Under the pieces are notes generated by a model. The model did not search any database, had not been told where the DNA came from, and was given only the letters and a program-made list of their open reading frames with translations. The position numbers and the translations under genes were made by a program. Shown here one piece after another: positions 1 through 64,000 of a DNA stretch of 64,000 nt. How positions within the stretch are numbered: position 1 is the first letter of the stretch; each line of letters starts with the position of its first letter. Origin of the DNA: Nibricoccus sp. (GTDB lineage Bacteria > Verrucomicrobiota > Verrucomicrobiia > Opitutales > Opitutaceae); the NCBI GenBank assembly GCA_047602425.1, contig JASGHG010000001.1, positions 1,950,263 through 2,014,262 on the forward strand, in the 5' to 3' direction.

Positions 1-2667
1 TTGCGTAACGAATGACCTCCGCAGCACCGATCCACTTTTGGCCTTCAATACCGGCCAGCAAACGCCGATCAGAACCGATGAAGTCGATCAAATGGTTCGG
101 GTTAGTCGGGTCGGACCAAGCATTCAAAATTTCGATCGCCTTGGTCGCGTAGGCTGCGTCGCCCGTGATATACCACATGATCGCGTTCTGCAACGCTGCC
201 GCGCCATCACCTTCATAGGATGCGTTGTTTGCCGTTACACCCGCTACCGTGTTTCGGCCGACGTACTGCTTGGGTCCTAGCAGAGAGTAGCTGGACGACG
301 AATGAGAATCAGCAGCCAAAGTTAGGTAAGCGGTATAGTATGGCTCTTCATGAGCCGCGACCTTGGTGCGCATGCGGTTCAAGTCCGCCGTGGACCAATA
401 TACACCAGGATGCACAAAAGCGGGCGCGGCGACCGTAAACGTCAGCGTAGACACACCATAATGGCCATTGCTTGTGATCACTGTGAGGGTCACCGAGCCC
501 ACCGCCGCTGTCGGCGTGCCCGTGATCAACCCTGTGCTCGTATCCAACGTAAGCCCGGGCGGCAAATTCGCGACGGTGTAACTGGTCGCTCCGTTGGTGG
601 CAACGATTTGGAAACTATAAGGCGCGCCAACGTTAGCCGCCACAGTTGATGAACTAGTAATCACCGGCGCACCCGCATGCTGAGTGATCGTCAGTACAAG
701 CGGCGCACTCCCCGTGCCGATCCCGTTGGTAGCGGACTGGCTGATCGTGTAAGTGCCAGGCATCGCGATCGTGCCGGAAATTACGCCGGTCGCCATATCC
801 ACCGTTACGCCAGTTGGCAAATTCGTCGCATTGAAACTGGTCGGAACATGCGAAGCAGTGATTTGGAAGGCGAATGCCGTATCTGCTGCAAACGTGGCAC
901 TCTGGGCGCTGGTGATCACTGGCAGCGCCGGCGGCACCTTCAAGGTGACGTCATTGCCATCGCCACCGACATAGCTAATCTGAAAAGCATTTGAGCCGAC
1001 TGTAATCGCGGCGCCTTCAGCCAAACCGGTAAAGGTGCCTGAGACAGGATTGGCGCCCGTATTGTCGATGATTTTGAACGTCGTACCCGAAGCCAGCTCG
1101 ACAGAGCCCAGATCGTTCACACTCAAGATCGCACTACTCAGCGTCACGCTGCCAGCCACGACCTTGTCAGCCGTGCTCGCAGCGCTGTTGATCTCCACTG
1201 AATAAGTGGCATCCGATTGCAACGTGAGTGCGCCGGTCGTAGTAAAAGTGCCGATACCGCTATCTCCTGGAGCCAGAAACGCGTCAGCAGTACCCGAGGC
1301 ATTGCCGATCGTCACCGCAGCCGAGCTGCTGCTCGTACCGCTGAAAGTGCCTGCACTCACCGTCACTGCGCTGGCGATTGGCGCGTTGACTATCAAGGCG
1401 CCGCCCGTAACCGAGGTTGCTCCCGTGTAGGTATTGGACACTGAACCGACAAACGCGAGTGTGCCGGCAGTCACAGTCACACCACCCGTACCGCCCATTT
1501 TACCACTGATATCCTGGCGGCCCGAACCGTCTTTTTTCAATGGAGTCGCGTAGGACGTACCCGCAAAATCAAATCCGATAACACCGCCAAAATCTCCCGA
1601 GCCATTGGCCGATCCCACCGTCAGTGTATTGGTTCCCCAAATACGCCCCAGGCTGTTGCCATTCAAGGCATCGACGGTCGTTGCATTATTCAGCAACAGG
1701 CCCGCCAAAAGATTATTCGTGGCGGTTTGGGTATTACCGATGGCTAAAGATTGATGTGGAAAAGCATCGCTCACCGTCGGTTGGATGAATCCTCGTTCGA
1801 CCTGGATTCCACCGCTAAACCCACTCCAATCCACATTCGTGACGCGCGAGTTTTTTCCGGGAACAGTCGAAGTCGCAGTCAGGCCCGAGCCTGTGATAGC
1901 GCCACCCGGTGCCGAGTTGAAAATCAGTCCCTGAGTGCCAAGGATCTTAAGCTTCCCCACCGTCCCGCTATTGGCATTACCCAGAAAATAGACACCGTTA
2001 CTCGAGGCCGAAAGAACAATTTTAGGCGTCGTGGCATCATTGGTCGCGAGGGTCAAACCATAGAGATTGGTGCCATTGCCGCCACTGACGAGCGTGAGAT
2101 CTGCTGTGGCTCCAGTGTTGGTCATTCCATACAACGTCACATTGCCATTCATGACCACGTGAGTAACCGAGCTGTTAATGCCGGGAAATGCCGCGATCGT
2201 GCTGTTGCTGTTCGGCACCACGCCACCGGTCCAATTCGTCGTCGTAAACCATGATTGTGGAAACGTGATCGTGCTGACAGTCGTGGTATTAACGGCGTTG
2301 ACCGCCGTTCCACCCGGAGTAGTTGAAAACTGCAAAGTCGTCCCCAAAACCGATACCACAAAATAATCGGCAGCCGTCGTGCCAAACGGATTGGTCGTGG
2401 CCGTCGTGCCCGTAAAGCGGATCACATCCCCCACCGACCACGTCCCCGTCGGCACCACCATATTAGGACTGCCCGCCGTTGAAGTCACGGACGAGCTGGT
2501 CACCGTAGCTGGCTTCGCGTTGTTGATCGTCGTCTGAGCTTGCGCTAAGGATACGCTCAAGCAAAAGCCGGTCATGATGATAGCCAAAGTTGACTTGCGA
2601 ACGTCTAATGAGGACTTCAGCGCTAAAATACTTTTCGTAAACAAAGAAGATGGGCTAGAGTGCATCA
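1..2667 (-). CDS. Large secreted multidomain protein, C-terminus cut by the window edge. Signal peptide, autotransporter-associated beta-strand-type repeats, two putative Ig-like domains, then an alginate-lyase-fold domain.
   Basis: Absent from the ORF track because it has no stop inside the window. My manual minus-strand translation from the ATG at 2667 stays open to position 1 (MMHSSPSSLFTKSILALKSS...). It has a G/T/S-rich beta-repeat region (TGGVTVTAGTLAFVGSVSNTYTGATSVTGGALIV; FQISYVGGDGNDVTL). Two Ig-like repeats follow (LPTGVTVDMATGVISGT, LPPGLTLDTSTGLITGTP). Then FVHPGVYWSTADLNRMRTKV...ILNAWS is collinear with the mature N-terminus of the 12442-13635 product. Confidence 0.75.
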
Positions 2668-2886
2668 TATCGTATTTGAAATAAATGTTATACAGTACAG
2701 ATCTAATATATAACTTATTATCAGATCTATTTAGGCATTTGTACCTACAGTAGTTATGCCTTTATATAGTTCTATCAGTATGGTTTTATAGAGTATTTTT
2801 CTTGGAGCGTCTGGGCTGCTGGAGGTATAGAAACCAAGAATCATAATATATCTAGTCCAGGTGCATGCCCTTCAATATTTGATCCG

Positions 2887-2900
2887 TTTTCACTGTTAAC
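2887..2900 (-). promoter_or_regulatory. Copy of the recurrent PUL promoter-region motif TTAMCAGTGWAAM
   Basis: Plus strand reads TTTTCACTGTTAAC, so relative to the minus-strand gene starting at 2667 it reads GTTAACAGTGAAAA. Confidence 0.45.
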
Positions 2901-3080
2901 TAACCCCACGCCAGACTGGCATGTGCCACCAGCCGCTTACGAGCGGTCGTAATTCGTAAGCCTGTCGGATAACGAATCACCTTGGTTTGGGCCATTATAA
3001 CCACATATTCGATCGCGAACACTTCAATTGGTTTACAATTCGCCAAAACAACCCCGATGGTGAATCCGTGTTCCAGGGCA

Positions 3081-3128
3081 AAATAAAAGCCTTGGCTCAG
3101 TTGAATCGAGCCAAGGCTTTGTATTTTT
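3081..3128 (-). terminator. Rho-independent (bidirectional-looking) terminator downstream of the TonB-dependent receptor
   Basis: Perfect 10-bp stem GCCTTGGCTC / GAGCCAAGGC (3089-3098 / 3108-3117), flanked by an A-run and a T-run. It lies about 50 nt past the stop at 3169. Confidence 0.7.
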
Positions 3129-3168
3129 CGTCTTAAATACAGGCCGCGAAGAGCCTGAAAGTTAAGAA

Positions 3169-6100
3169 CTAGAATTTCACGTTTGTCATGAGTGTATAAC
3201 TACGTGGCTGCCTATATTCACCAAGGCGGCTTGCCACCGATTCACGAGCAGGCGAGTTATAGTCGCCATTCAATGGGCGCATTGCGATTGCATCTGACCA
3301 AACCGGTCGTGTCTGGCCGAGAAGATTATCGATGCGCAGTGTGAAATTCAGCTCCAAACCCTTTCTCGGCTTCCAAGTGTAACCCAGCGTACCCGTCCAA
3401 ACATCCCAACTAGGCGTGTACACCGGAGTATAGGCATTAACCGTCGGATCATCGGCAAAAGTCGTCGGACCAGTCGCAATCGTATCCGCTCCGCGATAGC
3501 CAGCAACTAACCGACCACGATACTGATAACCGAGGCCAAAGCGGAGTCTTTTGAACATGCCAGTTTGTATAGCGTAATCGCTATAAGCATTGATTACATA
3601 GTTATCCAAAGATATCACTGTGTCCTTTTGGTAGTTGGCGGCGTTGCTATATAGGCTGTTAAAATTTGAAACAGCAGACGCTTGATCGATAGAGAAACGC
3701 CCTGGAAACCCAGCAGCAGCAGCAGCAGCAGCCGTAGTATAATAGAAATTATTAACAACTGCAGTTCCAGGTGCGCCAGGGGCCACTGGAGTGGGATCCA
3801 ACGTCGCACCTGTATCTAGTAGAATCTGTTTAAAGAGTTCCGTATGATCGGCGATGTACTTCAGGCTCATCGGATAGGAATTCACGTTTTCGAGTCGATT
3901 CTTGGAAATGCTCGCATTGATTCTCCAACCAGCGGAGATGTTTCCAACAATCTCGATTTCATGACCTTGGTTGTGGCGCCCGCGAATGTCATTCGCGGCT
4001 GCAAGAACATCCGAGCCACCACGTAAATTACGACCGGTGGAGCTATCGTCACCGATCACATTAGCACCGTAAATTCCGTTAATATTACCATTAGTATTCA
4101 CTTGGCCAACACCTGTACCGGCTGATACATAGGCATTAATTTCTTTGTCCTGATAATATGTGTAATTGATGCTCAGCCTTCCCTTGAAAGCCGTAAAGCG
4201 GGTGATAATGTCATAGCCCTTTGCCTCGGTCGGAGGCAGAATCGAGCCATCGACGGCAGGAGTGGTGCTGGCTGGGACCGAATAGCTCGTCGCACTGTTA
4301 TAACCGATCGACCACCACGGAAGGACGTGATATAGACCACCAAAAGCCCAATTTGTTTTTCCGCTTTTTAACGCAGGGGAATTGTAGTCATCCTGAAAGC
4401 GATCACCTTCGTACCGCAGATCCCTGAGCGCCACGCCTGATGGATTCGGTCCGGTGACCAACAGGCCGTTACTCACCACGTTCGCAAGGCTTTGCGTTGA
4501 ACTTGTCGGCCGATTTACCGCTGGGATGGCCCCGCCTCGAACACCGAGTGAGTTATATGGCTGATAGGTTAGGTTTGCCCAGTCAGCAGGAGCATCCGGG
4601 CGCCAAATTACGCTTCTACCATCCCAATCAGCAGGATAGTCACCGATACGCACAGACTGTCTGACCAATTGATTGAAATTGTCGCGCCTGAGGGCACCGG
4701 TAACAATGAGCTTCTTTTCGAAGAATGATGCATTCATGCCCGTCAGTGCATAATTGTACTTCGTAAACGAATTAGTTGCGCCCGTCGGTTGCGTCACCCA
4801 GCGCGGCTGGATTGTCGTATTCATAACGCTATTGGTTACGCCGTTCTGGGTATAGTTATTATCTTTAAAGGTGTATGCTCCGGTCGGGACATCGGCCGAA
4901 ATAGAATCGCCCCAGTAACTGCGCACCCGGATGACGTCGAGATCCTGCCAGCGTCGGTGATCAGGATTGACACCGAGAGACCACGCGATGCCTGGTCCAT
5001 TCCTAAAGCGCTGTTGGGTCGAACCACCCATGACATTGAAACCGTAATTGCCCCATTTGCCGAAATCCTTCAGATAGGCTGCGCCCAAGCGCCATGCTTT
5101 TGTCACACGGTCCGTCATGTTTTTGGTATAAGTGTTGTCACCATAGGGCCGGCCAAAATTGGGATTCTGGCTGCCGTCGGGAAGCACCCGGTTGATATCA
5201 ATATAGGTCGCCGAGGCCAGAGAACCCGTCGCAAGCCGGTTGACTTCGCCCTTTGCGTCAGCGTCTATAGCGGCCAGTTCAATCGAAAAATTATCACTGA
5301 ACGAGTGTTGAATAGTGAGCTGTGCATTGCTGTAATATGTTGTATTAATAGGGCCGCGGACAGAGTTCACGAATCTCTGGCTGGGAGTCGCGTAGTGTGC
5401 ATAGGGGCTCGCATTTATAGCGTCGAAACGGTTGCCCGGCAGATCCATTAATTCGCCAAACAAAAGCGGGCCGCCAGCAGTACCGAGGCCGTTTGTCCCG
5501 ACTTGAACATACGGACCATAAGGCGTGGTTGTAGAGCCACCGGCTCCCAAGGTCATTGGATCGTTTTGGTACTCCAAAACGGTATTACCAAGTCCAGAAC
5601 TGGGCGCGTATACATAATAATTACTTCCACGAGTACCAATACCGAGCGGATTTAGAACTGTGCTACCGCTGCTCGTAGTTACGGCCGATGGACCCGTTGA
5701 GGAAGTAACCGCTGCTCCCGTACCCAAGCCAGTACTACCGTTAAATGTTGTCGTACCGTTCCACCCCAAAAACTGGTCACCCAGCGCAAGAAGGGGGATT
5801 TGTCTCTTTTGCTGGCCGCGCTCGCCTTCCAAGCGAACTGTCGTCTTCGACGTGGGCTTGAAGCTGATAGTCGGAGAAATCGCCTGATTGTTGTCTTGCG
5901 CGAAATCGCGCCAGCCATCGGCCTTTTGATACAATATGTTAAGTCTAGCGGCAAAATATTTGTTGATCGGCTGGTTAAGATCAACCGCCGTTCTATAAAA
6001 GCCATATGAACCCGCAGTAGCGTCAACACGTCGGAATGCGCGGCTAAATTCGGCTCGCTTTGTCAGGGCGACTTGCGTGCCACCGAGTGTACCATTACCG

Positions 6101-6669
6101 AACATCACAGCATTGGGGCCGCGGGCGAAATCGACACGATCAAGGTTGTAGGTGTCATTCGGAGCATAGTAGGGAAAGAAATTTACCATGCGATTACCGG
6201 AAGCGTTGGCACCGCGCTGCTGACCCAAGGATGTAAGGCCAAAAGTATCGCCGCCACCAGCCGGATCCAAAATTTTAACTGAATTCGTCGCCCATTGGCT
6301 TGCTGAATTAATATCACTGATGCCCATCGCGTCGATGAACTCGCGGGTAAGGGATGAATAGGCCATCGCCGTATCTGTTAATTTGAGCGCCATGCGGCCG
6401 CCCGTCAGCGCACTGGTAGGGGCGAACCCGACGTCGCGGTTCGCGCTCACTTCGAACGGGGAAAGAACAAGCGGCTCGTCGGCTGGCTCTGCCGTGTCTT
6501 TAACCGATTCAACAGAAACTTTAGTCTCTTCTGGCTTCTTCTGGCCTGATTGGGCATCTTGACCGAAAGATTGCAGTGCAAATAAAAAGAATGTAGAAAC
6601 TGGTAAGACGTATCGCGGCAGCGACATCAGCCGACTGCGGATACGAAAGCTGGTCGTGTATGTGTTCAT
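3169..6669 (-). CDS. TonB-dependent outer-membrane receptor (1166 aa)
   Basis: Signal peptide, then a plug-like N-terminal region (VLSPFEVSANRDVGFAPTSALTGGR..., DRVDFARGPNAVMFGNG). A long beta-barrel-type sequence follows, ending in the terminal aromatic residue (...TNVKF). Confidence 0.9.
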   Translation of the reverse strand: MNTYTTSFRIRSRLMSLPRYVLPVSTFFLFALQSFGQDAQSGQKKPEETKVSVESVKDTAEPADEPLVLSPFEVSANRDVGFAPTSALTGGRMALKLTDTAMAYSSLTREFIDAMGISDINSASQWATNSVKILDPAGGGDTFGLTSLGQQRGANASGNRMVNFFPYYAPNDTYNLDRVDFARGPNAVMFGNGTLGGTQVALTKRAEFSRAFRRVDATAGSYGFYRTAVDLNQPINKYFAARLNILYQKADGWRDFAQDNNQAISPTISFKPTSKTTVRLEGERGQQKRQIPLLALGDQFLGWNGTTTFNGSTGLGTGAAVTSSTGPSAVTTSSGSTVLNPLGIGTRGSNYYVYAPSSGLGNTVLEYQNDPMTLGAGGSTTTPYGPYVQVGTNGLGTAGGPLLFGELMDLPGNRFDAINASPYAHYATPSQRFVNSVRGPINTTYYSNAQLTIQHSFSDNFSIELAAIDADAKGEVNRLATGSLASATYIDINRVLPDGSQNPNFGRPYGDNTYTKNMTDRVTKAWRLGAAYLKDFGKWGNYGFNVMGGSTQQRFRNGPGIAWSLGVNPDHRRWQDLDVIRVRSYWGDSISADVPTGAYTFKDNNYTQNGVTNSVMNTTIQPRWVTQPTGATNSFTKYNYALTGMNASFFEKKLIVTGALRRDNFNQLVRQSVRIGDYPADWDGRSVIWRPDAPADWANLTYQPYNSLGVRGGAIPAVNRPTSSTQSLANVVSNGLLVTGPNPSGVALRDLRYEGDRFQDDYNSPALKSGKTNWAFGGLYHVLPWWSIGYNSATSYSVPASTTPAVDGSILPPTEAKGYDIITRFTAFKGRLSINYTYYQDKEINAYVSAGTGVGQVNTNGNINGIYGANVIGDDSSTGRNLRGGSDVLAAANDIRGRHNQGHEIEIVGNISAGWRINASISKNRLENVNSYPMSLKYIADHTELFKQILLDTGATLDPTPVAPGAPGTAVVNNFYYTTAAAAAAAGFPGRFSIDQASAVSNFNSLYSNAANYQKDTVISLDNYVINAYSDYAIQTGMFKRLRFGLGYQYRGRLVAGYRGADTIATGPTTFADDPTVNAYTPVYTPSWDVWTGTLGYTWKPRKGLELNFTLRIDNLLGQTRPVWSDAIAMRPLNGDYNSPARESVASRLGEYRQPRSYTLMTNVKF

Positions 6670-6808
6670 AAAACGATTTTGGTGTTAGGGGATTGCTTGG
6701 ATTGCTTGGATTGCTAGGCGGGGGTGGGGATAAGAGCTCGCGAGGATACTCTTTGTTGGCAGTGGCAATCCTGATAAAAGGCCCCTTTTAGTACAACGGC
6801 TGCCTTAG

Positions 6809-6821
6809 TTTCACTGGTAAC
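6809..6821 (-). promoter_or_regulatory. Copy of the recurrent PUL promoter-region motif
   Basis: Plus strand TTTCACTGGTAAC equals GTTACCAGTGAAA relative to the receptor gene starting at 6669. Confidence 0.45.
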
Positions 6822-7107
6822 TATATTTGGCTACAATATAGATTCTGAATATTGATTTGGAAAGCTTTACCTTTTCGCCGCACATCTGTAAAAACGCCCT
6901 CGCAAAGGACGGATACAAACAGGAATACGAGTTTGCATAGCTGGCTTCTATCGGTTCAGGACGTGTTAGATAATATACTACACCAAACGACTCTGTGAAC
7001 CCGTCCTATAAATCCTCAACCATATGCCTTGATGACTACCCAGAGAGCCCAACCTCTCCATCCAACCCCACGTTGTTTTGATCCGCATTTTGCCATTAAA
7101 TTGTGCG

Positions 7108-7731
7108 TTAATCGGCGCTGATCCACAGGAGGGCATTACGTAACATTGCCGCAAAAGGCGCTGTCAGCCAAATTTCTGGATGATGCCCCGCAGTGAACAC
7201 GCACACCCGTCCTTCCCCGGTCTTTCGTGTCCAGCCAGCCGGCTGAACGCCAAAGGCAGTTGATGACCGCAAAAATATGTCGATATCACCTTGGTCGATC
7301 GACATCCGATACTGCTCGTCAGTGACGACAAACGAACCAATGCTGCCAGACGTGATTACATGAGACGCCCGTGGAATCAACTGTACCGGGCATTCTGGCG
7401 GATGATCGATAAATGCGCCTCCGGTTATACTGGCAACTGGCTCTGTAGAGAGACGACCTGCATTTCCTGAATGCAACACCAGCAGCCCTCCGCCTTGTTG
7501 TACATATCTGTACCAAATCTCCCCTTGCTGCAGAAAAATATCACCAAACTTCAGCCTCAAATTTGCTGCAATAATTACCGCATCATACTCAAACATCAAT
7601 GAAGTCGGGTTGATTACATTTTGCTCATACCAGTCGAATTCAAATGGTACTGAATCAATTAGCGGTTGCAGGCCTGCACGTACGTCGGCAGCGGGATGAA
7701 ATTGGTCTCCACAGATAACAAGTAGCTTCAT
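7108..7731 (-). CDS. ThuA-domain protein (trehalose-utilisation-like, class I glutamine-amidotransferase-like fold)
   Basis: MKLLVICGDQFHP..., GGGLLVLHSG, ITGGAFIDHP, VVTDEQY, GEGRVCVFTAGHH. This is the pattern I recognise from ThuA family proteins. I chose the start at the internal MKLLVICG. Confidence 0.7.
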   Translation of the reverse strand: MKLLVICGDQFHPAADVRAGLQPLIDSVPFEFDWYEQNVINPTSLMFEYDAVIIAANLRLKFGDIFLQQGEIWYRYVQQGGGLLVLHSGNAGRLSTEPVASITGGAFIDHPPECPVQLIPRASHVITSGSIGSFVVTDEQYRMSIDQGDIDIFLRSSTAFGVQPAGWTRKTGEGRVCVFTAGHHPEIWLTAPFAAMLRNALLWISAD

Positions 7732-7999
7732 GCTAAAAACCACAATCAAACGCCACCGCTAAAGAGCAAGAGCGCAAGTCCATCACAGTACACTCAGCTT
7801 CACTGCAACTCTGTTGTGCTGGATCCATAGAAAATCGATGAGCAACTAACTGCTTCTTATGATTCTCAGGTCGACTGAGCCAATTTGACCAGAAAATTAT
7901 CATCCGATGGATTACCAGTGTAAACTTCGGATTGCTCGAAATGTAGAATACAAAGGGAGAGAGCTGCGGCCCTTAATTATAAATTTTCACTTCTTCATT

Positions 8000-8767
8000 A
8001 TGAGTTCAATATTCGATCTGTTTACACTAAATGGGAAGACTGCTGTTGTGACTGGTGCAGCACGAGGGCTTGGCCAGGGCATCGCGATCGCCCTAGCAGA
8101 AGCAGGTGCTGATATCGTCGCTGTCGATATCCTTCCTGCAGCAGATACTGTACACCGAGTCGAGACGCTCGGGCGCAAGGCCATTTCGATCACTGCCAAT
8201 CTCGGCGAAAGGACATCTGTCTCCAAAATCATCGAAGACTCCAGAAAACATTTCAGCACCCTCGATATACTTGTTAATTGTGCAGGAATCATCCGCCGAG
8301 AGGACTTCCTTAAATTTTCGGAGAAAGACTGGGACGACGTGATGGGAATCAACATCGATATGGTCTTTTTTCTCAGCCAAGCATTTTGCAACGACGTGAT
8401 TTCGCGTAACAGCACGGGCAAAATAATCAACATTGCCTCAATGCTTTCATTTCAAGGAGGCATCCGTGTTCCATCTTATACGGCCTCAAAAAGCGCCGTC
8501 GCTGGCTTAACTCGGCTCATAGCCAATGAACTCGCCGGTAAAGGCATCAACTGCAATGCAATTGCCCCAGGATATATGGCAACAGACAACACCGCGCCCT
8601 TACGTGCTGACGCTACCAGAGCAAACGCCATTCTTGACCGCATTCCTGCCGGACGCTGGGGCACACCCGACGATCTCCGGGGCGCAGTAGTATTTCTTGC
8701 ATCGACTGCGTCAGACTATGTAAATGGATTTACTCTAGCAGTCGATGGCGGTTGGTTGGCTCGCTAG
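8000..8767 (+). CDS. kduD: 2-dehydro-3-deoxy-D-gluconate 5-dehydrogenase-like SDR
   Basis: MSSIFDLFTLNGKTAVVTGAARGLGQGIAIALAEAGADIV, NCAGI, YTASKSAVAGLT, and a C-terminal ...GFTLAVDGGWLAR. This is a classical SDR with a KduD-like N-terminus. Start moved to the internal Met at 8000. Confidence 0.8.
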   Translation: MSSIFDLFTLNGKTAVVTGAARGLGQGIAIALAEAGADIVAVDILPAADTVHRVETLGRKAISITANLGERTSVSKIIEDSRKHFSTLDILVNCAGIIRREDFLKFSEKDWDDVMGINIDMVFFLSQAFCNDVISRNSTGKIINIASMLSFQGGIRVPSYTASKSAVAGLTRLIANELAGKGINCNAIAPGYMATDNTAPLRADATRANAILDRIPAGRWGTPDDLRGAVVFLASTASDYVNGFTLAVDGGWLAR

Positions 8768-8798
8768 AACACCATAAGAGCACTCGCTATCCTTGATA

Positions 8799-8813
8799 CT
8801 TACCAGTGTAACC
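8799..8813 (+). promoter_or_regulatory. Copy of the recurrent PUL promoter-region motif
   Basis: CTTACCAGTGTAACC, upstream of the plus-strand gene at 9161. Confidence 0.4.
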
Positions 8814-9160
8814 TAAGTTATATTGTACATGGGTAAGGTCATGATACATAATTGCCGAGTTAAATGTTAGTTATCCGATGTTATAAGCAAGAAGACCGAC
8901 GCCCCAAGACGATACGTAACATCTGTTTGTGGACAGATTAAATACGTGTTTTTTTGGATATAATACGTGGTCAAAATTCATGCTCAGTAAGTTAGTTCGT
9001 TTGGGTATCCTGGGAATACTCCCCGCGGAGGGGTCCGCGGGGAGTGCTTTGTCACCTCAGATAACAAGAACCCAGCATCATTAGGAACGCATATTAAGCG
9101 GAATTAAATATTGATACGCTCCACGATGTTAACCCAGCCCATTGCACATCTCAGACTTAA

Positions 9161-10021
9161 ATGCAAAACCCGCCACACGGTCAAAGTTCACTGCCCCCTC
9201 GCCTTTCAAGCCACGTCAGTAGGTTTATAGGAATCGACGAAGGTAGAAATAAACTTTTGAAATTCTCCCCAGCGAATCCACAAAAAGAGTGGTGCATTTC
9301 CATTACTGGAAAGAGCCGAACACTTCAAACACTTGATGAAAATCGTCTACTAATGGTCAGCGACACGGGATTTTCAGAAATTGATACAACGAACGGTGAA
9401 ATGTTATCGGAAACTAAGTGCTGTTCTAGTGGAGTCATTTCCGCATTTCGGCTGCAATCAGGTCACACTTTCATCGGAGGCCTCGACCTTTTTAACAGGA
9501 AAGGAGTAACGTTCGCCGAACTCGATAGTCATACGAAACTGGTCAGGCAAACTACTTTCCCTGGTGACTATGTAAGACGAGCTACACTTACGGCCACTGA
9601 CACTATATTATTTACATGCGATAGTCGTGTGTACGAAGGAGACTGGTCCGGGGCAATTATCCGGGAATTTGCTGCAACTGGATTTCGTCACGCATGGAAA
9701 GCAGTCCGGACAAAAAATAATACAACTATTATCAGTGCTGGGTATGGGGCCTTTGTCGCTGAATTCGACATTAATGGCGGAATCATTCAGCGATGGGAGT
9801 GCACAAAATTCGTCGAGGCAATACGTCCCCATTTTTTTGGAGACTTTGAACTATTGCCTTCAGGCGAATTACTTGTCTGCAACTGGTTGGGGCATGGCGA
9901 GGATCTTGGTCGCACCGGACATTCCCTGCTGCTATTTTCTAGCGATGGGGACCTACTTGCGACGTGGCAGGATGCTGCGCGCATCTCTTCGCTACAGACT
10001 TTCGTGCTCACAATAGATTGA
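9161..10021 (+). CDS. Hypothetical protein, possibly a beta-propeller-like fold
   Basis: Clean 286-aa ORF with protein-like composition and beta-rich repetitive segments. I recognise no family. Confidence 0.5.
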   Translation: MQNPPHGQSSLPPRLSSHVSRFIGIDEGRNKLLKFSPANPQKEWCISITGKSRTLQTLDENRLLMVSDTGFSEIDTTNGEMLSETKCCSSGVISAFRLQSGHTFIGGLDLFNRKGVTFAELDSHTKLVRQTTFPGDYVRRATLTATDTILFTCDSRVYEGDWSGAIIREFAATGFRHAWKAVRTKNNTTIISAGYGAFVAEFDINGGIIQRWECTKFVEAIRPHFFGDFELLPSGELLVCNWLGHGEDLGRTGHSLLLFSSDGDLLATWQDAARISSLQTFVLTID

Positions 10022-10119
10022 GCCTAGCGCAATTCATTCGATCCAACCAGCACATGAATTTTGAAATTATCAGTAATACAAAATCTTTTCCGGCACCTAT
10101 GGTCACTTTTTGAAATAAC

Positions 10120-11082
10120 ATGCTCGTACCACTAAAATTTCTACCGATCTACAAGGAACGAGTCTGGGGCGGCCAAATGTTAGCACGCTCGTTCGATCGT
10201 ATTTTGCCAAAAAGCAACTCCATCGGAGAAAGCTGGGAAATAGTTGATCGACCCGAAGCACAATCGGTGATTGCCGAGGGCCCGCTAAAAGGACTCACCT
10301 TACGATCTGCGATCGAGCGTTACAGGGACAAACTGATGGGACCAGCCTGGCCCCCGGAGCGTCCATTTCCAATACTTGTGAAATGGCTAGATTGTCGCGA
10401 ACGCCTCAGTCTCCAGGTGCATCCACCTGCGTGCGTTGCACCCGAACTCAAGGCTGAACCCAAGACAGAAAACTGGTATATTGCACATGCAGAGCCTGAT
10501 GCAGCGCTTATTGTAGGTTTGCGGCAAGGTGTCACACGAGAACGTTTTGAAACTGCACTACGCGCGAACGCCCTTGAACAATGCGTGCACCGTTTTGGTG
10601 TAGCTACAGGCGATTCCATTTTAGTACACAGTGGTCAAATACATGCCATCGATTCGGGAAACTTGATTTTAGAAATCCAACAAAACTCTGACACAACCTA
10701 TCGTGTATACGATTGGGGACGAGCAGGCCTTGATGGAAAGCCACGTCAATTACACATTACAGAGTCCCTCAAATCAATTCGCTGGGACGACTTTGAGCCC
10801 AAACCCTTGCTGGCCTCAAAACAATCAACAACCATTGCGGATGCCAAAGAATTCAGAATCCGGCGTATTGTCTTGGAAGGCGCTTCCACTCTGAAGTTCG
10901 ACGAAAAGGAAGAACCCCGAATCCTAAGTGTGGTAACAGGCGAACTAAACTGCACCACCTTCGATTCGCTTACAACCGTGCGGCGAGGAGAAAACATCAT
11001 TATACCGTATGGTTTCTCCTACGCTTTCACTGCGGCAACTGCAACGACACTCCTAGTTACAGAAAATTTTGCTCGTGCGTAG
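10120..11082 (+). CDS. manA: Class I mannose-6-phosphate isomerase
   Basis: IYKERVWGG, ESWEI, LSLQVHP, ENWYI, HAIDSGNLILEIQQNSDTTYRVYDWGR. These are the cupin phosphomannose-isomerase motifs. Confidence 0.85.
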   Translation: MLVPLKFLPIYKERVWGGQMLARSFDRILPKSNSIGESWEIVDRPEAQSVIAEGPLKGLTLRSAIERYRDKLMGPAWPPERPFPILVKWLDCRERLSLQVHPPACVAPELKAEPKTENWYIAHAEPDAALIVGLRQGVTRERFETALRANALEQCVHRFGVATGDSILVHSGQIHAIDSGNLILEIQQNSDTTYRVYDWGRAGLDGKPRQLHITESLKSIRWDDFEPKPLLASKQSTTIADAKEFRIRRIVLEGASTLKFDEKEEPRILSVVTGELNCTTFDSLTTVRRGENIIIPYGFSYAFTAATATTLLVTENFARA

Positions 11083-11179
11083 TCAAACTGCGAAGATAAG
11101 CAGCTTCGTCTGACTGTTTCAGTTACCAGTGGAAAAATCGTTAAAAAGAATCGACCAATAGGTGCGTCTATCGAACTGC

Positions 11180-12352
11180 TCAATTAGGTAGAACTTCTAC
11201 TCGAAGTTCTAGCGGTAGTTTGTCAGTCCATCTCCGGACCGAACGTAAATCATCGCGAGCCCAAATACGCAGCACATTGGCAATGACATCTCTTTTAAAC
11301 GGTTCGTTTTTAATTTCGGCTAAAGCAAAATTTGCAGCCGATTCTGGATCATTCATTGCTGTTAATTCAGCGTAGACTCCAATCGAGGAATCCTTTTCGC
11401 AGCTAAGAACCCAACGCCGCGCTCCCGCTGCATCGTAGTCGATCCACGCTGCAAGCAGCGCACGGGTGGCTTCGTGAGCCAAAGGCCCATCTGGTAATTT
11501 GGAAAGAGCCCCGCATGCTTCACTCACACTGCGTTCAGCCATGCATGAAATCACATTGGCAACGGTTCGGTTTTGCACCTCACCCGGCTGCAGCATCGCC
11601 ATCGCAAGAAACAGTGCTTCGTCTGTGCGATTCTGCGCGTGTCCCAAAATGACTTGAGCAAGCAAACGGTCTTGATCTGCACATTCCGTCTGCCCGCTCG
11701 CCCAAAGCGCCGCACTCGTGTAATTTTGCGTGCCCCACTCCCGCGCTATATGCTCTGTTAGTTCACCCGACCTCCAAGTCGGGTCGAGAGCCGAAAACCA
11801 AAGCATTGCATAATCAAATTTATTTTGCTCAACAGCAACTTCACATGCACATGCCAAAAACCGCTGCTTTCGCGCATCATCGGTGAGCGTTCCGAAAAAC
11901 GTGCATAACCAGTCTATATCATTCTGTACACAGACGTTGAGAGCTCGATTTAGTTGCTGATCAGTCAGGTCAATCTGTTTTACTAACCAATCAATTGCAC
12001 TATGCGGATCGTGGCTGCACCAAAGTGCCAGCGCCGTCAATCCGAGCTCACTATTACGTCTTTCACGCCTAAGCGCACAAAAAATTTCTGAGGCGTTCTC
12101 TTCCGACAAGCGGGCAGCCAGTGCACTTTCATCTAGCTCGATCAAGCTTGATCCACCGTGGCGAAGAGTTTCGCAACCGATTGTGTTGATGGCCCGAGAC
12201 CTGTCGCCAATGACCAATAAGCCGCGTCTATTGGGACTATTCCGTGAATGTTCATTCCGAATAGGAGCAACAGTGAGAACCCCACTAACTAGCAGACAAG
12301 CGGCAAGAGTCGCAGCAAACATCGCTCGACTAGTTTTACTTTTGCGATGCAT
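11180..12352 (-). CDS. Hypothetical exported all-helical repeat protein
   Basis: 390-aa ORF with an N-terminal hydrophobic anchor or signal (AMFAATLAACLLVSGVL) and helical-repeat-like composition. No family recognised. Confidence 0.5.
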   Translation of the reverse strand: MHRKSKTSRAMFAATLAACLLVSGVLTVAPIRNEHSRNSPNRRGLLVIGDRSRAINTIGCETLRHGGSSLIELDESALAARLSEENASEIFCALRRERRNSELGLTALALWCSHDPHSAIDWLVKQIDLTDQQLNRALNVCVQNDIDWLCTFFGTLTDDARKQRFLACACEVAVEQNKFDYAMLWFSALDPTWRSGELTEHIAREWGTQNYTSAALWASGQTECADQDRLLAQVILGHAQNRTDEALFLAMAMLQPGEVQNRTVANVISCMAERSVSEACGALSKLPDGPLAHEATRALLAAWIDYDAAGARRWVLSCEKDSSIGVYAELTAMNDPESAANFALAEIKNEPFKRDVIANVLRIWARDDLRSVRRWTDKLPLELRVEVLPN

Positions 12353-12441
12353 ATCTCTCCTCTACGGGAATTCGATGGAAAGGCTGTGCGCGTTTTCACA
12401 ACAAGACACGCGCACAGCGTTCGTTCTAAGCAGCGCCTACT

Positions 12442-13635
12442 TCAACGTGCAAACGTCAACGTTCCGAAGCCAAGCTGGTCGAAACCTCCACTGTTGGGGC
12501 CATAGTCCCCTCCACCACCTTCGGGACGTGTTTTGCCAGCATATTGCTGTATATAGTTAGAAGAAAGTCCCTTGAGCTTGACGTAGTGAGCGTAGAGCAG
12601 TTCCCACGACGGCCGGATATCGCCGCGACTGGTCGAGGATATAACTGTCTGGTTTACATTGTCGCAGTTATTGTAGGTCGTATATGGGACTGAATTTCCG
12701 AGATTGTATTCAGCGATATATTCGAACATCGCATGCATTCTAGCGCGAGCATCGCCCCAAGGATTGTAGGAGAACATATCCTGACCCTGATTATATGCCA
12801 TCTGGCAGAAAGAACCGAAAAGCGAAACATCCAGACAGGAGTGGCCTTGATCCCGACCGCTCTCTTGGCACTGAGCAATGCCACCCGAGGTGGTATTATA
12901 TACGAACGGCGCGGCATTGCTTACCTTGCCGTTTCCTGCTCCATTTTTAAAGTAATTGATCGCTTCGTTGAATTTAGCAGTGTCGTCACACAGGATACCG
13001 ATCGCCAAAATGCTGGCCATGTTACATGCATCCCAGTTCGCCCAATAGTGGCTAATGCAGGCACCATTGTGGTTCACGAGAAAATCATGATTCATAGGGT
13101 AGAAGACATTTAGCATCATGTTTTTGAACGCGGTTTGATTCGCCGCCGACCAACCGCTATAGCTTCGCATGATCTCCGCAACATTGGCGAACTGATAACC
13201 ATAGATGCCAGCAGCCAAGTATTTATCCGAGGTGCCGCCAATGCTGGTTAGCGTAGAGCTCCATGCATTCAAAATTTGTACAGCCTTGTCAGCGTTGGCC
13301 GTGGTGCCGGCAATTTTCCACCGCAACGCGTTTTGATAGGCCGCCGCGATATCGTTAAAAAGCTTACTGTAGTTTTCAGCATGAGTGCCGTCAGCGCCGC
13401 GATACACGGTCGCTACCGGCCCCTGCATCGTGTACGAGGATGATGAATGTGAATTTGCCAGTAGCTTGTTCCAACCCGAGAGCCACGGTTCGGAAGAAGC
13501 ATTAACCTTCGTCTGCATGCGTGTGAAATCTGCTGCAGTGTGCAACATGCCTGGATGGCTGAAGGCAAGCGATTGGACCGGGACTAGACTCGACAACAGG
13601 AGCGCTAACACACCTGTTAGGATGCGATTTTTCAT
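12442..13635 (-). CDS. Secreted polysaccharide lyase with alginate-lyase-type fold
   Basis: Signal peptide, then FSHPGMLHTAADFTRMQTKV...AVQILNAWSS...HYWANWDA...ESGRDQGH. This resembles alginate-lyase (PF05426-like) proteins. It is a paralogue of the C-terminal domain of the 1-2667 product. Confidence 0.65.
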   Translation of the reverse strand: MKNRILTGVLALLLSSLVPVQSLAFSHPGMLHTAADFTRMQTKVNASSEPWLSGWNKLLANSHSSSSYTMQGPVATVYRGADGTHAENYSKLFNDIAAAYQNALRWKIAGTTANADKAVQILNAWSSTLTSIGGTSDKYLAAGIYGYQFANVAEIMRSYSGWSAANQTAFKNMMLNVFYPMNHDFLVNHNGACISHYWANWDACNMASILAIGILCDDTAKFNEAINYFKNGAGNGKVSNAAPFVYNTTSGGIAQCQESGRDQGHSCLDVSLFGSFCQMAYNQGQDMFSYNPWGDARARMHAMFEYIAEYNLGNSVPYTTYNNCDNVNQTVISSTSRGDIRPSWELLYAHYVKLKGLSSNYIQQYAGKTRPEGGGGDYGPNSGGFDQLGFGTLTFAR

Positions 13636-13890
13636 GGAGTTTTGTTTTTGGGGTGATACGAAAATCTTTTAAGATTTTCTGGTAAGCCCTACCACGAATC
13701 CGTCACGAAAATCTGTACTGGGTCGGCTCTTCTTTAATAAAGAAGAGCCAGCTCATCCATGTTTTCAATAGCTCAACTGTAGATGGAGAATGCCTCCTTT
13801 GCAGCGAGATATTTATAGTGTCAATTTGCAGTAGGGTAAGGGGAGATAGTAAATCTCTCTAGCATAGGCTAAACCTTCAAATGTATTTCT

Positions 13891-13907
13891 GGTTACACTG
13901 GTAAACC
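13891..13907 (-). promoter_or_regulatory. Copy of the recurrent PUL promoter-region motif
   Basis: Plus strand GGTTACACTGGTAAACC equals GGTTTACCAGTGTAACC relative to the lyase gene starting at 13635. Confidence 0.45.
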
Positions 13908-14147
13908 AAGTCTCCATTTCATCAACGTGAAGTATGTGCCCATGCACGCTGCGCAACTATTTGTTCACAAATCAATCGACCCATTGGGCTCACGAAACTT
14001 GCATCAGATGATCCAACTGAAAGTGCTGCTTGTCGCAAATAGCGATATGGAATTCGGCCTCGCATCTCTGTTTGGATAGGATAGGCAACAATATCTAAAC
14101 TAGTAAGCCCCAAATTTGCCTAAGAAAAGAGGGTTTTCTTGGTTGGT

Positions 14148-14162
14148 GGTTAACAGTGAAAC
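14148..14162 (+). promoter_or_regulatory. Copy of the recurrent PUL promoter-region motif
   Basis: GGTTAACAGTGAAAC, about 140 nt upstream of the GH88 start at 14294. Confidence 0.45.
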
Positions 14163-14293
14163 TCTTCCCTTTGTTGGCAATTCTCATTGGAGGCGTCTAG
14201 CTAGTCGGAAGTCAGGTCGTTCAATCGATAACCCTAGGCTTTAGCGAGGCGATTTGGACACTGGCACTCCTACCATTTCTCTTTTCTTATATA

Positions 14294-15493
14294 ATGAGTA
14301 CACAAACCGCTGTGACCATGCCCCTCACTTCCACTTCCGAGTCCGTCAGTACTGAAGGACTCCAAAAAGCTTACGATCTCTGTGTCGCAAAAACCCACAA
14401 AAATATTCAGATCCTAGCGGACTCGCCCAAGACTACTTATTCGTTCGATAAAGACGGTTGCTATTCTCGCTGGCCAGAAGGTTTTTTCGAAATTGGAAAT
14501 TGGACCACCTCTTTCTTCACCGGCATGGCGCTGCTCGCGTACGAATCCACCCACGATAGTTTTTTCTTAAAGCAGCTTAACCGCCTTACAGGAGTATACA
14601 CAGATAAAATCACCCGTGCATCTATGGACACAATGCACGACCTGGGTTTCCTCTATTCGCTCTACTCTGTAGGGCTTTGGAAAATTACTGGCTCCACCGA
14701 ACATCGCAATCTCGCCCTGAAGGCAGCAGAAGAGCTTGCAAAACGTTATATCCCAAAAGGTGAATACATTCGTGCTTGGGGCAGGACTGACGACAATCGT
14801 GACGAGTACGCTGGCTTGGCCATCATCGACTGCTTGATGAACCTGCCACTCCTTTTCTGGGCTTCAAGAGAAACAGGAAACCCGTTCTTTCACGAGATTG
14901 CGATCAAACACGCCGACACCACGGCCAAAAGCTTTGTAAGAAAAGACTATTCCGTCTGTCACGCGTACCGTTTTGATCTCACCACCGGGCAACCTGATCG
15001 TGAAGATAACTATTGCGGCGCTGGTATTGGATCGCATTGGGCCCGTGGCACCGCTTGGGCCGTCTACGGCTACTCGATGACCGCACGCTACACCGGTGAA
15101 AGCCGCTACCGCGACCTCTCACAGAAAATCGCTGAACGTTTTCTTTCGTTGCTCGACGGTGAGACCGTGCCTCTTTGGGATTTCCGGATAAAAACAGACA
15201 TCCGCGACAGCTCGGCAGCCTCAATCATGGCGTGCGGTCTCTACGATCTGGCCGAGCACGGATCGAGCACGCAGCATTTCGCTCGATACGCAGATACTCT
15301 ACTCGGCAAACTGACGAAAGACTACGTGAACTACGATCTAAACATTCACGGCGTGCTAACTCGGGCACAAGTCGGCGACGGTATTGACAAGGACAAGAAC
15401 GTCAAAGGGCGCGAAGTTTATACAAGTTGGGGTGATTATTTCCTGATGGAAGCACTCGCCCGAAAACTGAGAAAGCAAAAGCCGTACTGGTAA
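14294..15493 (+). CDS. Glycoside hydrolase family 88 (unsaturated glucuronyl/uronyl hydrolase)
   Basis: GNWTTSFFTGMALLAYE, HDLGFLY, IIDCLMNLPLLFWA, GSHWARGTAWAVYG, TSWGDYFLMEAL. These are typical GH88 blocks. Confidence 0.85.
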   Translation: MSTQTAVTMPLTSTSESVSTEGLQKAYDLCVAKTHKNIQILADSPKTTYSFDKDGCYSRWPEGFFEIGNWTTSFFTGMALLAYESTHDSFFLKQLNRLTGVYTDKITRASMDTMHDLGFLYSLYSVGLWKITGSTEHRNLALKAAEELAKRYIPKGEYIRAWGRTDDNRDEYAGLAIIDCLMNLPLLFWASRETGNPFFHEIAIKHADTTAKSFVRKDYSVCHAYRFDLTTGQPDREDNYCGAGIGSHWARGTAWAVYGYSMTARYTGESRYRDLSQKIAERFLSLLDGETVPLWDFRIKTDIRDSSAASIMACGLYDLAEHGSSTQHFARYADTLLGKLTKDYVNYDLNIHGVLTRAQVGDGIDKDKNVKGREVYTSWGDYFLMEALARKLRKQKPYW

Positions 15494-15507
15494 ATCGGTC
15501 AACGAAC

Positions 15508-17181
15508 GTGGGCTCGTTGAAAACCACCTTGGGACGAGTGCCGAAACTCCAACTACCCGCTAGTTTCCTTCACGGATTAAGATGGTCTGTTGCTATATTC
15601 GTATGCTTCGTGGCCCAGGCCACGTATGCAGCTGATTGGCAATGGTCGGTTCCGGTTGGTTCGGGTCGCGCCTTTTTATGGATTCCACCAACGTGCCTCC
15701 AGATTCGAGCAGTGTTGGTTGGACAACACAATATGATCGAGCAAGGCATTCTGGAACATGCAACTATGCGCCGTACGCTCGAAAATCTTGGTATCGCAGA
15801 GGTATTCATCGCGCCGCCTTTCGATCGCGTGTTTAGATTCGATCACGATGCAGGCGAACAATTCGACGCTATCATGCACATGCTCGCCAATGAATCTGGC
15901 TACGCGGAATTAGCCACAGCCCCAGTGGTGCCAATGGGGCACTCCGCCTGCGCATCTTTCCCGTGGAATTTCGCGGCGTGGAGCCCAACACGCACGCTAG
16001 CCATTCTCTCAGTCAAGGGTGATGCACCTGAATCCGACCTAACGGGTAGCGGGGCGCCAAACCCGGACTGGGGCGGCAAAAGCATCGATGGCATACCAAG
16101 CTTAATGGTAATGGGTGAATACGAATGGTGGGAGGCTCGACTTGCACCAGCACTAAAATTTCGCGCTGCGCACCCAAGAGCACCGATTGCTTTACTCGCA
16201 GATGTGGGACATGGGCATTTTGACGCGACTAACGAGTTGGTGGCATTTCTCGCGCTGTTTATTCGCAAAGCTGCCGAAGCGCGGTTGCCGTCAAATCATG
16301 AAGGAACACAGATCCCTCTGAAGCCCGTCGATCCGGCACACGGCTGGCTTGTCGATCGGTGGAGAGGTGACGCGCTATTACATGCCGCCAGCACGCCTGC
16401 AGCAAAGTACGTCGGAGATCGCACGGAAGCGTTCTGGTGCTTTGATGAGGAAACAGCCCGCGCGACAGAAGAATACTACGCCCGAAGCAGAGGGAGAAAA
16501 ATCCAACAGGTAGATTTTGTACAAAACGGACAGCTAGCTCCCATCTCCTCCACCCACTCAGGCGTCACACTCAAATTTTCCCCCAAAGAAGACGGCCTAA
16601 CCTTCCAACTTGAAGGCGAATTCATAGCACCGCTACCACCTAAACCACCAGTCGCCGCCAAAGATAAACCGCTGCCGCCTCAAACCACTATGCCAAATCG
16701 CGCAGCAGCCGGCTCGCATGCACAAGGCGCGGTACGAATCTCGTGCATAGTCGGACCAGCCGAACAATTGGCACCGGATACGTTTCGTATCGCTTTCAAT
16801 CGCACGTTCTCGACCACGGATAGTCGAAACCACGACATCTGGATGCTCGCAAGTCATGATGGCGATGGGCAATTCAAAGGCACGGTCCAGCAAGCCCGCC
16901 TTGACTTCACCCCCAATATTGTTGGCGCCGATCAGACGATTCTCTTCCCCACAATTCCTCCGCAAAAGCGCGGCGTTGTGACTGTCGAACTCCGCGCCCA
17001 TTCCACCGCAAACGTGCCCGTTCACTACTACATTCGCGAAGGGCCAGCTGAGATCGATGGCAACACGTTGCGTTTCACCCCGATCCCCCCGCGCGCCAAA
17101 CTCCCAATCAAAATAACCGTAATAGCCTGGCAACAAGACTCGCAGCACCGAACCCAAATTGAAGACCGCTGCCCCGGTTGA
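15508..17181 (+). CDS. Hypothetical secreted protein, possibly an alpha/beta-hydrolase-like N-terminal half
   Basis: 557-aa ORF with a GTG start and a signal-like N-terminus (VAIFVCFVAQATYA). VVPMGHSACASFPW resembles a nucleophile elbow. I do not recognise the C-terminal half. Confidence 0.5.
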   Translation: MGSLKTTLGRVPKLQLPASFLHGLRWSVAIFVCFVAQATYAADWQWSVPVGSGRAFLWIPPTCLQIRAVLVGQHNMIEQGILEHATMRRTLENLGIAEVFIAPPFDRVFRFDHDAGEQFDAIMHMLANESGYAELATAPVVPMGHSACASFPWNFAAWSPTRTLAILSVKGDAPESDLTGSGAPNPDWGGKSIDGIPSLMVMGEYEWWEARLAPALKFRAAHPRAPIALLADVGHGHFDATNELVAFLALFIRKAAEARLPSNHEGTQIPLKPVDPAHGWLVDRWRGDALLHAASTPAAKYVGDRTEAFWCFDEETARATEEYYARSRGRKIQQVDFVQNGQLAPISSTHSGVTLKFSPKEDGLTFQLEGEFIAPLPPKPPVAAKDKPLPPQTTMPNRAAAGSHAQGAVRISCIVGPAEQLAPDTFRIAFNRTFSTTDSRNHDIWMLASHDGDGQFKGTVQQARLDFTPNIVGADQTILFPTIPPQKRGVVTVELRAHSTANVPVHYYIREGPAEIDGNTLRFTPIPPRAKLPIKITVIAWQQDSQHRTQIEDRCPG

Positions 17182-17202
17182 ACAAACCTTCGAGTACTCA
17201 CC

Positions 17203-18309
17203 ATGAACTCCTCCGCAGTCCTCACGCAATTCAAGGTCAATCGCCATCTTGCCTCAACACGCCGCGTCATTGCCGGTTTCGACGGGTTCGTTGATCGGAT
17301 TGTCGTCCCTGTGGCCCTAAGACACGGTCCTGGAGAGAATTTCACCCCCATAGCCACGATACCGGAGTTTGCCCAGCGGATGCAAAACGCAGCCGGACGC
17401 AGCACCAACATCGAACTTCATCAACGCATGGAGAAGCTCGGTGGCAATGGTCCAATCATGAGCAACGCTCTGATGGCCTTTGGCACCAGCCTTAAATACA
17501 TCGGAGCACTCGGCTCACAACATCCTGTGCCGGCATTGTCCGACTTTGCCAAACACAGCAAGGCCATCACGCTCTGTGATCCAGGGCTCACGACCGCTCT
17601 CGAATTTACCGACGGCAAACTCATGCTCGGCCTCATGTCGGGCTTCGATGAGCTAACCTACGAACGCATCATCGAACGAGTAGGGAGTGAAGATGCCATG
17701 CGCTCATTTGTCGCAGAGGCCCATCTTGTCTCCCTCGTTAACTGGACGATGCTGCCGCACATGACCGCGATCTTTCGAGCCTTTGTCGACCGGCTACTGC
17801 CGTCTATCCCGAAACGCGACGGGCGAATATTTTTCTTCGACCTCGCCGATCCCGAGAAGCGGGGAGATTCCGAGCTGCAAACAGCACTCGACGTTGTTAG
17901 TGATTTTGAAAAGTTCGGTAGTGTTACGCTTGGCCTGAACCTCAAGGAAGCCGAACACGTCGCACGGATACTGGAGATTCCCTCCTCCGGCGAAAGCGAG
18001 CAATCGCTGCGCTCCCTTGCCAATGCAATCCGGGAGAAGCTGCGTCTCTCTGTCGTTGTCGTTCACCCAAGGAAATCGGCAGCCTGCGCGACCGCCAATG
18101 GCACCTACTGGAAGCCAGGGCCGTACTGTGAACGGCCGCTTGTCACAACAGGCGCCGGAGACCATTTCAACGCGGGCTTTGCTCTGGGACAACTAATCGG
18201 TCTCAATCCTGAAGGCTGCCTAGCCACCGGTGTTGGTACGTCGGGCTTGTATGTGCGCACTGGCGCCAGTCCGACGCTCGACCATTTAGAAACCTTTCTG
18301 TATTGCTAG
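17203..18309 (+). CDS. PfkB-family carbohydrate kinase
   Basis: GGNGPIMSNAL near the N-terminus and TTGAGDHFNAGF near the C-terminus (PfkB signature 2). Its position beside uronate-catabolism genes supports the call. Confidence 0.7.
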   Translation: MNSSAVLTQFKVNRHLASTRRVIAGFDGFVDRIVVPVALRHGPGENFTPIATIPEFAQRMQNAAGRSTNIELHQRMEKLGGNGPIMSNALMAFGTSLKYIGALGSQHPVPALSDFAKHSKAITLCDPGLTTALEFTDGKLMLGLMSGFDELTYERIIERVGSEDAMRSFVAEAHLVSLVNWTMLPHMTAIFRAFVDRLLPSIPKRDGRIFFFDLADPEKRGDSELQTALDVVSDFEKFGSVTLGLNLKEAEHVARILEIPSSGESEQSLRSLANAIREKLRLSVVVVHPRKSAACATANGTYWKPGPYCERPLVTTGAGDHFNAGFALGQLIGLNPEGCLATGVGTSGLYVRTGASPTLDHLETFLYC

Positions 18310-18432
18310 ATTTTCTGTTGGGGTCGTAAGAAAAGTCGGTTGATGGAATAGCGACACCATCAACATCAATGAGGAGGCATCGTTCCTTTCCCAAACCCCA
18401 TCTATTTTCTGAACGCCACTTTGTCTTCAGAT

Positions 18433-19863
18433 CTATTTTGCTGAATTTCCCGGAGCAATGCCGTTAGGCGGGAGACCCCACGAGCCGGGGCTGGCATGGA
18501 GCGCAGCGTCAGTCTGTGTGCGTCCTTTGGTTTCGATCTTTGAATCAACAAGCATTTCGCTCGTAATAATTGGTGCAGCAACGATCTCGTTCACCAGCAT
18601 CACGCCACTCGTTGGCGCTGGCTTAATCGGGCTGCTCATCTCCGCGTGTTCAGGCATACCATAACCAACCATGATAGGTAACGCCGGAATCGCACGTTCG
18701 CCTAGCTGCGAGGAGAGTCGTACGTGATGGTTGGTGCCGGCGATTGTGGCGACAACATGCACTAGCGACTGCGGCCCATCTCCCACAAGCTCAAGTTCCA
18801 CGTCGGAATTGCGACCACCACGCAGATAAAGCAGCGGTCCGTGTGCGATATCGCCGCGACAACGCCGGACAATGGTTTGTGAACCGATGAGAAAAGCACG
18901 CTCACACCCACGAGCCACACAGTTTTCAAGAATGGTTTTCTGTGGTGCATCGTCCGGTGCACCGATTTCGAAGCCAGCGCGAGTATTGATCGCGGTGCAG
19001 TTGATAAGGGTAACCCGCCCAGCGTTGCCATAGGTCCGGAAGCCATCCTCGACCAGACTCTTCACATAGCCAGGGTTAAAGACATGCCGACCATCACGAT
19101 TTTCGTAAACTGAGCGAAAGCCCAAGTCGAAGGCAGGGCCTGTCGTATCACGGAGCATATCGTTGGTCGCGCGCATGACGCCTTCTGCATAGCAGTCTTC
19201 GAGGAGAATATCGCCACCGACCTGGATATAGTAACAGTGCCCCAACGCACGGCTGAAGACGCGACAGCGCCTCAAGATCGAGCCGGAGCCCAGCACCTGA
19301 ATTCCACTTTGCTTTTGAATCGAAACTAGATTCGGCCCCCCTTTGCCAAGCAGGTCTCCATAGCCAAATGGGAATGAGCCATAGACGTGAACAGTGACGT
19401 TCTCGATCGTTGTGTGTTCGCCGGCAAGTGAAAGTAGATTGCCTCCACTACCCTGATTCTCGCCAACATTTCGGATAGATAAGCCGGAGATTGTATTACC
19501 AGAACCAGCAACAATGATACAACGCGTGTAGCCACCTTGCGGCACTTTTTTGTAGAGCGCTGTGTCAATCTCAATGACTGCATCCGTGCAGTCGATTCGG
19601 TTATTGCTGCCGCGAATCAAAAACATGGGGACAGGCGGCCGCTTCTGCGTATGATCGACGTAGGCACGAATTTGTTCTAGCACGTCCGACGTAAGATAAT
19701 CGGCCATCCGGTAAACTCCGGGTTTGAGTCGGATCTGCTGCCCATTTTCGGCTGCCACGCGAGCCAAGTCGCTGAGGCTGGCAACTTCGATCTCGGCGGC
19801 AGGCGCAACGACGCCCACAAACAAAAACAAGCACGTCAGCAAAGAAACGCGAAGGGAATTCAT
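18433..19863 (-). CDS. Secreted right-handed parallel beta-helix repeat protein (pectate-lyase-like fold)
   Basis: Signal peptide from the internal Met (MNSLRVSLLTCLFLFVGVVAPAAE). Repeated ...N.I.G...I.N / CRV turns (IVAGSGNTISGLSIRNVGENQG, TIENVTVHVYG, ILRRCRVFS, LLEDCYAEG, LINCTAINT, LENCVARG). Using this Met removes the overlap with the upstream gene. Confidence 0.65.
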   Translation of the reverse strand: MNSLRVSLLTCLFLFVGVVAPAAEIEVASLSDLARVAAENGQQIRLKPGVYRMADYLTSDVLEQIRAYVDHTQKRPPVPMFLIRGSNNRIDCTDAVIEIDTALYKKVPQGGYTRCIIVAGSGNTISGLSIRNVGENQGSGGNLLSLAGEHTTIENVTVHVYGSFPFGYGDLLGKGGPNLVSIQKQSGIQVLGSGSILRRCRVFSRALGHCYYIQVGGDILLEDCYAEGVMRATNDMLRDTTGPAFDLGFRSVYENRDGRHVFNPGYVKSLVEDGFRTYGNAGRVTLINCTAINTRAGFEIGAPDDAPQKTILENCVARGCERAFLIGSQTIVRRCRGDIAHGPLLYLRGGRNSDVELELVGDGPQSLVHVVATIAGTNHHVRLSSQLGERAIPALPIMVGYGMPEHAEMSSPIKPAPTSGVMLVNEIVAAPIITSEMLVDSKIETKGRTQTDAALHASPGSWGLPPNGIAPGNSAK

Positions 19864-19870
19864 AGGGGTT

Positions 19871-21964
19871 TTAGAGTTGGAGGAAAACAGCAGAGTGGGC
19901 AGCAAGCCAGCCTTCGGCCGAAGGGACCTGCGGGATGATTCGGCGTGACTTTATACTACTGATATCAACCGGGCTGGCACGGTGGTTGACGATCACCAAA
20001 TGCGAACCAAAGCGCGCCGTTTCTATACCTTTACGTGGGGAAAGAGCCGCCTTAGGTGAAGCACCTACCAGCACTGCCACCGGCGTTTCCTTGAGCAGCA
20101 CCACCGGGTGCATTTCTCGTCGCCCGTAATTCGGCGGGACGATAGGCATCGTACGCCGCGAATATGAATACCCGTATTGAAAGCCGAACGAGTATACACC
20201 CCCAAGACCAACCGCAGACTTCATCATCGCGGCCTGTCCAGATTGGATGTATTTTCCCAAAGTTTCCCCGCCGCGAAACGCCACGGTAGTCCAACCATGA
20301 GGAATCAACGCCTCGCGCCATTGAATGCAGTCGAATGCAACCGACTCCTCCTCGATGCCGAATGTCCGGCGCACAAGTTCACAGCCCGGGCCATGGAAAA
20401 GTGTACCACCAGCCTCAACAAATTTCCGCACGGCGGCCTCTAACACACTATTGTCGCCCAAATCGTAGAGAGAATTATGTGGAACCACGAGATACCTGTA
20501 ATTCCCAAGTACCCCCGCCGCCACCTGGTCCGGATGAAGAATGTCGACGTTGTAGCCCAAATCCACGAATTGATTGTACCAGCCGAGCAGGTCCATGCGA
20601 TGCCGCCCGCCTTCGTCGACGGGCAGTGGCTCAAAAAGGCTCATTTCGGCCGGAAAGAGAATCGCAACCTCCTTCGTGCGTGGCTGCCGATCAAGGAGAG
20701 GCATCACCTCGGCCGCCCATCGATTGCCGGTTCGTATCGAATCCTTGAATACATCGTCCATGCGGAACATCACACCGCCGTCGTCCAGACCACTGTAACC
20801 ATACATGTGCATCGCCGACGCACCCGCGGCTACAAGGGTAGCCATCGCTTCTGCCGGTGGCACCGTACGGTAAATATCGCCATTAACATGTCGTCCGAGA
20901 TAAAGGCCACCGGTAAAAGATCGTCCTAAGTTGGCCGAACGCATGATCGCCCCTTCCACACTCACCGCCATTGCGTCAGGAAGGTTTTCCGCGTTGAGGG
21001 GTGAGGTGATGAACAACGCTCCATCGACATGCGGTGCCACTTTCCAAAGATCGAGCGCGCGTTTTGCAGTCGGCCAATATGATTGCTCCGGGGGATTGAA
21101 AAAATAGCCCCATTGATGCAACACTGGCTCGATGAAAAGCGCCGGTTCCAATTCGCGCCAACGTCGTTTCATCGATGCAAAATACTGCTCCATGATTTCC
21201 GCCAGCCAAGCTTGGTTATCGATCCAACGATAAAAATCAGGCGTGCGGCGCGCGAAATCCTCCCCCGATGGAATGGCGCATCCCACCCAGTCGAGTTCTT
21301 CGGGACGCAACCAATACTCAGATGGTGATAGCGCACTGAACGACTGCGCATTGAGCTCATATCGTTCATTTAGCCGAGAGATATCGCCTTTATAGCGTTT
21401 TTCTAGCCATGTCAGGTAACGCTCGCGCCCTTCTGCATCAAAGCTGGGCTTTGGAATCGGATCGAACATCGTCTGCATCACTATGCGATCCTCATCGCGA
21501 CGTCGCATTCCTGACCGGTACAACTGCAGCAATCCACGTACGTGGTCGACCATGCTCTGCTGGGCCAGTGGCGACCAGTACTTGTAAGTACCCATGAGTT
21601 TTCCATCTTGCCGTACGGCTTCTTCGCCTCGCACCGGAGGTACGTCGCGAATTGTTGGATACAAGTTATCGCCGCAAAGATAGATCGCTAAGTGGGAATA
21701 ATCGAGACCGTGCTTCGCCGCCTCATGCATCATAAACTCCTGCATGCCCACATAAATGCTGGCAGGCTCTCCCCGATATCGTGAAAAAAAATCTTCCCAC
21801 GGCTTCGAGTCGAGATTGATCGAAGTGAAGCCAAGCGAGGCAACTTCAACGATGCCCCGGCGTACAGCCTCACGATCGCTATAAAATGGCTCGAAAAAAT
21901 TACCGAACCAAATGCTCAACATCGGATTTTTGACAGATTCTTGCTGGGTAGCACGTGTGGACAT
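19871..21964 (-). CDS. Putative glycoside hydrolase, GH42-like (TIM barrel plus trimerisation-type domain)
   Basis: 697-aa ORF. Its central segment VAILFPAEMSLFEP...GWYNQFVDLGYNVDILHPDQVAAGVLGNYRYLVVPHNSLYDL...FVEAGGTLF resembles the beta-galactosidase A4 trimerisation-domain pattern. The family assignment is tentative. Confidence 0.5.
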   Translation of the reverse strand: MSTRATQQESVKNPMLSIWFGNFFEPFYSDREAVRRGIVEVASLGFTSINLDSKPWEDFFSRYRGEPASIYVGMQEFMMHEAAKHGLDYSHLAIYLCGDNLYPTIRDVPPVRGEEAVRQDGKLMGTYKYWSPLAQQSMVDHVRGLLQLYRSGMRRRDEDRIVMQTMFDPIPKPSFDAEGRERYLTWLEKRYKGDISRLNERYELNAQSFSALSPSEYWLRPEELDWVGCAIPSGEDFARRTPDFYRWIDNQAWLAEIMEQYFASMKRRWRELEPALFIEPVLHQWGYFFNPPEQSYWPTAKRALDLWKVAPHVDGALFITSPLNAENLPDAMAVSVEGAIMRSANLGRSFTGGLYLGRHVNGDIYRTVPPAEAMATLVAAGASAMHMYGYSGLDDGGVMFRMDDVFKDSIRTGNRWAAEVMPLLDRQPRTKEVAILFPAEMSLFEPLPVDEGGRHRMDLLGWYNQFVDLGYNVDILHPDQVAAGVLGNYRYLVVPHNSLYDLGDNSVLEAAVRKFVEAGGTLFHGPGCELVRRTFGIEEESVAFDCIQWREALIPHGWTTVAFRGGETLGKYIQSGQAAMMKSAVGLGGVYSFGFQYGYSYSRRTMPIVPPNYGRREMHPVVLLKETPVAVLVGASPKAALSPRKGIETARFGSHLVIVNHRASPVDISSIKSRRIIPQVPSAEGWLAAHSAVFLQL

Positions 21965-22017
21965 AACGGATAAAGATTAGTTTAGCTTCCCATTCCCACG
22001 ACCCAATACTTCAGGCA

Positions 22018-22031
22018 TTTTCACTGTTAAT
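22018..22031 (-). promoter_or_regulatory. Copy of the recurrent PUL promoter-region motif
   Basis: Plus strand TTTTCACTGTTAAT equals ATTAACAGTGAAAA relative to the gene starting at 21964. Confidence 0.45.
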
Positions 22032-22118
22032 ATAAACAAGCACACCGCAGCGGAGGGTGTGAGTATTGCGGCATTCGGCGTCGGACTCAACAAATGAGCG
22101 ATCATCCATGCGCTAAAG

Positions 22119-23159
22119 TCATTTCGAACACGTTGTAACGTCGCCCGTTGCTACGTCGATTCTCCAAGAATCCGGCTCCCATGATTGTGATGGTGCCAGG
22201 CGCAACTGACCTCCACCAATTTGAACTGGATGCCAAAGATATCGGCTATCCCACAACTCCTGTGGACGCCACATATCACCAAGGTAAATCACCGTTGTCT
22301 TTTTCGAACCCACGACCTTGAGAAGATTTGTCGATTGCGAAAGGTAAGTATGCGACTCAGGCGGTGCGAAATCTTTGAATTCAGACCAAGGCCCATCAAG
22401 TCGCTCCGCTGTCGCGTACTTGTTGGCATTTGGCCACCAGCCCGTGAGCTGCGAACCGATAACATAATATAGTCCGTCATAGTGGACGACCGCGCCCCCC
22501 TCAAGCGGAGCTCTGATAAAGGCAATAGCACGTTCAACGTCGAGATAGTCAGCCGAAAGTTTCGCAATATAAAACCCTTTTTCAGGACGGCTCTCGAAAA
22601 CCAGATATGCTTCACCATCGTCATCGATAAACTGACCGATGTCCCGGCTTTCCTTCCCGAGAGGACGGAAGCTGCGCACGTACTCGTAGTCGCCGTCAAT
22701 TTTGTCACAAACTGCCACACCGACACGGGCGATGCTGTAGCGCGATTTACTTCCGGGCATTCGTCCGTCCACATGCATGTATAAAACAAACTTCCCTGTA
22801 CGCACATTGTGGTAGACTTTCGGTCGCTCCAATACCCACTCGCTTCCGAAATTCTCTGGGTCGGCCAAACGTAGAATCTGATTCCTAAACTTCCAGTGCA
22901 CCAAATCCCGCGACGAATAACACGAAACACAACGTAACATCGGATCGTTGTCACGGGACCGGTCTTCACCGATCCAATACCATGTGTCGCCATATCGGAT
23001 AACTGAACCACCGTGCGCCTGAATATGTTTCCCTCGGTCGTCGAGCCAAGGCATAGCTGGCGAAATATATTCATCACCGGTCTCGGCCCATGATTTTTTG
23101 GGTGACGCAAAGATCACAGCCAGTCCGGTAAGAAACAACGCAGCGCGATTTAGATGCAT
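22119..23159 (-). CDS. Secreted glycoside hydrolase family 43-like protein
   Basis: Signal peptide, AHGGSVIRYGDTWYWIGEDRS, LERPKVYHN, YYVIGSQLTGW. The five-bladed-propeller GH43-type blocks are present. Confidence 0.7.
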   Translation of the reverse strand: MHLNRAALFLTGLAVIFASPKKSWAETGDEYISPAMPWLDDRGKHIQAHGGSVIRYGDTWYWIGEDRSRDNDPMLRCVSCYSSRDLVHWKFRNQILRLADPENFGSEWVLERPKVYHNVRTGKFVLYMHVDGRMPGSKSRYSIARVGVAVCDKIDGDYEYVRSFRPLGKESRDIGQFIDDDGEAYLVFESRPEKGFYIAKLSADYLDVERAIAFIRAPLEGGAVVHYDGLYYVIGSQLTGWWPNANKYATAERLDGPWSEFKDFAPPESHTYLSQSTNLLKVVGSKKTTVIYLGDMWRPQELWDSRYLWHPVQIGGGQLRLAPSQSWEPDSWRIDVATGDVTTCSK

Positions 23160-23228
23160 GCAAGCCTTTCGAGTAACGAAGCGTTCCCACTATTTTGCCA
23201 ACAGCCCCCTGCCACAATTCTTCGAGCA

Positions 23229-23242
23229 TTTACACTGTTAGC
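23229..23242 (-). promoter_or_regulatory. Copy of the recurrent PUL promoter-region motif
   Basis: Plus strand TTTACACTGTTAGC equals GCTAACAGTGTAAA relative to the GH43 gene starting at 23159. Confidence 0.45.
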
Positions 23243-23314
23243 TATATATCCGCTGGTTATCGACTGCGCAAAACAGATTTTTTGTATATAAAAGCAAAAA
23301 CACCAACAGGCAGG

Positions 23315-24382
23315 CTATTTGGGGCACTGCGTCCGCTGCGGCAGACTTTTGCCATCCACCCAGCGCCCCTCAACGAGGATCCGCCGACAGTGCTCAGGGA
23401 TTCCACGTTCGTTCTGATGTACAAGCCCCGCAAGAGTGCTCATCGCCACCCGTCCTATTTCATAGGAATTCTGATCAACACCAGCGTCAAAATTTCCATC
23501 AAGCAAACTGATTGTCGCCACCCCGACATCGCGCGGAACCTCATAGCCAAGCTTCTTCAAGCACTCACAGAAGCGGCCTTCGGTACAGATCAATGCGTCG
23601 GGTTTATATTTTTTCAACCAACGACTCAATGCCTCGCGAATTTGTACCTCTGTCTCGCCATCCTCGGCGACAAAAGGCGGCAAATGCCGTTCCAGTGGCG
23701 TAAGGTCATCCTGCGAGCTGAGGTAGCCAGCTCGAAAATTCCCTTTTGTGTTTCTTTCAAATCCCCGACCGCTCACGTACCCAATGCGTTCGTAACCCAC
23801 TTTGTGAGCCTGAGAAAAAGCAAGCGCACCACATTTCGTCTGATCACTTGTCACAATGTGAGCCCGAGGGTGTTTCACGGAGGCGCCAAACCGGACGATT
23901 GAGAAATTGCTCCAGTCAAAGTCCTGCAAATTCAACCCATCGCGATGAGGAGGAATCAAAATTCCACGAACATTTCGGGTCAGCAAAATCTTTTGCAGGC
24001 GCGGAACCGTCAAATCCTTAGTGAGAACAAATTCTTCTAAACGATATCCCAGTGTTTCAGCCGCATCGCGGGCACCGTTCCAGTAGGCATCGAACTCGTG
24101 CAAACGACGCAATGCCTTTGGATCTTCCCATTGGTTTATCCAAGCGACGGCGGAACGAATAGCGAGTTTATGCTTCGATTGGCGGTACGCCGAAAGCGAA
24201 GATAGCATCGGGTCAGGTCGATAACCCAATTTTTCCGCCGCCGCAGCGATCTCCTGCTGGCGCTCAAGCGAAACGCGCGGATCATGACGTAATGCAAGAG
24301 AGACCGTAACGTGTGAAACGCCTACCACACGAGCGACATCACGAAGGGATACTCGTTGGGAGCCTGAGGGTTTGGGCGGCAT
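23315..24382 (-). CDS. LacI-family transcriptional regulator
   Basis: N-terminal HTH VSLRDVARVVGVSHVTVSLALRHDPRVS...AAAEKLGYRPDP, followed by a periplasmic-binding-protein-like sugar-binding domain. Confidence 0.9.
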   Translation of the reverse strand: MPPKPSGSQRVSLRDVARVVGVSHVTVSLALRHDPRVSLERQQEIAAAAEKLGYRPDPMLSSLSAYRQSKHKLAIRSAVAWINQWEDPKALRRLHEFDAYWNGARDAAETLGYRLEEFVLTKDLTVPRLQKILLTRNVRGILIPPHRDGLNLQDFDWSNFSIVRFGASVKHPRAHIVTSDQTKCGALAFSQAHKVGYERIGYVSGRGFERNTKGNFRAGYLSSQDDLTPLERHLPPFVAEDGETEVQIREALSRWLKKYKPDALICTEGRFCECLKKLGYEVPRDVGVATISLLDGNFDAGVDQNSYEIGRVAMSTLAGLVHQNERGIPEHCRRILVEGRWVDGKSLPQRTQCPK

Positions 24383-24402
24383 ATGGCTATTTGAAGTTCC
24401 TA

Positions 24403-24418
24403 CTTACCAGTGTAAACC
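24403..24418 (+). promoter_or_regulatory. Copy of the recurrent PUL promoter-region motif, in the divergent LacI / symporter intergenic region
   Basis: CTTACCAGTGTAAACC. It lies 21 nt from the LacI start codon (24382) and about 120 nt upstream of the symporter start (24537). Confidence 0.5.
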
Positions 24419-24536
24419 CTAAAGAAATCGAGCCTTTGCCCTCACGCTGCAAAACTGATTCCATTCACTCCAAAGGCTAGCGGCATAACCGTGCAGCTAG
24501 CTGCTTCCCCAAGTCCCAACTTCACGACAGCTTCAA

Positions 24537-26339
24537 ATGATCACCCGCTACGACTACCTCAATATCGCCGTTTACTTCGCGTTTGTGTTGGCGATTGGCC
24601 TCTACTTTTCCCGGAGAAGCAAAAATACATCCGACTATTTCCGTGGAGGCGGTGCGCTACCGTGGTGGATTACCGGTGCTGGCGCTTGGATGGCAGGGTT
24701 TAGTGCGTGGACATTTACAGGGACCGCAGCAGAAATTTATCAAACTGGGCCGTACGCGCTGATTATTTTCTACGCGAACCTAACGGCTCTTTTCGCTATA
24801 CTTTTTTTCACGTGCTACCGCCTGCGACGCATGCGAGTTGTCACACCGTTCGAAGCTGTTCGCTTGCGCTTCGGCCCTGCTACTCAGCAGTTCTATACGT
24901 GGATTCGTTTGCCCGTCGCCGTGATTCTCGCGAGTATGATGCTTAATACCGTGGGGGTATTCATGGCTGGCGCATTCGGAAGTGACTTAACCAGCACCAT
25001 AGTCGTTCTCGGATTCACAGTAACATTTGTCTCGCTATTGGGTGGATCGTTCGCCGTCGCAGCCAGCGATTTTGTTCAAATGCTGATTGTGGTTACCGTC
25101 ACGCTGATCGTAAGCGTTCTCGCGCTGGCGCACCCGTCAATCGGCGGTGTCTCTGGGCTGGTCGCAAAAGTTCCGACCGCACACCTTAACTGGTCAGAGT
25201 TCGCTCGCCCCGAGTTGATCGCATTCTGGTTTTTTGCCCTTACACTCAACAATCTGTTTGTACAAAACAGCCTTTCGGACGACCGCACCGCTAAATTCAT
25301 GATGGCCCGCAGTGATCGTCATGCCCGCCTCATGCTCGCCATTCCTATCGCTGGCACAATAATCACACCACTATTGTGGGTCATCCCTCCGATGGCGGCG
25401 GCCGTTTTGCACCCAAATATTGGCGCCTATTTCCCTAACTTAAAGTATCCAGCAGAAGGCGCGTTCTTACTCACGGCTCACACAGTATTGCCGCAAGGCA
25501 TGCTCGGGCTACTTATCTGCGGAATCTTCGCCGCGACACTGACCCATGCCGATACCATCCTGAATCAAGGCGCTGGCATGTTGATTCGAAATTTTTACCT
25601 CCCCGTCGTCGACCCTTATTGCTCAGAGAAGAAACTGCTGCGCCTTAGTAAATTCGCCACAGCTATCTTCGGGGTGTTGATCATTCTATTGGCCGTCTAT
25701 GTCAGCAAACAGCGCACCACAGGCCTTTTTCATCTACTCAACCAACTTGGTATTGCCCTGATGCTGCCGCTCGCCATCCCCACCTGCCTCGGGATGTTCT
25801 ACAAACGAACGCCGTCGTGGTCCGCTTGGTCCACGGTCGTAATCGGCTTTTCCTTCGCCGCTTTCGCCACGTTTGTACTCAAGCCAGAGATGCTCGATTG
25901 GATCCCAGGTTTCAAAGGCCCTTTCACCCCCAAAGAACTAAACCAGTTCGCCAATATCGCAACCGTCACATTGGTCGGCACGAGTTGTGTTATCTGGTTT
26001 TTCTTCACCAGCCTCTTCTATGATCGCAGCTCAGCCGTCCATAAAGCCAATGTCGAGGAGTTCTTCGAACGTCTCCGCACCCCTTTACTAGAGCCAAAAG
26101 AGGAAGCGGCCGAAGACCTGGTCTTCCCCACCTCGGTGGGACGCTTCTGCCTGCTTTACGGCGGTATCATCACACTGTTCGCCGCAATTCCAAACTCACT
26201 CTCAGGCCGCCTTTGCTTTGTGGCATGCGGCGGAATGATTCTCACCGTGGGCGTGCTACTCACCCTGCGTTACAAACGGAAAGCTGCGTTATCCGCCAAG
26301 CCTGCAACACCTACTACCGCCAATAAATTCACCAAGTAG
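24537..26339 (+). CDS. Sodium:solute symporter (SSS) family transporter
   Basis: 600 aa with about 13-14 hydrophobic segments. The N-terminal pattern DYLNIAVYFAFVLAIGLYFSRRSKNTSDYFRGGGALPWW is typical of SSS proteins. Confidence 0.85.
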   Translation: MITRYDYLNIAVYFAFVLAIGLYFSRRSKNTSDYFRGGGALPWWITGAGAWMAGFSAWTFTGTAAEIYQTGPYALIIFYANLTALFAILFFTCYRLRRMRVVTPFEAVRLRFGPATQQFYTWIRLPVAVILASMMLNTVGVFMAGAFGSDLTSTIVVLGFTVTFVSLLGGSFAVAASDFVQMLIVVTVTLIVSVLALAHPSIGGVSGLVAKVPTAHLNWSEFARPELIAFWFFALTLNNLFVQNSLSDDRTAKFMMARSDRHARLMLAIPIAGTIITPLLWVIPPMAAAVLHPNIGAYFPNLKYPAEGAFLLTAHTVLPQGMLGLLICGIFAATLTHADTILNQGAGMLIRNFYLPVVDPYCSEKKLLRLSKFATAIFGVLIILLAVYVSKQRTTGLFHLLNQLGIALMLPLAIPTCLGMFYKRTPSWSAWSTVVIGFSFAAFATFVLKPEMLDWIPGFKGPFTPKELNQFANIATVTLVGTSCVIWFFFTSLFYDRSSAVHKANVEEFFERLRTPLLEPKEEAAEDLVFPTSVGRFCLLYGGIITLFAAIPNSLSGRLCFVACGGMILTVGVLLTLRYKRKAALSAKPATPTTANKFTK

Positions 26340-26354
26340 ACGTCACGAAAAATC

Positions 26355-27953
26355 ATGCCAGCGTCGATCTCCAATCCCGTTCTTCGTGGTTTCAACCCCG
26401 ACCCTTCCATCGTGCGGGTTGGCGACGACTACTATATTGCTACGAGCACATTCGAATGGCTTCCAGGCATCCAGCTTCACCATTCGAAAGATCTGATTCA
26501 TTGGCAGCTGATCGGGCACGCCCTTACCCGCGAATCACAGATCAATCTGCGCGGAATCGCAGATTCCGGTGGTGTTTGGGCACCTTCGCTTAGTTATGCT
26601 GACGGCCAATTCTGGCTCATTTACACGAACATCCGCACCTGCGGAATGGGCCGCCCGTTCAAGGATATCGGAATTTACCTAACCACAGCTAAAGATATAA
26701 ACGGTCCTTGGTCCGACCCGGTTACGCTCAATGCGATCGGTTTCGATCCCTCGCTTTTCCACGACGACGACGGCCGCAAATGGCTCGTCAACATGATGTG
26801 GGATTTCCGAAAAGGGCGCAACCGCTTCGCTGGAATCGTATTGCAGGAATATGATCACGCGCGGCGTGCGCTAGTAGGCCCAATGACCAAGATTTTCGAA
26901 AAAGACGTGCTTATTGAAGGGCCAAATATCTACAAGCACGACGGCTGGTACTACCTAATGCTGGCCGAAGGCGGTACGGGCTGGAATCACGGCATCTCGA
27001 TGGCACGATCCCAAAATATCGTTGGACCCTACGAGTTCGACCCACAGGACGCCGTCCTCACCACCCGCGACGACCCTACTTGGCCCTTGCAAAAAGCCGG
27101 GCATGGAGAACTTGTTCAAACCGCCAACGGCGAATGGTACGCAGTGCATCTCGCCAGCCGTCCGGTTGGCAGCGGCGACCAACGTCGCTGTATTCTCGGA
27201 CGCGAGACTTGTCTCCAAAAAGTTGTCTGGTCCAGCGATGGATGGCTCCGTCTCATCCAAGGCAGTCATCATCCCGCCATCGAAGTCCCTCCGCCAACCA
27301 ACGTCAGCCGTCACCCATGGCCCAAGGTTTCCGATCGCGACGATTTTGCAAAAACCAGCCTCGATCACCAATGGGCTTGGCTGCGTTCACCGCTCAATGA
27401 ATCGTGGCTTAGCCTGCAAGACCGTCCGGGTTGGCTGCGCCTCAGCGGTCGCGATTCACTTTTCTCTCTCTTCACACAGAGCCTTGTCGCCAAACGCGTG
27501 ACCAGTCTGCGCTCGATCGCCGATACTTGTGTCGAGTTTACCCCGACTCACTTCACGCAGATGGCCGGACTTGTCTTCTATTACGACACCCGAACCCATT
27601 ACTATCTACGAATCACTCACGATGAGATTCAGGGAAAAGTTCTCGGAATAGTCCTCACAGACGACGGATCATACGATGAATTGCTCGGCACCCAGATACC
27701 GATCAACCATTGGCATCGGGCTTGGCTCCGCGCAGAACTCAACCACACACAGCTGCAATTCTTTGCATCGCCGGACGGCCAAAGCTGGAGTCCCGTTGGC
27801 GCCGCGTTGGACGCGACTAAAATCTCCGACGACTACGGCTCAGTTCTCCACTTCACCGGCGCATTCTTCGGCCTTTGTGCTCAAGATCTCGGTGGCACAA
27901 ATACGCCCGCATATTTTGATTACTTCCAGCTTCGCGCTATCGAGCGGTCCTGA
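26355..27953 (+). CDS. GH43 beta-xylosidase / alpha-L-arabinofuranosidase-like enzyme with a C-terminal beta-sandwich
   Basis: NPVLRGFNPDPSIVRVGDDYYIATSTFEWLPGIQLHHSKDLIHW, GGVWAPSL, IEGPNIYKHDGWYYL. These are the canonical GH43 (XynB-type) blocks. Confidence 0.9.
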   Translation: MPASISNPVLRGFNPDPSIVRVGDDYYIATSTFEWLPGIQLHHSKDLIHWQLIGHALTRESQINLRGIADSGGVWAPSLSYADGQFWLIYTNIRTCGMGRPFKDIGIYLTTAKDINGPWSDPVTLNAIGFDPSLFHDDDGRKWLVNMMWDFRKGRNRFAGIVLQEYDHARRALVGPMTKIFEKDVLIEGPNIYKHDGWYYLMLAEGGTGWNHGISMARSQNIVGPYEFDPQDAVLTTRDDPTWPLQKAGHGELVQTANGEWYAVHLASRPVGSGDQRRCILGRETCLQKVVWSSDGWLRLIQGSHHPAIEVPPPTNVSRHPWPKVSDRDDFAKTSLDHQWAWLRSPLNESWLSLQDRPGWLRLSGRDSLFSLFTQSLVAKRVTSLRSIADTCVEFTPTHFTQMAGLVFYYDTRTHYYLRITHDEIQGKVLGIVLTDDGSYDELLGTQIPINHWHRAWLRAELNHTQLQFFASPDGQSWSPVGAALDATKISDDYGSVLHFTGAFFGLCAQDLGGTNTPAYFDYFQLRAIERS

Positions 27954-29050
27954 CTTTTTTGGGACTTCGAACAGAAGCGATGCCGCGACCTCTGCATCCA
28001 ATCCTCCCCCGATCAACCCACGTACCTTCGACCATCGTCGCGATTGGAACTTCAGGGATCCCTTTTTCACCGCGCTGGATCATCGCTGCCAGTAGCTCAA
28101 TCGCACGTTCGCCAATATGCTCAGGTTGCTCCACGATCCCAGAAATGCGTGTTCTTGAATCCGCATTTAGCGCACTGACGACAAAATATGGAATTCGAGC
28201 CATTCTTGGTTTTAGATAACTAGAGAAGTTTTTAGCATTATCTTCACCGCCTACAATAATCACGTCCGGTCCGAAAACGTTTGCACCAGCGCTCCAGTTC
28301 GTGACGTGCATCCTCAGAATAAACGAGTGGCGGAATGAGTGCAGTACCACCCATGAGGTTTTGCCAAGCCACAGCAGCAGTAAAATGGTGATGCACGACC
28401 TCGTCTTGCCCCGTCGAAAGTGCCAGCCCTATTCGAAGAAACCCTGCCTCGACCAGCCGTTGGCATAAGTTCATCATATTAGTGAACTGACGCGGAACCA
28501 CACGGTGAAACTCAGGCTGCTGTACTCCGTAGGTTGCCGTTACGACCGAAAAATCATCCCAGTTAAACAAATTGCTTCGATCAACTAGCTTGGCCATCGG
28601 TGCGAGTAAAATGCCTTCGACTCCTCGGCTGCGCAGCATTCGCTGCAAGTCCTGCCTAAAGGGACGTGGGTCGTCAACGAACAAGACCTCGAACCCAAAC
28701 CCCAGCGACCGTGCCCTCTCCCGAGCAGCATTCAACAAAGCGTCTAGATAAAAATTTTCCTGCGGCGTTTTGACCGAAGTAATCGCAAATAGCTGCGACT
28801 GATAGCTGGGCTTTCTCTGCAAACGCAAATAATGCATGAGTTGAGAAACACGGGGATCGGGCGTGTATCCCAGCTGCTGAGCCACCGCACGCACGCGCTC
28901 TCGCGTCGCCAGAGAAATTTTTGGGTGATTTCGCAATGCCAGAGAAACTGTCATCGAGCAGACCCCAATTGCCTTCGCGATTTCTCTAACTGTCGGCTTT
29001 TTAGTACTTTTTATTGGTTCCATTTGCCAATTAGGTTTACTGCATACCAT
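27937..29050 (-). pseudogene. LacI-family regulator split by a 1-nt frameshift (pseudogene or assembly error)
   Basis: ORF 28244-29050 gives the HTH (PTVREIAKAIGVCSMTVSLALRNHPKIS...QQLGYTPDP) and most of the sugar-binding domain. ORF 27937-28350 in another frame gives the missing C-terminus (GPDVIIVGGEDNAK...ERAIELLAAMIQRGEKGIPEVPIATMVEGTWVDRG), collinear with the intact paralogue at 23315-24382. The frames meet at AAACGTTTTCGGACC (minus strand, about 28270-28284). Confidence 0.8.
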
Positions 29051-29160
29051 TAAAACACTCGTTTGATCCCAGCCAAGTCGTAACTTACTCCCGTGCGGTC
29101 CGAAAAATGCCGCATGCCCCTAAATCCCCGTACAACCGTTAAGGTTCACCCATAACTACC

Positions 29161-31503
29161 ATGCTACGAAAACATGCGATATTCGTCACTGCGCTCGCCG
29201 CATTGAGTCAATCGAGCTATGCTCAAAATAAACCGTCTTCTACCAACAACGAAGAGGACATTGTTACACTAACCACGTTTCAGGTTACTACGAACAAGGA
29301 CAACGGATACCGTGCCTCTAATTCTGTTTCCGGATCGCGTATCGATACTCCAATCAAGGATCTTCCGTTCGCCTTACAGGCTTTCACACAGGACTTCATA
29401 AGCGATCAACATCCAACCAACATATTCGACGTCACGAAATTCTCACCCGGCGTAACTTATCGCAGCAACGATTTCGCAGAAGGAAATGCTAATCTCGCCA
29501 TCCGCGGTTTCGCAATTGGTTCAGCCGGCAATAGCATGCTGCTCCGTGACGGATTCCGCGGGCCTTCTGTCCTCGATTTCACAAATGTTGCCCGCATGGA
29601 AGTGGTAAAGGGACCAGCTTCCTTCCTATACGGACAGGTGGCTCCCGGTGGCATCGTAAACGTCATTACCAAAACTCCACAGGACAAGTTCGGTGCTACA
29701 GTGTCTGCAGAGTACGGCTCCTATAATCAATATCGCAGCACGGTGGACGTCACTGGCCCAATTCAAAAGGATCTGCTGTACCGAGCAGCGTATTCATACA
29801 ATCACGATATTGAATACTGGAAGCCCTACGAAGCGAATCAGAGCGATTTCGCCCCGCAGCTGCTTTGGAAACCAAACTCAAGCGCAACGCTCTCCGTCAA
29901 ATACGAGACATACCGCAAAGAAGAAACTCCGCCCGTCTTTCAAAAACCAGGCTGGGGATATTCGAACGGTGTTATTCCAACCGCAACAGATCCCAACTAT
30001 AGCGGCGTGGACGTTCCAGGCCTGCCGTCCAACTGGAATAGTATGGCTGACTCCGACTACCGCATCAGTAAAGACGACAGTGTGCTTGCAACGCTCGATC
30101 TCAAAGCAAACGACAACTGGGTAGCACGTGCGAGCTATTCGTTTGATCGCAACACAGTCGACATGGTCTTCTCTGGAAATTTGGGCGTAACCAATGGGAG
30201 TTATATCCAAGGTCGCCGCTGGCGCGGTGTAACCTACAAGACAACTTCGAACACCTTTGAAGGCCAACTTGTCGGCACCTACAAATTCGGCAGGTCCAGT
30301 CTTCGCCTGCTTTTGGGATCCCAATTCAACCCTTACAAATTCAAGAACTGGCAGGCACAGATCGCCAACAGCTCGTCACCAAGTTACTCACCGGCCTCTC
30401 CACTCCCTCCTTGGGATTTACGCGATCCCTCCACCTGGAACCGCGTGATTCCCATGAGTTTCACGCACGACCAAATGACCAGCAACGCCACCAGCTCGAT
30501 CACACGCTCGACAGACAGCGCGTTGTACGGAGGTGCAACCGTAGGCTTCCTCGACGACCGTATAATGCTCCTCCTCGGAGTCAGAGCGACCACCAGCGTG
30601 AGCCAAACGAATGATTTGCTGACCAATGTGGCAGGCCAAGAGTTCACCACAAAAAAGAGCACACCCCAGCTGGGCCTCCTCTATAAAGTAACCTCCGGAA
30701 TTTCCGCGTTCGCTTCCTACAGCGAATCGTTTGTCCCAAATGCCCGCGTACTTCAATCAGTTGATAAAAGCTCTTCTGCTTGGCGGCAGATCATCGTCGG
30801 ACCCGCTGCCCCCACTCTTGGAAAGGGATACGATGTCGGCATCAAAACTGACCTCTTCGGAGGAAAGATCTCCAGCACATTGGCCCTCTACGACGTTCAA
30901 CAAACTAATATCATTAATGATATCGCCGAATTCAATTCAGCAACCGGCTCTCAGTTTATAACCAACATACAAAGCGGAAAGCAAGAGAGTAAAGGTGTTG
31001 AACTCGACGTTGTATATTCTGTGACCAACAATTGGCAGATTTATGCATCTGGCAGTGTGATGGATGCTAAGATCGTATATTTGTACACAAAGACCATTGA
31101 TGACTACTATCTCTCCGTCAGTGACTATACTACCCTGGACACCTCGGGGCAGGCCAACTACAAGAACGTGATCCGCTATCACGGTCGGCCGTTGCAGATG
31201 AGCGCGCCACGTCAATACAACCTTTGGACTCGCTACGGTTTCACCGGTGTTTTGAAAGGATTTTACGTAGCGGGTGGCGCCAACTATACAGGTGACCAGA
31301 CGCTACTCCCAGATACGCCGTCTTGGGCACACCAAACCTACACGCTTTGGAGTGGCCTCGTTGGATATACCACCAAGCTTTTTGGCCATGAAACGAAATT
31401 CGAGCTGAACGGCAAAAACTTGACCAACGAATACTACCGGCCATCGCAAAGCTCTCGATGCCGTCCCCGTGAGTTTGTTTTAAGTGCCTCTACAAAATTT
31501 TAG
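29161..31503 (+). CDS. TonB-dependent outer-membrane receptor (780 aa)
   Basis: Signal peptide, plug region (SGSRIDTPIKDLPFALQAFTQDFI, MEVVKGPASFLYGQVAPGGIVNVITK), beta-barrel, terminal ...STKF. Confidence 0.9.
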   Translation: MLRKHAIFVTALAALSQSSYAQNKPSSTNNEEDIVTLTTFQVTTNKDNGYRASNSVSGSRIDTPIKDLPFALQAFTQDFISDQHPTNIFDVTKFSPGVTYRSNDFAEGNANLAIRGFAIGSAGNSMLLRDGFRGPSVLDFTNVARMEVVKGPASFLYGQVAPGGIVNVITKTPQDKFGATVSAEYGSYNQYRSTVDVTGPIQKDLLYRAAYSYNHDIEYWKPYEANQSDFAPQLLWKPNSSATLSVKYETYRKEETPPVFQKPGWGYSNGVIPTATDPNYSGVDVPGLPSNWNSMADSDYRISKDDSVLATLDLKANDNWVARASYSFDRNTVDMVFSGNLGVTNGSYIQGRRWRGVTYKTTSNTFEGQLVGTYKFGRSSLRLLLGSQFNPYKFKNWQAQIANSSSPSYSPASPLPPWDLRDPSTWNRVIPMSFTHDQMTSNATSSITRSTDSALYGGATVGFLDDRIMLLLGVRATTSVSQTNDLLTNVAGQEFTTKKSTPQLGLLYKVTSGISAFASYSESFVPNARVLQSVDKSSSAWRQIIVGPAAPTLGKGYDVGIKTDLFGGKISSTLALYDVQQTNIINDIAEFNSATGSQFITNIQSGKQESKGVELDVVYSVTNNWQIYASGSVMDAKIVYLYTKTIDDYYLSVSDYTTLDTSGQANYKNVIRYHGRPLQMSAPRQYNLWTRYGFTGVLKGFYVAGGANYTGDQTLLPDTPSWAHQTYTLWSGLVGYTTKLFGHETKFELNGKNLTNEYYRPSQSSRCRPREFVLSASTKF

Positions 31504-31521
31504 GTGTAGGTGGTGTTGTTC

Positions 31522-31556
31522 AAAACCGCCCGTGCTTAGCATGGGCGGTTTTTCTT
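31522..31556 (+). terminator. Rho-independent terminator after the TonB-dependent receptor
   Basis: AAAACCGCCC-GTGCTTAGCAT-GGGCGGTTTT followed by a T-run, 19 nt after the stop. Confidence 0.8.
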
Positions 31557-31577
31557 TATCTAAAAAGGCCAAGGTAT

Positions 31578-32435
31578 ATGCACCTTCTTTCCAATAATTC
31601 ACTCCAGCTTGAGGTGCTTGATCCGGCCTCGGCATCTGAGCAAAGGCATCAAGGTATGCGGTTCTCACACGGTGGTTATATTTGGCAAGTGCGCGACGCC
31701 AGAGATCAAACAATGTTTGTTGGGCCGGAATGGCCAAATCCATTTCCCGACTCCTACAACGGGCAGGGACTTCCAGAATCATTTTCGCTAAAGCCCTATC
31801 CTGAAGATCAGCCGTCATGTGCATCTGACAAAATTCTGATACCTGGGGCAGGAATCACTTCTGCAGCAACAGGGAAAAGGAACGCAGTCGATACCCCTTG
31901 TAAATGGGAAATGGTTCGGAACGATACAGCTCTCGAATTTCGAACTGCCCACACAGCCGGACCACTAAACATGCTTTTCCAGCGTTCGATCGAACTACAA
32001 GAACAAACAATTATATCCAAGTCACTCATCACCAATACAGGCGACATCGCTTTTGTAATTACTTGGTTTGCCCATCCCTTTCTACCTCTTTCAAATGGTT
32101 TTGCTCAAGGTCAGTTACAGCCTGGATATGCAATGAAGGATAACTCGGATTTTACTATAGATTCAGGTCACATGTTTTCGATGCAGCGCCCCTTTCTGAA
32201 AGCAGGCGATAATCATCTCGAATGGCTTCAGATTGAGGCAAATAGCGACTTCGAAGCTATAGTGGCCCATCCGCACACAAAACAAATTCGTATTAATACC
32301 AACTTCATTCCTGATCGCTGTGCAGTATGGGCAAATAGCAAAACATGGTCGATCGAACCGTATACTATTAGGACAATACAACCAGGATATCGAGATACTT
32401 GGTTCATCACATATAAGCTGGATTTTGACAGATAA
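31578..32435 (+). CDS. Hypothetical protein, possibly aldose-epimerase-like
   Basis: 285-aa ORF with protein-like composition (LQLEVLDP...GMRFSHGGYIWQVRD...). The fold guess is weak. Confidence 0.45.
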   Translation: MHLLSNNSLQLEVLDPASASEQRHQGMRFSHGGYIWQVRDARDQTMFVGPEWPNPFPDSYNGQGLPESFSLKPYPEDQPSCASDKILIPGAGITSAATGKRNAVDTPCKWEMVRNDTALEFRTAHTAGPLNMLFQRSIELQEQTIISKSLITNTGDIAFVITWFAHPFLPLSNGFAQGQLQPGYAMKDNSDFTIDSGHMFSMQRPFLKAGDNHLEWLQIEANSDFEAIVAHPHTKQIRINTNFIPDRCAVWANSKTWSIEPYTIRTIQPGYRDTWFITYKLDFDR

Positions 32436-32936
32436 ACCCAAGGGCGGCTGTTACCGTACTAATACAGCACCAATCCGGACCATATGAATATCACCGGTAA
32501 TCGGATGTGAACCACGTTCCCGTTAGCGAACGGTTTTCGCAATCGCAGGTATGTCCGCCAGAGCGGAACGTTCTTTTCCCGGTGCGTTCTTGCTCTCTCT
32601 GGCCACCCCTCCCACCGGACCGCCGCTGCACAGACAGGTTCGTTTTGGTCCTCCTTAAAAGGAATCCCCCAACCGCCCCCTCGTTCCGCTCGGCACCCCC
32701 GCCCTTCGAGGAGAGAGCAATCCCGCTCCTCAAAATCAAAAAGGAACATGCGCAGATCCTTTGCGGACAGTCTAGGAATTCGCCCGTGTTGTCCGTCCAG
32801 GCGGTGCACTAATCATGGAATCCGAGCGGAGTGGCAACTTTGAGTGCCTCTACTGTAATTGCGGTAGCCAACCCACCGTGAATTCGGAGGGTCCGCCCTA
32901 TCGCTGGCGGGCAGCATCCCCTTCGACAATGTGAAC

Positions 32937-33170
32937 ATGCCGATCAATACCGAACCAACCAATCAGAAATACCGCCTCGACGCCGACAAGGCCGTCATCA
33001 TCCGCACCACGCCTCCTGTCGTAATGGATGTGAAAGAGGCAAGCGCCTACTTGGTTTGCTCTCCAAGAAAATTGCGCGATCTGATCGCGAACCGTCGCGT
33101 CAAGTCTGCTCGCATAGGAGCTAAAATCGTTATCCGTCGTGAATGGCTGGATATGTTTTTGGGAGCGTGA
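32937..33170 (+). CDS. Excisionase-family / MerR-like helix-turn-helix DNA-binding protein
   Basis: VMDVKEASAYLVCSPRKLRDLIANRRVKSARIGAKIVIRREWLDMFL matches the excisionase-type HTH pattern (..eAA.yL.vS..tl..li..g.i...riG.r..i....ld.fl). Confidence 0.65.
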   Translation: MPINTEPTNQKYRLDADKAVIIRTTPPVVMDVKEASAYLVCSPRKLRDLIANRRVKSARIGAKIVIRREWLDMFLGA

Positions 33171-33423
33171 GCATTTTTGTCGATATCGTCTGGGTTTACC
33201 TGCCAGATAAAAACAGCCCAACAACACAGCACAGGCTCGCCTTAGCCCCGTCATTTTTCCTAGGTTTTGTCTAAATAAATGCTTAGGTTACCAAAATTTG
33301 GCTATTTTTTGTCACATTTTGACTAAAACGGCTCGCCTGCTTGGCTAATTTGCCTAGTATTCAGGCATGCCTTCACATGCTGTCGCACATACCGCCGCCA
33401 AGGACTCCAACCCTACAGCCAAA

Positions 33424-33726
33424 ATGCGGAAGTTCACCACATCCACACTTCGCAACAAAGTGGGGCGTGTCATCAAGTGTATCAAAAATAACGAGAGCGT
33501 GCTTTTAACTACCCATAAAAAACCGCAGGCAGTCTTGGTCCCCTACGAGGAATATGTTGCAGCCTTCGCTCCCAAACCCAAATCCGAATCGTCCGCTTTG
33601 GAATTCTTAACGACACATTACGCCGAGTTGGCTGAATCCATGAACACCCCCGCTGCGCGTGCCGGTGCCAAGGAAGCATTCGAAGCCGGACCTGATGCGT
33701 TTCGTGACCTTCGACTCACGGAATGA
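33424..33726 (+). CDS. Type II antitoxin, Phd/YefM-like
   Basis: MRKFTTSTLRNKVGRVIKCIKNNESVLLTTHKKPQAVLVPYEEY is a typical Phd/YefM N-terminal fold pattern. Its stop overlaps the start of the next gene (ATGA at 33723-33726). Confidence 0.65.
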   Translation: MRKFTTSTLRNKVGRVIKCIKNNESVLLTTHKKPQAVLVPYEEYVAAFAPKPKSESSALEFLTTHYAELAESMNTPAARAGAKEAFEAGPDAFRDLRLTE

Positions 33727-34379
33727 GCACCAAGTCGAAAGCTAGCGCCGTCCCGCCAGCCAGAATCACTGTTCTTGCCGGTGTCAATGGTTCGGGGAAG
33801 AGCAGCCTGATGGGTGCGTTGCTGCATCAAAAAGGAGTATCGTTTTTCAACCCCGATGCTTTCGCGCGGCTGCTCCGAAAAGTGGATGCCGGTCTGAGCA
33901 TAGAAGCAGCCAATGGCGAGGCATGGAACGTCGGGCGGAAGCAGCTGGAGCATGCGATTAAAAACAAAGCGAGCTACAATTTCGAGACCACCTTGGGTGC
34001 AAATACGATACCTAAGCTCCTCAAACAGGCAGCACTGGAAGGCTTGGAGGTAGTGATATGGTATTGTGGATTGGTCACTCCCGAACTCAATATCCAGCGC
34101 GTTGCACAACGCGTAACCAAAGGAGGCCACGACATCCCAGAAGACAAGATTCGCTCCAGGTGGATTTCCAGCCGTGAAAACTTGATCCACCTCTTGCCAT
34201 TTCTGACCGAGGTCAAAGTGTTCGACAACTCGGCCGAGGCGACGGCGCAATCCGATGGCGGCTTTGCCCCCGCGCCCATTCTGCTACTTCACGTTCGTGG
34301 CAAGAAAATCGTGGCCTGCTCACCTAAGCCACCGGCATGGGCCAAACCGATCATCGCGGCCGCGCGGTTAAACGCGTAG
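33723..34379 (+). CDS. Zeta-toxin-like P-loop kinase / AAA ATPase (putative toxin)
   Basis: Walker A ITVLAGVNGSGKSS near the N-terminus. About 218 aa, translationally coupled to the upstream antitoxin-like gene. Confidence 0.6.
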   Translation: MSTKSKASAVPPARITVLAGVNGSGKSSLMGALLHQKGVSFFNPDAFARLLRKVDAGLSIEAANGEAWNVGRKQLEHAIKNKASYNFETTLGANTIPKLLKQAALEGLEVVIWYCGLVTPELNIQRVAQRVTKGGHDIPEDKIRSRWISSRENLIHLLPFLTEVKVFDNSAEATAQSDGGFAPAPILLLHVRGKKIVACSPKPPAWAKPIIAAARLNA

Positions 34380-34560
34380 GCATCCGATGCGAGTAATTGC
34401 CGGGTTTCATTGATTGTACGCCTCCGGCTGTAAATCACAGTAAACGAACGTGGGGCTGTGCGGTTCGCTACGCCCGACAGCCAGCCAAAACCTGACAGTT
34501 CGTCCTGTCCTTCTGCGATGGCTTACCCAAGGAAAAACGCGCTCACAACCCGCCGAAAAA

Positions 34561-34621
34561 TTCCTGCCAAATTCCTGTCAGAATTTGTGCAATTTCCTGC
34601 AAATTCCTGCCATTCCTGTCA
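34561..34621 (+). repeat. Five direct copies of TTCCTG(C/T)(C/A)A (iteron / arm-type-site-like array)
   Basis: TTCCTGCCA at 34561, TTCCTGTCA at 34572, TTCCTGCAA at 34594, TTCCTGCCA at 34604, TTCCTGTCA at 34613. All are in one orientation, 80-140 nt left of the att-like fragment. Confidence 0.7.
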
Positions 34622-34701
34622 ACTTTGCTCAAAAATAGTTATGCTGGAAAATTATGTTAGTTACGTAATTTCAGCAGGATACATACCCGCTATAAATCGA
34701 A

Positions 34702-34728
34702 TTCAACTCCCGCCACCTCCACCAATTT
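34702..34728 (+). repeat. tmRNA/tRNA 3'-end fragment (att-like, left copy)
   Basis: TTCAACTCCCGCCACCTCCACCA+ATTT. There is no 5' T-stem partner and no gene body upstream. Confidence 0.75.
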
Positions 34729-34780
34729 TTATCACGTAAGTCGCTGGTAATTTGTCGTGGGGACCATAAAAGTGGTCTCC

Positions 34781-34970
34781 GCGACAGCGTATGGGGCCTT
34801 TTGGTTTGCGACAGCGTTTGCGCTCCACGCATTGTCGTATGCTAGTCCCTAGAGGTAAGCTGATCTTCTGCTAGATTTGCGACAGTGTATGCGCCCCCGA
34901 ATTAAGGAAGATTTCAAGACCGACGAACAAGTAGGAAAGTCCATTTTGCAGCTGTTCGGATTGCGACAGT
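34781..34970 (+). repeat. Four direct copies of (T)TGCGACAG(C/T) just inside the left island end
   Basis: GCGACAGCG at 34781 and 34808, GCGACAGTG at 34879, GCGACAGT at 34963. A related TTTGTGACAGCG lies at 54741-54752 near the right end. Confidence 0.6.
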
Positions 34971-34972
34971 CC

Positions 34973-35470
34973 TTACGTGCCACGAACTCGATGGGGCCAG
35001 GTATCCCCGTCTGCGTCAGTCACTCGTGTCCCTATATTGACAGTGTCACCCGGATAATAAGTCACTGTTTTGTCGTAGTCGGGATCGAGGGCCATTGGAT
35101 TGTGACGCTCAGGCACATCGAGATTCGGGTCTACAATTGCCTCGAAATGACTTCCTTCCTTCGCATGGAAACCGGATTTAAGATAAATGGTGCTCGCAGA
35201 ACCGAAGTAAATGTCGGCACCACCCGGTTCGATCACTACATTTCCAGACGTACTGATGGAGCCTTCGTCGAGAATGACAATAGACGGCGGGCTGCTAGCC
35301 GTATCCTTTAACAGCAGTCCAGTTCCTGTGATCACTACACTGCCACTGCCGTTCAAAGAGACGGTGGTGTCGGCAAGCAGTGCGCTCACCGAGGCCATAA
35401 AAAATATGCAGGCAATGAGACTTCGGAGTAAGCGGCTTGATCGCAAATTCTGCCTGATCTGAAGATTCAT
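34973..35470 (-). pseudogene. Truncated duplicate of the N-terminal third of the 35529-36944 gene
   Basis: By my manual alignment, about 130 of the first 156 residues are identical to the 471-aa neighbour (MNLQI.QNL.SSR..RSLIACIF...LKxGFHAKEG.HF.AIVDPNLDVPERHNP...). Similarity ends abruptly after ...RVTD.DGD and the ORF stops 9 codons later. Confidence 0.7.
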
Positions 35471-35528
35471 GGAATTGAATGGACGGCTAAAATAGCTTGC
35501 CTTTCACCGCGAGCGTTCGATTACGACT

Positions 35529-36944
35529 TTACTGGGGGGCGATATTATAAACTCGTGGATAGGGAGGTTCGGTATGGTTCCCATCCGAAGGTTTGTGCAG
35601 ACATGTATATGTGATTTTATCCAGATACAGGCCAAAAGGCACTGTGGGGTCTAACATCCAGTACCATCCAGTACCATCCTCCCAGAGAAGGTCCACACGA
35701 TCCACGACCCACGATCTCGTTTCTCGATGGTAGATTGCTATATTTATAAATGTCTTCTCTGCATGAAATCCATATTTGTCATTATACCAGAATAATACGT
35801 AACCATTTCCTGCTTTATATTTCAGATTGTAAAAGCCAGATAAATCCGGTGATCCCCAGCTCCAAGGAACAACGCCATTATCGTTGATCTCAAAATATAT
35901 TTGGATCTGTTTATTTGTGCCAGTTCCGCCTATGGTGGCACTTGTAACCGTGGTCGGAATATTGATCCACGAAAGCACCTTGACCGTTGTCTGTGCCGAG
36001 TAAACCCAATCACTTACTGAATCTTTTACGGCCGTCCTCAGGGCATAGGTTCCAGGTAGGTAAAAATCTATACTGGCTGTATAAGTAGCGTCGCTTTGAT
36101 TTCCAGAAAGCGTCCCGGCGACAAACACCCAATCGCCGCCGGGTATTTTAACCTGGAGACCTATTGAAATCATGTCTCCATCTTGGTCCGTGGCATGGGC
36201 CGACACCTGCAAAACCTCGCCTGGATCTACAACCGAGGACTTCGGGACACTAGGTGCCGAAGGCACAGGCAGATGACTGCCAATGCTGATTGGCACTTCA
36301 TTCGAATAGATCCAGTCGCTCACTGAGTCCTTGGCGGTCGTGCGCAATAGAAATACTCCCCCAGTTGGAAACTGCACGGGAACCGTCTTCTGCGAGTCAC
36401 CACTCGAAGAGTATGACCAGTTGGCGAGAGTCACCCAATCGCCGCCTTCCTTCACTTGCAACGCATGAACGGTTATGTCTCCGTCGACATCAGTGACTCG
36501 TGTCCCTATATTGACAGTATCACCCGGATAATAAGTCACTGTTTTGTCATAGTCGGGATCGAGGACCACCGGATTGTGACGCTCAGGCACGTCCAGATTC
36601 GGGTCTACAATCGCCGTGAAATGACACCCTTCCTTCGCATGGAAACCAGGCTTGAGATAAATGGTGCTCGCAGAACCGAAGTATACATCGGCACCATCCG
36701 GTTCGATCGCTACATTTCCGGACGTACTGATCGAGCCTTCATCGAGTATGCCAATAAACGGCGGGGTGCTAGCCATATCCTTTATCATAAGCCCAGTTCC
36801 TGTGATCACTATATTGCCACTGCCATTCACGGATACAGTGGTGTCGGCAAGCAGTGCGCTCACCAAGGCCATGACAAAAATACACGCAATGAGACTTCGG
36901 ATGAAGCGGCTTGATGGCAAATTCTGCATGATTTGAAGATTCAT
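35529..36944 (-). CDS. Secreted protein: N-terminal LKPGFHAKEG-type module, two Ig-like repeats, unknown C-terminal domain
   Basis: Signal or anchor (IACIFVMALVSALLA). STIYLKPGFHAKEGCHFTAIV is a motif I recall from '3-coathanger stack'-annotated proteins. Two internal repeats (...TDVDGDITVHALQVKEGGDWV...AKDSVSDWIYS / ...TDQDGDMISIGLQVKIPGGDWV...VKDSVSDWVYS). A W/Y-rich roughly 130-aa tail follows. Confidence 0.7.
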   Translation of the reverse strand: MNLQIMQNLPSSRFIRSLIACIFVMALVSALLADTTVSVNGSGNIVITGTGLMIKDMASTPPFIGILDEGSISTSGNVAIEPDGADVYFGSASTIYLKPGFHAKEGCHFTAIVDPNLDVPERHNPVVLDPDYDKTVTYYPGDTVNIGTRVTDVDGDITVHALQVKEGGDWVTLANWSYSSSGDSQKTVPVQFPTGGVFLLRTTAKDSVSDWIYSNEVPISIGSHLPVPSAPSVPKSSVVDPGEVLQVSAHATDQDGDMISIGLQVKIPGGDWVFVAGTLSGNQSDATYTASIDFYLPGTYALRTAVKDSVSDWVYSAQTTVKVLSWINIPTTVTSATIGGTGTNKQIQIYFEINDNGVVPWSWGSPDLSGFYNLKYKAGNGYVLFWYNDKYGFHAEKTFINIAIYHRETRSWVVDRVDLLWEDGTGWYWMLDPTVPFGLYLDKITYTCLHKPSDGNHTEPPYPRVYNIAPQ

Positions 36945-37098
36945 GGTATTAAATTGAAGATAATATAGCCTGTTTGTTATCGCTAGAGCTCAATTGTGAC
37001 TACAGAGAATGCGGTTTGTCTTTCGCAGCATTATACTTGGTCAAGAGTCAAGACCTGACGTGTTTTTGCTCGTCTGTTGTGACGTGTTTTGCTCGTTT

Positions 37099-37305
37099 TT
37101 AGTCTGTTCTGATTTTCTTGATCGCCAAGGCAATACCGATCAAAAGGAATAGTGATATAAATATCACCGTTATCGCTTTGAATTGAACAGGGCTATAGCC
37201 AAACATAAGGTAGAGGACTGAACACGCGAATAATGACATCACCGCGCCGCCAATAGCACCACACAGTAGTCCGACAACGACAGTATATACTTTATTGTAA
37301 TTCAT
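37099..37305 (-). CDS. Small two-TM membrane protein, putative immunity protein for the RHS C-terminal toxin
   Basis: 68 aa with two hydrophobic helices (VVVGLLCGAIGGAVMSLFACSVLYL; ITVIFISLFLLIGIALAI). Its ATG overlaps the RHS stop codon (ATGA, 37302-37305). Confidence 0.65.
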   Translation of the reverse strand: MNYNKVYTVVVGLLCGAIGGAVMSLFACSVLYLMFGYSPVQFKAITVIFISLFLLIGIALAIKKIRTD

Positions 37306-40300
37306 TTATAATAATTATGAGCGGGTTGCGGTGCTGCACCTCCTGAGAAAAATAAATCCGTGACCGGAGATAAGTTCGCAACGACTACACCGGCCCCGGT
37401 ACCCAACTGGGTACCTAAAGTAGGCGGAGCTTTTTCACCGCGGAATAGGAGCGGCTTCCAACGCCCTTGTAAGGCCCCAGAATCGAGGAGGCCCTGCGTA
37501 AACGGACTTGGTTGCACAAATGACGCAAAGGCCCTTTCTGTGAGATCACCGGCTATAGATCCTCCAGCGCCAAACAGACCTCCTACGGTTGCAGCATACC
37601 CCAAATCTTTTTCCCAATCCGAACCACTAGCCACATTTTTCACTATTTGGCCAGTGCCGTTGATGACCGCACTACCTACACCGTTCAATACGGCACGACC
37701 GAGTATATTAGTCGTAAGCTGTGCAACCTTTCCTCCCAATCCTACGCCTGCCGCTCCAGCAAGACCACTCACTAAAACAGATGTTTTGTTCACCTTCGAC
37801 CAATCTCCATGATTACTTATCAGCTGCACTGTAAGATCTACTCCGGCGCCAATAAAAAAGCCCGCAATAGCCCAAGCAAATTTGCCTTCCGGGTCGGTCA
37901 TCATCACCGGGTTTCCGTTTGCAAACGCATACCAATTCATACCACCCGCAAAGCCAATTGGGTCGGCGTTTAGGAATCGTTGGGTATATGGGTTATAAAA
38001 CCTAGCTCGCATATAAACCAATCCACTCGACTCAGTCATCACTCCCAATGAACCGTGCAGAAGAAATGGAGTGTCAGCGCTGCCAGTTTGTGACCTCACC
38101 TGGCCGTAGGCCGCATATTCCCAACGTCCAAGTACCGAGGTGCCATTGTCGCTTGAGAGGGCGATAGTACTTCCCTGATGGTTGTAGTGGTAGGTTTTAG
38201 TGGCTCCATCTGTTTCTTCGTAAACAAGCCCGATTCCCCAAACATAGCGTGTGATCGTCCCGCCATTGTTGCGCACGAGGACCCGGCTGAGTGAAGCATT
38301 GGGGTCGACCAAGTAGTGGATCGAACCCACCCGATAGCGGTGGCCTTCGGGGTTGTAGCCGTAGCTGACATTGTTGCAGCTGCTGAGTCGATTGCGACCG
38401 TCGTAAGTATAACTGCCGAACGAGCCATCTTTTGGCAATGGACCTAGCGTCATGTTTCCATCGTCGTCGTGAATAACAGGAACGTCGTTCCACGTCTCCA
38501 ATCGGTTGTCGTTGTCGTAGGTCGCCGAGTAATAAGGCGCTGAAGTAACTCCGCCGGAGTCCGAGACCGGAGCGGTAACCGCGAGGTCAATCCGACCATC
38601 CTTGTCGTAGCGCAACACCTGTTGCCAAATCACATTCCCCAAGACATCGAGTTCCTGAACAAAGCAAAGCTGGCTTGCGGCGTCATATTGCATATTTCGC
38701 TTTGTTCCATTGGGCCGATACACCTGTTTGAGCCTGCCTCCTGCATCGTAAGCGTAAGATGTAACCCGCCCGTTCCAGTCACTGACCGATGCCATGCGGT
38801 TGTAGGCATCATATCCATAGGTTACCACCTTGTTGCCTGGGTAGGTGATCGTCTCCAGATTGCCAGCAGCATCATAAGTGTACTGAAGCGTGTTACCATC
38901 TCCATCCCGGTACAATTTCAACCGATTGAAATCGTCGTATTCTCGATGGGTGGTCATGCCGCCCTCCGATACTTCATGCAACATGCCGTTGGGATAATAG
39001 CTGAATGTCGTCTCAATACCCAAACCGTCTTTTTGCTTCAGTAGGCGGCCTTCGGCATCGTACTCTTTGAATTCGGTGACTCGCAGCGAAGGAGCAGTGA
39101 CCGTCTTTAACAAGCCACGCGTATCTTTTTCAACAATCGTACTTTTCTGCTCAGGAGTCTTGGTCGTCACCTTTCGCGCGACATCGTCGTAGGTCCAAGT
39201 ATAAGTCTGCTCCCGCCGGTTCTTGAGCGTTTTTGGACGCCCATCCTTGTCATAGCCATGGATGATCGAAAAGCCCATCGCGTCACCAGTAGAGTCAACT
39301 AAGCCCAAGCTATTGTAGACGCTATCAGTTTCGTGCCCCAGCGCCGTCTTCATGTAGTTACGCTGGCCGTTTGCATCGTAATCGAAATAGGTGTGTCGGA
39401 CGAGTGGATCGATCGTTTCTTTGAGCCGTGACGCGTCGTCATATTTAAACTGCGTATCGTTGCCAAAAGCATCGATAGTGAAGCCCAAGAGATTCCGTTC
39501 GTCGTAATGCTGCGATTTTACTACCTGGCCATCCGCTCCCTTCACCTCAATAAGGTTGCCCAAAGCATCATAGTCATAATCGACTTTATTATTGCGAGGA
39601 TCCAAGATGTAATCAACAGCACCAGCATCATCATATGTCGTCGTGGAAACAATAGAATCGCTCGGCGGAGTTCCTCCCACTGGTGAAGTCGCATCGTAAA
39701 GGCCGGACCATTGAACAGTTTTGGTTTTTTGCCGGCGTTTGTTATATTCGAAGGTCGTTTTCCGTCCACCGCGATCGATGAACTGTATAACATCACCCCG
39801 CGCATTCAGGTCGGTGATCTCGGTTGGGGCGGTCGTATCGGTCGGGGCGGTCGGGTAGGTGGCAGTTACTCGTTTTGTGTAACCCGCGACATCAGTATAC
39901 ACATAGCTAATGACTTCCCCTGCGGCGAATGCTGTCGGGTGTACCGTCAACACACGCCCACGCGAATCGTAAGTATATGAAGTGGTAAAGCCTCCAGTCG
40001 CTGTCACGTTCTTCACTTTGTGATACCCGTAGTATTCCGTAGTCGTTTGATTTCCTTCAAACGAGTTTTCCACACGCGAAGTTGAACTGTCGTCGTTCTC
40101 CGGAGTGATCGTTCGCGAGTTGCCGTCAGGATTGGTAACCTGGTTAACCTCGTGATGGGCGTCATAGGCCATTGTCGTCTCTTCACCTTTGGGCGACCGT
40201 GTATACTCTACCCGGTCGTTTCCGTCGTAGCCCCATCGCGAAACATTGCCGAGTTGGTCTCGGTAGGCGATCTTCCGACCACGCTCATCGAAATACGTCC

Positions 40301-43268
40301 ACGCTATCTTCCCAAGAGGATCTGTTTCGCGAGTCATTCCGCCTGCAAAGCCATAGGTCCAAAGATGCGAGTCCAGCCCCAGGCTTCGTTGTTCTAAAAT
40401 ACGATCCGAAGTATCATAGACATTCGTCACCACGGTACGGCCTCGTGCATCGCTAATCTGCGTCATCAGTCCACGCGAATTAATAGTATACGTAGTTTCC
40501 TTACCCTCGGCATCCTTGAATACAAAATTTCCTTGATTTACGGTGTATTGAACCTCCCGGTCTGTGTTATCGGTGACTGTCTTTAGTCGACCAGATTCAT
40601 AGCCAAAATCGAAATAGCGGCCGAAGCTGTCGGTCACGCGCGTTAGAAGGCCGTTAGCATAAGTAGCGCTCAGTTTTCTTTCGGTTCCCGTGCTATTATT
40701 CTTATCAATAATGTCGGTGAACATTTTGTTCGCATCGAACTTAACCGTGGCTCCCTTTCTAAACTCCATGGTATAGGTCCCGTCGGCAGCCTGTGTAAGC
40801 GTCGCATTGACTCCCGCCGGGGGGGCATAGGTGGTGGTGGTAGCAGTGGAAAGCTTCGGCATTCTCGTAAACTCATAATTCCGAGTTCCAAAAGAAACAG
40901 AGGTCCTAGAATTTACCAGCTGGTCACCGGCCCAATTGGCGATGAGCGCAGGTACCAGCCAATGTTTTGGTGAACCATCCAAGTCGACGACATCCAACAG
41001 GGCGCGGGCAGCAACTACAAATGGCGCAACCTCTGCAGCCGTCGCACGTCGTAAATCGAAATCATTAGGATGCCGCTCTGAAAGTTGAATCGCATAACTG
41101 TGTGTCCAGCCTTTGCCCATTTTCGCCGGATCAGCCAATCGGCGTGCCGACGAATACTGGCGAACCAAAGCAAGCCCATGCGGAGACTCTCCGCCAAGCG
41201 TTAGGTCTGTGTCCTCCTTGTAAAACGCGCCGTTAGTAGTATCGACCGGATCCCATGATAGCGAGAGGGGAAGTGCAGAGGGTGTGTTTGTACCAAAAGT
41301 CGAACTCGCAAAGTAATCCTGATCGAAGGGTGTGACATTCAATTGATTTGGCATAGTCGCATAACCGCCAGCAAGCCCCCCCGTAATACCCATTAAACAG
41401 GTAGCGGCTCCTGAGGCATCTTCGGAGTAAAGCAAATAGCCTGTGCCTTTATACTCGTTTGACCATATTAGGCACTGATTCGGGATCGCTAAGCGTGCTA
41501 CCGGTTTCTCCATCTCGCTTTGAATTGCTGCGATTTCTGTTGCATCGAGTGTAGTGTAATTACCAATTAATGGCTTAATTAATTGGTAGTGGCTGTTGCT
41601 ATTGGCATAATATACATTATGATTATTAGATGAATCGATCCATTCAATCGCCCGTTGCATAAGCTTAACCGTTGATACGGCGGTATCAGGCACAGTCTGC
41701 TCAAGTGTAACATGCTCTAGCGCACTACCCAGATAGTTTCCGGCTAAAAATATCTTTTTACGATCAACCGCATTAACAGATCTGGGCGCAATGTTATCCA
41801 ATCTGAGCGGCAAATCCACATAAGGTGCCATCGAGGGGGTTGTCTTTATTCCGACTATACCAGCAAAACAATCGCACAGTTTTCTGCTACCACCCACAGA
41901 TCCCAGGATTTCATCCAGTAAATTCATCTGATTGAGATACTGCAGTCCAATGATATTAAGGTTCTCGGTTAACAATTTCCTCCCCTGTGGCAACTCCTGG
42001 CTGGTCACATATTCCGATTGTATTTGCAGGCGTTTCGCCAAACGACCAAGGCATTGGTCGAAACCGTACGCAATAACAGAACATCCCGCACGATCCAGTG
42101 CCTTGGCATTTTGTGTAATGGTGTAGGGAATATCCGGGAAAGTGTAGCTAAAGGTAACAGCCGCAACTACGGCCGCATCGACTTCTTCAACCAACATGGT
42201 GTCATCAAGCCAGAGCTGAGCTTTGCCTGAACTAAAATATACCGCCAATTTTTTACCCTGAAGTTCGGCCGTATAAAATGTCTTTTGCAGACTCCCTACT
42301 GTAACCGAAAATGTCATTGCATAATCAGTCGGTATCCCGGCCCACGACACTGCCGGAAATGCCACTGTATCTTCAAACATAACAGAAGGCAATTCCTCCG
42401 GTAGCGCTGTGAAAAATTCTGATTTTAATATAGCTTTGCCACAAATGTCAGCTCCAGATTCATCGTGAACCGTCGTCTGACAATATTGGATAAGACTGGT
42501 AGAGTATGACGACAGTTTATCTCGAAGAGCCGTCAGTCCACTTTGAGTCAGTTTAACCGAAAGCGTCTGATCAGAACCAGCCGCCGCATCATACACCGCA
42601 GCATTGCTGTAGGATATAGCCGAATCCAAGGAAATGGCTGGATTCCGCGAATGTCGCTTGAAGGATGGATCCAAGACGTAGTTTTTTCCAGCTATAGATG
42701 CAATTACCCATACATGGGGTACTCGAATGAAGTCCCGATCATATATGAGCGGGCTATCAAAATAATCGACGCGGCACTGCAACAACTGATCTCCAGCCAA
42801 GCTTGCATCGGACCCCAACCAATCAGCTACATCATTAGGGTCCATAACAACACCCCCAAATTTATAGGATGCATCGGCGCCACTTGCCTTCAATAAGGCC
42901 ACAAGCAAGGCACAGGTATCAAAATCGTTGCCAACTTTTTCCACCAAGGTCAGCTGCGCACCCCGCTTAAGTCCGTGGTAAGGGACGAACTCGATTGTAT
43001 TTTTCACCCACTCATAAATTCTGACAGGGTCGTTATTCAATGCGCTCGCAAGCGCCGTGATCTCCGGAGTAATTTCGTCAGCAACCGGGAGCAGCTGAGT
43101 CACCATATCTCTCGCCGCGACAACCCCCGCAGGTCTGGCCTGAAGCGCAGCGGCAAAACTTCTATTGCGCGCAGTAGCCTCCACAGGCTTAAACGTCCAA
43201 CCAGTTTGGGAGTGAAGCCTAGTGACTGCTAGAAGCAGCATGAGCGCTGATAAAGTGATCTTTTTCAT
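37302..43268 (-). CDS. RHS/YD-repeat toxin (1988 aa) with Sec signal peptide, N-terminal transglutaminase-like domain, RHS core and a glycine-rich C-terminal toxin
   Basis: MKKITLSALMLLLAVTRLHSQ signal. IYEWVKNTIEFVPYHGLKRG...GNDFDTCALLVALLKASG is a transglutaminase-like Cys core. There are dozens of YD repeats (e.g. YTYDSRGRVLTV, FEYNKRRQKT, YDYDALGNLIEV, YGYDAYNRMASV). The RHS-associated core reads YHYNHQGSTIAL...YMRARFYNPYTQRFLNADPIGFAGGMNWYAFANGNPVMMTDPEGK. A 192-aa G/A/V-rich tail follows. Confidence 0.9.
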   Translation of the reverse strand: MKKITLSALMLLLAVTRLHSQTGWTFKPVEATARNRSFAAALQARPAGVVAARDMVTQLLPVADEITPEITALASALNNDPVRIYEWVKNTIEFVPYHGLKRGAQLTLVEKVGNDFDTCALLVALLKASGADASYKFGGVVMDPNDVADWLGSDASLAGDQLLQCRVDYFDSPLIYDRDFIRVPHVWVIASIAGKNYVLDPSFKRHSRNPAISLDSAISYSNAAVYDAAAGSDQTLSVKLTQSGLTALRDKLSSYSTSLIQYCQTTVHDESGADICGKAILKSEFFTALPEELPSVMFEDTVAFPAVSWAGIPTDYAMTFSVTVGSLQKTFYTAELQGKKLAVYFSSGKAQLWLDDTMLVEEVDAAVVAAVTFSYTFPDIPYTITQNAKALDRAGCSVIAYGFDQCLGRLAKRLQIQSEYVTSQELPQGRKLLTENLNIIGLQYLNQMNLLDEILGSVGGSRKLCDCFAGIVGIKTTPSMAPYVDLPLRLDNIAPRSVNAVDRKKIFLAGNYLGSALEHVTLEQTVPDTAVSTVKLMQRAIEWIDSSNNHNVYYANSNSHYQLIKPLIGNYTTLDATEIAAIQSEMEKPVARLAIPNQCLIWSNEYKGTGYLLYSEDASGAATCLMGITGGLAGGYATMPNQLNVTPFDQDYFASSTFGTNTPSALPLSLSWDPVDTTNGAFYKEDTDLTLGGESPHGLALVRQYSSARRLADPAKMGKGWTHSYAIQLSERHPNDFDLRRATAAEVAPFVVAARALLDVVDLDGSPKHWLVPALIANWAGDQLVNSRTSVSFGTRNYEFTRMPKLSTATTTTYAPPAGVNATLTQAADGTYTMEFRKGATVKFDANKMFTDIIDKNNSTGTERKLSATYANGLLTRVTDSFGRYFDFGYESGRLKTVTDNTDREVQYTVNQGNFVFKDAEGKETTYTINSRGLMTQISDARGRTVVTNVYDTSDRILEQRSLGLDSHLWTYGFAGGMTRETDPLGKIAWTYFDERGRKIAYRDQLGNVSRWGYDGNDRVEYTRSPKGEETTMAYDAHHEVNQVTNPDGNSRTITPENDDSSTSRVENSFEGNQTTTEYYGYHKVKNVTATGGFTTSYTYDSRGRVLTVHPTAFAAGEVISYVYTDVAGYTKRVTATYPTAPTDTTAPTEITDLNARGDVIQFIDRGGRKTTFEYNKRRQKTKTVQWSGLYDATSPVGGTPPSDSIVSTTTYDDAGAVDYILDPRNNKVDYDYDALGNLIEVKGADGQVVKSQHYDERNLLGFTIDAFGNDTQFKYDDASRLKETIDPLVRHTYFDYDANGQRNYMKTALGHETDSVYNSLGLVDSTGDAMGFSIIHGYDKDGRPKTLKNRREQTYTWTYDDVARKVTTKTPEQKSTIVEKDTRGLLKTVTAPSLRVTEFKEYDAEGRLLKQKDGLGIETTFSYYPNGMLHEVSEGGMTTHREYDDFNRLKLYRDGDGNTLQYTYDAAGNLETITYPGNKVVTYGYDAYNRMASVSDWNGRVTSYAYDAGGRLKQVYRPNGTKRNMQYDAASQLCFVQELDVLGNVIWQQVLRYDKDGRIDLAVTAPVSDSGGVTSAPYYSATYDNDNRLETWNDVPVIHDDDGNMTLGPLPKDGSFGSYTYDGRNRLSSCNNVSYGYNPEGHRYRVGSIHYLVDPNASLSRVLVRNNGGTITRYVWGIGLVYEETDGATKTYHYNHQGSTIALSSDNGTSVLGRWEYAAYGQVRSQTGSADTPFLLHGSLGVMTESSGLVYMRARFYNPYTQRFLNADPIGFAGGMNWYAFANGNPVMMTDPEGKFAWAIAGFFIGAGVDLTVQLISNHGDWSKVNKTSVLVSGLAGAAGVGLGGKVAQLTTNILGRAVLNGVGSAVINGTGQIVKNVASGSDWEKDLGYAATVGGLFGAGGSIAGDLTERAFASFVQPSPFTQGLLDSGALQGRWKPLLFRGEKAPPTLGTQLGTGAGVVVANLSPVTDLFFSGGAAPQPAHNYYK

Positions 43269-43287
43269 GACTTAAATATAGTAAAAT

Positions 43288-44094
43288 TTACTGAGGTCCT
43301 TCCACGTTCCCTTCCTTGTCATATTTATGCGTTCGCGTGGGATCAGCTGTGAGACGATTATTTGCGTCATACTGATAACGGGCGGTGGCTGCTGGGTTGG
43401 GCGTGCTAGCCGCATTGTACGGACTGGAACCACTCGCAATCTCGACATAGTCGGGGTAGCCATCGTTATCGAAATCGATCGATGCAGCTGGAGACTCGAT
43501 CGTGAATCTCTTTCGCACCGTAGGGGTAGAGGCCCCTGAACGATCAGTGACTATAACAACCACAAAATGCAGTCCCGTACCCAGTTCGATGGGACAACAC
43601 GTGTAGCTAAAGCCTGCTCCGAGGTATCGGCTTGATGGCCCCGGGTATCCCAATGAGTTTACGGAATAGTCAGCAATATCCGGTCGGGCGAGTCCTACCG
43701 AAGGCCTTCCGACAAATATACCGTCGATGTATATTTTTATCGAATCGACCGGTGTCCCATCATCCCGGTCGACTGCCCACCCGCCTATATTCAAAATCCC
43801 CCCCTGCAGGTAAGCCGTTTCCAACGATGCAAGGGGCGGAGAGTTCACAATCGCATGGAAATAACTTCCTTCCCTGGCTTGAAAGCCGGCCTTTAAGACA
43901 ATCTGAGACGATGCAGAATACGTTACATTGGCACCGCTTTCAACAGTCACATTTGGGCCAGCCTCAATCGTCGATGGTCCTGAGACGGTCGTTGAGACCC
44001 CTGAAGAATACGTAACATCCTGTATGATTGTTTGGGCTCTGAGTCCCAACGCGGTCAACAACCAAAATAAAAGCAACAATGGAATTCGTTTCAT
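43288..44094 (-). CDS. Secreted accessory protein: LKAGFQAREG-type module, Ig-like domain, DNDG calcium-binding-like motif, C-terminal YD repeat
   Basis: Signal peptide MKRIPLLLLFWLLTALGLRAQ. SSQIVLKAGFQAREGSYFHAIV, IDFDNDGYPDYVE, and a terminal YQYDANNRLTADPTRTHKYDKEGNV. Its stop lies 19 nt upstream of the RHS start. Confidence 0.7.
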   Translation of the reverse strand: MKRIPLLLLFWLLTALGLRAQTIIQDVTYSSGVSTTVSGPSTIEAGPNVTVESGANVTYSASSQIVLKAGFQAREGSYFHAIVNSPPLASLETAYLQGGILNIGGWAVDRDDGTPVDSIKIYIDGIFVGRPSVGLARPDIADYSVNSLGYPGPSSRYLGAGFSYTCCPIELGTGLHFVVVIVTDRSGASTPTVRKRFTIESPAASIDFDNDGYPDYVEIASGSSPYNAASTPNPAATARYQYDANNRLTADPTRTHKYDKEGNVEGPQ

Positions 44095-44149
44095 ATTTTG
44101 AAAGGGCCAAGGCAGGTTAGTAATAGGTTTCTAATAATTTTTAATTCAG

Positions 44150-45062
44150 CTAGTTACTGCTCTTGAGCCGTGTGATTTCCGTTTGTTGAGCAGCTATTTG
44201 AAAAGCTTGGGCTTCGATTTTAGATTTCTGTTCGTTAAGCTGTTTCTGCTGGTTGATGACGTGCAAAGTCAGCTCTTCAACTTTAGCCAAGAGGATCGGC
44301 CTGCATATCGCCGATGGAGACGCCGTTGGCAGCAACCTCCGTCGCCGAGGGCACGCCGGGCAAATGGCCTTGCTGCTCGATATGCCGCTCCACCTCGGCA
44401 AGCGGTGCTAACTTGTAGTCTTTGGCAAAAACGCAGTCCGACCAGTTGGTGGTTTCAACAACCACTTCTCTCGCGCGAATCCTTCCATTGACCGAAAGCT
44501 TTTCATTCGGGCTCGTCGTTCCGATACCGACATTTCCACCAACTGCTATATGTAATCTTGAAGTTTTCGCTGAATTAAAATCCTCAACGATATCGAAGGA
44601 GTTAGAGTTCCTAGCTACGGAACCACAAGTTAGCCCCCAACTATTGCCATAGGCATTCAATGAAAGCACTGCTTCAGCCAGCACACTTTGGCTATCGTTG
44701 CGTACCGCCGCTACAACTGCACTATCTACCGTCTTCCACAGATGCAGATCATAAATTGGTCCTACAGACCCAATGCCAATGTTGCCGTTATTATCAATCC
44801 GAAGACGGACCATTCCCGCTACATCATCATAGAATTGAAATCCTCCAGGAGTACCCACGCTTGGACCAAGTCGAAAACTGTGACCCAAAGAGTCCTGCAA
44901 TTGCAGAGGGTCCGTCGCAGTATTACCGACTAGCGTCAGTCTTGCTGCAGGATTGCTAGTACCAATACCGACATTGCCTGATTCAGGCCAAGGATAAGTA
45001 TTTTGAGAGTAACCAGCAGCTGAGGTCATGAGAAACGTAACAAAAGCGGCGATCTTTTTCAT
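44150..45062 (-). pseudogene. Tail-fibre-like secreted protein, paralogue 1 of 9 (frameshifted in the conserved C-terminal module)
   Basis: ORF 44283-45062 ends ...GVSIGDMQADPLG*. The expected continuation ILLAKVEELTLHVINQQKQL...coiled coil is in ORF 44150-44401 in another frame. An extra C sits in GCAGGCCGATCC (about 44298-44301), where intact paralogues read GCAGGCGATCC. Confidence 0.8.
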
Positions 45063-45076
45063 GGGGGTAATAAAAG

Positions 45077-46285
45077 CTATAATGTTTTATTCAGTTTTGT
45101 GTTTTCTGTTTTAAGAGCGGCAATTTCGGCTTGTTGGTCATTGAGACGCTTCTCTTGCTGGATCTGGCGGAGCGTCAGTTCTTCAATCTTGGCGAGGAGG
45201 ATTGCTTGCATATCACCGACGGAGACGCCTTTGGCGGCGACTTCCTGCGCGGAGGGGACTCCGGGGAGGTGCCCTTGTCGTTCGATGTGTTGCTCGACTT
45301 CGCTGAGCGGTGCCAGCTTGTATTCCTTAGCGAAAACGTAGTCTGACCAATTCGTCGTCTCCACGATCACTTCCCTCGCCCGAATCCTGCCATTGACCGA
45401 AAGCTTCTCATTCGGGCTTGTCGTACCTATGCCGACGTTGCCATCGCCACGTATCACCATCTTTGAGTTTGCTGGAGCCGATCCCTTGAGTCGGAAATCG
45501 ATAAATGTATTGTCACTATTATAAGTGTTAGCTATAAAAACCTTGTTAGCGGTTGGATCCTCACCAAGCCGACCCATGTAGTACGTTTGTGATCCGAACG
45601 CAATGACCTCTCCATCGGTGTCATCCCATCGCCTTACGTCCAAAATGGCGCTAGGACTTGCGGTGGCTATACCGATTTTCCCACCGCTCCCTGTAACAAA
45701 CATAGCGTCATTAAGGTTAAGGATCTTGTATAGGGATTGCGTTCGATCATATGAGATCAGTCTCCCTCGATCGGCCGATGTTTGATATGTGAGCTCAACA
45801 CCTCTACCAACCGAAGGCAGTCCGACCTCATCCGTAACAGACACTGCACCTGCAATATCTAGCTTAGATCTCGGGGTAATCGTACCCACTCCGACGTCAC
45901 CTGAGCCGCCCAATACAGTGATCCCTCCTCCGTATAAGTCGCCACTACTTAAGGGACCACCAAGAAAAACACGATCGTTAACCGCTCGCAATACGCCGAT
46001 CCAATCCGAACCCGCCTGATTTGGGGCTAATATCCCACTGTTACCGACAAGGATTTGCCCAGCGCCTGTGAAATTGCCACCCGGGACAAGCGCTGGATCG
46101 ACATTCAGCGCAAGCGACCGTGCTGGCTGATTCACGCCTAGACGCAATGCCTTGTAGTACGAGCTATACCCAAAGTTTGTTTCCTGAATGGGAATCTGAT
46201 CGGGTCCTACGTAAACCGTCTGCGCGAGAACAGACGCAACTGCAGCAACTGCAAACAGGACTAGGATGCTAAGATTTTTTTTCAT
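45077..46285 (-). CDS. Tail-fibre-like secreted protein, paralogue 2 of 9
   Basis: Signal peptide and a divergent N-terminus. Internal GDVGVGTITPRSKLDI / GKIGIATASPSAILDV. Conserved C-module GNVGIGTTSPNEKLSVNGRIRAREVIVETTNWSDYVFAKEYKLAPLSEVEQHIERQGHLPGVPSAQEV...MQAILLAKIEELTL plus a coiled coil. Confidence 0.85.
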   Translation of the reverse strand: MKKNLSILVLFAVAAVASVLAQTVYVGPDQIPIQETNFGYSSYYKALRLGVNQPARSLALNVDPALVPGGNFTGAGQILVGNSGILAPNQAGSDWIGVLRAVNDRVFLGGPLSSGDLYGGGITVLGGSGDVGVGTITPRSKLDIAGAVSVTDEVGLPSVGRGVELTYQTSADRGRLISYDRTQSLYKILNLNDAMFVTGSGGKIGIATASPSAILDVRRWDDTDGEVIAFGSQTYYMGRLGEDPTANKVFIANTYNSDNTFIDFRLKGSAPANSKMVIRGDGNVGIGTTSPNEKLSVNGRIRAREVIVETTNWSDYVFAKEYKLAPLSEVEQHIERQGHLPGVPSAQEVAAKGVSVGDMQAILLAKIEELTLRQIQQEKRLNDQQAEIAALKTENTKLNKTL

Positions 46286-47277
46286 TTTTGGCCTTCTTTC
46301 TCAATTAGCTTTTGCTGAAGCCGGACATTTTCCGATTCGAGAGTTTGAACTCGTTTTTCCTGTGCAATTACGTGCAGCGTTAATTCTTCAATTTTCCCCA
46401 AGAGGATGGCTTGCATGTTGCCGACAGAGACGCCGTTGGCAGCAACCTCCTTCGCCGACGGCACGCCTGGCAAATGACCTTGCTGCTCGATATGCTGCTC
46501 CACCTCGGAAAGCGGTGCTAACTTGTAGTCCTTGGCAAAAACGCAGTCCGACCAGTTGGTGGTTTCAACAACCACTTCCTTCGCCCGAATTTTGCCATTG
46601 ACCGAGAGCTTTTCGGTCGGGCTCGTCGTGCCGATGCCGACGTTGCCGGAAGCTGCCAAATATACCCTCTCGGTCCCGTCGGTAACTGGATTTCCACCCA
46701 AGGCATTGGACTGCATAAAAGCGAGATCACCGTAGGAGGTTCTGCCTTGCACGAGCGCCCAATTTCTCGAATTTGATTGTGTATAATCATTCAAAAACGC
46801 GATCCCACTTCCGCCTATACCTGACAAACCAGTATCATGAAATGCGGTAATAATATTCTGAGATACCTTTGCCACTTCCAACGCATAACCCGGCGCTGAA
46901 GTTCCGATGCCAACATTATTGTTGGCTTTTAGCACAATGTATCCACCCGCAGGATTATTTCGATTAAATAGGAATATATCCTCACCTGTCGTACTTCCAT
47001 TAAAGATCCCGATTGCTCCACTACTGAAACCAACATTATAGACATTTCCGCTTTGTCCTGCATAAAAATTACCGTGGTTGAAGCCCCAGTACCCCTGAGG
47101 CGCTTTCGCGATAAAGCTGATTAGCCCATTGGCTGTAATCGTACCATTTACTTCGAGAGCTGAAGTCGGGTTCATTGTACCAATACCGACACTTCCGGAC
47201 GCCGGCCAGGGAGTATTTTGTGCATAGCTGCTGACCGCGCCGATGAATGACGACAAGACTATCGATAGAATTTTCAT
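46282..47277 (-). CDS. Tail-fibre-like secreted protein, paralogue 3 of 9
   Basis: Signal peptide, YAQNTPWPASGSVGIGTMNP, and the conserved C-module. Its stop overlaps the start of paralogue 2 by 4 nt. Confidence 0.85.
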   Translation of the reverse strand: MKILSIVLSSFIGAVSSYAQNTPWPASGSVGIGTMNPTSALEVNGTITANGLISFIAKAPQGYWGFNHGNFYAGQSGNVYNVGFSSGAIGIFNGSTTGEDIFLFNRNNPAGGYIVLKANNNVGIGTSAPGYALEVAKVSQNIITAFHDTGLSGIGGSGIAFLNDYTQSNSRNWALVQGRTSYGDLAFMQSNALGGNPVTDGTERVYLAASGNVGIGTTSPTEKLSVNGKIRAKEVVVETTNWSDCVFAKDYKLAPLSEVEQHIEQQGHLPGVPSAKEVAANGVSVGNMQAILLGKIEELTLHVIAQEKRVQTLESENVRLQQKLIEKEGQK

Positions 47278-47342
47278 GATGAAGAACTCGACAAGTAACG
47301 TGCGAATAATCGGGATCCAGAAACGAAAGAATTATGACTTTG

Positions 47343-48581
47343 CTAGGGATGGGTGGATTTTAGATGGGCAATCTCGGCTTGTTGGGCGGCAATTTGCGTC
47401 TGTTGCGTATTTAGCTGCTTCTGCTGGCGGATCACGTGCAGTGTGAGCTCTTCGATTTTCGCGAGGAGGATAGCTTGCATATCGCCAATGGAGACACCGT
47501 TGGCTGCAACCTCCTTCGCTGAGGGCACGCCGGGCAAATGACCTTGCTGTTCGATGTGCTGTTCCACCTCGGAAAGCGGTGCTAACTTGTAGTCCTTGCC
47601 AAAAATATGGTCCGACCAGTTGGTGGTTTCAACAACCACTTCTCTTGCACGAACTCGGCCGTTGACCGAAAGTTTCTCGCTCGGATTCGTCGTACCGATA
47701 CCGACGTTGCCCAAAGGATCAATGGTAGCGGCATCTAGGTTGCTATTACCGTCCGAAACACGGAACGTTATTCTCCCCTTAGTGCCGCCGGCATAAACAG
47801 AGCCGAAGTATGCGTTATCGCCACCCTCGCCGGATGCTCCCCCTCCATACGAAACAAATGCGTAGCAGTTTGAAGAATTCGGTCTTGAAACTCGCAACCC
47901 GTCAGAAAGCAATCCGGCACTATTTAAATTCTGAACATGAAGTTTTGCTTCCGGGCTGGCGGGGCCAACGGCGAGGCTGCCCGTAGTCACGATATTTGTA
48001 TTCGTTGAAGTTATGAGATTTCCAGCAATAATGTGTGCCTGCCCTCCAGCTGGAGTTTCCTCAACATTATGTATAGTAATGGCGCCTTTGCTATCTATTA
48101 CACGCCACGCTACAGTCGGTGCATATTCCGACGCTCGGATTCTAATATATACCGTACGCGGCCCGCCGGTGCTACCAACCACGCGGACTTCCCGAAGATG
48201 CTCATTGTAAGTTTGTCGCTCTACACTAAAACCCACGCGGTCATTAAAGTAGGTTCCAAAAACCTTCACTTCGGCAATTTCTTCGCTCGCATTCGAACCA
48301 CTGCGAATTTGAAACCTAACGTAGTGGTTGTTAGGAATTGTCGCTAATTTGATCCATCTTTCATCACCAATCCCGAGGGATATACTTTGCAGCGAGGAGA
48401 AATATAGTTCTCCGATTCTAAATGATCCTCCTACATGAGTGTCACCACTCACATCGAGGGTAAAATTAGGATTAGTCGTGCCAATTCCAACGTTCCCGGA
48501 CGCGGGCCAAGGATACGTGTTTTGAGCATAAGTGCTGCCTGCAAAAACAAGCCCAAATATAAATGAGATGAAATATTTCAT
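47343..48581 (-). CDS. Tail-fibre-like secreted protein, paralogue 4 of 9
   Basis: Signal peptide, YAQNTYPWPASGNVGIGTTNP, a unique core, and the conserved C-module plus coiled coil. Confidence 0.85.
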   Translation of the reverse strand: MKYFISFIFGLVFAGSTYAQNTYPWPASGNVGIGTTNPNFTLDVSGDTHVGGSFRIGELYFSSLQSISLGIGDERWIKLATIPNNHYVRFQIRSGSNASEEIAEVKVFGTYFNDRVGFSVERQTYNEHLREVRVVGSTGGPRTVYIRIRASEYAPTVAWRVIDSKGAITIHNVEETPAGGQAHIIAGNLITSTNTNIVTTGSLAVGPASPEAKLHVQNLNSAGLLSDGLRVSRPNSSNCYAFVSYGGGASGEGGDNAYFGSVYAGGTKGRITFRVSDGNSNLDAATIDPLGNVGIGTTNPSEKLSVNGRVRAREVVVETTNWSDHIFGKDYKLAPLSEVEQHIEQQGHLPGVPSAKEVAANGVSIGDMQAILLAKIEELTLHVIRQQKQLNTQQTQIAAQQAEIAHLKSTHP

Positions 48582-48598
48582 TGATTCTGAATTTACGA

Positions 48599-49804
48599 TT
48601 ACTTGGCCTGCGCTTTAAGCCGTGTATTTTCTGACTCCAAAGCTTCGATACGCTTTTCTTGTCTAATTGCGTGGAGCGTTAACTCTTCAATCTTAGCCAA
48701 TAGAATCGCTTGCATTTCGCCCATCGAAACCCCTTTCTCCGCCACGTCTTTCGCCGAAGGAACGCCAGGGAGATGCTTCTCGATTATGATGTGCTGTTCA
48801 ACCTCGGTCAAAGGCTGCAACTTGTACCCATCGGCAAACACGTAGTCCGACCAATTCGTCGTCTCTACGACCACTTCTCTTGCGCGGATTCGGCCGTTGA
48901 CTGACAGTTTTTCGGTTGGGCTCGTCGTACCGATGCCAACGTTGCCACCTTCGGGATTCAATAAGAGGGAATAACTAGTTCCACTCTGCAATGTAGTATT
49001 ACCTGTGGCATTATTATACAATTCCAGCGTCCCGGCTTGCGCCGCAGTTGGTGTACCGTAACCAAGTCCAGAGCCAAGTTTTCCGCTATTGGATATGGCA
49101 ACGCTTCCGCAAACTTCTAATGTTTTGGATGGACTCGTCGTTCCGATGCCGACGCTGCCATTCGCATCAATACGCATACGTTCGGATATATTGACTGCGC
49201 CTCCATCAGTCGACGTTTGAACGGGCCCCGTTAAAAACGCAATGTATCCTCCGTTGGCCTCGATTGCTGAACGTGATGCTGGAACCTCGGTGCTGGATAC
49301 ATAACCAATGTCCAAATGTTTTGCCTTAACGGCATAGCCAAGAAACGACGCACCAGAACTATATTGCGAACCAAGCACGAACAGCGTGCCGCTGCCATAC
49401 GCACCGTAGAGATAGTCCACCCCCCAAGTGCTGTTATCATAGCCAGCGGTAATCGGGCCAATCACATGCAACGGTGTGCGTGGGCTCGTCGTGCCAATAC
49501 CGACGTTGCCGCCGCCGGGGTTAAGGCTTAACGGGTAGTACTGTACTCCGGTTTTCATCGCTTGGACGTATCCATAACCGAAGTCGGCTCGAAAACCGAT
49601 TCGCGTGCCTTCTGGGCTTCCATCTCCAGGATCAGACGAAGCCGCACCACTAAAGAGACCTGAGCCGACAACCGCCAATTTCGTACTAGCTCCCGGGTTA
49701 GTCGTTCCGATACCAATGTTGCCGGAGTTCTGCCAGAGGTTTGTTTGAGCGTAGCTGGTGGTAATGACGGCGAGCGGAAAAAGGAGGACTGTGTAGATTT
49801 TCAT
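48599..49804 (-). CDS. Tail-fibre-like secreted protein, paralogue 5 of 9
   Basis: Signal peptide and four GN(V/I)GIGTT punctuation motifs (GNIGIGTTNPGAS, GNVGIGTTSPRTPLHV, GSVGIGTTSPSKTLEV, GNVGIGTTSPTEKLSV), then the conserved C-module. Confidence 0.85.
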   Translation of the reverse strand: MKIYTVLLFPLAVITTSYAQTNLWQNSGNIGIGTTNPGASTKLAVVGSGLFSGAASSDPGDGSPEGTRIGFRADFGYGYVQAMKTGVQYYPLSLNPGGGNVGIGTTSPRTPLHVIGPITAGYDNSTWGVDYLYGAYGSGTLFVLGSQYSSGASFLGYAVKAKHLDIGYVSSTEVPASRSAIEANGGYIAFLTGPVQTSTDGGAVNISERMRIDANGSVGIGTTSPSKTLEVCGSVAISNSGKLGSGLGYGTPTAAQAGTLELYNNATGNTTLQSGTSYSLLLNPEGGNVGIGTTSPTEKLSVNGRIRAREVVVETTNWSDYVFADGYKLQPLTEVEQHIIIEKHLPGVPSAKDVAEKGVSMGEMQAILLAKIEELTLHAIRQEKRIEALESENTRLKAQAK

Positions 49805-49849
49805 ATGGATGTTTTAACCACTGATATTCATTGATGAACACTGATATAG

Positions 49850-50791
49850 TTATATACTCCCGGCTTTGAGCTGGGCGTTTTCCGCTTCGAGGGCTTTGAT
49901 TCGCTCGTTCTGCGATGCGAGCTGTTTCGCTTGCTGAATTTGATGCAATGTCAGTTCCTCAATCTTCGCCAAGAGGATCGCCTGCATGTAGCCAATGGAG
50001 ACGCCCTTCTCAGCCACTTCTTTCGCGGACGGAACTCCGGGAAGATGCTTCTCGGTTATGATGTGCAGCTCCACCTCGGCGAGTGACTGCACCTTATAGC
50101 CGTCGACAAACACATAATCCGCCCAGTTCGCTGTCTCCACAATCACTTCCCTCGCGCGGATTCGGCCGTTGACTGAGAGCTTTTCCGATGGGCTCGTCGT
50201 GCCGATGCCGACGTTGCCAGTGTTGGCTTGAATTCTTACCTTCTCGCTGCCGTCCAGATTGAACGTTATGAATCCACCAAAACCCGATGTTCCGGACTGT
50301 AGTTTTAATTCGCCGCTTTGAATATTAGCCAATAGGTTCGCCTGTATGCTTCCGTTCGTAGCGAAATTTATTCCTTTAAACTGGGAATTGTCGGTGCCGT
50401 TTAGAGTTAAAATTGGCGCAATACCCTTAACTTCCAGCAAGCTTGCCGGCGTAGTCGTGCCGATACCTATTTTACCACCGTTGGGATTTAAAAGTAGTGG
50501 ATAAATTTGAGTGAGATCCGTTTGGTTTGTTACCTGCAACGACCCTCCATCGCCGCCGTTCACGCTAAAATCAATCACGCCATTGCTACCCGCTCCCTGT
50601 AACCGAAGGATTCCAACTTGGTTTGATCCACTGCTCGCAGGAAAGCCGGTATCGCCAAGGATGTGTGTTCTCAATCCCGGGCTCACAATTCCGATGCCAA
50701 TATTACCGGAGGCAGGCCATGGATAAGTGTTTTGCGCGTAGCTATTGGCTATAATGGCGAGCGAAGTGAGGAGGAGTGCAAAAGATTTCAT
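49850..50791 (-). CDS. Tail-fibre-like secreted protein, paralogue 6 of 9
   Basis: Start placed at the internal MKSFALLLTSLAIIANSYAQ|NTYPWPASGNIGIG. Conserved C-module present. Confidence 0.85.
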   Translation of the reverse strand: MKSFALLLTSLAIIANSYAQNTYPWPASGNIGIGIVSPGLRTHILGDTGFPASSGSNQVGILRLQGAGSNGVIDFSVNGGDGGSLQVTNQTDLTQIYPLLLNPNGGKIGIGTTTPASLLEVKGIAPILTLNGTDNSQFKGINFATNGSIQANLLANIQSGELKLQSGTSGFGGFITFNLDGSEKVRIQANTGNVGIGTTSPSEKLSVNGRIRAREVIVETANWADYVFVDGYKVQSLAEVELHIITEKHLPGVPSAKEVAEKGVSIGYMQAILLAKIEELTLHQIQQAKQLASQNERIKALEAENAQLKAGSI

Positions 50792-50840
50792 CGGGGCATT
50801 TTCAACCACTGATTTTCACTAACGACCATGGATATAGGTT

Positions 50841-51896
50841 TTATTGGGATCGGGCTTTGAGCTGGCTGTTCTCGGTCTTGAGCGTGGTGACTTCAGCGCG
50901 AAGAGAGGCCAGTTCTTTTTCCTGCGCTATCTGGTGCAGTGTAATCTCCTCAATCTTGGCGAGCAGGATCGCCTGCATGTCGCCGAGTGAGACGCCGTTG
51001 GCTGTCACATCCTTCGCGGATGGGACGCCAGGGAGGTGCTTCTCCATTTTAATGTGCTGCTCGACCTCTGCCAAAGGTCGCAACCTGTAGCTATCTGCGA
51101 AAACGTAATCTGACCAATTGCTCGTCTCTACGACTACTTCTCTCGCACGGATTCGGCCGTTGACCGAAAGTTTTTCCGATGGACTCGTCGTACCTATGCC
51201 AACGTTGCCGTTCGATCCTTGTATAAACATTCGAATGCTCGGAGTATAAGCTGATCCGATGGTCAGGCCGATATTCGTGCTAATCGCCAGATTTCCAGCG
51301 GAGAAACTAACCTGCCCAGAATTTGAATCTCGAGCGATCCACCCGTTGCCCGATATGTATTCAGCATTGTGTGTTATTGCCAGTTCCCCGGAGTATCCGC
51401 TAAAATAGCCTCCACCCTGACCGCTGTTCAGGTTAACACGCAAAGATGTACCGGTGTCGCCAGGGCTGCCATAGCATTTATCGGCATAAATCACCGGAAT
51501 GTTGGTGCCCGTTGTAGGGCCAAGAATGTGCAGCGATGCTGTCGGAGCCGACGCGCCGATTCCAATACGACCAGCAGCATCAATTAATAATCTATCGGCG
51601 CAAGCAAGATTGTCAGCGAAATGCCATTTGCTTTCACCAGATCCGTCCACGTATATACCAAAGGTTCGCCCACCGACCGCTGTGTTGGAAAACTGAATCC
51701 CTGAACCCCAGCCGGGACCATTGCCGGTGAGATAAATCGCGGGAAAATTAACCGACGCCGAGTCTATATGCAAACGGCCAGAAACAGGGATGGTCGTTCC
51801 GATGCCAATATTTCCTGAATTCTGCCACAAATTGGACTGAGCATAACCAGCCGTTGTGGACGCAAAGACAATAAAATGAACCAAAGTGAATTTCAT
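50841..51896 (-). CDS. Tail-fibre-like secreted protein, paralogue 7 of 9
   Basis: Signal peptide, YAQSNLWQNSGNIGIGTT, and the conserved C-module plus coiled coil. Confidence 0.85.
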   Translation of the reverse strand: MKFTLVHFIVFASTTAGYAQSNLWQNSGNIGIGTTIPVSGRLHIDSASVNFPAIYLTGNGPGWGSGIQFSNTAVGGRTFGIYVDGSGESKWHFADNLACADRLLIDAAGRIGIGASAPTASLHILGPTTGTNIPVIYADKCYGSPGDTGTSLRVNLNSGQGGGYFSGYSGELAITHNAEYISGNGWIARDSNSGQVSFSAGNLAISTNIGLTIGSAYTPSIRMFIQGSNGNVGIGTTSPSEKLSVNGRIRAREVVVETSNWSDYVFADSYRLRPLAEVEQHIKMEKHLPGVPSAKDVTANGVSLGDMQAILLAKIEEITLHQIAQEKELASLRAEVTTLKTENSQLKARSQ

Positions 51897-51909
51897 CGAA
51901 TCATACTTG

Positions 51910-53115
51910 TCACTTAGCCGTGGTTTTTAATCGTGAATTTTCGGTTTCGAGAACCTGGAGTTTAGCCTGCAAATCATTGATCATCTTTGCCTGCGTAAGT
52001 TGGATTTTTTCCTGCGCGATTTGATGCAGTGTTAGTTCCTCGATCTTCGCCAAGAGAATCGCCTGCATATCTCCGATGGAAACGCCCTTTTGGCCGACCT
52101 CCTGCGCGGAGGGCACGCCGGGGAGGTGCTTCTCGTTTTTGATGTGCTGCTCCACTTCAGCCAATGGTTGCAACTTGTAGCTATCGGCAAAGACATGGTC
52201 CGACCAATTGGCCGTTTCAACGACCACTTCCTTCGCCCGTATCTTGCCGTTTACGGAGAGTTTTTCCGACGGGCTCGTCGTTCCTATACCGATATTCCCA
52301 CCACGGGTGATCGACAGTCTTTCTGCAAAAGTGCCGTCAGAATTAAGATCGTTTGTATATAGCCCTATCGTCGTTCCATAACCTCCATCACGACCGAATA
52401 CTATACCCGCCCCCCCGCCACCACCTGATTGGTATGTGATTCCATCCCAGCATACGTTACCGACATCTCCGTCTATTCGAATGCCATTTCCACTCAGCTG
52501 ATTGATATTAGAAGGGAGTGTTGTTTGGCTACTTCCGGCGATGGTCAAACGACTGGAGGGGGCAGTAGTCCCAATCCCGACCTTTCCACCAATCGGGTTG
52601 ATGACCAGGCTCTTATAGTTGTCTCCCGGCTTCACAGCTTGAATCCATGAATAACCCCCGTCGTTGATGCCTATGAGGAGCTTATTATCTGTGTTCTCGC
52701 CAGTACCCGTAGTGACCTGAAGAATCCCTTGATCAGTAACAGATGAACTCGACCCCGTAACCGATAATTTCCCCCAAGGCGTTTTTGTTCCTATCCCTAC
52801 GTTGCCGTAGTCATACATTGAAATTATCGCTTGGATATTGCCGTCCGAATATCGCTTATTGCCTATCGTAAATGTATACCCCGTCCGGTCTGAACTGAAA
52901 ATAAGTGCACCCTGATTTGGGTACTCCAAGTTCTCCATTGTCACCCCACGATAGCTGTTGGACAGCAATCTAATTGCGGTACTATTTACGTCCAATGCAT
53001 ATTGAGGATTCGTAGTCCCGATGCCGACATTACCTGCATTCTCCCACAGGTTGGTTTGCGTGTAACCAGCAACGGTAACCATAATAATACAGAGTAATGC
53101 AATGATGGATCTCAT
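51910..53115 (-). CDS. Tail-fibre-like secreted protein, paralogue 8 of 9
   Basis: Signal peptide, YTQTNLWENAGNVGIGTTNP, four punctuation motifs, and the conserved C-module plus coiled coil. Confidence 0.85.
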   Translation of the reverse strand: MRSIIALLCIIMVTVAGYTQTNLWENAGNVGIGTTNPQYALDVNSTAIRLLSNSYRGVTMENLEYPNQGALIFSSDRTGYTFTIGNKRYSDGNIQAIISMYDYGNVGIGTKTPWGKLSVTGSSSSVTDQGILQVTTGTGENTDNKLLIGINDGGYSWIQAVKPGDNYKSLVINPIGGKVGIGTTAPSSRLTIAGSSQTTLPSNINQLSGNGIRIDGDVGNVCWDGITYQSGGGGGAGIVFGRDGGYGTTIGLYTNDLNSDGTFAERLSITRGGNIGIGTTSPSEKLSVNGKIRAKEVVVETANWSDHVFADSYKLQPLAEVEQHIKNEKHLPGVPSAQEVGQKGVSIGDMQAILLAKIEELTLHQIAQEKIQLTQAKMINDLQAKLQVLETENSRLKTTAK

Positions 53116-53144
53116 TATTTTATGAAGTTAAATCTAGAATAGAC

Positions 53145-54327
53145 TTACGGCTTAGTTGCCTTTAATCGCTCGTTCTGCGCCTTGAGATAAAACACCTCGT
53201 TCTGGAGCGAGTTGAGCGATTTTTCCTGCGCGATCTGCTGCAATGTTAGTTCTTCGATTTTTGCCAGAAGGATGGCCTGCATGTCGCCGACGGAAACGCC
53301 GTTGGCGGCAATTTCCTGCGCGGACGGCACACCGGGTAGGCGCTTCTCGGTTTTGATGTGCTGCTCTACTTCGGAGAGCGACTGTAACTTGTAGCTATCG
53401 GCAAACACGTAATCCGACCAACCCGTCGTCTCTACGATCACTTCCTTCGCCCGGATCCTGCCATTGACCGAAAGCTTCTCGCCCGGGCTCGTTGTGCCAA
53501 TGCCGACGTTGCCACCATTCTCTTGGAGCGTAACTGGCTCTCCGCTTGATGTTGTATATATTGCCAGCCGCCTAGCAGCATTGAACCATTTGATATAGCC
53601 TGCCTGACTATACCACGTTCCTAGGCCAAGGTAAGAATCCACCGACTGCCCTCCCGAAAGCCACGCCCCATAATAGTCTCCGTCTGAACCCACATTAAAC
53701 GTTCCTCCAACTACGCTCAACTTTTGCATCGGAGTAGTCGTGCCGATGCCAATATTGCCGTTTTTAAGAACGGTCCAAGGATTTGAAAACGCTCCGTTAT
53801 AACCCTCCAATGTGAACATCGAGTCCCGTGCACTGAATTGCCATGCAGAAATTGAGGTGTTGTATATGCCTCCACCTGTAACAGCTCTGTTGAAGCCAAG
53901 TCCCGCTGTTTCGCCCGCTCGAATGCTGATGGCATTCGCTCCACCGTCAGAAATCACTAATTTATCTCCAGGATTGGTCGTCCCAATGCCGACATTGCCA
54001 CCCAATGGGTTAAGCGCAAGAGGGTAGCAAAATCCATTAGCTCCATTGTTGCGGGTCTGCATCCACCATGCATTCAAGGCGCTTTGATCATAACCCATCG
54101 CTAGGTCTACTCCTCCGTTACCCGCAGTGAAATTTACGATAGCCGAAGCCGTAGAGTTGAGCGACGGCGCGAACGTCGAAGCATTCTTAACCGTCAAGGC
54201 AGATGTCGGACTCGTTGTGCCTATACCAACGTTGCCAGAAGCAGGCCAAGGATATGTATTTTGGGCGTGGACTACAGTTGCAGCGGCGAGGCTCGAAGGA
54301 GGCGAGGAGCAGGAGGTGTTTGCTCAT
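53145..54327 (-). pseudogene. Tail-fibre-like secreted protein, paralogue 9 of 9 (frameshift inside the signal peptide)
   Basis: The track ORF (53145-54197) starts inside the protein. Its frame is open up to 54323 and reads ...SLAAATVVHAQNTYPWPASGNVGIGTTSPTSALTVKNAS..., but contains no start codon. The only ATG (54327, MSKHLLLLASFE...) is in another frame. The two frames join near 54292. Confidence 0.75.
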
Positions 54328-55221
54328 AAAGATAGGGTTGGACGAAGTTAAAGCGGAACAAGTGCAGGCGCAGACCTGCCTTTACCTTGTGGTGCAAGAG
54401 GGCGGTGCGACCCAAAAGAACAGCGGGCCGGCTTATTGGGCCAACTAGCTGCAACCAGCGGTTGGGGTGGCCATGAGCGGGCAGCCTGAGCAAGCTACCG
54501 GACAGCCAGAAGCCATGCCGGAAGGCACGGACGTGCGGAGCGTAACAGCTCGAAAGCATAATTGAAGGGTTGCGCGACAGGTAATGACGGCATGAACGCC
54601 ATCGGCGTGATGCGATCTGGGGTCCTACCCTATCGCGCCAAGTCACCCGCCAAGGGTTTCCCACGTGAAAAGAGTTGAATGCTAGATCAGTTCCCAATTC
54701 GCCGAACCATTTGCCTGATGTCAATACGTTTTCTTCAGTTTTTGTGACAGCGCAGCAAATTTCAGGTCACAGCAGTTGCGTCGATCGCACACAAAAACTG
54801 CCCACAGCGCCCGTATGGCGTCGGTCAAATTCTAAACCACGCTTCAATGGGATTTGCGTTCCCTACAAAAAACCCTTCACCCAATTCTTATCGGCTTTCT
54901 TATCGGTTTTGAAACCCCGACTCGCCAAGCAGAGTGAAAATTCAAAATACTGCACATTGTTCATCTGTCAGTTTACAAACGCAATGGACGTAGATGGACG
55001 TCCTTCAGAAAACTTAAAATCCCTTGTCCGAAAGGATGTGCATCCAAAACCGGCGAGGGTCGAAATGAAGCATACGAACAGAGTATCTAACCGCTAGATT
55101 GCCGCTAAAATGGTTAGCTTAAGCCTAACTTTTTGATACGGACAGAGGCCATAAATTATAATTAAAACATTTATCTTGAACAACTTACTAAAGTATTTAA
55201 TTTTCTATAAACTGCCCAAAC

Positions 55222-55253
55222 GCGGGTTCAACCCCCGCCACCTCCACCAATTT
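55222..55253 (+). repeat. tmRNA/tRNA 3'-end fragment with complete T-arm and encoded CCA (att-like, right copy)
   Basis: GCGGG-TTCAACC-CCCGC-CACCTCC-A-CCA followed by ATTT. Compare the E. coli ssrA 3' end GCGGGUUCAACUCCCGCCAGCUCCACCA. The upstream sequence is AT-rich and not tmRNA- or tRNA-like. Confidence 0.75.
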
Positions 55254-55255
55254 GC

Positions 55256-55304
55256 AAAAAGCGCTGTGACATATTTTTATTTCGCAGCGCTTTTTTGTTT
55301 TTTT
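55256..55304 (+). terminator. Rho-independent terminator (bidirectional-looking) immediately after the CCA end
   Basis: AAAAA-GCGCTG-(18-nt loop)-CAGCGC-TTTTTTGTTTTTTT. It could also terminate the convergent radical SAM gene. Confidence 0.75.
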
Positions 55305-55370
55305 AAGGGCCGAAGCTCGAAAATGAAAATGCCATAACCATCGCTTCGCTCTACGCGTGGCGAGGAGGGG

Positions 55371-56501
55371 TCATAAAAATTCGAGTTGGCGGTCGCCGGG
55401 GGGCATAAACGCATCTGTCGAGAGCTCGTGGCGGTTTGTTTGGAAGCCCAAGCGACGCGCGGTCACTTCAAACATGCGCGCCATCTGATCAGCGAAAAGT
55501 CCTGAACCCCGCATGCGTTCGCCCCAGTTTGAGTTATAAAGCGCACCGTCGCGCATGGCACGCACGCGAGCGAGGACCCGATCTTTCTTCGTTGGCTCGT
55601 GCTCGTCCAGCCACGCGCAAAAAATATCCTTCACACCATGGGGTAAACGCAGAAGGACATAGCCCGCGCGTGTGGCGCCGGCTTCACGTGCAGCCTCAAG
55701 AATGGAAGGTAATTCGTGGTCGGTCAGGCCTGGAATCATGGGCGCCGCCAGCACGGAAACCGGGATGCCTGCGGCGGAAAGGCGTCTGATTGTCTCAAGT
55801 CGAAGGTTTGGCAAAGAGGCCCGGGGCTCCATTTTGTGCGCGAGCTCCGAATTCAGAGTGGTGACCGAAATCGTCACATTGGCCGCGTTTGCAGCGGCTA
55901 AACTCGCCAGCAGATCGATATCGCGAGAGACAAGAGCGTTCTTGGTGATAATAGCCACTGGGTTTTTGAAATTGTCCAGCACCTCCAAGCATTGTCGGGT
56001 CAGACAAAAATGTCGCTCGGCAGGTTGATAGCAATCCGTCACGCCGCTCATTACGAGCACCTGCGGCTTCCATTTTCTCGAGGAAAGTTCTTGGCGCAGA
56101 AGAATTGGCGCGCGGGTCTTCACGAAAATCTTCGTCTCGAAATCGAGCCCGGCAGAGAAGCCGAGATATTCGTGAAACGGCCTGGCGAAACAGTATGCAC
56201 AGCCGTGCTCACAGCCCCGATATACATTGATCGACGTTTCAAAGCCGACATCAGGACTGTCGTTATGCGTGATAATCGATTCCGCGCTGTCCTCGAAAAA
56301 CTGTGTCCTTGGCGCCGGCAAATCTTCGGGGTTGAGAGAAGCATCAGGATCCGGTTCGACTTTGATCCTTTCGAATCTGCCTGAGGGATTTATCGTTGAA
56401 CCTCTCCCTCGAAAAGCGGCGCTAAATTGATCCGACGTTTTAGTGTTCATTTGAACACCTATTGCCATCATAGGGCTTTCGTCAAACGTCGCGGCCGTCA
56501 A
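55371..56501 (-). CDS. PA0069-family radical SAM protein
   Basis: The GRGSTINPSGRFE N-terminal motif and YRGCEHGCAYCFARP (CxxxCxxC cluster) are characteristic of this family. Confidence 0.85.
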   Translation of the reverse strand: MTAATFDESPMMAIGVQMNTKTSDQFSAAFRGRGSTINPSGRFERIKVEPDPDASLNPEDLPAPRTQFFEDSAESIITHNDSPDVGFETSINVYRGCEHGCAYCFARPFHEYLGFSAGLDFETKIFVKTRAPILLRQELSSRKWKPQVLVMSGVTDCYQPAERHFCLTRQCLEVLDNFKNPVAIITKNALVSRDIDLLASLAAANAANVTISVTTLNSELAHKMEPRASLPNLRLETIRRLSAAGIPVSVLAAPMIPGLTDHELPSILEAAREAGATRAGYVLLRLPHGVKDIFCAWLDEHEPTKKDRVLARVRAMRDGALYNSNWGERMRGSGLFADQMARMFEVTARRLGFQTNRHELSTDAFMPPGDRQLEFL

Positions 56502-56506
56502 TCAAC

Positions 56507-57040
56507 TCAACGAGCTGCGTCGAGGCGAGTTCCGGCGGATTTTTCGGCCGAGCCAAGCACGAGCGGCGCTAATTCGACCCGGAATTTTTCCACAACCTCG
56601 CGTTGCGCTGTCGCGCGCTCAATCAGACGCTCAAACGAAATTCCAATGAAATCTGCCGAACCATCTTCCATCGTTTCGTCCAAGGCACGCCACAATGCTT
56701 CCTTCCCCGCGATACCGAGCGAAAGCGCTTCCAAGGCCTGAAAGGTGGAGAAAGACCTGCGGTTGGCCTTCCGGAGTTTGCGGCGGCCGATATGCGCCGA
56801 CCAGCGCGCAAGCACTTGGCGACCGCGGGGCGTTTTTGCACCCAGTTTGTCGGCAATTCGCCGCAGCTCTTCGCGGTCAGCCACAATTTCGTCCATCAGT
56901 TTTTCCACCGCCGATCCAAGCAATTCGTCCCGATGCTTCTCTATGAGAGCCCGAAGCATTTCGATCGCAATTTCCGCTCCACTGAGGTGATTGCCGAGAT
57001 AGATCTCCAGATTGGTTTTCATGCGATGAAGACGGTGCAT
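56507..57040 (-). CDS. Hypothetical all-helical protein
   Basis: 177-aa ORF ending 5 nt upstream of the radical SAM start, with helical-bundle-like composition. No family recognised. Confidence 0.5.
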   Translation of the reverse strand: MHRLHRMKTNLEIYLGNHLSGAEIAIEMLRALIEKHRDELLGSAVEKLMDEIVADREELRRIADKLGAKTPRGRQVLARWSAHIGRRKLRKANRRSFSTFQALEALSLGIAGKEALWRALDETMEDGSADFIGISFERLIERATAQREVVEKFRVELAPLVLGSAEKSAGTRLDAAR

Positions 57041-57140
57041 CCAGAAGGAGGCTTGGACCGCTAAATGAGGGCAATTCCTTCTATTTTACGGTTCGGCTTG
57101 TTCCGACTGCTTTTCGCAGAAATTGAAGCGATCTCTTCGC

Positions 57141-57227
57141 CTATTTCTTTCCGGCCTTCCGGATGCCAACGATGACCGCGATGAGGATGATACCGCCGAG
57201 AATAAAGAAATTTGTTTCGATACCCAT
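57141..57227 (-). CDS. Possible 28-aa single-TM mini-protein
   Basis: My manual translation gives MGIETNFFILGGIILIAVIVGIRKAGKK*. It is below the ORF-track size cut-off and is supported only by its hydrophobic core and basic tail. Confidence 0.25.
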   Translation of the reverse strand: MGIETNFFILGGIILIAVIVGIRKAGKK

Positions 57228-57447
57228 TTTGCCCGCTTTCCTGTTTTGATAAGTGCGAATGCGCTGAGTCTAAAACTCACGTTTTTCCTCTGCGAAAAAA
57301 TTTGGGGTTTCACGCCCGGCGTTTGCGTTTTTCCGGCGGATGTCCGACGTGAAAATCTGCCCGTCGAAACCTATCCCTATCGACCTTTAGCCCTGAACGG
57401 GCCGCCGGGATTGAAGCCCGGCGGCCCGGTTAAAATGGTCACTGCGC

Positions 57448-58002
57448 CTATCCGCGTCGAGAGCGTGACGACGACGCTGGCTCTTCGCTCTCTTCGGATT
57501 CCTCCTCAGATTCCGAACTTTCTTCCAGATCCAAGCCCATTGCGATCTCGGTGAGAAGTTTGTCGGTTTTCCCCTCTTCATCGAGGGTTTCCTGGAGGGT
57601 CTCCGCGATTTCTTTCTCGCCCGCGATTTCCGCCAAGGTGCGCGCACCGCCGTAACCGGCAATTTCGTAGTGCTCCACTTTCTGCGCCGCAACGATCAGC
57701 GCCATATCCTTGAGCCCGCCTTCGGCGTCCTCCTCGAGCACCTCCTTGCCTTCCTCAATCAGGCCTTCCATCGCCTTGCATTTTTTTCCTTTTGGCGATT
57801 CGCCGAGGGTTTTCATCAGCCGCTCGATGCGCGCGGCGTGCTCTTTGGTTTCCTCGAGATGGGTTTCGAATGCGGTTTTTAATTCTTCGTTTTGTGCGGC
57901 TTTGGCCAAACGCGGCAACGCTTTCGTGAGTTGCATTTCCGCGCTATAGAGATCCTTGAGCTCTTCGATCAGGAGATCTTTGGGAGTGTTGATGGAAGAC
58001 AT
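57448..58002 (-). CDS. YciE/YciF-like ferritin-fold (DUF892) stress protein with an acidic C-terminal tail
   Basis: MSSINTPKDLLIEELKDLYSAEMQLTKALPRLAKAAQNEELKTAFETHLEETKEHAARIE... The tail reads EESSESEEESEESEE. Confidence 0.8.
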   Translation of the reverse strand: MSSINTPKDLLIEELKDLYSAEMQLTKALPRLAKAAQNEELKTAFETHLEETKEHAARIERLMKTLGESPKGKKCKAMEGLIEEGKEVLEEDAEGGLKDMALIVAAQKVEHYEIAGYGGARTLAEIAGEKEIAETLQETLDEEGKTDKLLTEIAMGLDLEESSESEEESEESEEPASSSRSRRG

Positions 58003-58127
58003 TTTTCGATGGGTTTTGAGTTGAGTTGTTCATCGTAAAATAGCCCGAACGCGATGCCGGTGACATCGGAGAATTCCCGTGATAGCGCCTCAGACCGACG
58101 CGTTACAGTCAGCAGGGAACGTGGCGC

Positions 58128-61100
58128 TCAACCTACGACGTGCGGCGCAAGTTCCTCGCGCAATCGACGACAGGCACTGCGCAAGGAGTGCAGGCGCTTT
58201 TCCACAAGTTGCCAGTCTTCCGCACGCGCCGCTTCTTCCAAATCGAGAGAACAGCGACGCACTTGCAGGCCGCCGAATGAAACTGCGTCGCCACCAAAAC
58301 TATGCGCCGCCTGTGCAAGCGCCCCACCCTGCCGGACGTTTGCCAATTCAGCCAAGCGATCCAGGCGGCCGGCTTCGTCGTTGAGATAGAGACCGAGGAT
58401 TTTCGGCAAAACAGATTTTCCCTGCGGATCCTTCAACGCCCGTGTGGTCTCGAAAACCCGGCGATCGATCACCGGATCGGTGGCAATCGATCCATCACCA
58501 GCTCCATTCGGCGCCGAATCAATTCCCAGACGGTCGAACACCGCTTCCAATTCGTGCTGGCGGATTGGTTTTGAAATATAATCGGTCATGCCGGCCGCCA
58601 GGCATTTCACGCGATCTTCCGGTCGCGCGTAAGCGGTGACAGCGATGATCGGCACGGTCGCAGAGATGCCGGGCAGTGTGCCCGAACGGACAAGGCGCGT
58701 CGTTTCATAACCATCCAAAAGCGGCATTTGACAGTCCATCAGAACCAAATCGTACCGTTTTTGAGCAAGCTTCTCCAAGGCCAGATGCCCATCGGCAGCC
58801 TCCTCCGCAAAGCAGCCCATCTTTTTTAGCATAAGCATTCCGACTTGGCGGTTTGCCGAACTGTCTTCGACCAACAAAATATTCAACCCATAACGCTTGC
58901 CCGCGGGCTTTCCTTCATGCTGGGCGGGCGAGTTTCCATTTACCGAAATCGGATTTGGGTCATTAGGCTGGTGCGCTCGCACTGGCGCGAACGACAGCTC
59001 AACCCAGAACAACGACCCTTTGCCCTCCGTGCTCTCAAAGCCAATGGCGCCTCCCATCAATTCGACCAATTGTTGCGAGATCGCGAGTCCCAAGCCCGTC
59101 CCGCCAAAACGCCGGGTGGCACTGCCGTCCGCCTGAACAAAAGGTTGGAAAATTTTGCCCTGTGCCGCTTGCGGAATTCCGATTCCGGTATCGCGAATTT
59201 CAACGCGCAAACGCGTGCGGGTCGCCGCTTCGGCCACCGGCCGCACGGTTACGGTCACCTCGCCCGCTTCGGTAAACTTAATCGCGTTGCCGATCAAATT
59301 GAGCAGCACCTGTCGCACGCGGCCATCGTCCCCCAAAACCAAGGTCTCGGACCAGGGAAGAATTTCGCAAGTGAGCTTGAGTTGTTTTTCCAAAGCCCGC
59401 CTCGAAAGGAGAGCCACGGTTCCCTGGACTAGTTTTGGAAAATCGAACTCGACGGTTTCGATCCGCATGCGTCCGGCTTCGATCCGCGAGAAATCCAAAA
59501 TGTCGTTGATGATGGACAACAAACTTTCCGCACCGCCCAAAATCGTGCGCGCCATCTCGGTCTGCTCCGCGCTAAGCGGAGTCTCGACCAAAAAGTCCGC
59601 CATGCCGATGATGGCGTTCATCGGTGTACGGATTTCATGGCTCATGGTCGCGAGAAATTCCGATTTAAGCTTGGAGGCTTCCAAGGCTTGGTCACGGGCC
59701 TGAACGAGACTCGTTTCGAGCTGTTTCCGTTCAGTGATGTCGAGATTGATGCCGACCACTTTGACGACTTTGCCGTTGACGTCTTTGACCGCGACTTCGG
59801 CTGCCTGGATGTTGCGGGTGGCGCCATCGGAAGGCCGGATGATCCGAAACTCCCGCCGACTTACACCACCACCCACCGCCAAAAGGCGTTGGAGCTGCAG
59901 CTCTTGAGCCGCCAGATCTTCCGGATGCACCGCTTTCGCCCACGCTTCGCGCGAAACCTCGCGGGATGGCGTCGGCGGAATACCGTAAATCCGAAACATG
60001 CCCTCGTCCCAAAATATTTTGCCGTGGTCGATATCCCATTCCCACACGGTCACGCCCCCCGCCTCCGCCGCCAGCCGCAAGCGCTCCTCGTTTTCATGCA
60101 AGACTGACTCGGCCCGCTTGCGTTCGGTGATATCGGTGATGAAGCCGTGCCAGAGCACGCTGCCATCCGCTTCGCGCTCCGGCATCGAATTTCCCAACAA
60201 CCATTTTTCGCCGCCATCGGCAAAACGCACTCGATATTCGCAATGCCAGGTTTGCAACGTACGCGCCGAAAGATCGATCGACTGGCTTACCCGCGACAAG
60301 TCTTCGGGATGTACAGTGGCCAGAACCTTACCGGCGTTTTCACGCACTTCCTCGGGACTTACGCCATAAATCTGCTGGATGCCCGCGCTCGAATAAGGAA
60401 AGCAATAACTGCCATCCGGCCTGCGGCGGAATTGGAAGATCATGCCAGGAACCATCGAGCCGAGTTTGCTCAAGCGCGTCGCAAGCTCGTCGCGAGCCGC
60501 CTGGGCTTTCCTGCTTTCCGTAATGTCCACCGCGACACCCACGAGCCAGAATTTGCCGGGCTCAAGTTTCGAAATCAAAACCGATTCACGTATCCAAATA
60601 AGCTCGTCGCCGCGCAACAGCCGGAACTCCTGAACATAACCCGTCTTTCCCGCCTCCATCGCCGCACGCGAACGCTGGTTCATCTCCGCCTGCTCCGGAA
60701 TTTCGAACTGGTACCACAGGCCCACGCTGGTGACCGGCTCCTGCTGCCCCGACAACCGGCGATATAGGCCGGAGGGATGAATCGTCATCTTCCAATTCCA
60801 TTCTCCACCGCCAAGTTCCACCTTTGCCTCCCAGACGAGACATTCCGCCTGATCGAGCACACGATGCAATCGTTCTTCGCTGGCTTTGAGGGCGGATTCT
60901 GCCTTCTTTCGATTGGTTATATCCTGCACCGCGGTCAGGAAGCCCGTGATCTTTCCATTTTTGTCACGCAGGGCCGTGGTGGCGAGCAGCACCGGCAATC
61001 GGCTGCCGTCCTTGCGGACGTAGGTCCACTCACGTTCGTCCGGCTTGCCGAGCCGCGCCTGAGCTTCGAATACTTCTGCTCCCGGTTCGATTTTTTGTCC

Positions 61101-61610
61101 AAGCATCAAACTCAACTCTGAAGCTCTCGCGGCAACCTCGGATTCCAAGGGCAGAGCCGCCAGCGAACATTTTCCGATGACCTCCGCCTTGGTGTAGCCG
61201 AGCATTTGTTCGGCGCCGGCATTAAATTCGCGGATTGTTCCTCCTGGTTCGGTGGCGATCACGCAAAATCCCGCCGCATCGAGCACGCCGCGCTGCAGTT
61301 GATGAGACGCCGCATCCAACAGTTCGGCTAGTTGTGCGTCTTTGGCTCTTTCGCGCAACTTCCATTCGAATTTGCGTGAAAGATACCATATTGTTACCGC
61401 CAAAATCAAAACGCCGACGGCGGCCCCCGCCGCAACGGTGCCGGCTTTCAGGACGACCGGCGCGGTTCCCACACCGGTCCACAATCTGATCAGGGGAAAA
61501 TTCAAACACCAACCCGCAAGCACCAAACACGAAAGCACCGTCAACCCAATCGCGATGCCACGAACAGCACGCTCCCCCTTCGTCATCACCAAATGTGAAT
61601 CCGTCTTCAT
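58128..61610 (-). CDS. Hybrid sensor histidine kinase / response regulator with multiple PAS domains and a C-terminal Hpt
   Basis: Two N-terminal TM segments and several PAS-like repeats. HisKA SHEIRTPMNAIIGMADFL, HATPase GTGLGLAISQQLVELMGG, REC ILLVEDSSANRQV...DLVLMDCQMPLLDGYE, and a terminal Hpt-like AHSFGGDAVSFGG. Confidence 0.9.
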   Translation of the reverse strand: MKTDSHLVMTKGERAVRGIAIGLTVLSCLVLAGWCLNFPLIRLWTGVGTAPVVLKAGTVAAGAAVGVLILAVTIWYLSRKFEWKLRERAKDAQLAELLDAASHQLQRGVLDAAGFCVIATEPGGTIREFNAGAEQMLGYTKAEVIGKCSLAALPLESEVAARASELSLMLGQKIEPGAEVFEAQARLGKPDEREWTYVRKDGSRLPVLLATTALRDKNGKITGFLTAVQDITNRKKAESALKASEERLHRVLDQAECLVWEAKVELGGGEWNWKMTIHPSGLYRRLSGQQEPVTSVGLWYQFEIPEQAEMNQRSRAAMEAGKTGYVQEFRLLRGDELIWIRESVLISKLEPGKFWLVGVAVDITESRKAQAARDELATRLSKLGSMVPGMIFQFRRRPDGSYCFPYSSAGIQQIYGVSPEEVRENAGKVLATVHPEDLSRVSQSIDLSARTLQTWHCEYRVRFADGGEKWLLGNSMPEREADGSVLWHGFITDITERKRAESVLHENEERLRLAAEAGGVTVWEWDIDHGKIFWDEGMFRIYGIPPTPSREVSREAWAKAVHPEDLAAQELQLQRLLAVGGGVSRREFRIIRPSDGATRNIQAAEVAVKDVNGKVVKVVGINLDITERKQLETSLVQARDQALEASKLKSEFLATMSHEIRTPMNAIIGMADFLVETPLSAEQTEMARTILGGAESLLSIINDILDFSRIEAGRMRIETVEFDFPKLVQGTVALLSRRALEKQLKLTCEILPWSETLVLGDDGRVRQVLLNLIGNAIKFTEAGEVTVTVRPVAEAATRTRLRVEIRDTGIGIPQAAQGKIFQPFVQADGSATRRFGGTGLGLAISQQLVELMGGAIGFESTEGKGSLFWVELSFAPVRAHQPNDPNPISVNGNSPAQHEGKPAGKRYGLNILLVEDSSANRQVGMLMLKKMGCFAEEAADGHLALEKLAQKRYDLVLMDCQMPLLDGYETTRLVRSGTLPGISATVPIIAVTAYARPEDRVKCLAAGMTDYISKPIRQHELEAVFDRLGIDSAPNGAGDGSIATDPVIDRRVFETTRALKDPQGKSVLPKILGLYLNDEAGRLDRLAELANVRQGGALAQAAHSFGGDAVSFGGLQVRRCSLDLEEAARAEDWQLVEKRLHSLRSACRRLREELAPHVVG

Positions 61611-62108
61611 GAAAATTCCCGCGCATGCCTCCAGCCCTTCATAAAGAGGGCGTGCGCCAGCAAGCCTGGCGCGTCGAGAAGCTGAAAAAGCGGCATGACG
61701 GTGGGGTAAATGTGATGGTTATCAGACGAGTATATTTTATACGGTCCCAAATCACAGGTCTTTAGCAAAAGTCGTCAAAACCGCCGCGCGCCGTCTACCT
61801 CACAGTTTTGCTTTGTTAAGCCTGAAGTAGCGCGGCGTCTATTGGGCTATATCGTTTATTTATAATCACTAACAAACTATTATTTTGGCGTCATTTTTCT
61901 CCTACTTAGGTATCGAAAGGAAGAAGCCCACGCCGATTTTTTGCCGGTTTGAACGACCTTTGCCCCCTCTGACCAAGCAGTATCGCCGAAATGGGGAAAT
62001 CGGTCGGATTTTCCTCATCCTGCTTTTTGAAATGCATTCGACCGGTCAAGCGTCGCGTGTCAGAAATGTCGGCGCTTCGTTTCTTTCCCAAACCAGCCTC
62101 TTTCCCTC

Positions 62109-62879
62109 ATGGCACTCGCACTCGATCTTTCGAAACGCGTCGCGCTCGTTACCGGTGCGACCGGGCAACTCGGCCGCGTCATGGCCCGCACGCTTGCGCA
62201 ATGTGGCGCCGACATTGCCCTCCATTACCACAACGATCGCACCAAGGCGGAAACCTTGCAGCGCGAGATCGAAACGCTGGGCCGCCGCGCCGTCGTTGTG
62301 CAGGCCGATGTCACAACATCGGTAAGTCTCAGCGCCATGCGCGATCAGATCGTTGGCGGCCTCGGCGCGCCCGACATCGTGGTGGCGAATGCGGTCGCGC
62401 AAATTTTCCCCTGGACAACGGTTTTGGAGGAATCCGAAGCCGATTACGAGAGCCAGTTCCGCTCCTGTGTGATGCAAAACGTGCTTCTGGCCAAACTATT
62501 CGTTCCCGCCATGATTGCGAAAGGCTGGGGCCGTTACATCGGCATCAATACCGAATGCTCCATGCAAATGTTGTCCACGCAGTCGGCCTATGTCGCCGGC
62601 AAGCGCGGAATGGATGGCATGCTTCGCGTGCTCGCACGTGAGGTGGGACGGCACAACATCACCGTCAATCAGGTCGCACCCGGCTGGACCATCAGCGAAC
62701 AGGATCGCGTGAACAAGACCGAGCGGCGACCCGAGTATGAAGCACATGTTCCGCTCGCTCGACGCGGCACGGATCAAGAGGTGGCCAATGCCGTCGCATT
62801 CCTCGCCTCCGATCTTGCATCGTTCATCACCGGAGCCTTCGTGCCAGTTTGCGGCGGCAATGTCATGCCAACAATCTAA
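62109..62879 (+). CDS. SDR-family oxidoreductase (FabG-like)
   Basis: VALVTGATGQLGRVMARTLAQCGADI, YVAGKRGMDGMLRVLA, INQVAPGW, ITGAFVPVCGG. Confidence 0.8.
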   Translation: MALALDLSKRVALVTGATGQLGRVMARTLAQCGADIALHYHNDRTKAETLQREIETLGRRAVVVQADVTTSVSLSAMRDQIVGGLGAPDIVVANAVAQIFPWTTVLEESEADYESQFRSCVMQNVLLAKLFVPAMIAKGWGRYIGINTECSMQMLSTQSAYVAGKRGMDGMLRVLAREVGRHNITVNQVAPGWTISEQDRVNKTERRPEYEAHVPLARRGTDQEVANAVAFLASDLASFITGAFVPVCGGNVMPTI

Positions 62880-63016
62880 ACTATCCTCTTGGGGTAAACA
62901 CTGCCGCCTGCGCCACCCAAGATGGAACCAAATTCCAAAAAAGTGACTCTAACCACTCAGCGCCGCTCAGTTGGTTAGGCTTCTTCATCCCGTTTCAATC
63001 CACACCCCGCCGCACT

Positions 63017-63595
63017 ATGAAAATCTATTTCGCTCTCCTTCTCGTCGCAGCCTTGGCGTTCGGAGGCCGACTCGCCGCTCACGATTTTTCTGCCCACGAA
63101 TTGGGACCGCTCTCTCCCGAAGAAGCCAGGCTCATTCGGGATTTCCGCGAAAACCCTGAGCCTTATCGTCGGCTTCTCTACGCCCAGCATGCACCTCCTC
63201 AACGCCCCCACCACGCACCCGTTCTTGGGCCAAGAGACGTGATCGACGTCACGGTGGAAGGAGGACTGATCGCATTTAATGGCAAACGCAGAGGCTACGA
63301 ACCTGTTTCCTTTCGCATCGTTCGTGGCGAGACCATCACGATTGCCGTGCGGCGTGAAAGACATTCCGAAGAAACATCGATCGTCGTCTCCTATCGCGCC
63401 GATGGACTGCATTTCGACGTGCCGCGTCAGACGGGTCGCGCCGAGCCGCGAGGCTTTGTTGTGATCGGAGAAGATCCACGCTGGCAAACGGGTGCTCCGA
63501 TCCTGTTCGACGATACAGTGAACAGTTCCCGATCCATCTCCGAGGCCCAAGCCATCTCGTTTCACATTCGCTATGCGGCCTCGCGTAGACCGTAG
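63017..63595 (+). CDS. Hypothetical secreted protein
   Basis: Start placed at the internal MKIYFALLLVAALAFGGRLAA signal peptide. No family recognised. Confidence 0.5.
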   Translation: MKIYFALLLVAALAFGGRLAAHDFSAHELGPLSPEEARLIRDFRENPEPYRRLLYAQHAPPQRPHHAPVLGPRDVIDVTVEGGLIAFNGKRRGYEPVSFRIVRGETITIAVRRERHSEETSIVVSYRADGLHFDVPRQTGRAEPRGFVVIGEDPRWQTGAPILFDDTVNSSRSISEAQAISFHIRYAASRRP

Positions 63596-63604
63596 AACGC
63601 GTTT

Positions 63605-64000
63605 TTATGCCTTCACAAGGGTTCGCTCTCCGCTTTTTGCAGCAGCATAAATCGCCTCGATGATCGCCAGGTCCCTGCGGCCCATTTCACCGGGCGCGAG
63701 TGAAGGGGAACCTGTTAAAAGCTCCAACGCCATGCCATCCAATTGCGCGGCTTGTTGATTGACGCTGGGCTTTCGCACGCGACCGCGCGAAGTTGTGAGG
63801 ACCGGCGTGTCGTAGTAAAAGGCCGGCGGGCCTAATTGAGCCCAGCCGGTGTCCGACTCGACGCGGAAGCGGCTGACGTTTTCGGCGTAGGTGGCAAGGC
63901 ATGAGGCCTTGGCTCCGTCGGAAAATTCGGCTTCCCACTTCACGGATTCCTCGATTTCAGAAAAAATTTCAGGACGAGTGACCGGACCGAAGCTGGCCCG
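63605..64000 (-). CDS. Gfo/Idh/MocA-family oxidoreductase, C-terminal part (N-terminus beyond the window)
   Basis: The frame is open from the stop at 63605 to the window edge. The C-terminal pattern ...NQQAAQLDGMALELLTGSPSLAPGEMGRRDLAIIEAIYAAAKSGERTLV is typical of this family. Confidence 0.65.
   Translation of the reverse strand, partial: RASFGPVTRPEIFSEIEESVKWEAEFSDGAKASCLATYAENVSRFRVESDTGWAQLGPPAFYYDTPVLTTSRGRVRKPSVNQQAAQLDGMALELLTGSPSLAPGEMGRRDLAIIEAIYAAAKSGERTLVKA

Follow-up and report, generated by a model that had tools for sequence, protein, structure and literature searches.

Nine related genes, all of them annotated as hypothetical, follow one another in the same orientation on the minus strand of a Nibricoccus sp. 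MAG (Opitutaceae, Verrucomicrobiota). They occupy positions 44150 to 54327 of the window, meaning here the whole stretch of 64,000 nucleotides that was analysed. The open reading frames bear out an initial annotation of nine tandem co-directional genes and return the same range of gaps, -4 to 65 nt; from paralogue 1 to paralogue 9, the intergenic distances are 14, -4, 65, 17, 45, 31, 13, and 29 nt. The outer limits of the array, however, hold only when the reading is carried across a 1-nt frameshift in each of the two end genes, and not for plain ORFs. Seven genes are thus intact and two disrupted, and these two frameshifts may be either real or assembly indels of the MAG contig.

Organization of the Gene Array

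The string opens with paralogue 9 (53145-54327), which has its ATG at 54327 (MSKHLLLLASFE...), a 1-nt frameshift within the signal peptide at about 54290, and then the continuation ...LAAATVVHAQNTYPWPASGNVGIGTT; its in-frame ORF covers 53145-54197 and matches the C-terminal module HMM. Paralogue 8 (51910-53115, 401 aa) displays the complete set of elements, with a signal peptide, four GN[VI]GIG motifs, the C-terminal module and a coiled coil. It is followed by paralogue 7 (50841-51896, 351 aa), recognised from its ORF, the alignment and the HMM match, and on the same grounds by paralogue 6 (49850-50809), which is 319 aa long when read from a GTG and also has an in-frame ATG giving MKSFALL.... 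Paralogue 5 (48599-49804, 401 aa) again carries four GN[VI]GIG motifs and yields the strongest PHROG tail-fibre match (phrog_9942, E = 7e-20). Paralogue 4 (47343-48581, 412 aa) is 100% identical to QM715_08285 of the Nibricoccus sp. MAG. Paralogue 3 (46282-47277, 331 aa) overlaps by 4 nt with paralogue 2 (45077-46285, 402 aa), whose N-terminal motif, QTVYVGPDQIPIQ, is divergent. The last gene, paralogue 1 (44150-45062), has an in-frame ORF at 44283-45062 in which a 1-nt insertion near 44299, after ...GDMQA, truncates the C-terminal module. The remainder of this module and the coiled coil lie in another frame (ILLAKVEELTLHVINQQKQL...SSN*, with its stop at 44150), where the HMM finds a second fragment at 44153-44407.

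Three more genes continue the string on the same strand. Directly behind the array, a small exported protein of 268 aa (43288-44094) contains a 3-coathanger stack domain (NF045639, E = 5e-11) and ends in YD-type repeats (YQYDANNRLT...YDKEGNV). In several related loci a small exported gene occupies the same position, there with a T9SS sorting domain. Next comes an RHS polymorphic toxin of 1988 aa (37302-43268), identified by its Pfam domains, which are ordered as a signal peptide, a transglutaminase-like N-domain, DUF6531, RHS repeats, the Rhs-associated core and a Gly-rich C-terminal domain of about 190 aa; this is the architecture given for Sec-dependent RHS toxins (Zhang et al., 2012; PMC3482391). 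Finally comes a 68-aa membrane protein (37099-37305); its start and the stop codon of the RHS gene overlap by 4 nt, and by sequence and position it is a candidate immunity protein. From 54327 to 37099, this single co-directional string has no gap exceeding 65 nt.

Modular Architecture of the Array Proteins

The array proteins, of about 260-410 aa, are built from a signal peptide, capping-loop motifs, a variable core, a conserved C-terminal module and a coiled coil. The N-terminal signal peptide is common to the paralogues and intact in eight of the nine genes. Cleavage had been placed around YAQ|N; the signal peptide itself stands, but a site at ...Y-A|Q-N, with Gln at +1, agrees better with the -3/-1 rule and is more likely. 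A common mature N-terminus in “seven of the nine” proteins was likewise only approximate, since the NTYPWP type is found in five and a second type, TNLW(Q/E)N(S/A)GN, in three. Close to the N-terminus, 8/9 genes encode the capping-loop motif GN[VI]GIGT..P, and each protein has one to three further internal copies. There are two to four beta-helix units per protein, each marked by GNVGIGTT.P...L.V.G and separated by variable sequence. The initial annotation had called the cores unrelated, and they show no detectable similarity to one another: BLAST between them gives only local matches of 12-99 aa, the significant ones falling at the internal motif. In paralogue 4, residues 65-165 are predicted to form a beta-sandwich-like core, within a full-length monomer model of poor quality (pLDDT 62.5).

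The Conserved C-Terminal Module

In contrast to the cores, the last part of the proteins is strongly conserved, as had been noticed from the start: a module of about 110 aa, with 52 invariant columns in the alignment of the paralogues, leads into a heptad-repeat helix. Its a/d positions are 60-73% hydrophobic, with Gln or Asn at some core positions, and an AF2 monomer model of the module from paralogue 8 (pLDDT 85) combines a pair of short helices with one of 54 residues (pLDDT >90). The DNA encoding the module is only 67-88% identical between copies. Synonymous sites are saturated (median pS 0.70, as against a median pN of 0.13; dN/dS 0.04-0.17), which indicates long-standing purifying selection and excludes chance as the source of the similarity within the array.

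The module has no match in Pfam, NCBIfam, a PDB profile search or Foldseek, in keeping with its placement outside characterised families. The claim that it does not follow the pattern of the Peptidase S74 intramolecular chaperone (PF13884; K1F endoNF 3GW6, T5 pb1 4UW8, MyRF) stands in part. Like S74, the module sits at the C-terminus of a beta-helical fibre, right behind its last capping-loop motif; in both, a Ser-Asp dipeptide stands about equally far from that motif and a coiled-coil helix forms the end. Giant repeat proteins from this superfamily carry S74 at that very position, with tails confirmed as PF13884, while three other giant proteins (P0186, P0208, P0250) end in the module instead. 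A profile comparison with true S74 tails gives a weak collinear match (P = 1.4e-4, 30 residues), aligning LPgvPSA..GVS.G.M..LL.KIEEL in the module with lPe.V...G..sV.Y.nm..lIEaike in S74. On the other hand, the module is shorter, its model contains no beta-hairpin segment, Pfam does not recognise it as S74, and the lysine of SDxxxK is missing, there being no conserved Lys five residues past the Ser in the alignment. These sequence comparisons leave room for a degenerate S74 origin, from which the module may derive; without the catalytic dyad and with no S74 match in structure searches, it probably does not cleave itself.

Relationship to Known Fibres

That the proteins are exported by a Sec-type route and resemble tail fibres is supported by sequence and predicted fold. 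PHROG tail-fibre families match their motif regions, phmmer against the PDB retrieves Bd2133, Bd2439, Bd3182, and Bd1334, and Foldseek with the full-length model ranks 8OND first (E = 3.7e-5), then 8OML and 8ONC. The closest known relatives are S74-type phage fibres and the mosaic adhesive trimeric (MAT) fibres of B. bacteriovorus (Caulton et al., 2024; PMC10769870; PDB 8OND, 8OML, 8ONC, 8OL4), a similarity resting on the beta-helix capping loop: the array motif fits the MAT consensus V-G-G/N-pi-x-x-P-x-x-x-L, or VG[G/N]xxxPxxxL, and MAT fibres are the best PDB matches in both sequence and fold. Both are multi-member families of cellular genomes, with Sec signal peptides and phage-tail-fibre-like beta-helices, in which some members end in S74 and others in something else. 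They differ in that MAT fibres reach about 1000 aa, with a beta-rich domain, conserved and about 130 aa long, after the signal peptide and variable C-terminal tips, whereas array proteins have 260-410 aa, begin directly with the motif, vary in the middle and are conserved at the C-terminus. Array genes are moreover tightly packed in tandem beside RHS toxins, in non-predatory phyla. In one respect the locus is less unusual than first thought, since tail-fibre-like proteins with signal peptides were already known from the MAT family (PMC10769870) and the present family and its tandem arrays are very common in Bacteroidota.

Association With RHS Toxins

Members of the fibre family are spread widely through Bacteroidota, Verrucomicrobiota and Balneolaceae, and their genes often stand in arrays, which can reach 18 copies. 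The initial annotation had suspected a functional link with the RHS gene into which the array runs, as an inference only, and had suggested a search for the C-terminal module across genomes with a tally of its neighbours. Once carried out, this search revealed a directional association: an RHS or TcB/TcC-like gene has its start no more than 3 kb away downstream, in the orientation of the array, in 22/54 loci but upstream in only 4/60 (Fisher p = 1.4e-5), counting loci with room on that side, which are not phylogenetically independent and include many from Pedobacter. An RHS homologue occurs in 36 of 92 sequences (91 fetched loci and the window), and of the 35 fetched loci that have one, 30 place it directly behind the array or one small gene away. 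Arrays of at least two copies have the toxin gene within 3 kb downstream in 17/29 loci, singletons in 5/25. The association is found in taxa that include Sphingobacteriales, Flavobacteriales, Cytophagales, Bacteroidales, Balneolaceae and Verrucomicrobiota (the window, and Nibricoccus IMCC34717 with five fibre genes beside an SpvB/FG-GAP/RHS protein), and the gene order persists across orders and phyla while the C-terminal module diverges to about 50% identity.

The partner directly downstream in the window belongs with the Sec-dependent toxins that have an inactive transglutaminase N-domain, while SpvB/FG-GAP/RHS versions, akin to the SpvB/beta-propeller (TcB/TcC-like) toxins, stand behind arrays in other genomes (PMC3482391). 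Such variation in N-terminal type speaks against a single, specific docking interface. For Sec-dependent RHS toxins, the survey in PMC3482391 names no characteristic neighbouring genes; the term “tail-fibre” occurs in it only for repeats inside the toxins, and it does not describe fibre genes in an array of their own upstream.

What the Fibres May Be For

The tight, co-oriented packing with the small exported protein, the toxin and the candidate immunity gene, together with an order kept across phyla, points to the fibres being part of the RHS system. The reading preferred here, with a probability of roughly 0.5, is that the array proteins are exported and trimeric, forming a repertoire of fibres by which a Sec-dependent RHS toxin is targeted or anchored.

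A general repertoire of adhesins or fibres for surfaces, polysaccharides or cells, which would merely share a mobile island with the toxin, is rather unlikely. Many loci, including most single-copy members, have no RHS gene nearby; as the toxin accompanies some 40% of loci with room downstream, and few singletons, the family is not strictly RHS-dependent. The array also lies in a stretch of lower GC (0.49-0.50 versus 0.52-0.58) flanked by excisionase and toxin-antitoxin genes, and the full-length model has weak Foldseek matches to carbohydrate-binding modules and galectins (E = 0.06-0.2). Yet a shared island accounts poorly for the directional association or the operon-like packing, and the order has outlasted too much divergence for hitch-hiking.

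Still less probable is that the fibres are primarily substrates or accessory parts, secreted or pilus-mounted, of a type IV pilus/T2SS-like apparatus rather than partners of the toxin. At least nine loci (L008, L010, L011, L012, L016, L027, L054, L065, L070) have arrays interspersed with genes for pilin (N_methyl), a prepilin-peptidase-like protein, T2SSE, secretin and T2SSF. A T2SS route would also suit proteins that have a Sec signal peptide but neither an autotransporter domain nor a T9SS sorting domain. These loci are nonetheless only about 9 of the 91 fetched, mostly from Sphingobacteriaceae and Flavobacteriaceae; Pfam scans find no such genes in the 64-kb window, and most of the loci possess an RHS gene as well, so that this explanation and the preferred one overlap more than they compete.

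A decaying prophage or tailocin region is close to refuted and was rejected: despite the PHROG matches, the frameshifted end genes and one IMG/VR locus (L087) with a P2-like baseplate module (gp25, J, I, collar) directly upstream of fibre and RHS genes, Pfam scans, including 29 further ORFs, find no phage, tailocin or T6SS genes in the window, as had been claimed for phage and tailocin genes, signal peptides persist in the array and in all but two members on viral contigs, the C-terminal module is under strong purifying selection, and tblastn with it recovers no match from 50,697 phage genomes and just 11 loci from the 2.9 million contigs of IMG/VR. Among those 29 ORFs, the scans recognise genes for polysaccharide use, a radical-SAM protein, a LacI-type regulator and RHS, and nothing else. 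Virion proteins are not known to be Sec-exported. The array does recall those phages and tailocins that encode several receptor-binding proteins, in that alternative fibre genes stand side by side, with the ends for attachment conserved and the parts for binding divergent, but it differs in its Sec export, in having no virion or sheath/baseplate context and in a C-terminal module absent from sequenced phages.

In the preferred reading, the array proteins would assemble into parallel trimers, by analogy with phage tail fibres and Bdellovibrio MAT fibres, and would presumably cross the outer membrane. Counting against this, they show no recognisable outer-membrane anchor, and the window has no T2SS or pilus genes. 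The C-terminal module would act as trimerisation and folding nucleus and, unlike the self-cleaving S74 chaperone, stay attached. The variable cores would offer ligand-binding surfaces, making the array a repertoire of alternative binding specificities. Within a Sec-dependent RHS antagonism system, the fibres may be the part that provides adhesion, targeting or surface presentation; in some lineages the adjacent type IV pilus/T2SS-like machine may serve this system.

Organization of the Fibre Array

Nine minus-strand genes encoding fibre-like paralogues lie between 44150 and 54327, with paralogue 9 the first gene of the array and paralogue 1 the last. In the ORF list for 40–64 kb they appear as nine minus-strand ORFs in succession (44283–54197), separated by 14, -4, 65, 17, 45, 31, 13, and 29 nt, which agrees with the range of -4 to 65 nt in the initial annotation. 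The outer limits 44150 and 54327 hold when the DNA, which was checked, is read across two frameshifts, but not when the genes are taken as single ORFs. Paralogue 1, at the array end, stops at 44283 following ...GDMQADPLG, while the frame one base earlier reads ILLAKVEELTLHVINQQKQL...SSN up to a stop at 44150. Paralogue 9, at the array start, opens with an ATG at 54327 (MSKHLLLLASFE), changes frame within the signal peptide, and rejoins at ...LAAATVVHAQNTYPWPASGNVGIGTTSP. Since only these two end genes are frameshifted, seven copies are intact; the other two are either pseudogenes or the result of assembly indels. Paralogue 4 shares 100% identity with a protein from a Nibricoccus sp. MAG (Opitutaceae, Verrucomicrobiota), in which eight of the nine paralogues carry locus tags (QM715_08270 to 08305), all annotated hypothetical. 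The tags QM715_20180-20200 of that genome belong to related proteins and point to another array at a different place in it.

The architecture said to be shared by the nine paralogues is borne out by their alignment (A1). The proteins, 259–412 aa in length, carry a signal peptide, followed in eight of nine copies by a capping-loop motif, GN[VI]GIGT..P, close behind the predicted cleavage site; each also has one to three internal copies of this motif. They vary in the middle and are most conserved at the C-terminus, where a block of 52 invariant columns precedes a variable heptad-repeat tail. This conserved C-terminal portion of about 110 aa, ending in a coiled coil, is called here the C-module. 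When the cores were compared by pairwise BLAST, only short matches were obtained, the significant ones falling at the internal motif, so that “hypervariable” is a fair description.

The mature N-terminus is less uniform than first described: it is of the NTYPWP type in five copies, but of the TNLW type in three and divergent in one. The proposed YAQ|N cleavage has to be revised, A|Q being likelier than AQ|N by the -3/-1 rule; signal peptidase would thus more likely leave a glutamine at position +1. Gln at +1 is predicted throughout 37302–54327, for the fibres, for a 268-aa protein (..LRA|QT), and for an RHS protein (..LHS|QT). This pattern is called the Bacteroidetes “Q-rule.” In a verrucomicrobial genome it may reflect a horizontal origin or a shared N-terminal pyroglutamate.

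Genomic Context

From 54327 to 37099 the genes form a single co-directional and tightly packed string. Directly downstream of the array, on the minus strand, is the gene for the 268-aa exported protein (43288–44094), which combines a 3-coathanger stack domain with YD repeats at the C-terminus. It is followed on the same strand by a gene for a 1988-aa RHS protein (37302–43268) having a signal peptide, a transglutaminase-like domain, DUF6531, RHS repeats, and an Rhs-associated core, and then by one for a 68-aa membrane protein, also minus-strand, whose start overlaps the RHS stop codon. The 3-coathanger stack domain (NF045639) is common to three exported proteins (43288–44094, 35529–36944, and 34973–35470). 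The N-terminal halves of those at 35–37 kb are nearly identical (MNLQI.QNL.SSR...), and the one between the array and the RHS gene has YD-type repeats at its end. The stretch of about 1 kb that precedes the first fibre gene (54328–55370) contains no convincing ORF and no Rfam match, and may serve to regulate the 17-kb gene string. A promoter and terminator scan gave counts equal to the shuffled expectation and is therefore uninformative.

Excisionase-family and Phd-type antitoxin genes at 32.9–33.7 kb, together with a GC content of 0.49–0.50 from about 34 to 54 kb vs. 0.52–0.58 outside, suggest that the RHS and fibre genes lie on a genomic island. A P-loop (zeta-toxin-like) ORF is also found in 32931–34379, at the low-coordinate side of the lower-GC stretch. 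The tRNA and Rfam scans detected no tRNA and no Rfam family in the window, which leaves the island with no assignable integration site of the tRNA type. Elsewhere the window encodes TonB-dependent receptors, an alginate lyase, GH88, GH43, a sugar kinase, and a symporter, along with a radical-SAM protein and a hybrid histidine kinase. Positions 1–32000 resemble a polysaccharide-utilisation locus, with two TonB-dependent receptor-like proteins, the alginate lyase, GH88, GH43 with a C-terminal ConA-like domain, a ketohexokinase, a sodium:solute symporter, and a LacI-type regulator.

Distribution and Association with RHS Genes

The array is real, and more general than the initial annotation could see. 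A scan of one genome per GTDB species gave at least 532 C-module stretches, and C-module arrays are widely distributed. The best 80 of these loci belong mostly to Bacteroidota, with many Pedobacter and Sphingobacterium as well as Tenacibaculum, Aquimarina, Ekhidna, Bacteroidales, and others; they also include Opitutaceae/Opitutales, Balneolaceae, Acidobacteria, Ignavibacteria, and a few more. Tandem arrays are usual in many related loci, with up to 18 HMM matches in 14–20 kb.

When all flanking ORFs from the 91 fetched loci and the window (92 sequences) were clustered, no other neighbour recurred nearly as often as an RHS homologue, which 36 of these sequences contain. In nearly all fetched loci having one, it comes next after the array and in the same orientation, at times with one small exported gene in between. 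An RHS gene starts within 3 kb downstream in 22 of 54 loci with at least 4 kb of room, vs. 4 of 60 such loci with an RHS end within 3 kb upstream (Fisher p = 1.4e-5). Arrays of two or more copies are followed by RHS more often than singletons (17/29 vs. 5/25, p = 0.006). The RHS link first proposed from a single locus is thereby extended to an oriented association across distant taxa, one that is conserved between arrays and RHS toxins. The main rival explanation is that the fibres are a general adhesin repertoire sharing an island with an RHS gene. The genomic island suggested for the window accommodates this, but next to so oriented and recurrent a neighbourhood we consider it unlikely.

The N-terminal type of the downstream RHS protein varies: it is transglutaminase-like in the window and SpvB/FG-GAP (TcB/TcC-like) in the loci L015 and L092. 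In Nibricoccus sp. IMCC34717, five fibre genes adjoin a 2404-aa SpvB/FG-GAP RHS protein. An exported protein of ~150–190 aa adjoins the RHS gene in L015 (10363–10860), L087 (10355–10816), L060, L072, and L078, and in all but one of these five it lies between the RHS gene and the fibre gene. The small protein of L060 has a YD-like stretch after its signal peptide, and those of L015 and L087 carry a T9SS C-terminal sorting domain (Pfam). This small neighbour is the positional counterpart of the 268-aa protein of the window. Type IV pilus/T2SS-like genes occur among the fibre arrays and RHS genes of at least nine loci (L008, L010, L011, L012, L016, L027, L054, L065, and L070), which come from Sphingobacteriaceae, Flavobacteriaceae, and a Balneolaceae MAG. 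They encode a pilin with an N-methylation motif and prepilin-peptidase-like, T2SSE, secretin, T2SSF, and PilM-like proteins.

A 2012 survey of polymorphic toxins described the Sec-dependent RHS class and listed no signature neighbour genes for it (PMC3482391). No paper on the fibre family or its RHS synteny was found in the open-access literature.

Phage Origin

A prophage relic was considered as a reading of the array, and one locus does bring fibre and phage genes together. In L087, a viral-database contig (IMGVR_UViG_2728369500_000003), a P2-like baseplate module (gp25, J, I, tail collar) lies within 2437–17550, directly followed by a signal-peptide fibre gene, the small T9SS-sorting-domain gene, and a 2250-aa RHS gene, which means that the fibre-RHS cassette can adjoin prophages. 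The fibres of phages and tailocins are encoded in a tail or baseplate module and assembled in the cytoplasm with no secretion signal, whereas the array proteins carry signal peptides and no phage, tailocin, T6SS, or T2SS gene occurs in the 64-kb window. A tblastn search of the C-module against 50,697 phage records gave no match. In IMG/VR, 11 loci were found among 2.9 million contigs, vs. the at least 532 stretches in species representatives, and all but two of the IMG/VR members have signal peptides. With the module missing from sequenced phages and the window free of phage genes, a prophage relic is close to excluded, in agreement with the initial annotation.

Relationship to Known Fibres

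Pfam and NCBIfam contain no match for the array proteins, and PHROG tail-fibre families match them over the motif regions only. Searching PDB sequences with phmmer matches the Bdellovibrio fibres Bd2133, Bd2439, Bd3182, and Bd1334. The full-length AF2 model of paralogue 4 is of low confidence (pLDDT 62.5), and only its top Foldseek matches, those to fibres, are to be trusted. Bdellovibrio fibres rank first (8ond, E = 3.7e-5), followed by phage tailspikes; the CBM and galectin matches are weak leads. These “mosaic adhesive trimeric” (MAT) fibres of Bdellovibrio are a signal-peptide-bearing family, and a capping-loop consensus, V-G-G/N-pi-x-x-P-x-x-x-L, is common to them, S74-type phage fibres, and MyRF (PMC10769870). 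The GNVGIGTT.P...L of the array proteins fits it. MAT fibres are the closest solved relatives of the array proteins, which likewise combine a signal peptide with a beta-helical fibre carrying the capping-loop motif. The two differ in two respects. The first GN[VI]GIG motif begins about 6–10 residues past the predicted cleavage site in eight of the nine copies, leaving no room for the conserved N-terminal domain of MAT fibres (compared here by its description). MAT fibres, of ~1000 aa, end in a variable C-terminal tip or an S74 terminus, and the array proteins in neither. MAT fibres are homotrimeric, and the array proteins, modelled here as monomers, are proposed to form trimers as well. The array proteins are exported and have a fibre-like repeat architecture, and that they are indeed fibres is highly probable. 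The alternative of T9SS cargo or trimeric autotransporter adhesins was rejected, as Pfam finds neither a Por_Secre_tail sorting domain nor a YadA-type anchor in any of the nine proteins; the Por_Secre_tail model does detect the small neighbour genes in L015 and L087.

The motif itself is extremely common, which makes the array proteins short members (two to four units) of a huge repeat-fibre superfamily. A profile search in which the alignment kept the GNVGIGT motif and some upstream columns alongside the C-module returned 198,211 cluster representatives at E <= 0.001, a figure that says nothing on the C-module because giant multi-motif proteins dominate the matches. The best 150 (P0121–P0270) are proteins of 1,788–7,920 aa with 20–74 matched stretches each. 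No Pfam model for the capping-loop repeat was found in the four giant proteins checked, and the 198,211 representatives point to a very large unmodelled repeat family. About 14 of the giant proteins end in SDxRxK..., and the tails of P0180 and P0182, which served as positive controls, are bona fide S74 domains (PF13884, E = 1e-13 and 1e-15). P0186, P0208, and P0250 end in the C-module instead.

The C-Terminal Module

Homologues of the C-module with 45–75% identity are found in Pedobacter, Niastella, Flavobacterium, Opitutaceae, and Bryobacteraceae. None of those found has a Pfam domain, and they are named “hypothetical” or, rarely, “tail fiber protein” or “bZIP transcription factor.” In the AF2 model built from a 63-sequence alignment (pLDDT 85), a strand region of poor definition is accompanied by two short helices and a terminal helix of 54 residues. 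Foldseek returned nothing significant from PDB and BFVD for this model, which is mostly one long helix and represents the monomer of a probable oligomer. Without the motif, the C-module profile reached a best E of 0.22 against all PDB sequences, and no S74 chain at E <= 10. The module thus has no characterised family among Pfam, NCBIfam, the PDB profile search, and Foldseek, as the initial annotation had it. The sole near-significant fold match is a 719-aa uncharacterised protein from a Megaviridae environmental sample (BFVD A0A5J6VKV2; E = 0.019, 92 columns, 23% identity), which may be a genuine relative or may come from bacteria contaminating a metagenomic bin.

Like S74, the C-module is C-terminal, directly follows a capping-loop motif, and has a long predicted terminal helix. 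Set side by side with giant-protein tails, both begin with ...NVGIGT..P..L.V.G.IRA, then 8–13 residues and S-D. The shared NVGIGT..P..L.V.G.IRA was aligned by hhalign with 97% probability; once the motif was removed, a 30-residue collinear match before the coiled coil remained (P = 1.4e-4, probability ~50%). The C-module differs in being shorter, in escaping the Pfam S74 model, and in lacking the lysine of the SDxxxK dyad. None of the nine array proteins matches PF13884, even at E <= 1. Within the conserved W-S-D the Asp is invariant and the Trp nearly so, but at position +5 from the Ser the nine copies have F, A, V, or G, and the 63 C-module sequences show no conserved Lys there. Membership of S74 is not supported, and the earlier statement that this is not the S74 pattern holds for the catalytic motif and the Pfam model. 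We read the C-module as a different kind of fibre terminus that may be a degenerate relative of S74; its predicted role is likely to nucleate oligomerisation while staying uncleaved.

Across the nine copies the C-module has a median pN of 0.13 and a median pS of 0.70 (saturated), with dN/dS of 0.04–0.17 where computable and a DNA identity of 67–88%. Selection on it is strong, and these values identify the paralogues as old copies kept by selection rather than relics. Since the synonymous sites are saturated, recent gene conversion is rejected as an explanation for the conservation of the C-module.

Functional Implications

Taken together, we read the array as an exported repertoire of trimeric fibres serving the RHS toxin, to which we give a probability of about 0.5. 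The C-module and coiled coil would drive trimer formation, the variable cores would act as binding surfaces, and the array would constitute a specificity repertoire that aims, anchors, or presents the toxin. Where T2SS-like genes adjoin, that route could carry the fibres across the outer membrane. The functional tie of array to toxin, taken by itself, is a candidate with slightly less than even odds.

A bolder proposal, covering Bacteroidota, Verrucomicrobiota, and relatives, is that the arrays are the target-recognition module of an unrecognised delivery route for Sec-exported RHS (and TcB/TcC-like) toxins, with fibres held by the shared C-module and, in some lineages, exported or mounted by a type IV pilus/T2SS-like machine. 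Interchangeable trimeric fibres would then choose the cells that are shown the toxin cocoon, replacing the TcA, T6SS, or CdiA stalk of other systems. We regard this as doubtful.

The array family does not open a new category, since tail-fibre-like adhesins that are cellular and bear signal peptides are known already. It stands apart as a variant by its undescribed conserved domain and its conserved RHS link. With it, the principle of cellular tail-fibre adhesins, recently shown for MAT fibres, reaches non-predatory phyla, in a layout that is new relative to MAT: the terminus is conserved and the middle variable. The C-module is very widespread, yet it has neither a Pfam or NCBIfam entry nor a solved structure. 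A fibre array upstream of RHS is a concrete candidate for the means by which the Sec-dependent RHS toxins of diderms reach or recognise their targets, and one open to genetic tests, since Pedobacter, Sphingobacterium, Flavobacterium, and Tenacibaculum include species that can be cultured.

What the first reader, a model, noticed from the sequence alone, without database searches (positions are those of the whole stretch)
44150..54327. The fibre paralogues are built from variable modules separated by a 16-17-aa 'punctuation' motif
Inside every paralogue the motif G-[NSK]-[VI]-G-I-G-T-[TS]-x-P-x-x-x-L-x-[VIL] recurs two to four times. It occurs at the mature N-terminus, between the variable segments, and at the entry to the conserved C-module.

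- Paralogue 5 has GNIGIGTTNPGAS, GNVGIGTTSPRTPLHV, GSVGIGTTSPSKTLEV and GNVGIGTTSPTEKLSV.
- Paralogue 8 has four copies, paralogue 9 has four, and paralogues 1, 2, 3, 6 and 7 have three each.

The segments between motifs (about 60-130 aa) do not resemble each other between paralogues. A conserved short boundary motif around non-homologous modules fits two ideas. It could be a structural collar of a trimeric fibre. At the DNA level it could also provide micro-homology for module shuffling between copies.
Basis: seen in the sequence. Interest (0 to 1): 0.65.

Follow-up and report, generated by a model that had tools for sequence, protein, structure and literature searches.

The report
Capping-loop motif punctuating mosaic fibre genes
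Nine tandem genes of a Verrucomicrobial genome encode short secreted fibre proteins made of interchangeable modules, each opened by a 16-residue motif that is the already described "capping loop" of phage-type trimeric fibres. Comparison with relatives shows that whole modules have been swapped, inserted and deleted exactly at this motif.

Summary
**Observation.** It is confirmed. The nine tandem minus-strand genes at 44150-54327 carry 30 copies of G-N-V-G-I-G-T-T-x-P-x-x-x-L-x-V. Copies lie at the mature N-terminus, between variable segments and at the entry to a conserved C-module. There are none elsewhere in the window.

**Novelty of the motif.** The motif is not new. It aligns residue for residue with the crystallographic "capping loops" of the intertwined trimeric beta-helix of Bdellovibrio MAT fibres and S74 phage tail fibres (Caulton 2024). 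It also recurs up to 62 times in giant fibre proteins.

**Module shuffling.** This is supported.
- Modules 60-94% identical sit between unrelated neighbours.
- Two such cases lie within this genome.
- The junctions fall in the invariant first half of the motif.

**DNA micro-homology.** The motif is conserved at the protein level, not the DNA level.
- Internal motif copies use scrambled synonymous codons.
- Exact shared runs have a median of 6 nt and reach 16 nt at most.
- Micro-homology is therefore weak and at most a by-product.

**What looks undescribed.** The family itself appears to be unannotated.
- It consists of Sec-exported short fibres.
- A conserved C-terminal module without the S74 signature, plus a coiled coil, has no Pfam, NCBIfam, PDB or phage match.
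- The genes form tandem arrays directly upstream of RHS toxins or secreted peptidases in Opitutales and Bacteroidota.

The parts
44150..45062 (-). par1: fibre paralogue, frameshifted in the C-module (extra G near 44297). Motif copies at 44978-44931, 44786-44739 and 44537-44490.
45077..46285 (-). par2: fibre paralogue with a 107-aa N-terminal region before its first motif. Motif copies at 45901-45854, 45682-45635 and 45442-45395.
46282..47277 (-). par3: fibre paralogue. Motif copies at 47196-47149, 46920-46873 and 46647-46600.
47343..48581 (-). par4: fibre paralogue. Motif copies at 48497-48450, 47981-47934 (degenerate GSLAVGPASPEAKLHV) and 47711-47664. Its 246-aa middle region is 83% identical to a module of paralogue P0066 elsewhere in the genome.
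48599..49804 (-). par5: fibre paralogue with four motif copies at 49723-49676, 49510-49463, 49159-49112 and 48946-48899. It was used for the structure model and the homologue search.
49850..50809 (-). par6: fibre paralogue. Motif copies at 50707-50660, 50476-50429 and 50218-50171.
50841..51896 (-). par7: fibre paralogue. Motif copies at 51815-51768, 51572-51525 and 51209-51162.
51910..53115 (-). par8: fibre paralogue with four motif copies at 53034-52987, 52806-52759, 52587-52540 and 52299-52252.
53145..54327 (-). par9: fibre paralogue with its ATG at 54327 and a frameshift inside the signal peptide. Motif copies at 54236-54189, 53999-53952, 53759-53712 and 53513-53466. Its module 2 is 89% identical to module 1 of paralogue P0054 elsewhere in the genome.
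43288..44094 (-). Context: a 268-aa secreted protein directly downstream of the array. Homologues sit in the same position in two Opitutales loci.
37302..43268 (-). Context: a 1988-aa RHS-repeat protein (signal peptide, transglutaminase-like domain, DUF6531, RHS repeats) downstream on the same strand. The pairing of fibre array and RHS recurs in other genomes.

Best explanation
**What the genes encode.** The nine genes encode Sec-exported, short (about 260-410 aa) fibre proteins of the intertwined trimeric beta-helix type. This is the type found in S74 phage tail fibres and Bdellovibrio MAT adhesins.

**What the motif is.** Each protein is a chain of 2-4 beta-helix modules. The 16-residue motif G-N-V-G-I-G-T-T-x-P-x-x-x-L-x-V is the conserved strand, 8-residue loop, strand "capping loop" that opens and closes each module. 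It is conserved because the fold needs it, not because the DNA needs it.

**Why modules can be exchanged.** Every module begins and ends in the same structural element, so modules are mutually compatible. Over evolutionary time whole units have been inserted, deleted and exchanged between family members. A unit is motif positions 9-16, the variable segment and the pre-motif strand. The crossover lies in the invariant first half of the motif (G-N-V-G-I-G-T-T).

**The C-terminus.** The last motif leads into a conserved C-terminal module: about 60 aa with the signatures W-S-D-Y-V-F ... H-L-P-G-V-P-S-A, followed by a heptad coiled coil. This module stands where phage fibres carry the self-cleaving S74 chaperone.

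**Shown.**
- The identity of the motif.
- Its homology to solved trimeric fibres.
- The mosaic distribution of modules.
- The position of the junctions.
- Protein-level rather than DNA-level conservation.

**Inferred.**
- That the proteins form trimers.
- That the C-module with its coiled coil nucleates or registers the trimer and/or docks the fibre.
- That the variable N-terminal modules bind different ligands.
- Whether junctions cluster at the motif because of short by-product micro-homology, or because only in-register chimeras fold.
For: **Motif identity**
- PDB sequence searches hit only Bdellovibrio MAT fibres (8OND, 8OML, 8OJN, 8OL4, 8ON4), and they do so through the motif.
- In 8OJN the matched stretches RVGVGTTAPTSALH and FFGINTAAPAYNIH are exactly the capping loops R656-H669 and F752-H765 named in PMC10769870.

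**Fold**
- The AlphaFold2 model built with a 111-sequence alignment has pLDDT 67.5. Each motif forms strand, 8-residue loop, strand, with pLDDT 75-94 around three of the four copies.
- The top 15 Foldseek PDB hits are all MAT beta-helix domains, with E from 8e-6 to 2e-2.
- 178 BFVD hits reach E <= 1e-3. Those I recorded are S74/ICA-domain tail fibres of cyanophages, uncultured tailed phages and algal viruses.
- tblastn of the shaft hits cyanophage tail fibres at 27-33% identity.
- PHROG tail-fibre families are hit.

**Generality**
- 80,934 representative proteins match the profile of motif plus C-module.
- Giant proteins carry 23-62 motif copies at a median spacing of 70-116 aa.
- In 124 homologues the median spacing is 80 aa.

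**Mosaicism**
- Module cluster C0 (101-111 aa in 17 members, 167 aa in one) occurs in 18 proteins, at positions 1, 2 or 3, with at least 10 different neighbour types.
- Divergence of a module correlates only weakly with divergence of the C-module (rho 0.12-0.50).
- In this genome, par9 module 2 equals P0054 module 1 at 89% identity with unrelated neighbours.
- Also in this genome, par4 equals P0066 at 83% identity, except that P0066 has one extra unit of motif plus 58 aa.
- The sub-modules of par4 occur separately in P0253 and P0046.

**Junction position** (108 module pairs at least 60% identical)
- Where the left flank differs (n=91, 7% identity), the second half of the left motif is still 63% identical. 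Background is 39%.
- Where the right flank differs (n=85, 9% identity), the second half of the right motif is at background (39%).

**DNA level**
- Identity between paralogues jumps from 27-30% to 83-85% at the first base of the last motif.
- In arrays of other genomes, 45% of the 5' ends of tracts at least 85% identical lie within 15 nt of a motif. For random positions it is 14%.
- The identical-codon fraction in internal motif copies is 0.327, against 0.292 expected from codon usage.
Against: **Oligomeric state.** It was not tested. The model is a monomer, TM-scores to solved fibres are low (0.1-0.3), and the inter-motif parts have pLDDT below 50.

**Module clusters.**
- They come from a hit list selected for similarity to par5, and they use single linkage. 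The number of distinct "contexts" may therefore be inflated.
- Some short metagenomic proteins may be truncated.

**Age of the exchange.**
- No closely related strain is available; the best homologue is 51-57% identical. Ongoing exchange and exact nucleotide breakpoints therefore could not be observed.
- The DNA of the second locus of the same genome could not be fetched.

**Trivial component of the DNA result.** Homology tracts ending at the last motif are partly trivial, because that motif is by definition the start of the conserved C-module.

**Function.** What the C-module does, and where the proteins end up, is unknown.
Confidence: 0.8

Rival explanations
1. **Simple duplication and drift.** The modules are all divergent copies of one ancestral repeat. 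Only the structurally constrained motif remains recognisable, and no exchange between genes has taken place.
For: - Motif spacing is regular, with a median of 80 aa.
- Some module clusters are related at the profile level: C1~C4, C3~C17 and C9~C22 at about 91% probability, and C5~C10 at 78%.
- The paralogues are old. The C-module is 75% identical in nucleotides, and 48% of codons for identical amino acids differ.
- Motif codons are scrambled.
Against: - Modules 60-94% identical are flanked by sequence only 7-9% identical and of different length.
- The same module occurs at different ordinal positions, and next to either another module or the C-module.
- Two paralogue pairs of this genome differ by exactly one unit, or share exactly one unit.
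- 228 of 253 cluster pairs show no profile similarity.

Common ancestry of many modules is likely, but it cannot be the whole story.
Confidence: 0.08
2. **Conservation for recombination.** The motif is maintained mainly as a recombination signal. DNA micro-homology between copies drives cassette shuffling within and between the tandem genes, and that function explains its conservation.
For: - Junctions of exchanged or deleted units fall in the invariant core.
- High-identity DNA tracts in arrays of other genomes start in or next to a motif.
- Some pairs of copies share exact runs of 14-16 nt.
Against: - Internal copies share codons at the rate codon usage predicts (0.327 against 0.292).
- Mean nucleotide identity is 68% over the first 30 nt, and the median exact run is 6 nt. 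From general knowledge of RecA-dependent recombination, this is too short.
- The motif is equally conserved inside single giant proteins and in phage and eukaryotic-virus fibres.
- It has a defined structural role in crystal structures.
Confidence: 0.1
3. **Prophage or tailocin remnant.** The genes are tail-fibre genes of a prophage, a tailocin or a contractile injection system, and the array is a phage host-range cassette.
For: - PHROG tail-fibre families are hit, and so are cyanophage tail fibres.
- One homologue is named "Phage T4 tail fibre" by JGI.
Against: - The ten neighbouring ORFs scanned show no phage, tail, baseplate or sheath domains. They include an RHS protein, a radical SAM enzyme, a hybrid histidine kinase and a TonB-dependent receptor. 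Not every ORF of the window was scanned.
- Eight of the nine genes encode an intact N-terminal signal peptide. In par9 it is broken by the frameshift.
- The C-module is absent from 50,697 phage genomes.
- The family is chromosomal in 80 loci of Opitutales, Bacteroidota and other phyla, usually upstream of secreted proteins.
Confidence: 0.02

Closest known systems
Bdellovibrio bacteriovorus MAT (mosaic adhesive trimer) fibres: Bd3182, Bd2133, Bd1334 and Bd2439 (Caulton et al. 2024, PMC10769870)
   Same: - They are the only PDB relatives by sequence and the best by fold.
- They share the capping-loop motif and the pre-motif strand (S-E-R-M-R-I-x-x-x-G-N-V-G-I-G-T).
- They have a signal peptide.
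- They form a multi-paralogue repertoire.
- They have a mosaic architecture with one conserved end and one variable end.
   Different: - The window proteins are 3-4 times shorter.
- They lack the roughly 130-aa N-terminal beta-rich anchor domain.
- Polarity is reversed: the C-terminus is the constant part, and the N-terminal and middle modules vary.
- The C-terminus is neither S74 nor one of the known adhesive tips.
- The genes lie in tight tandem arrays, in a non-predatory Verrucomicrobium.
S74 (intramolecular chaperone, auto-processing) phage tail fibres and tailspikes: T5 pb1 (4UW8), K1F endosialidase (3GW6), cyanophage fibres; also MyRF
   Same: - They share the intertwined beta-helix shaft with capping-loop motifs.
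- The shaft is followed by a C-terminal, largely helical module that is presumed to set the trimer.
   Different: - There is no Peptidase_S74 match, even at E = 10.
- The S-D-x-x-x-K Ser-Lys dyad is absent. The Ser of W-S-D and the Lys of Y-K-L do not reach the 90% conservation list; across homologues the Ser position also reads A or P and the Lys position R, Q, A, D and others.
- No self-cleavage is therefore expected.
- The proteins are not virion components.
T-even phage gp37/gp38 adhesins with conserved glycine-rich motifs or His-boxes between hypervariable segments (Trojet 2011, PMC3157838; Tetart 1996 and 1998)
   Same: - Short conserved motifs separate variable segments.
- The motifs form the structural core.
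- Exchanges are observed within or near the conserved motifs, which gives mosaic adhesins.
   Different: - The sequence and fold are unrelated.
- gp38 is monomeric, and its variable segments are loops of about 10-30 aa rather than beta-helix modules of 50-100 aa.
- The comparison is an analogy only.
"Tail-fiber" repeats within polymorphic toxin proteins (Zhang et al. 2012, PMC3482391)
   Same: - Fibre-type repeats are associated with RHS and Sec-dependent toxin systems.
- The RHS protein of the window has the N-terminal transglutaminase-like domain listed there.
   Different: - There the repeats are fused into the toxin polypeptide as a stalk.
- Here the fibres are separate small genes in arrays upstream of the RHS gene.

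Membership tests
Intertwined trimeric beta-helix fibre with capping loops (shaft of S74/MAT fibres) | Capping-loop sequence motif. It is printed as V-G-G/N-pi-X-X-P-X-X-X-L in the text held of PMC10769870; the solved examples are RVGVGTTAPTSALH and FFGINTAAPAYNIH. | tested here: met
   There are 30 copies. phmmer aligns them to exactly the capping-loop residues of Bd3182, and to three copies in Bd2133.
Intertwined trimeric beta-helix fibre with capping loops (shaft of S74/MAT fibres) | Fold similarity of the shaft to solved fibres. | tested here: inconclusive
   The top 15 Foldseek PDB hits are all MAT beta-helix domains, most with probability 0.94-1.0 and three Bd2439 hits at 0.63-0.82. However, TM-scores are 0.1-0.3, because a monomer model of an intertwined trimer was used. 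pLDDT is 67.5 overall and below 50 in parts of the modules.
Intertwined trimeric beta-helix fibre with capping loops (shaft of S74/MAT fibres) | Homotrimer with strand-swapped faces. | not testable with these tools
   No multimer prediction was available. The trimer is inferred from homology and from the C-terminal coiled coil.
Peptidase S74 / intramolecular chaperone auto-processing domain | Match to the Peptidase_S74 (PF13884) domain at the C-terminus. | tested here: not met
   There is no Pfam hit for the nine proteins at E <= 1, nor for 37 C-modules at E <= 10. A profile search of the PDB finds no S74 chain beyond the motif. NCBIfam gives nothing.
Peptidase S74 / intramolecular chaperone auto-processing domain | Catalytic Ser-Lys dyad in S-D-x-x-x-K. 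| tested here: not met
   In the 111-sequence alignment W318 and D320 are conserved. The intervening Ser, and the Lys of Y-K-L, are not among the columns conserved at 90% or more. In the C-module alignments the Ser position also reads A or P and the Lys position R, Q, A, D and others. The spacing is S-x8-K.
MAT superfamily as defined for B. bacteriovorus | Conserved beta-rich domain of about 130 aa immediately after the signal peptide. | tested here: not met
   In eight of the nine paralogues the first motif starts about 9 residues after the predicted cleavage site. par2 has a 107-aa N-terminal region of unknown relation. No direct comparison with a MAT N-domain sequence was possible.
MAT superfamily as defined for B. 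bacteriovorus | Conserved N-terminal end with a diversified C-terminal tip (S74 or an adhesive domain). | tested here: not met
   Here the C-terminal 100-115 aa are the conserved part: 80% amino-acid identity among the paralogues and invariant columns across 111 homologues. The middle is variable.
MAT superfamily as defined for B. bacteriovorus | Display on the cell surface. | not testable with these tools
   Only an N-terminal Sec-type signal peptide can be read from the sequence.

The most novel reading that the evidence does not exclude
**Reading.** The tandem arrays are libraries of interchangeable targeting fibres.
- Their conserved C-terminal module and coiled coil dock onto the protein encoded directly downstream. 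This is an RHS/Tc-like toxin in the window and in 21 of 80 related loci, and a secreted M4 or S8 peptidase or a BNR/sortilin protein in others.
- The variable, motif-bounded N-terminal modules would then provide target recognition for a secreted effector.
- Cassette exchange at the capping-loop motif would diversify the target range.

**What would be new.** This would be a new, phage-independent use of tail-fibre architecture with reversed polarity (constant C-terminus, variable N-terminus).
Probability: 0.15. Interest if true: 0.8.

Novelty: new variant of a known kind. Interest (0 to 1): 0.45.

Why it matters
**What is already known.**

**What the follow-up adds.**
1. A defined exchange unit and crossover position for module shuffling in this fibre class. 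The crossover lies in the invariant G-N-V-G-I-G-T-T half of the motif, which is useful for engineering chimeric fibres.
2. An unannotated protein family.
   - About 23,000 representative clusters reach E <= 1e-30. This count is an upper bound, because giant proteins with many motif copies and no C-module also score this well.
   - It has no Pfam, NCBIfam or PDB match.
   - One member is mis-named "bZIP transcription factor".
   - In it the S74 chaperone is replaced by a conserved non-proteolytic module and a coiled coil.
3. A conserved gene order of fibre array followed by an RHS toxin or a secreted hydrolase in Opitutales and Bacteroidota. This suggests a functional link that could be tested directly.

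Tried and rejected
**Searches that found nothing or little**
- Pfam and NCBIfam on all nine proteins gave nothing meaningful.
- A literature search for the motif string found no paper.
- Promoter-like and terminator-like sites in 43000-55400 were no more frequent than in shuffles.
- Rfam found no RNA family in 43000-55500.
- The homologue search with the 246-aa par4 module returned only five proteins and missed P0066, so that tool is not exhaustive.

**Computations that failed or fell short**
- The single-sequence AlphaFold2 model was useless, with pLDDT 35.5.
- Four attempts to fetch the DNA of the second paralogue cluster of the same genome (P0020, P0054, P0066, P0001) all failed. Nucleotide breakpoints for the two in-genome mosaics could therefore not be read.
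- A crude regular expression for YD repeats under-detected RHS neighbours. It was replaced by BLAST clusters plus Pfam.

**Readings rejected**
- The C-module as a divergent S74 domain. There is no profile hit, and the Ser and Lys are not conserved. The only hint is a weak Foldseek match to the MyRF ICA domain (E 0.85).
- A prophage origin.
- Recent gene conversion homogenising the whole array. Only par1, par3 and par4 show tracts of about 97% identity.
- The glycine-rich motif as a nucleotide-binding loop. It is repeated in secreted fibre proteins and maps to a structural loop.

Full report
**1. What is there**

The window comes from a 5.16-Mb contig of a metagenome-assembled Nibricoccus sp. 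(Opitutaceae, Verrucomicrobiota).

Nine paralogous genes lie head to tail on the minus strand between 44150 and 54327. The gaps between them are -4 to 65 bp.

Each protein has four parts:
- A Sec-type signal peptide ending in ...Y-A-Q.
- A mature N-terminus, Q-N-T-Y-P-W-P-A-S-G-N-V-G-I-G-T or Q-T-N-L-W-Q-N-S-G-N-I-G-I-G-T.
- A variable middle.
- A conserved C-terminal 100-115 aa: G-N-V-G-I-G-T-T-S-P-x-E-K-L-S-V-N-G-R-I-R-A-x-E-V-x-V-E-...-W-S-D-Y-V-F-...-H-L-P-G-V-P-S-A-...-L-L-A-K-I-E-E-L-T-L, followed by a heptad coiled coil.

The two terminal genes are damaged. par9 has its ATG at 54327, but a frameshift lies inside the signal peptide. par1 has an extra G near 44297 that cuts off the coiled coil.

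**2.

- A profile of the motif finds 3, 3, 3, 2 (+1 degenerate), 4, 3, 3, 4 and 4 copies in par1 to par9.
- A loose regular expression finds 27 copies, all in this region and on this strand. Shuffles gave a mean of 0.145 and a maximum of 1.
- Inter-motif segments are 48-105 aa, and longer in par4.

**3. What the motif is**

Pfam and NCBIfam find nothing in the proteins. PHROGs gives tail-fibre families, mainly through the motif.

Searches of PDB sequences return only the Bdellovibrio bacteriovorus MAT fibres (8OND Bd2133, 8OML and 8ON4 Bd1334, 8OJN/8ONB/8ONC Bd3182, 8OL4/8ONF Bd2439). They match through (S)-E-R-M-R-I-x-x-x-G-N-V-G-I-G-T-x-x-P-x-x-K-L-x-V.

Caulton et al. 2024 (PMC10769870) describe these fibres as intertwined trimeric beta-helices. 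"Capping loops" at the helix edges carry a consensus motif that is also present in S74 phage fibres and in MyRF. In the Bd3182 chain, the two stretches aligned to the window motif are RVGVGTTAPTSALH and FFGINTAAPAYNIH. With an offset of 630 these are exactly the published capping loops R656-H669 and F752-H765.

An AlphaFold2 model of par5 built with 111 homologues has pLDDT 67.5. It puts each motif into strand, 8-residue loop, strand, and these are among the most confident parts of the shaft; the most confident region overall is the C-terminal helices. Its best PDB fold matches are all MAT beta-helix domains. The viral matches I recorded are S74/ICA tail fibres of cyanophages, uncultured tailed phages and algal viruses.

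**4. How general it is**

- A profile of motif plus C-module matches 80,934 of 1.84 billion representative proteins at E <= 1e-3.
- Giant proteins of 2,700-7,900 aa carry 23-62 motif copies at a median spacing of 70-116 aa.
- In 124 homologues of par5 the spacing has a median of 80 aa.

The punctuation is a property of this fibre class, not of these nine genes.

**5. Are the modules unrelated?**

Within the window only one pair of inter-motif segments is significant by BLAST.

Using homologues, 328 segments fall into 192 clusters. Profile comparison joins some of them:
- A class ending in ...L-N-P-x-G-G: C1, C4 and C13.
- A set of pairwise-related clusters (C3~C17, C3~C9, C9~C22, C5~C9, C5~C10); pre-motif strands of the ...E-R-M-R-I-x-x-x-G type are common in the family.

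Still, 228 of 253 pairs show no similarity. The modules are partly divergent homologues and partly of undetectable relation.

**6. Have modules been exchanged?**

Yes.
- Cluster C0 (par5 module 2; 101-111 aa in 17 members, 167 aa in one) occurs in 18 proteins at position 1, 2 or 3, with at least 10 different neighbour types. Clusters C1 to C3 behave alike. Divergence of a module correlates only weakly with divergence of the C-module.
- Six further paralogues lie elsewhere on the same contig, under locus tags QM715_20175-20200.
  - par9 module 2 is 89% identical to module 1 of P0054, while the neighbouring modules are unrelated.
  - par4 and P0066 share a 246-aa region at 83% identity, but P0066 has exactly one extra unit of motif plus 58 aa.
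- The two sub-modules of par4 occur separately. P0253 lacks the second, and P0046 carries it internally between other modules.

**7. Where are the junctions?**

I examined 108 module pairs at least 60% identical.
- Where the upstream flank is unrelated (n=91, 7% identity), the second half of the upstream motif (positions 9-16) is still 63% identical. Background is 39%, and the no-junction control is 75%.
- Where the downstream flank is unrelated (n=85, 9% identity), the second half of the downstream motif is at background (39%, against a control of 82%).

The exchanged unit therefore runs from motif position 9 through the next pre-motif strand. The crossover lies in the invariant G-N-V-G-I-G-T-T core.

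At the DNA level:
- Identity among the nine paralogues steps from 27-30% to 83-85% at the first base of the last motif.
- In arrays of other genomes, the 5' ends of tracts at least 85% identical lie inside a motif in 30% of cases and within 15 nt in 45%. Random positions give 8% and 14%.
- Two tracts of 518-542 nt start at an internal motif.

**8. Is DNA micro-homology the reason?**

The evidence argues against this.
- The 30 copies use all synonymous codons.
- Mean nucleotide identity is 68% over the first 30 nt.
- The median exact shared run is 6 nt and the best is 14-16 nt. The single run of 29 nt is between two C-entry motifs.
- For internal copies the fraction of identical codons at identical residues is 0.327, against 0.292 expected from codon usage. 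For C-entry motifs it is 0.567.

The paralogues are old. The C-module is 75% identical in nucleotides and 80% in amino acids, and 48% of codons for identical amino acids differ. The exception is par1, par3 and par4, which share tracts of about 97% identity.

Conservation therefore acts on the protein. Short by-product micro-homology may help rare illegitimate exchange, and selection for foldable, in-register chimeras may do the rest. The data cannot separate these two. [quoted passage not shown]

**9. The family**

The C-module beyond the motif has no match in:
- Pfam (only coiled-coil noise).
- PDB by profile.
- 50,697 phage genomes.

The S74 Ser-Lys dyad is not conserved. Public names are "hypothetical protein", or wrongly "bZIP transcription factor".

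The family is not a MAT member as that family is defined. It has no N-terminal anchor domain, and its polarity is reversed.

A scan of one genome per species found 277 confirmed loci, of which 80 were kept. They come from Opitutales, many Bacteroidota and a few other phyla. Twenty-five of the 80 hold two or more copies, with up to 15 in Sphingobacterium spiritivorum.

**10. Context**

The ten neighbouring ORFs I scanned show no phage domains. The window array is followed on the same strand by a 268-aa secreted protein and a 1988-aa RHS protein.

In the related loci:
- Twenty-one of 80 have RHS-type giants downstream on the same strand, often 0-130 bp away.
- Others have M4 peptidases (11 loci), BNR/sortilin proteins (5) or S8 peptidases (4).
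- Two Opitutales loci repeat the order of fibre or fibres, then a homologue of the 268-aa protein, then a giant protein (an RHS protein in one, a 1,404-aa ORF cut by the locus end in the other).

This suggests, but does not show, a functional link.

**11. Verdict**

The motif is known. The shuffling idea is supported, with a defined crossover position. The DNA-level rationale is weak. The family and its arrays appear undescribed, which makes this a new variant of a known kind and of moderate interest.

Noticed in passing
window 37302-44094, and loci L002, L005, L010, L012, L013, L017, L021, L022, L027, L037, L043, L044, L048, L050, L068, L073, L074: Gene order is conserved. The fibre gene or array is followed on the same strand, often within 0-130 bp, by RHS-type giant proteins (21 of 80 loci). 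Sometimes a small secreted protein lies between them. In other loci the downstream gene is an M4 peptidase (11), a BNR/sortilin protein (5) or an S8 peptidase (4). No control for chance co-location was run.
   Followed up: partly
window about 54290 (par9) and about 44297 (par1): Both terminal genes of the array carry a single-base frameshift. In par9 it lies inside the signal peptide (ATG at 54327). In par1 it lies before the coiled coil (extra G). They are either decaying pseudogenes or assembly errors of the MAG.
   Followed up: partly
same contig, outside the window (NCBI locus tags QM715_20175-20200; proteins P0079, P0066, P0037, P0020, P0065, P0054): A second tandem cluster of six paralogues exists in the same genome. 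Two of them share single modules with par4 and par9 at 83-89% identity. Their DNA could not be fetched.
   Followed up: partly
window 44256-44537, 46367-46647, and the par4 C-module at about 47440-47711: The C-modules of par1, par3 and par4 contain tracts of about 97% nucleotide identity, with exact runs of 33-47 nt. The array-wide mean is 75%. This points to recent gene conversion or duplication within this subgroup only.
   Followed up: partly
window, par1 to par9 N-termini and C-modules: Two N-terminal types (N-T-Y-P-W-P-A-S-G and T-N-L-W-Q-N-S-G) and two C-module subtypes (F-A-K-D-Y-K-L-A-P...Q-Q-G-H and F-A-D-x-Y-K-L-Q...E-K-H) are combined incongruently. par6 and par9 pair the first N-type with the second C-type.
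   Followed up: no
proteins P0128, P0129, P0134, P0135, P0139, P0140, P0145: Some representatives carry three C-modules in tandem within one polypeptide. They may be fused array genes or read-through gene calls.
   Followed up: no
window 43288-44094 (residues 19-99 of the 268-aa protein): Its N-terminal stretch (...I-V-L-K-A-G-F-Q-A-R-E-G-S-Y-F-H-A-I-V) has homologues next to fibre genes in two Opitutales loci. It also recurs at the C-terminus of an S8 peptidase (L059) and near the C-terminus of an unscanned 671-aa ORF (L065). A similar short motif opens a Bacteroidota RHS protein (L074).
   Followed up: no
protein P0110 (Opitutus sp., MEO6003413.1): A family member is annotated "bZIP transcription factor" in NCBI. 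This is evidently because its C-terminal coiled coil gives weak bZIP hits, and it is a misannotation.
   Followed up: partly
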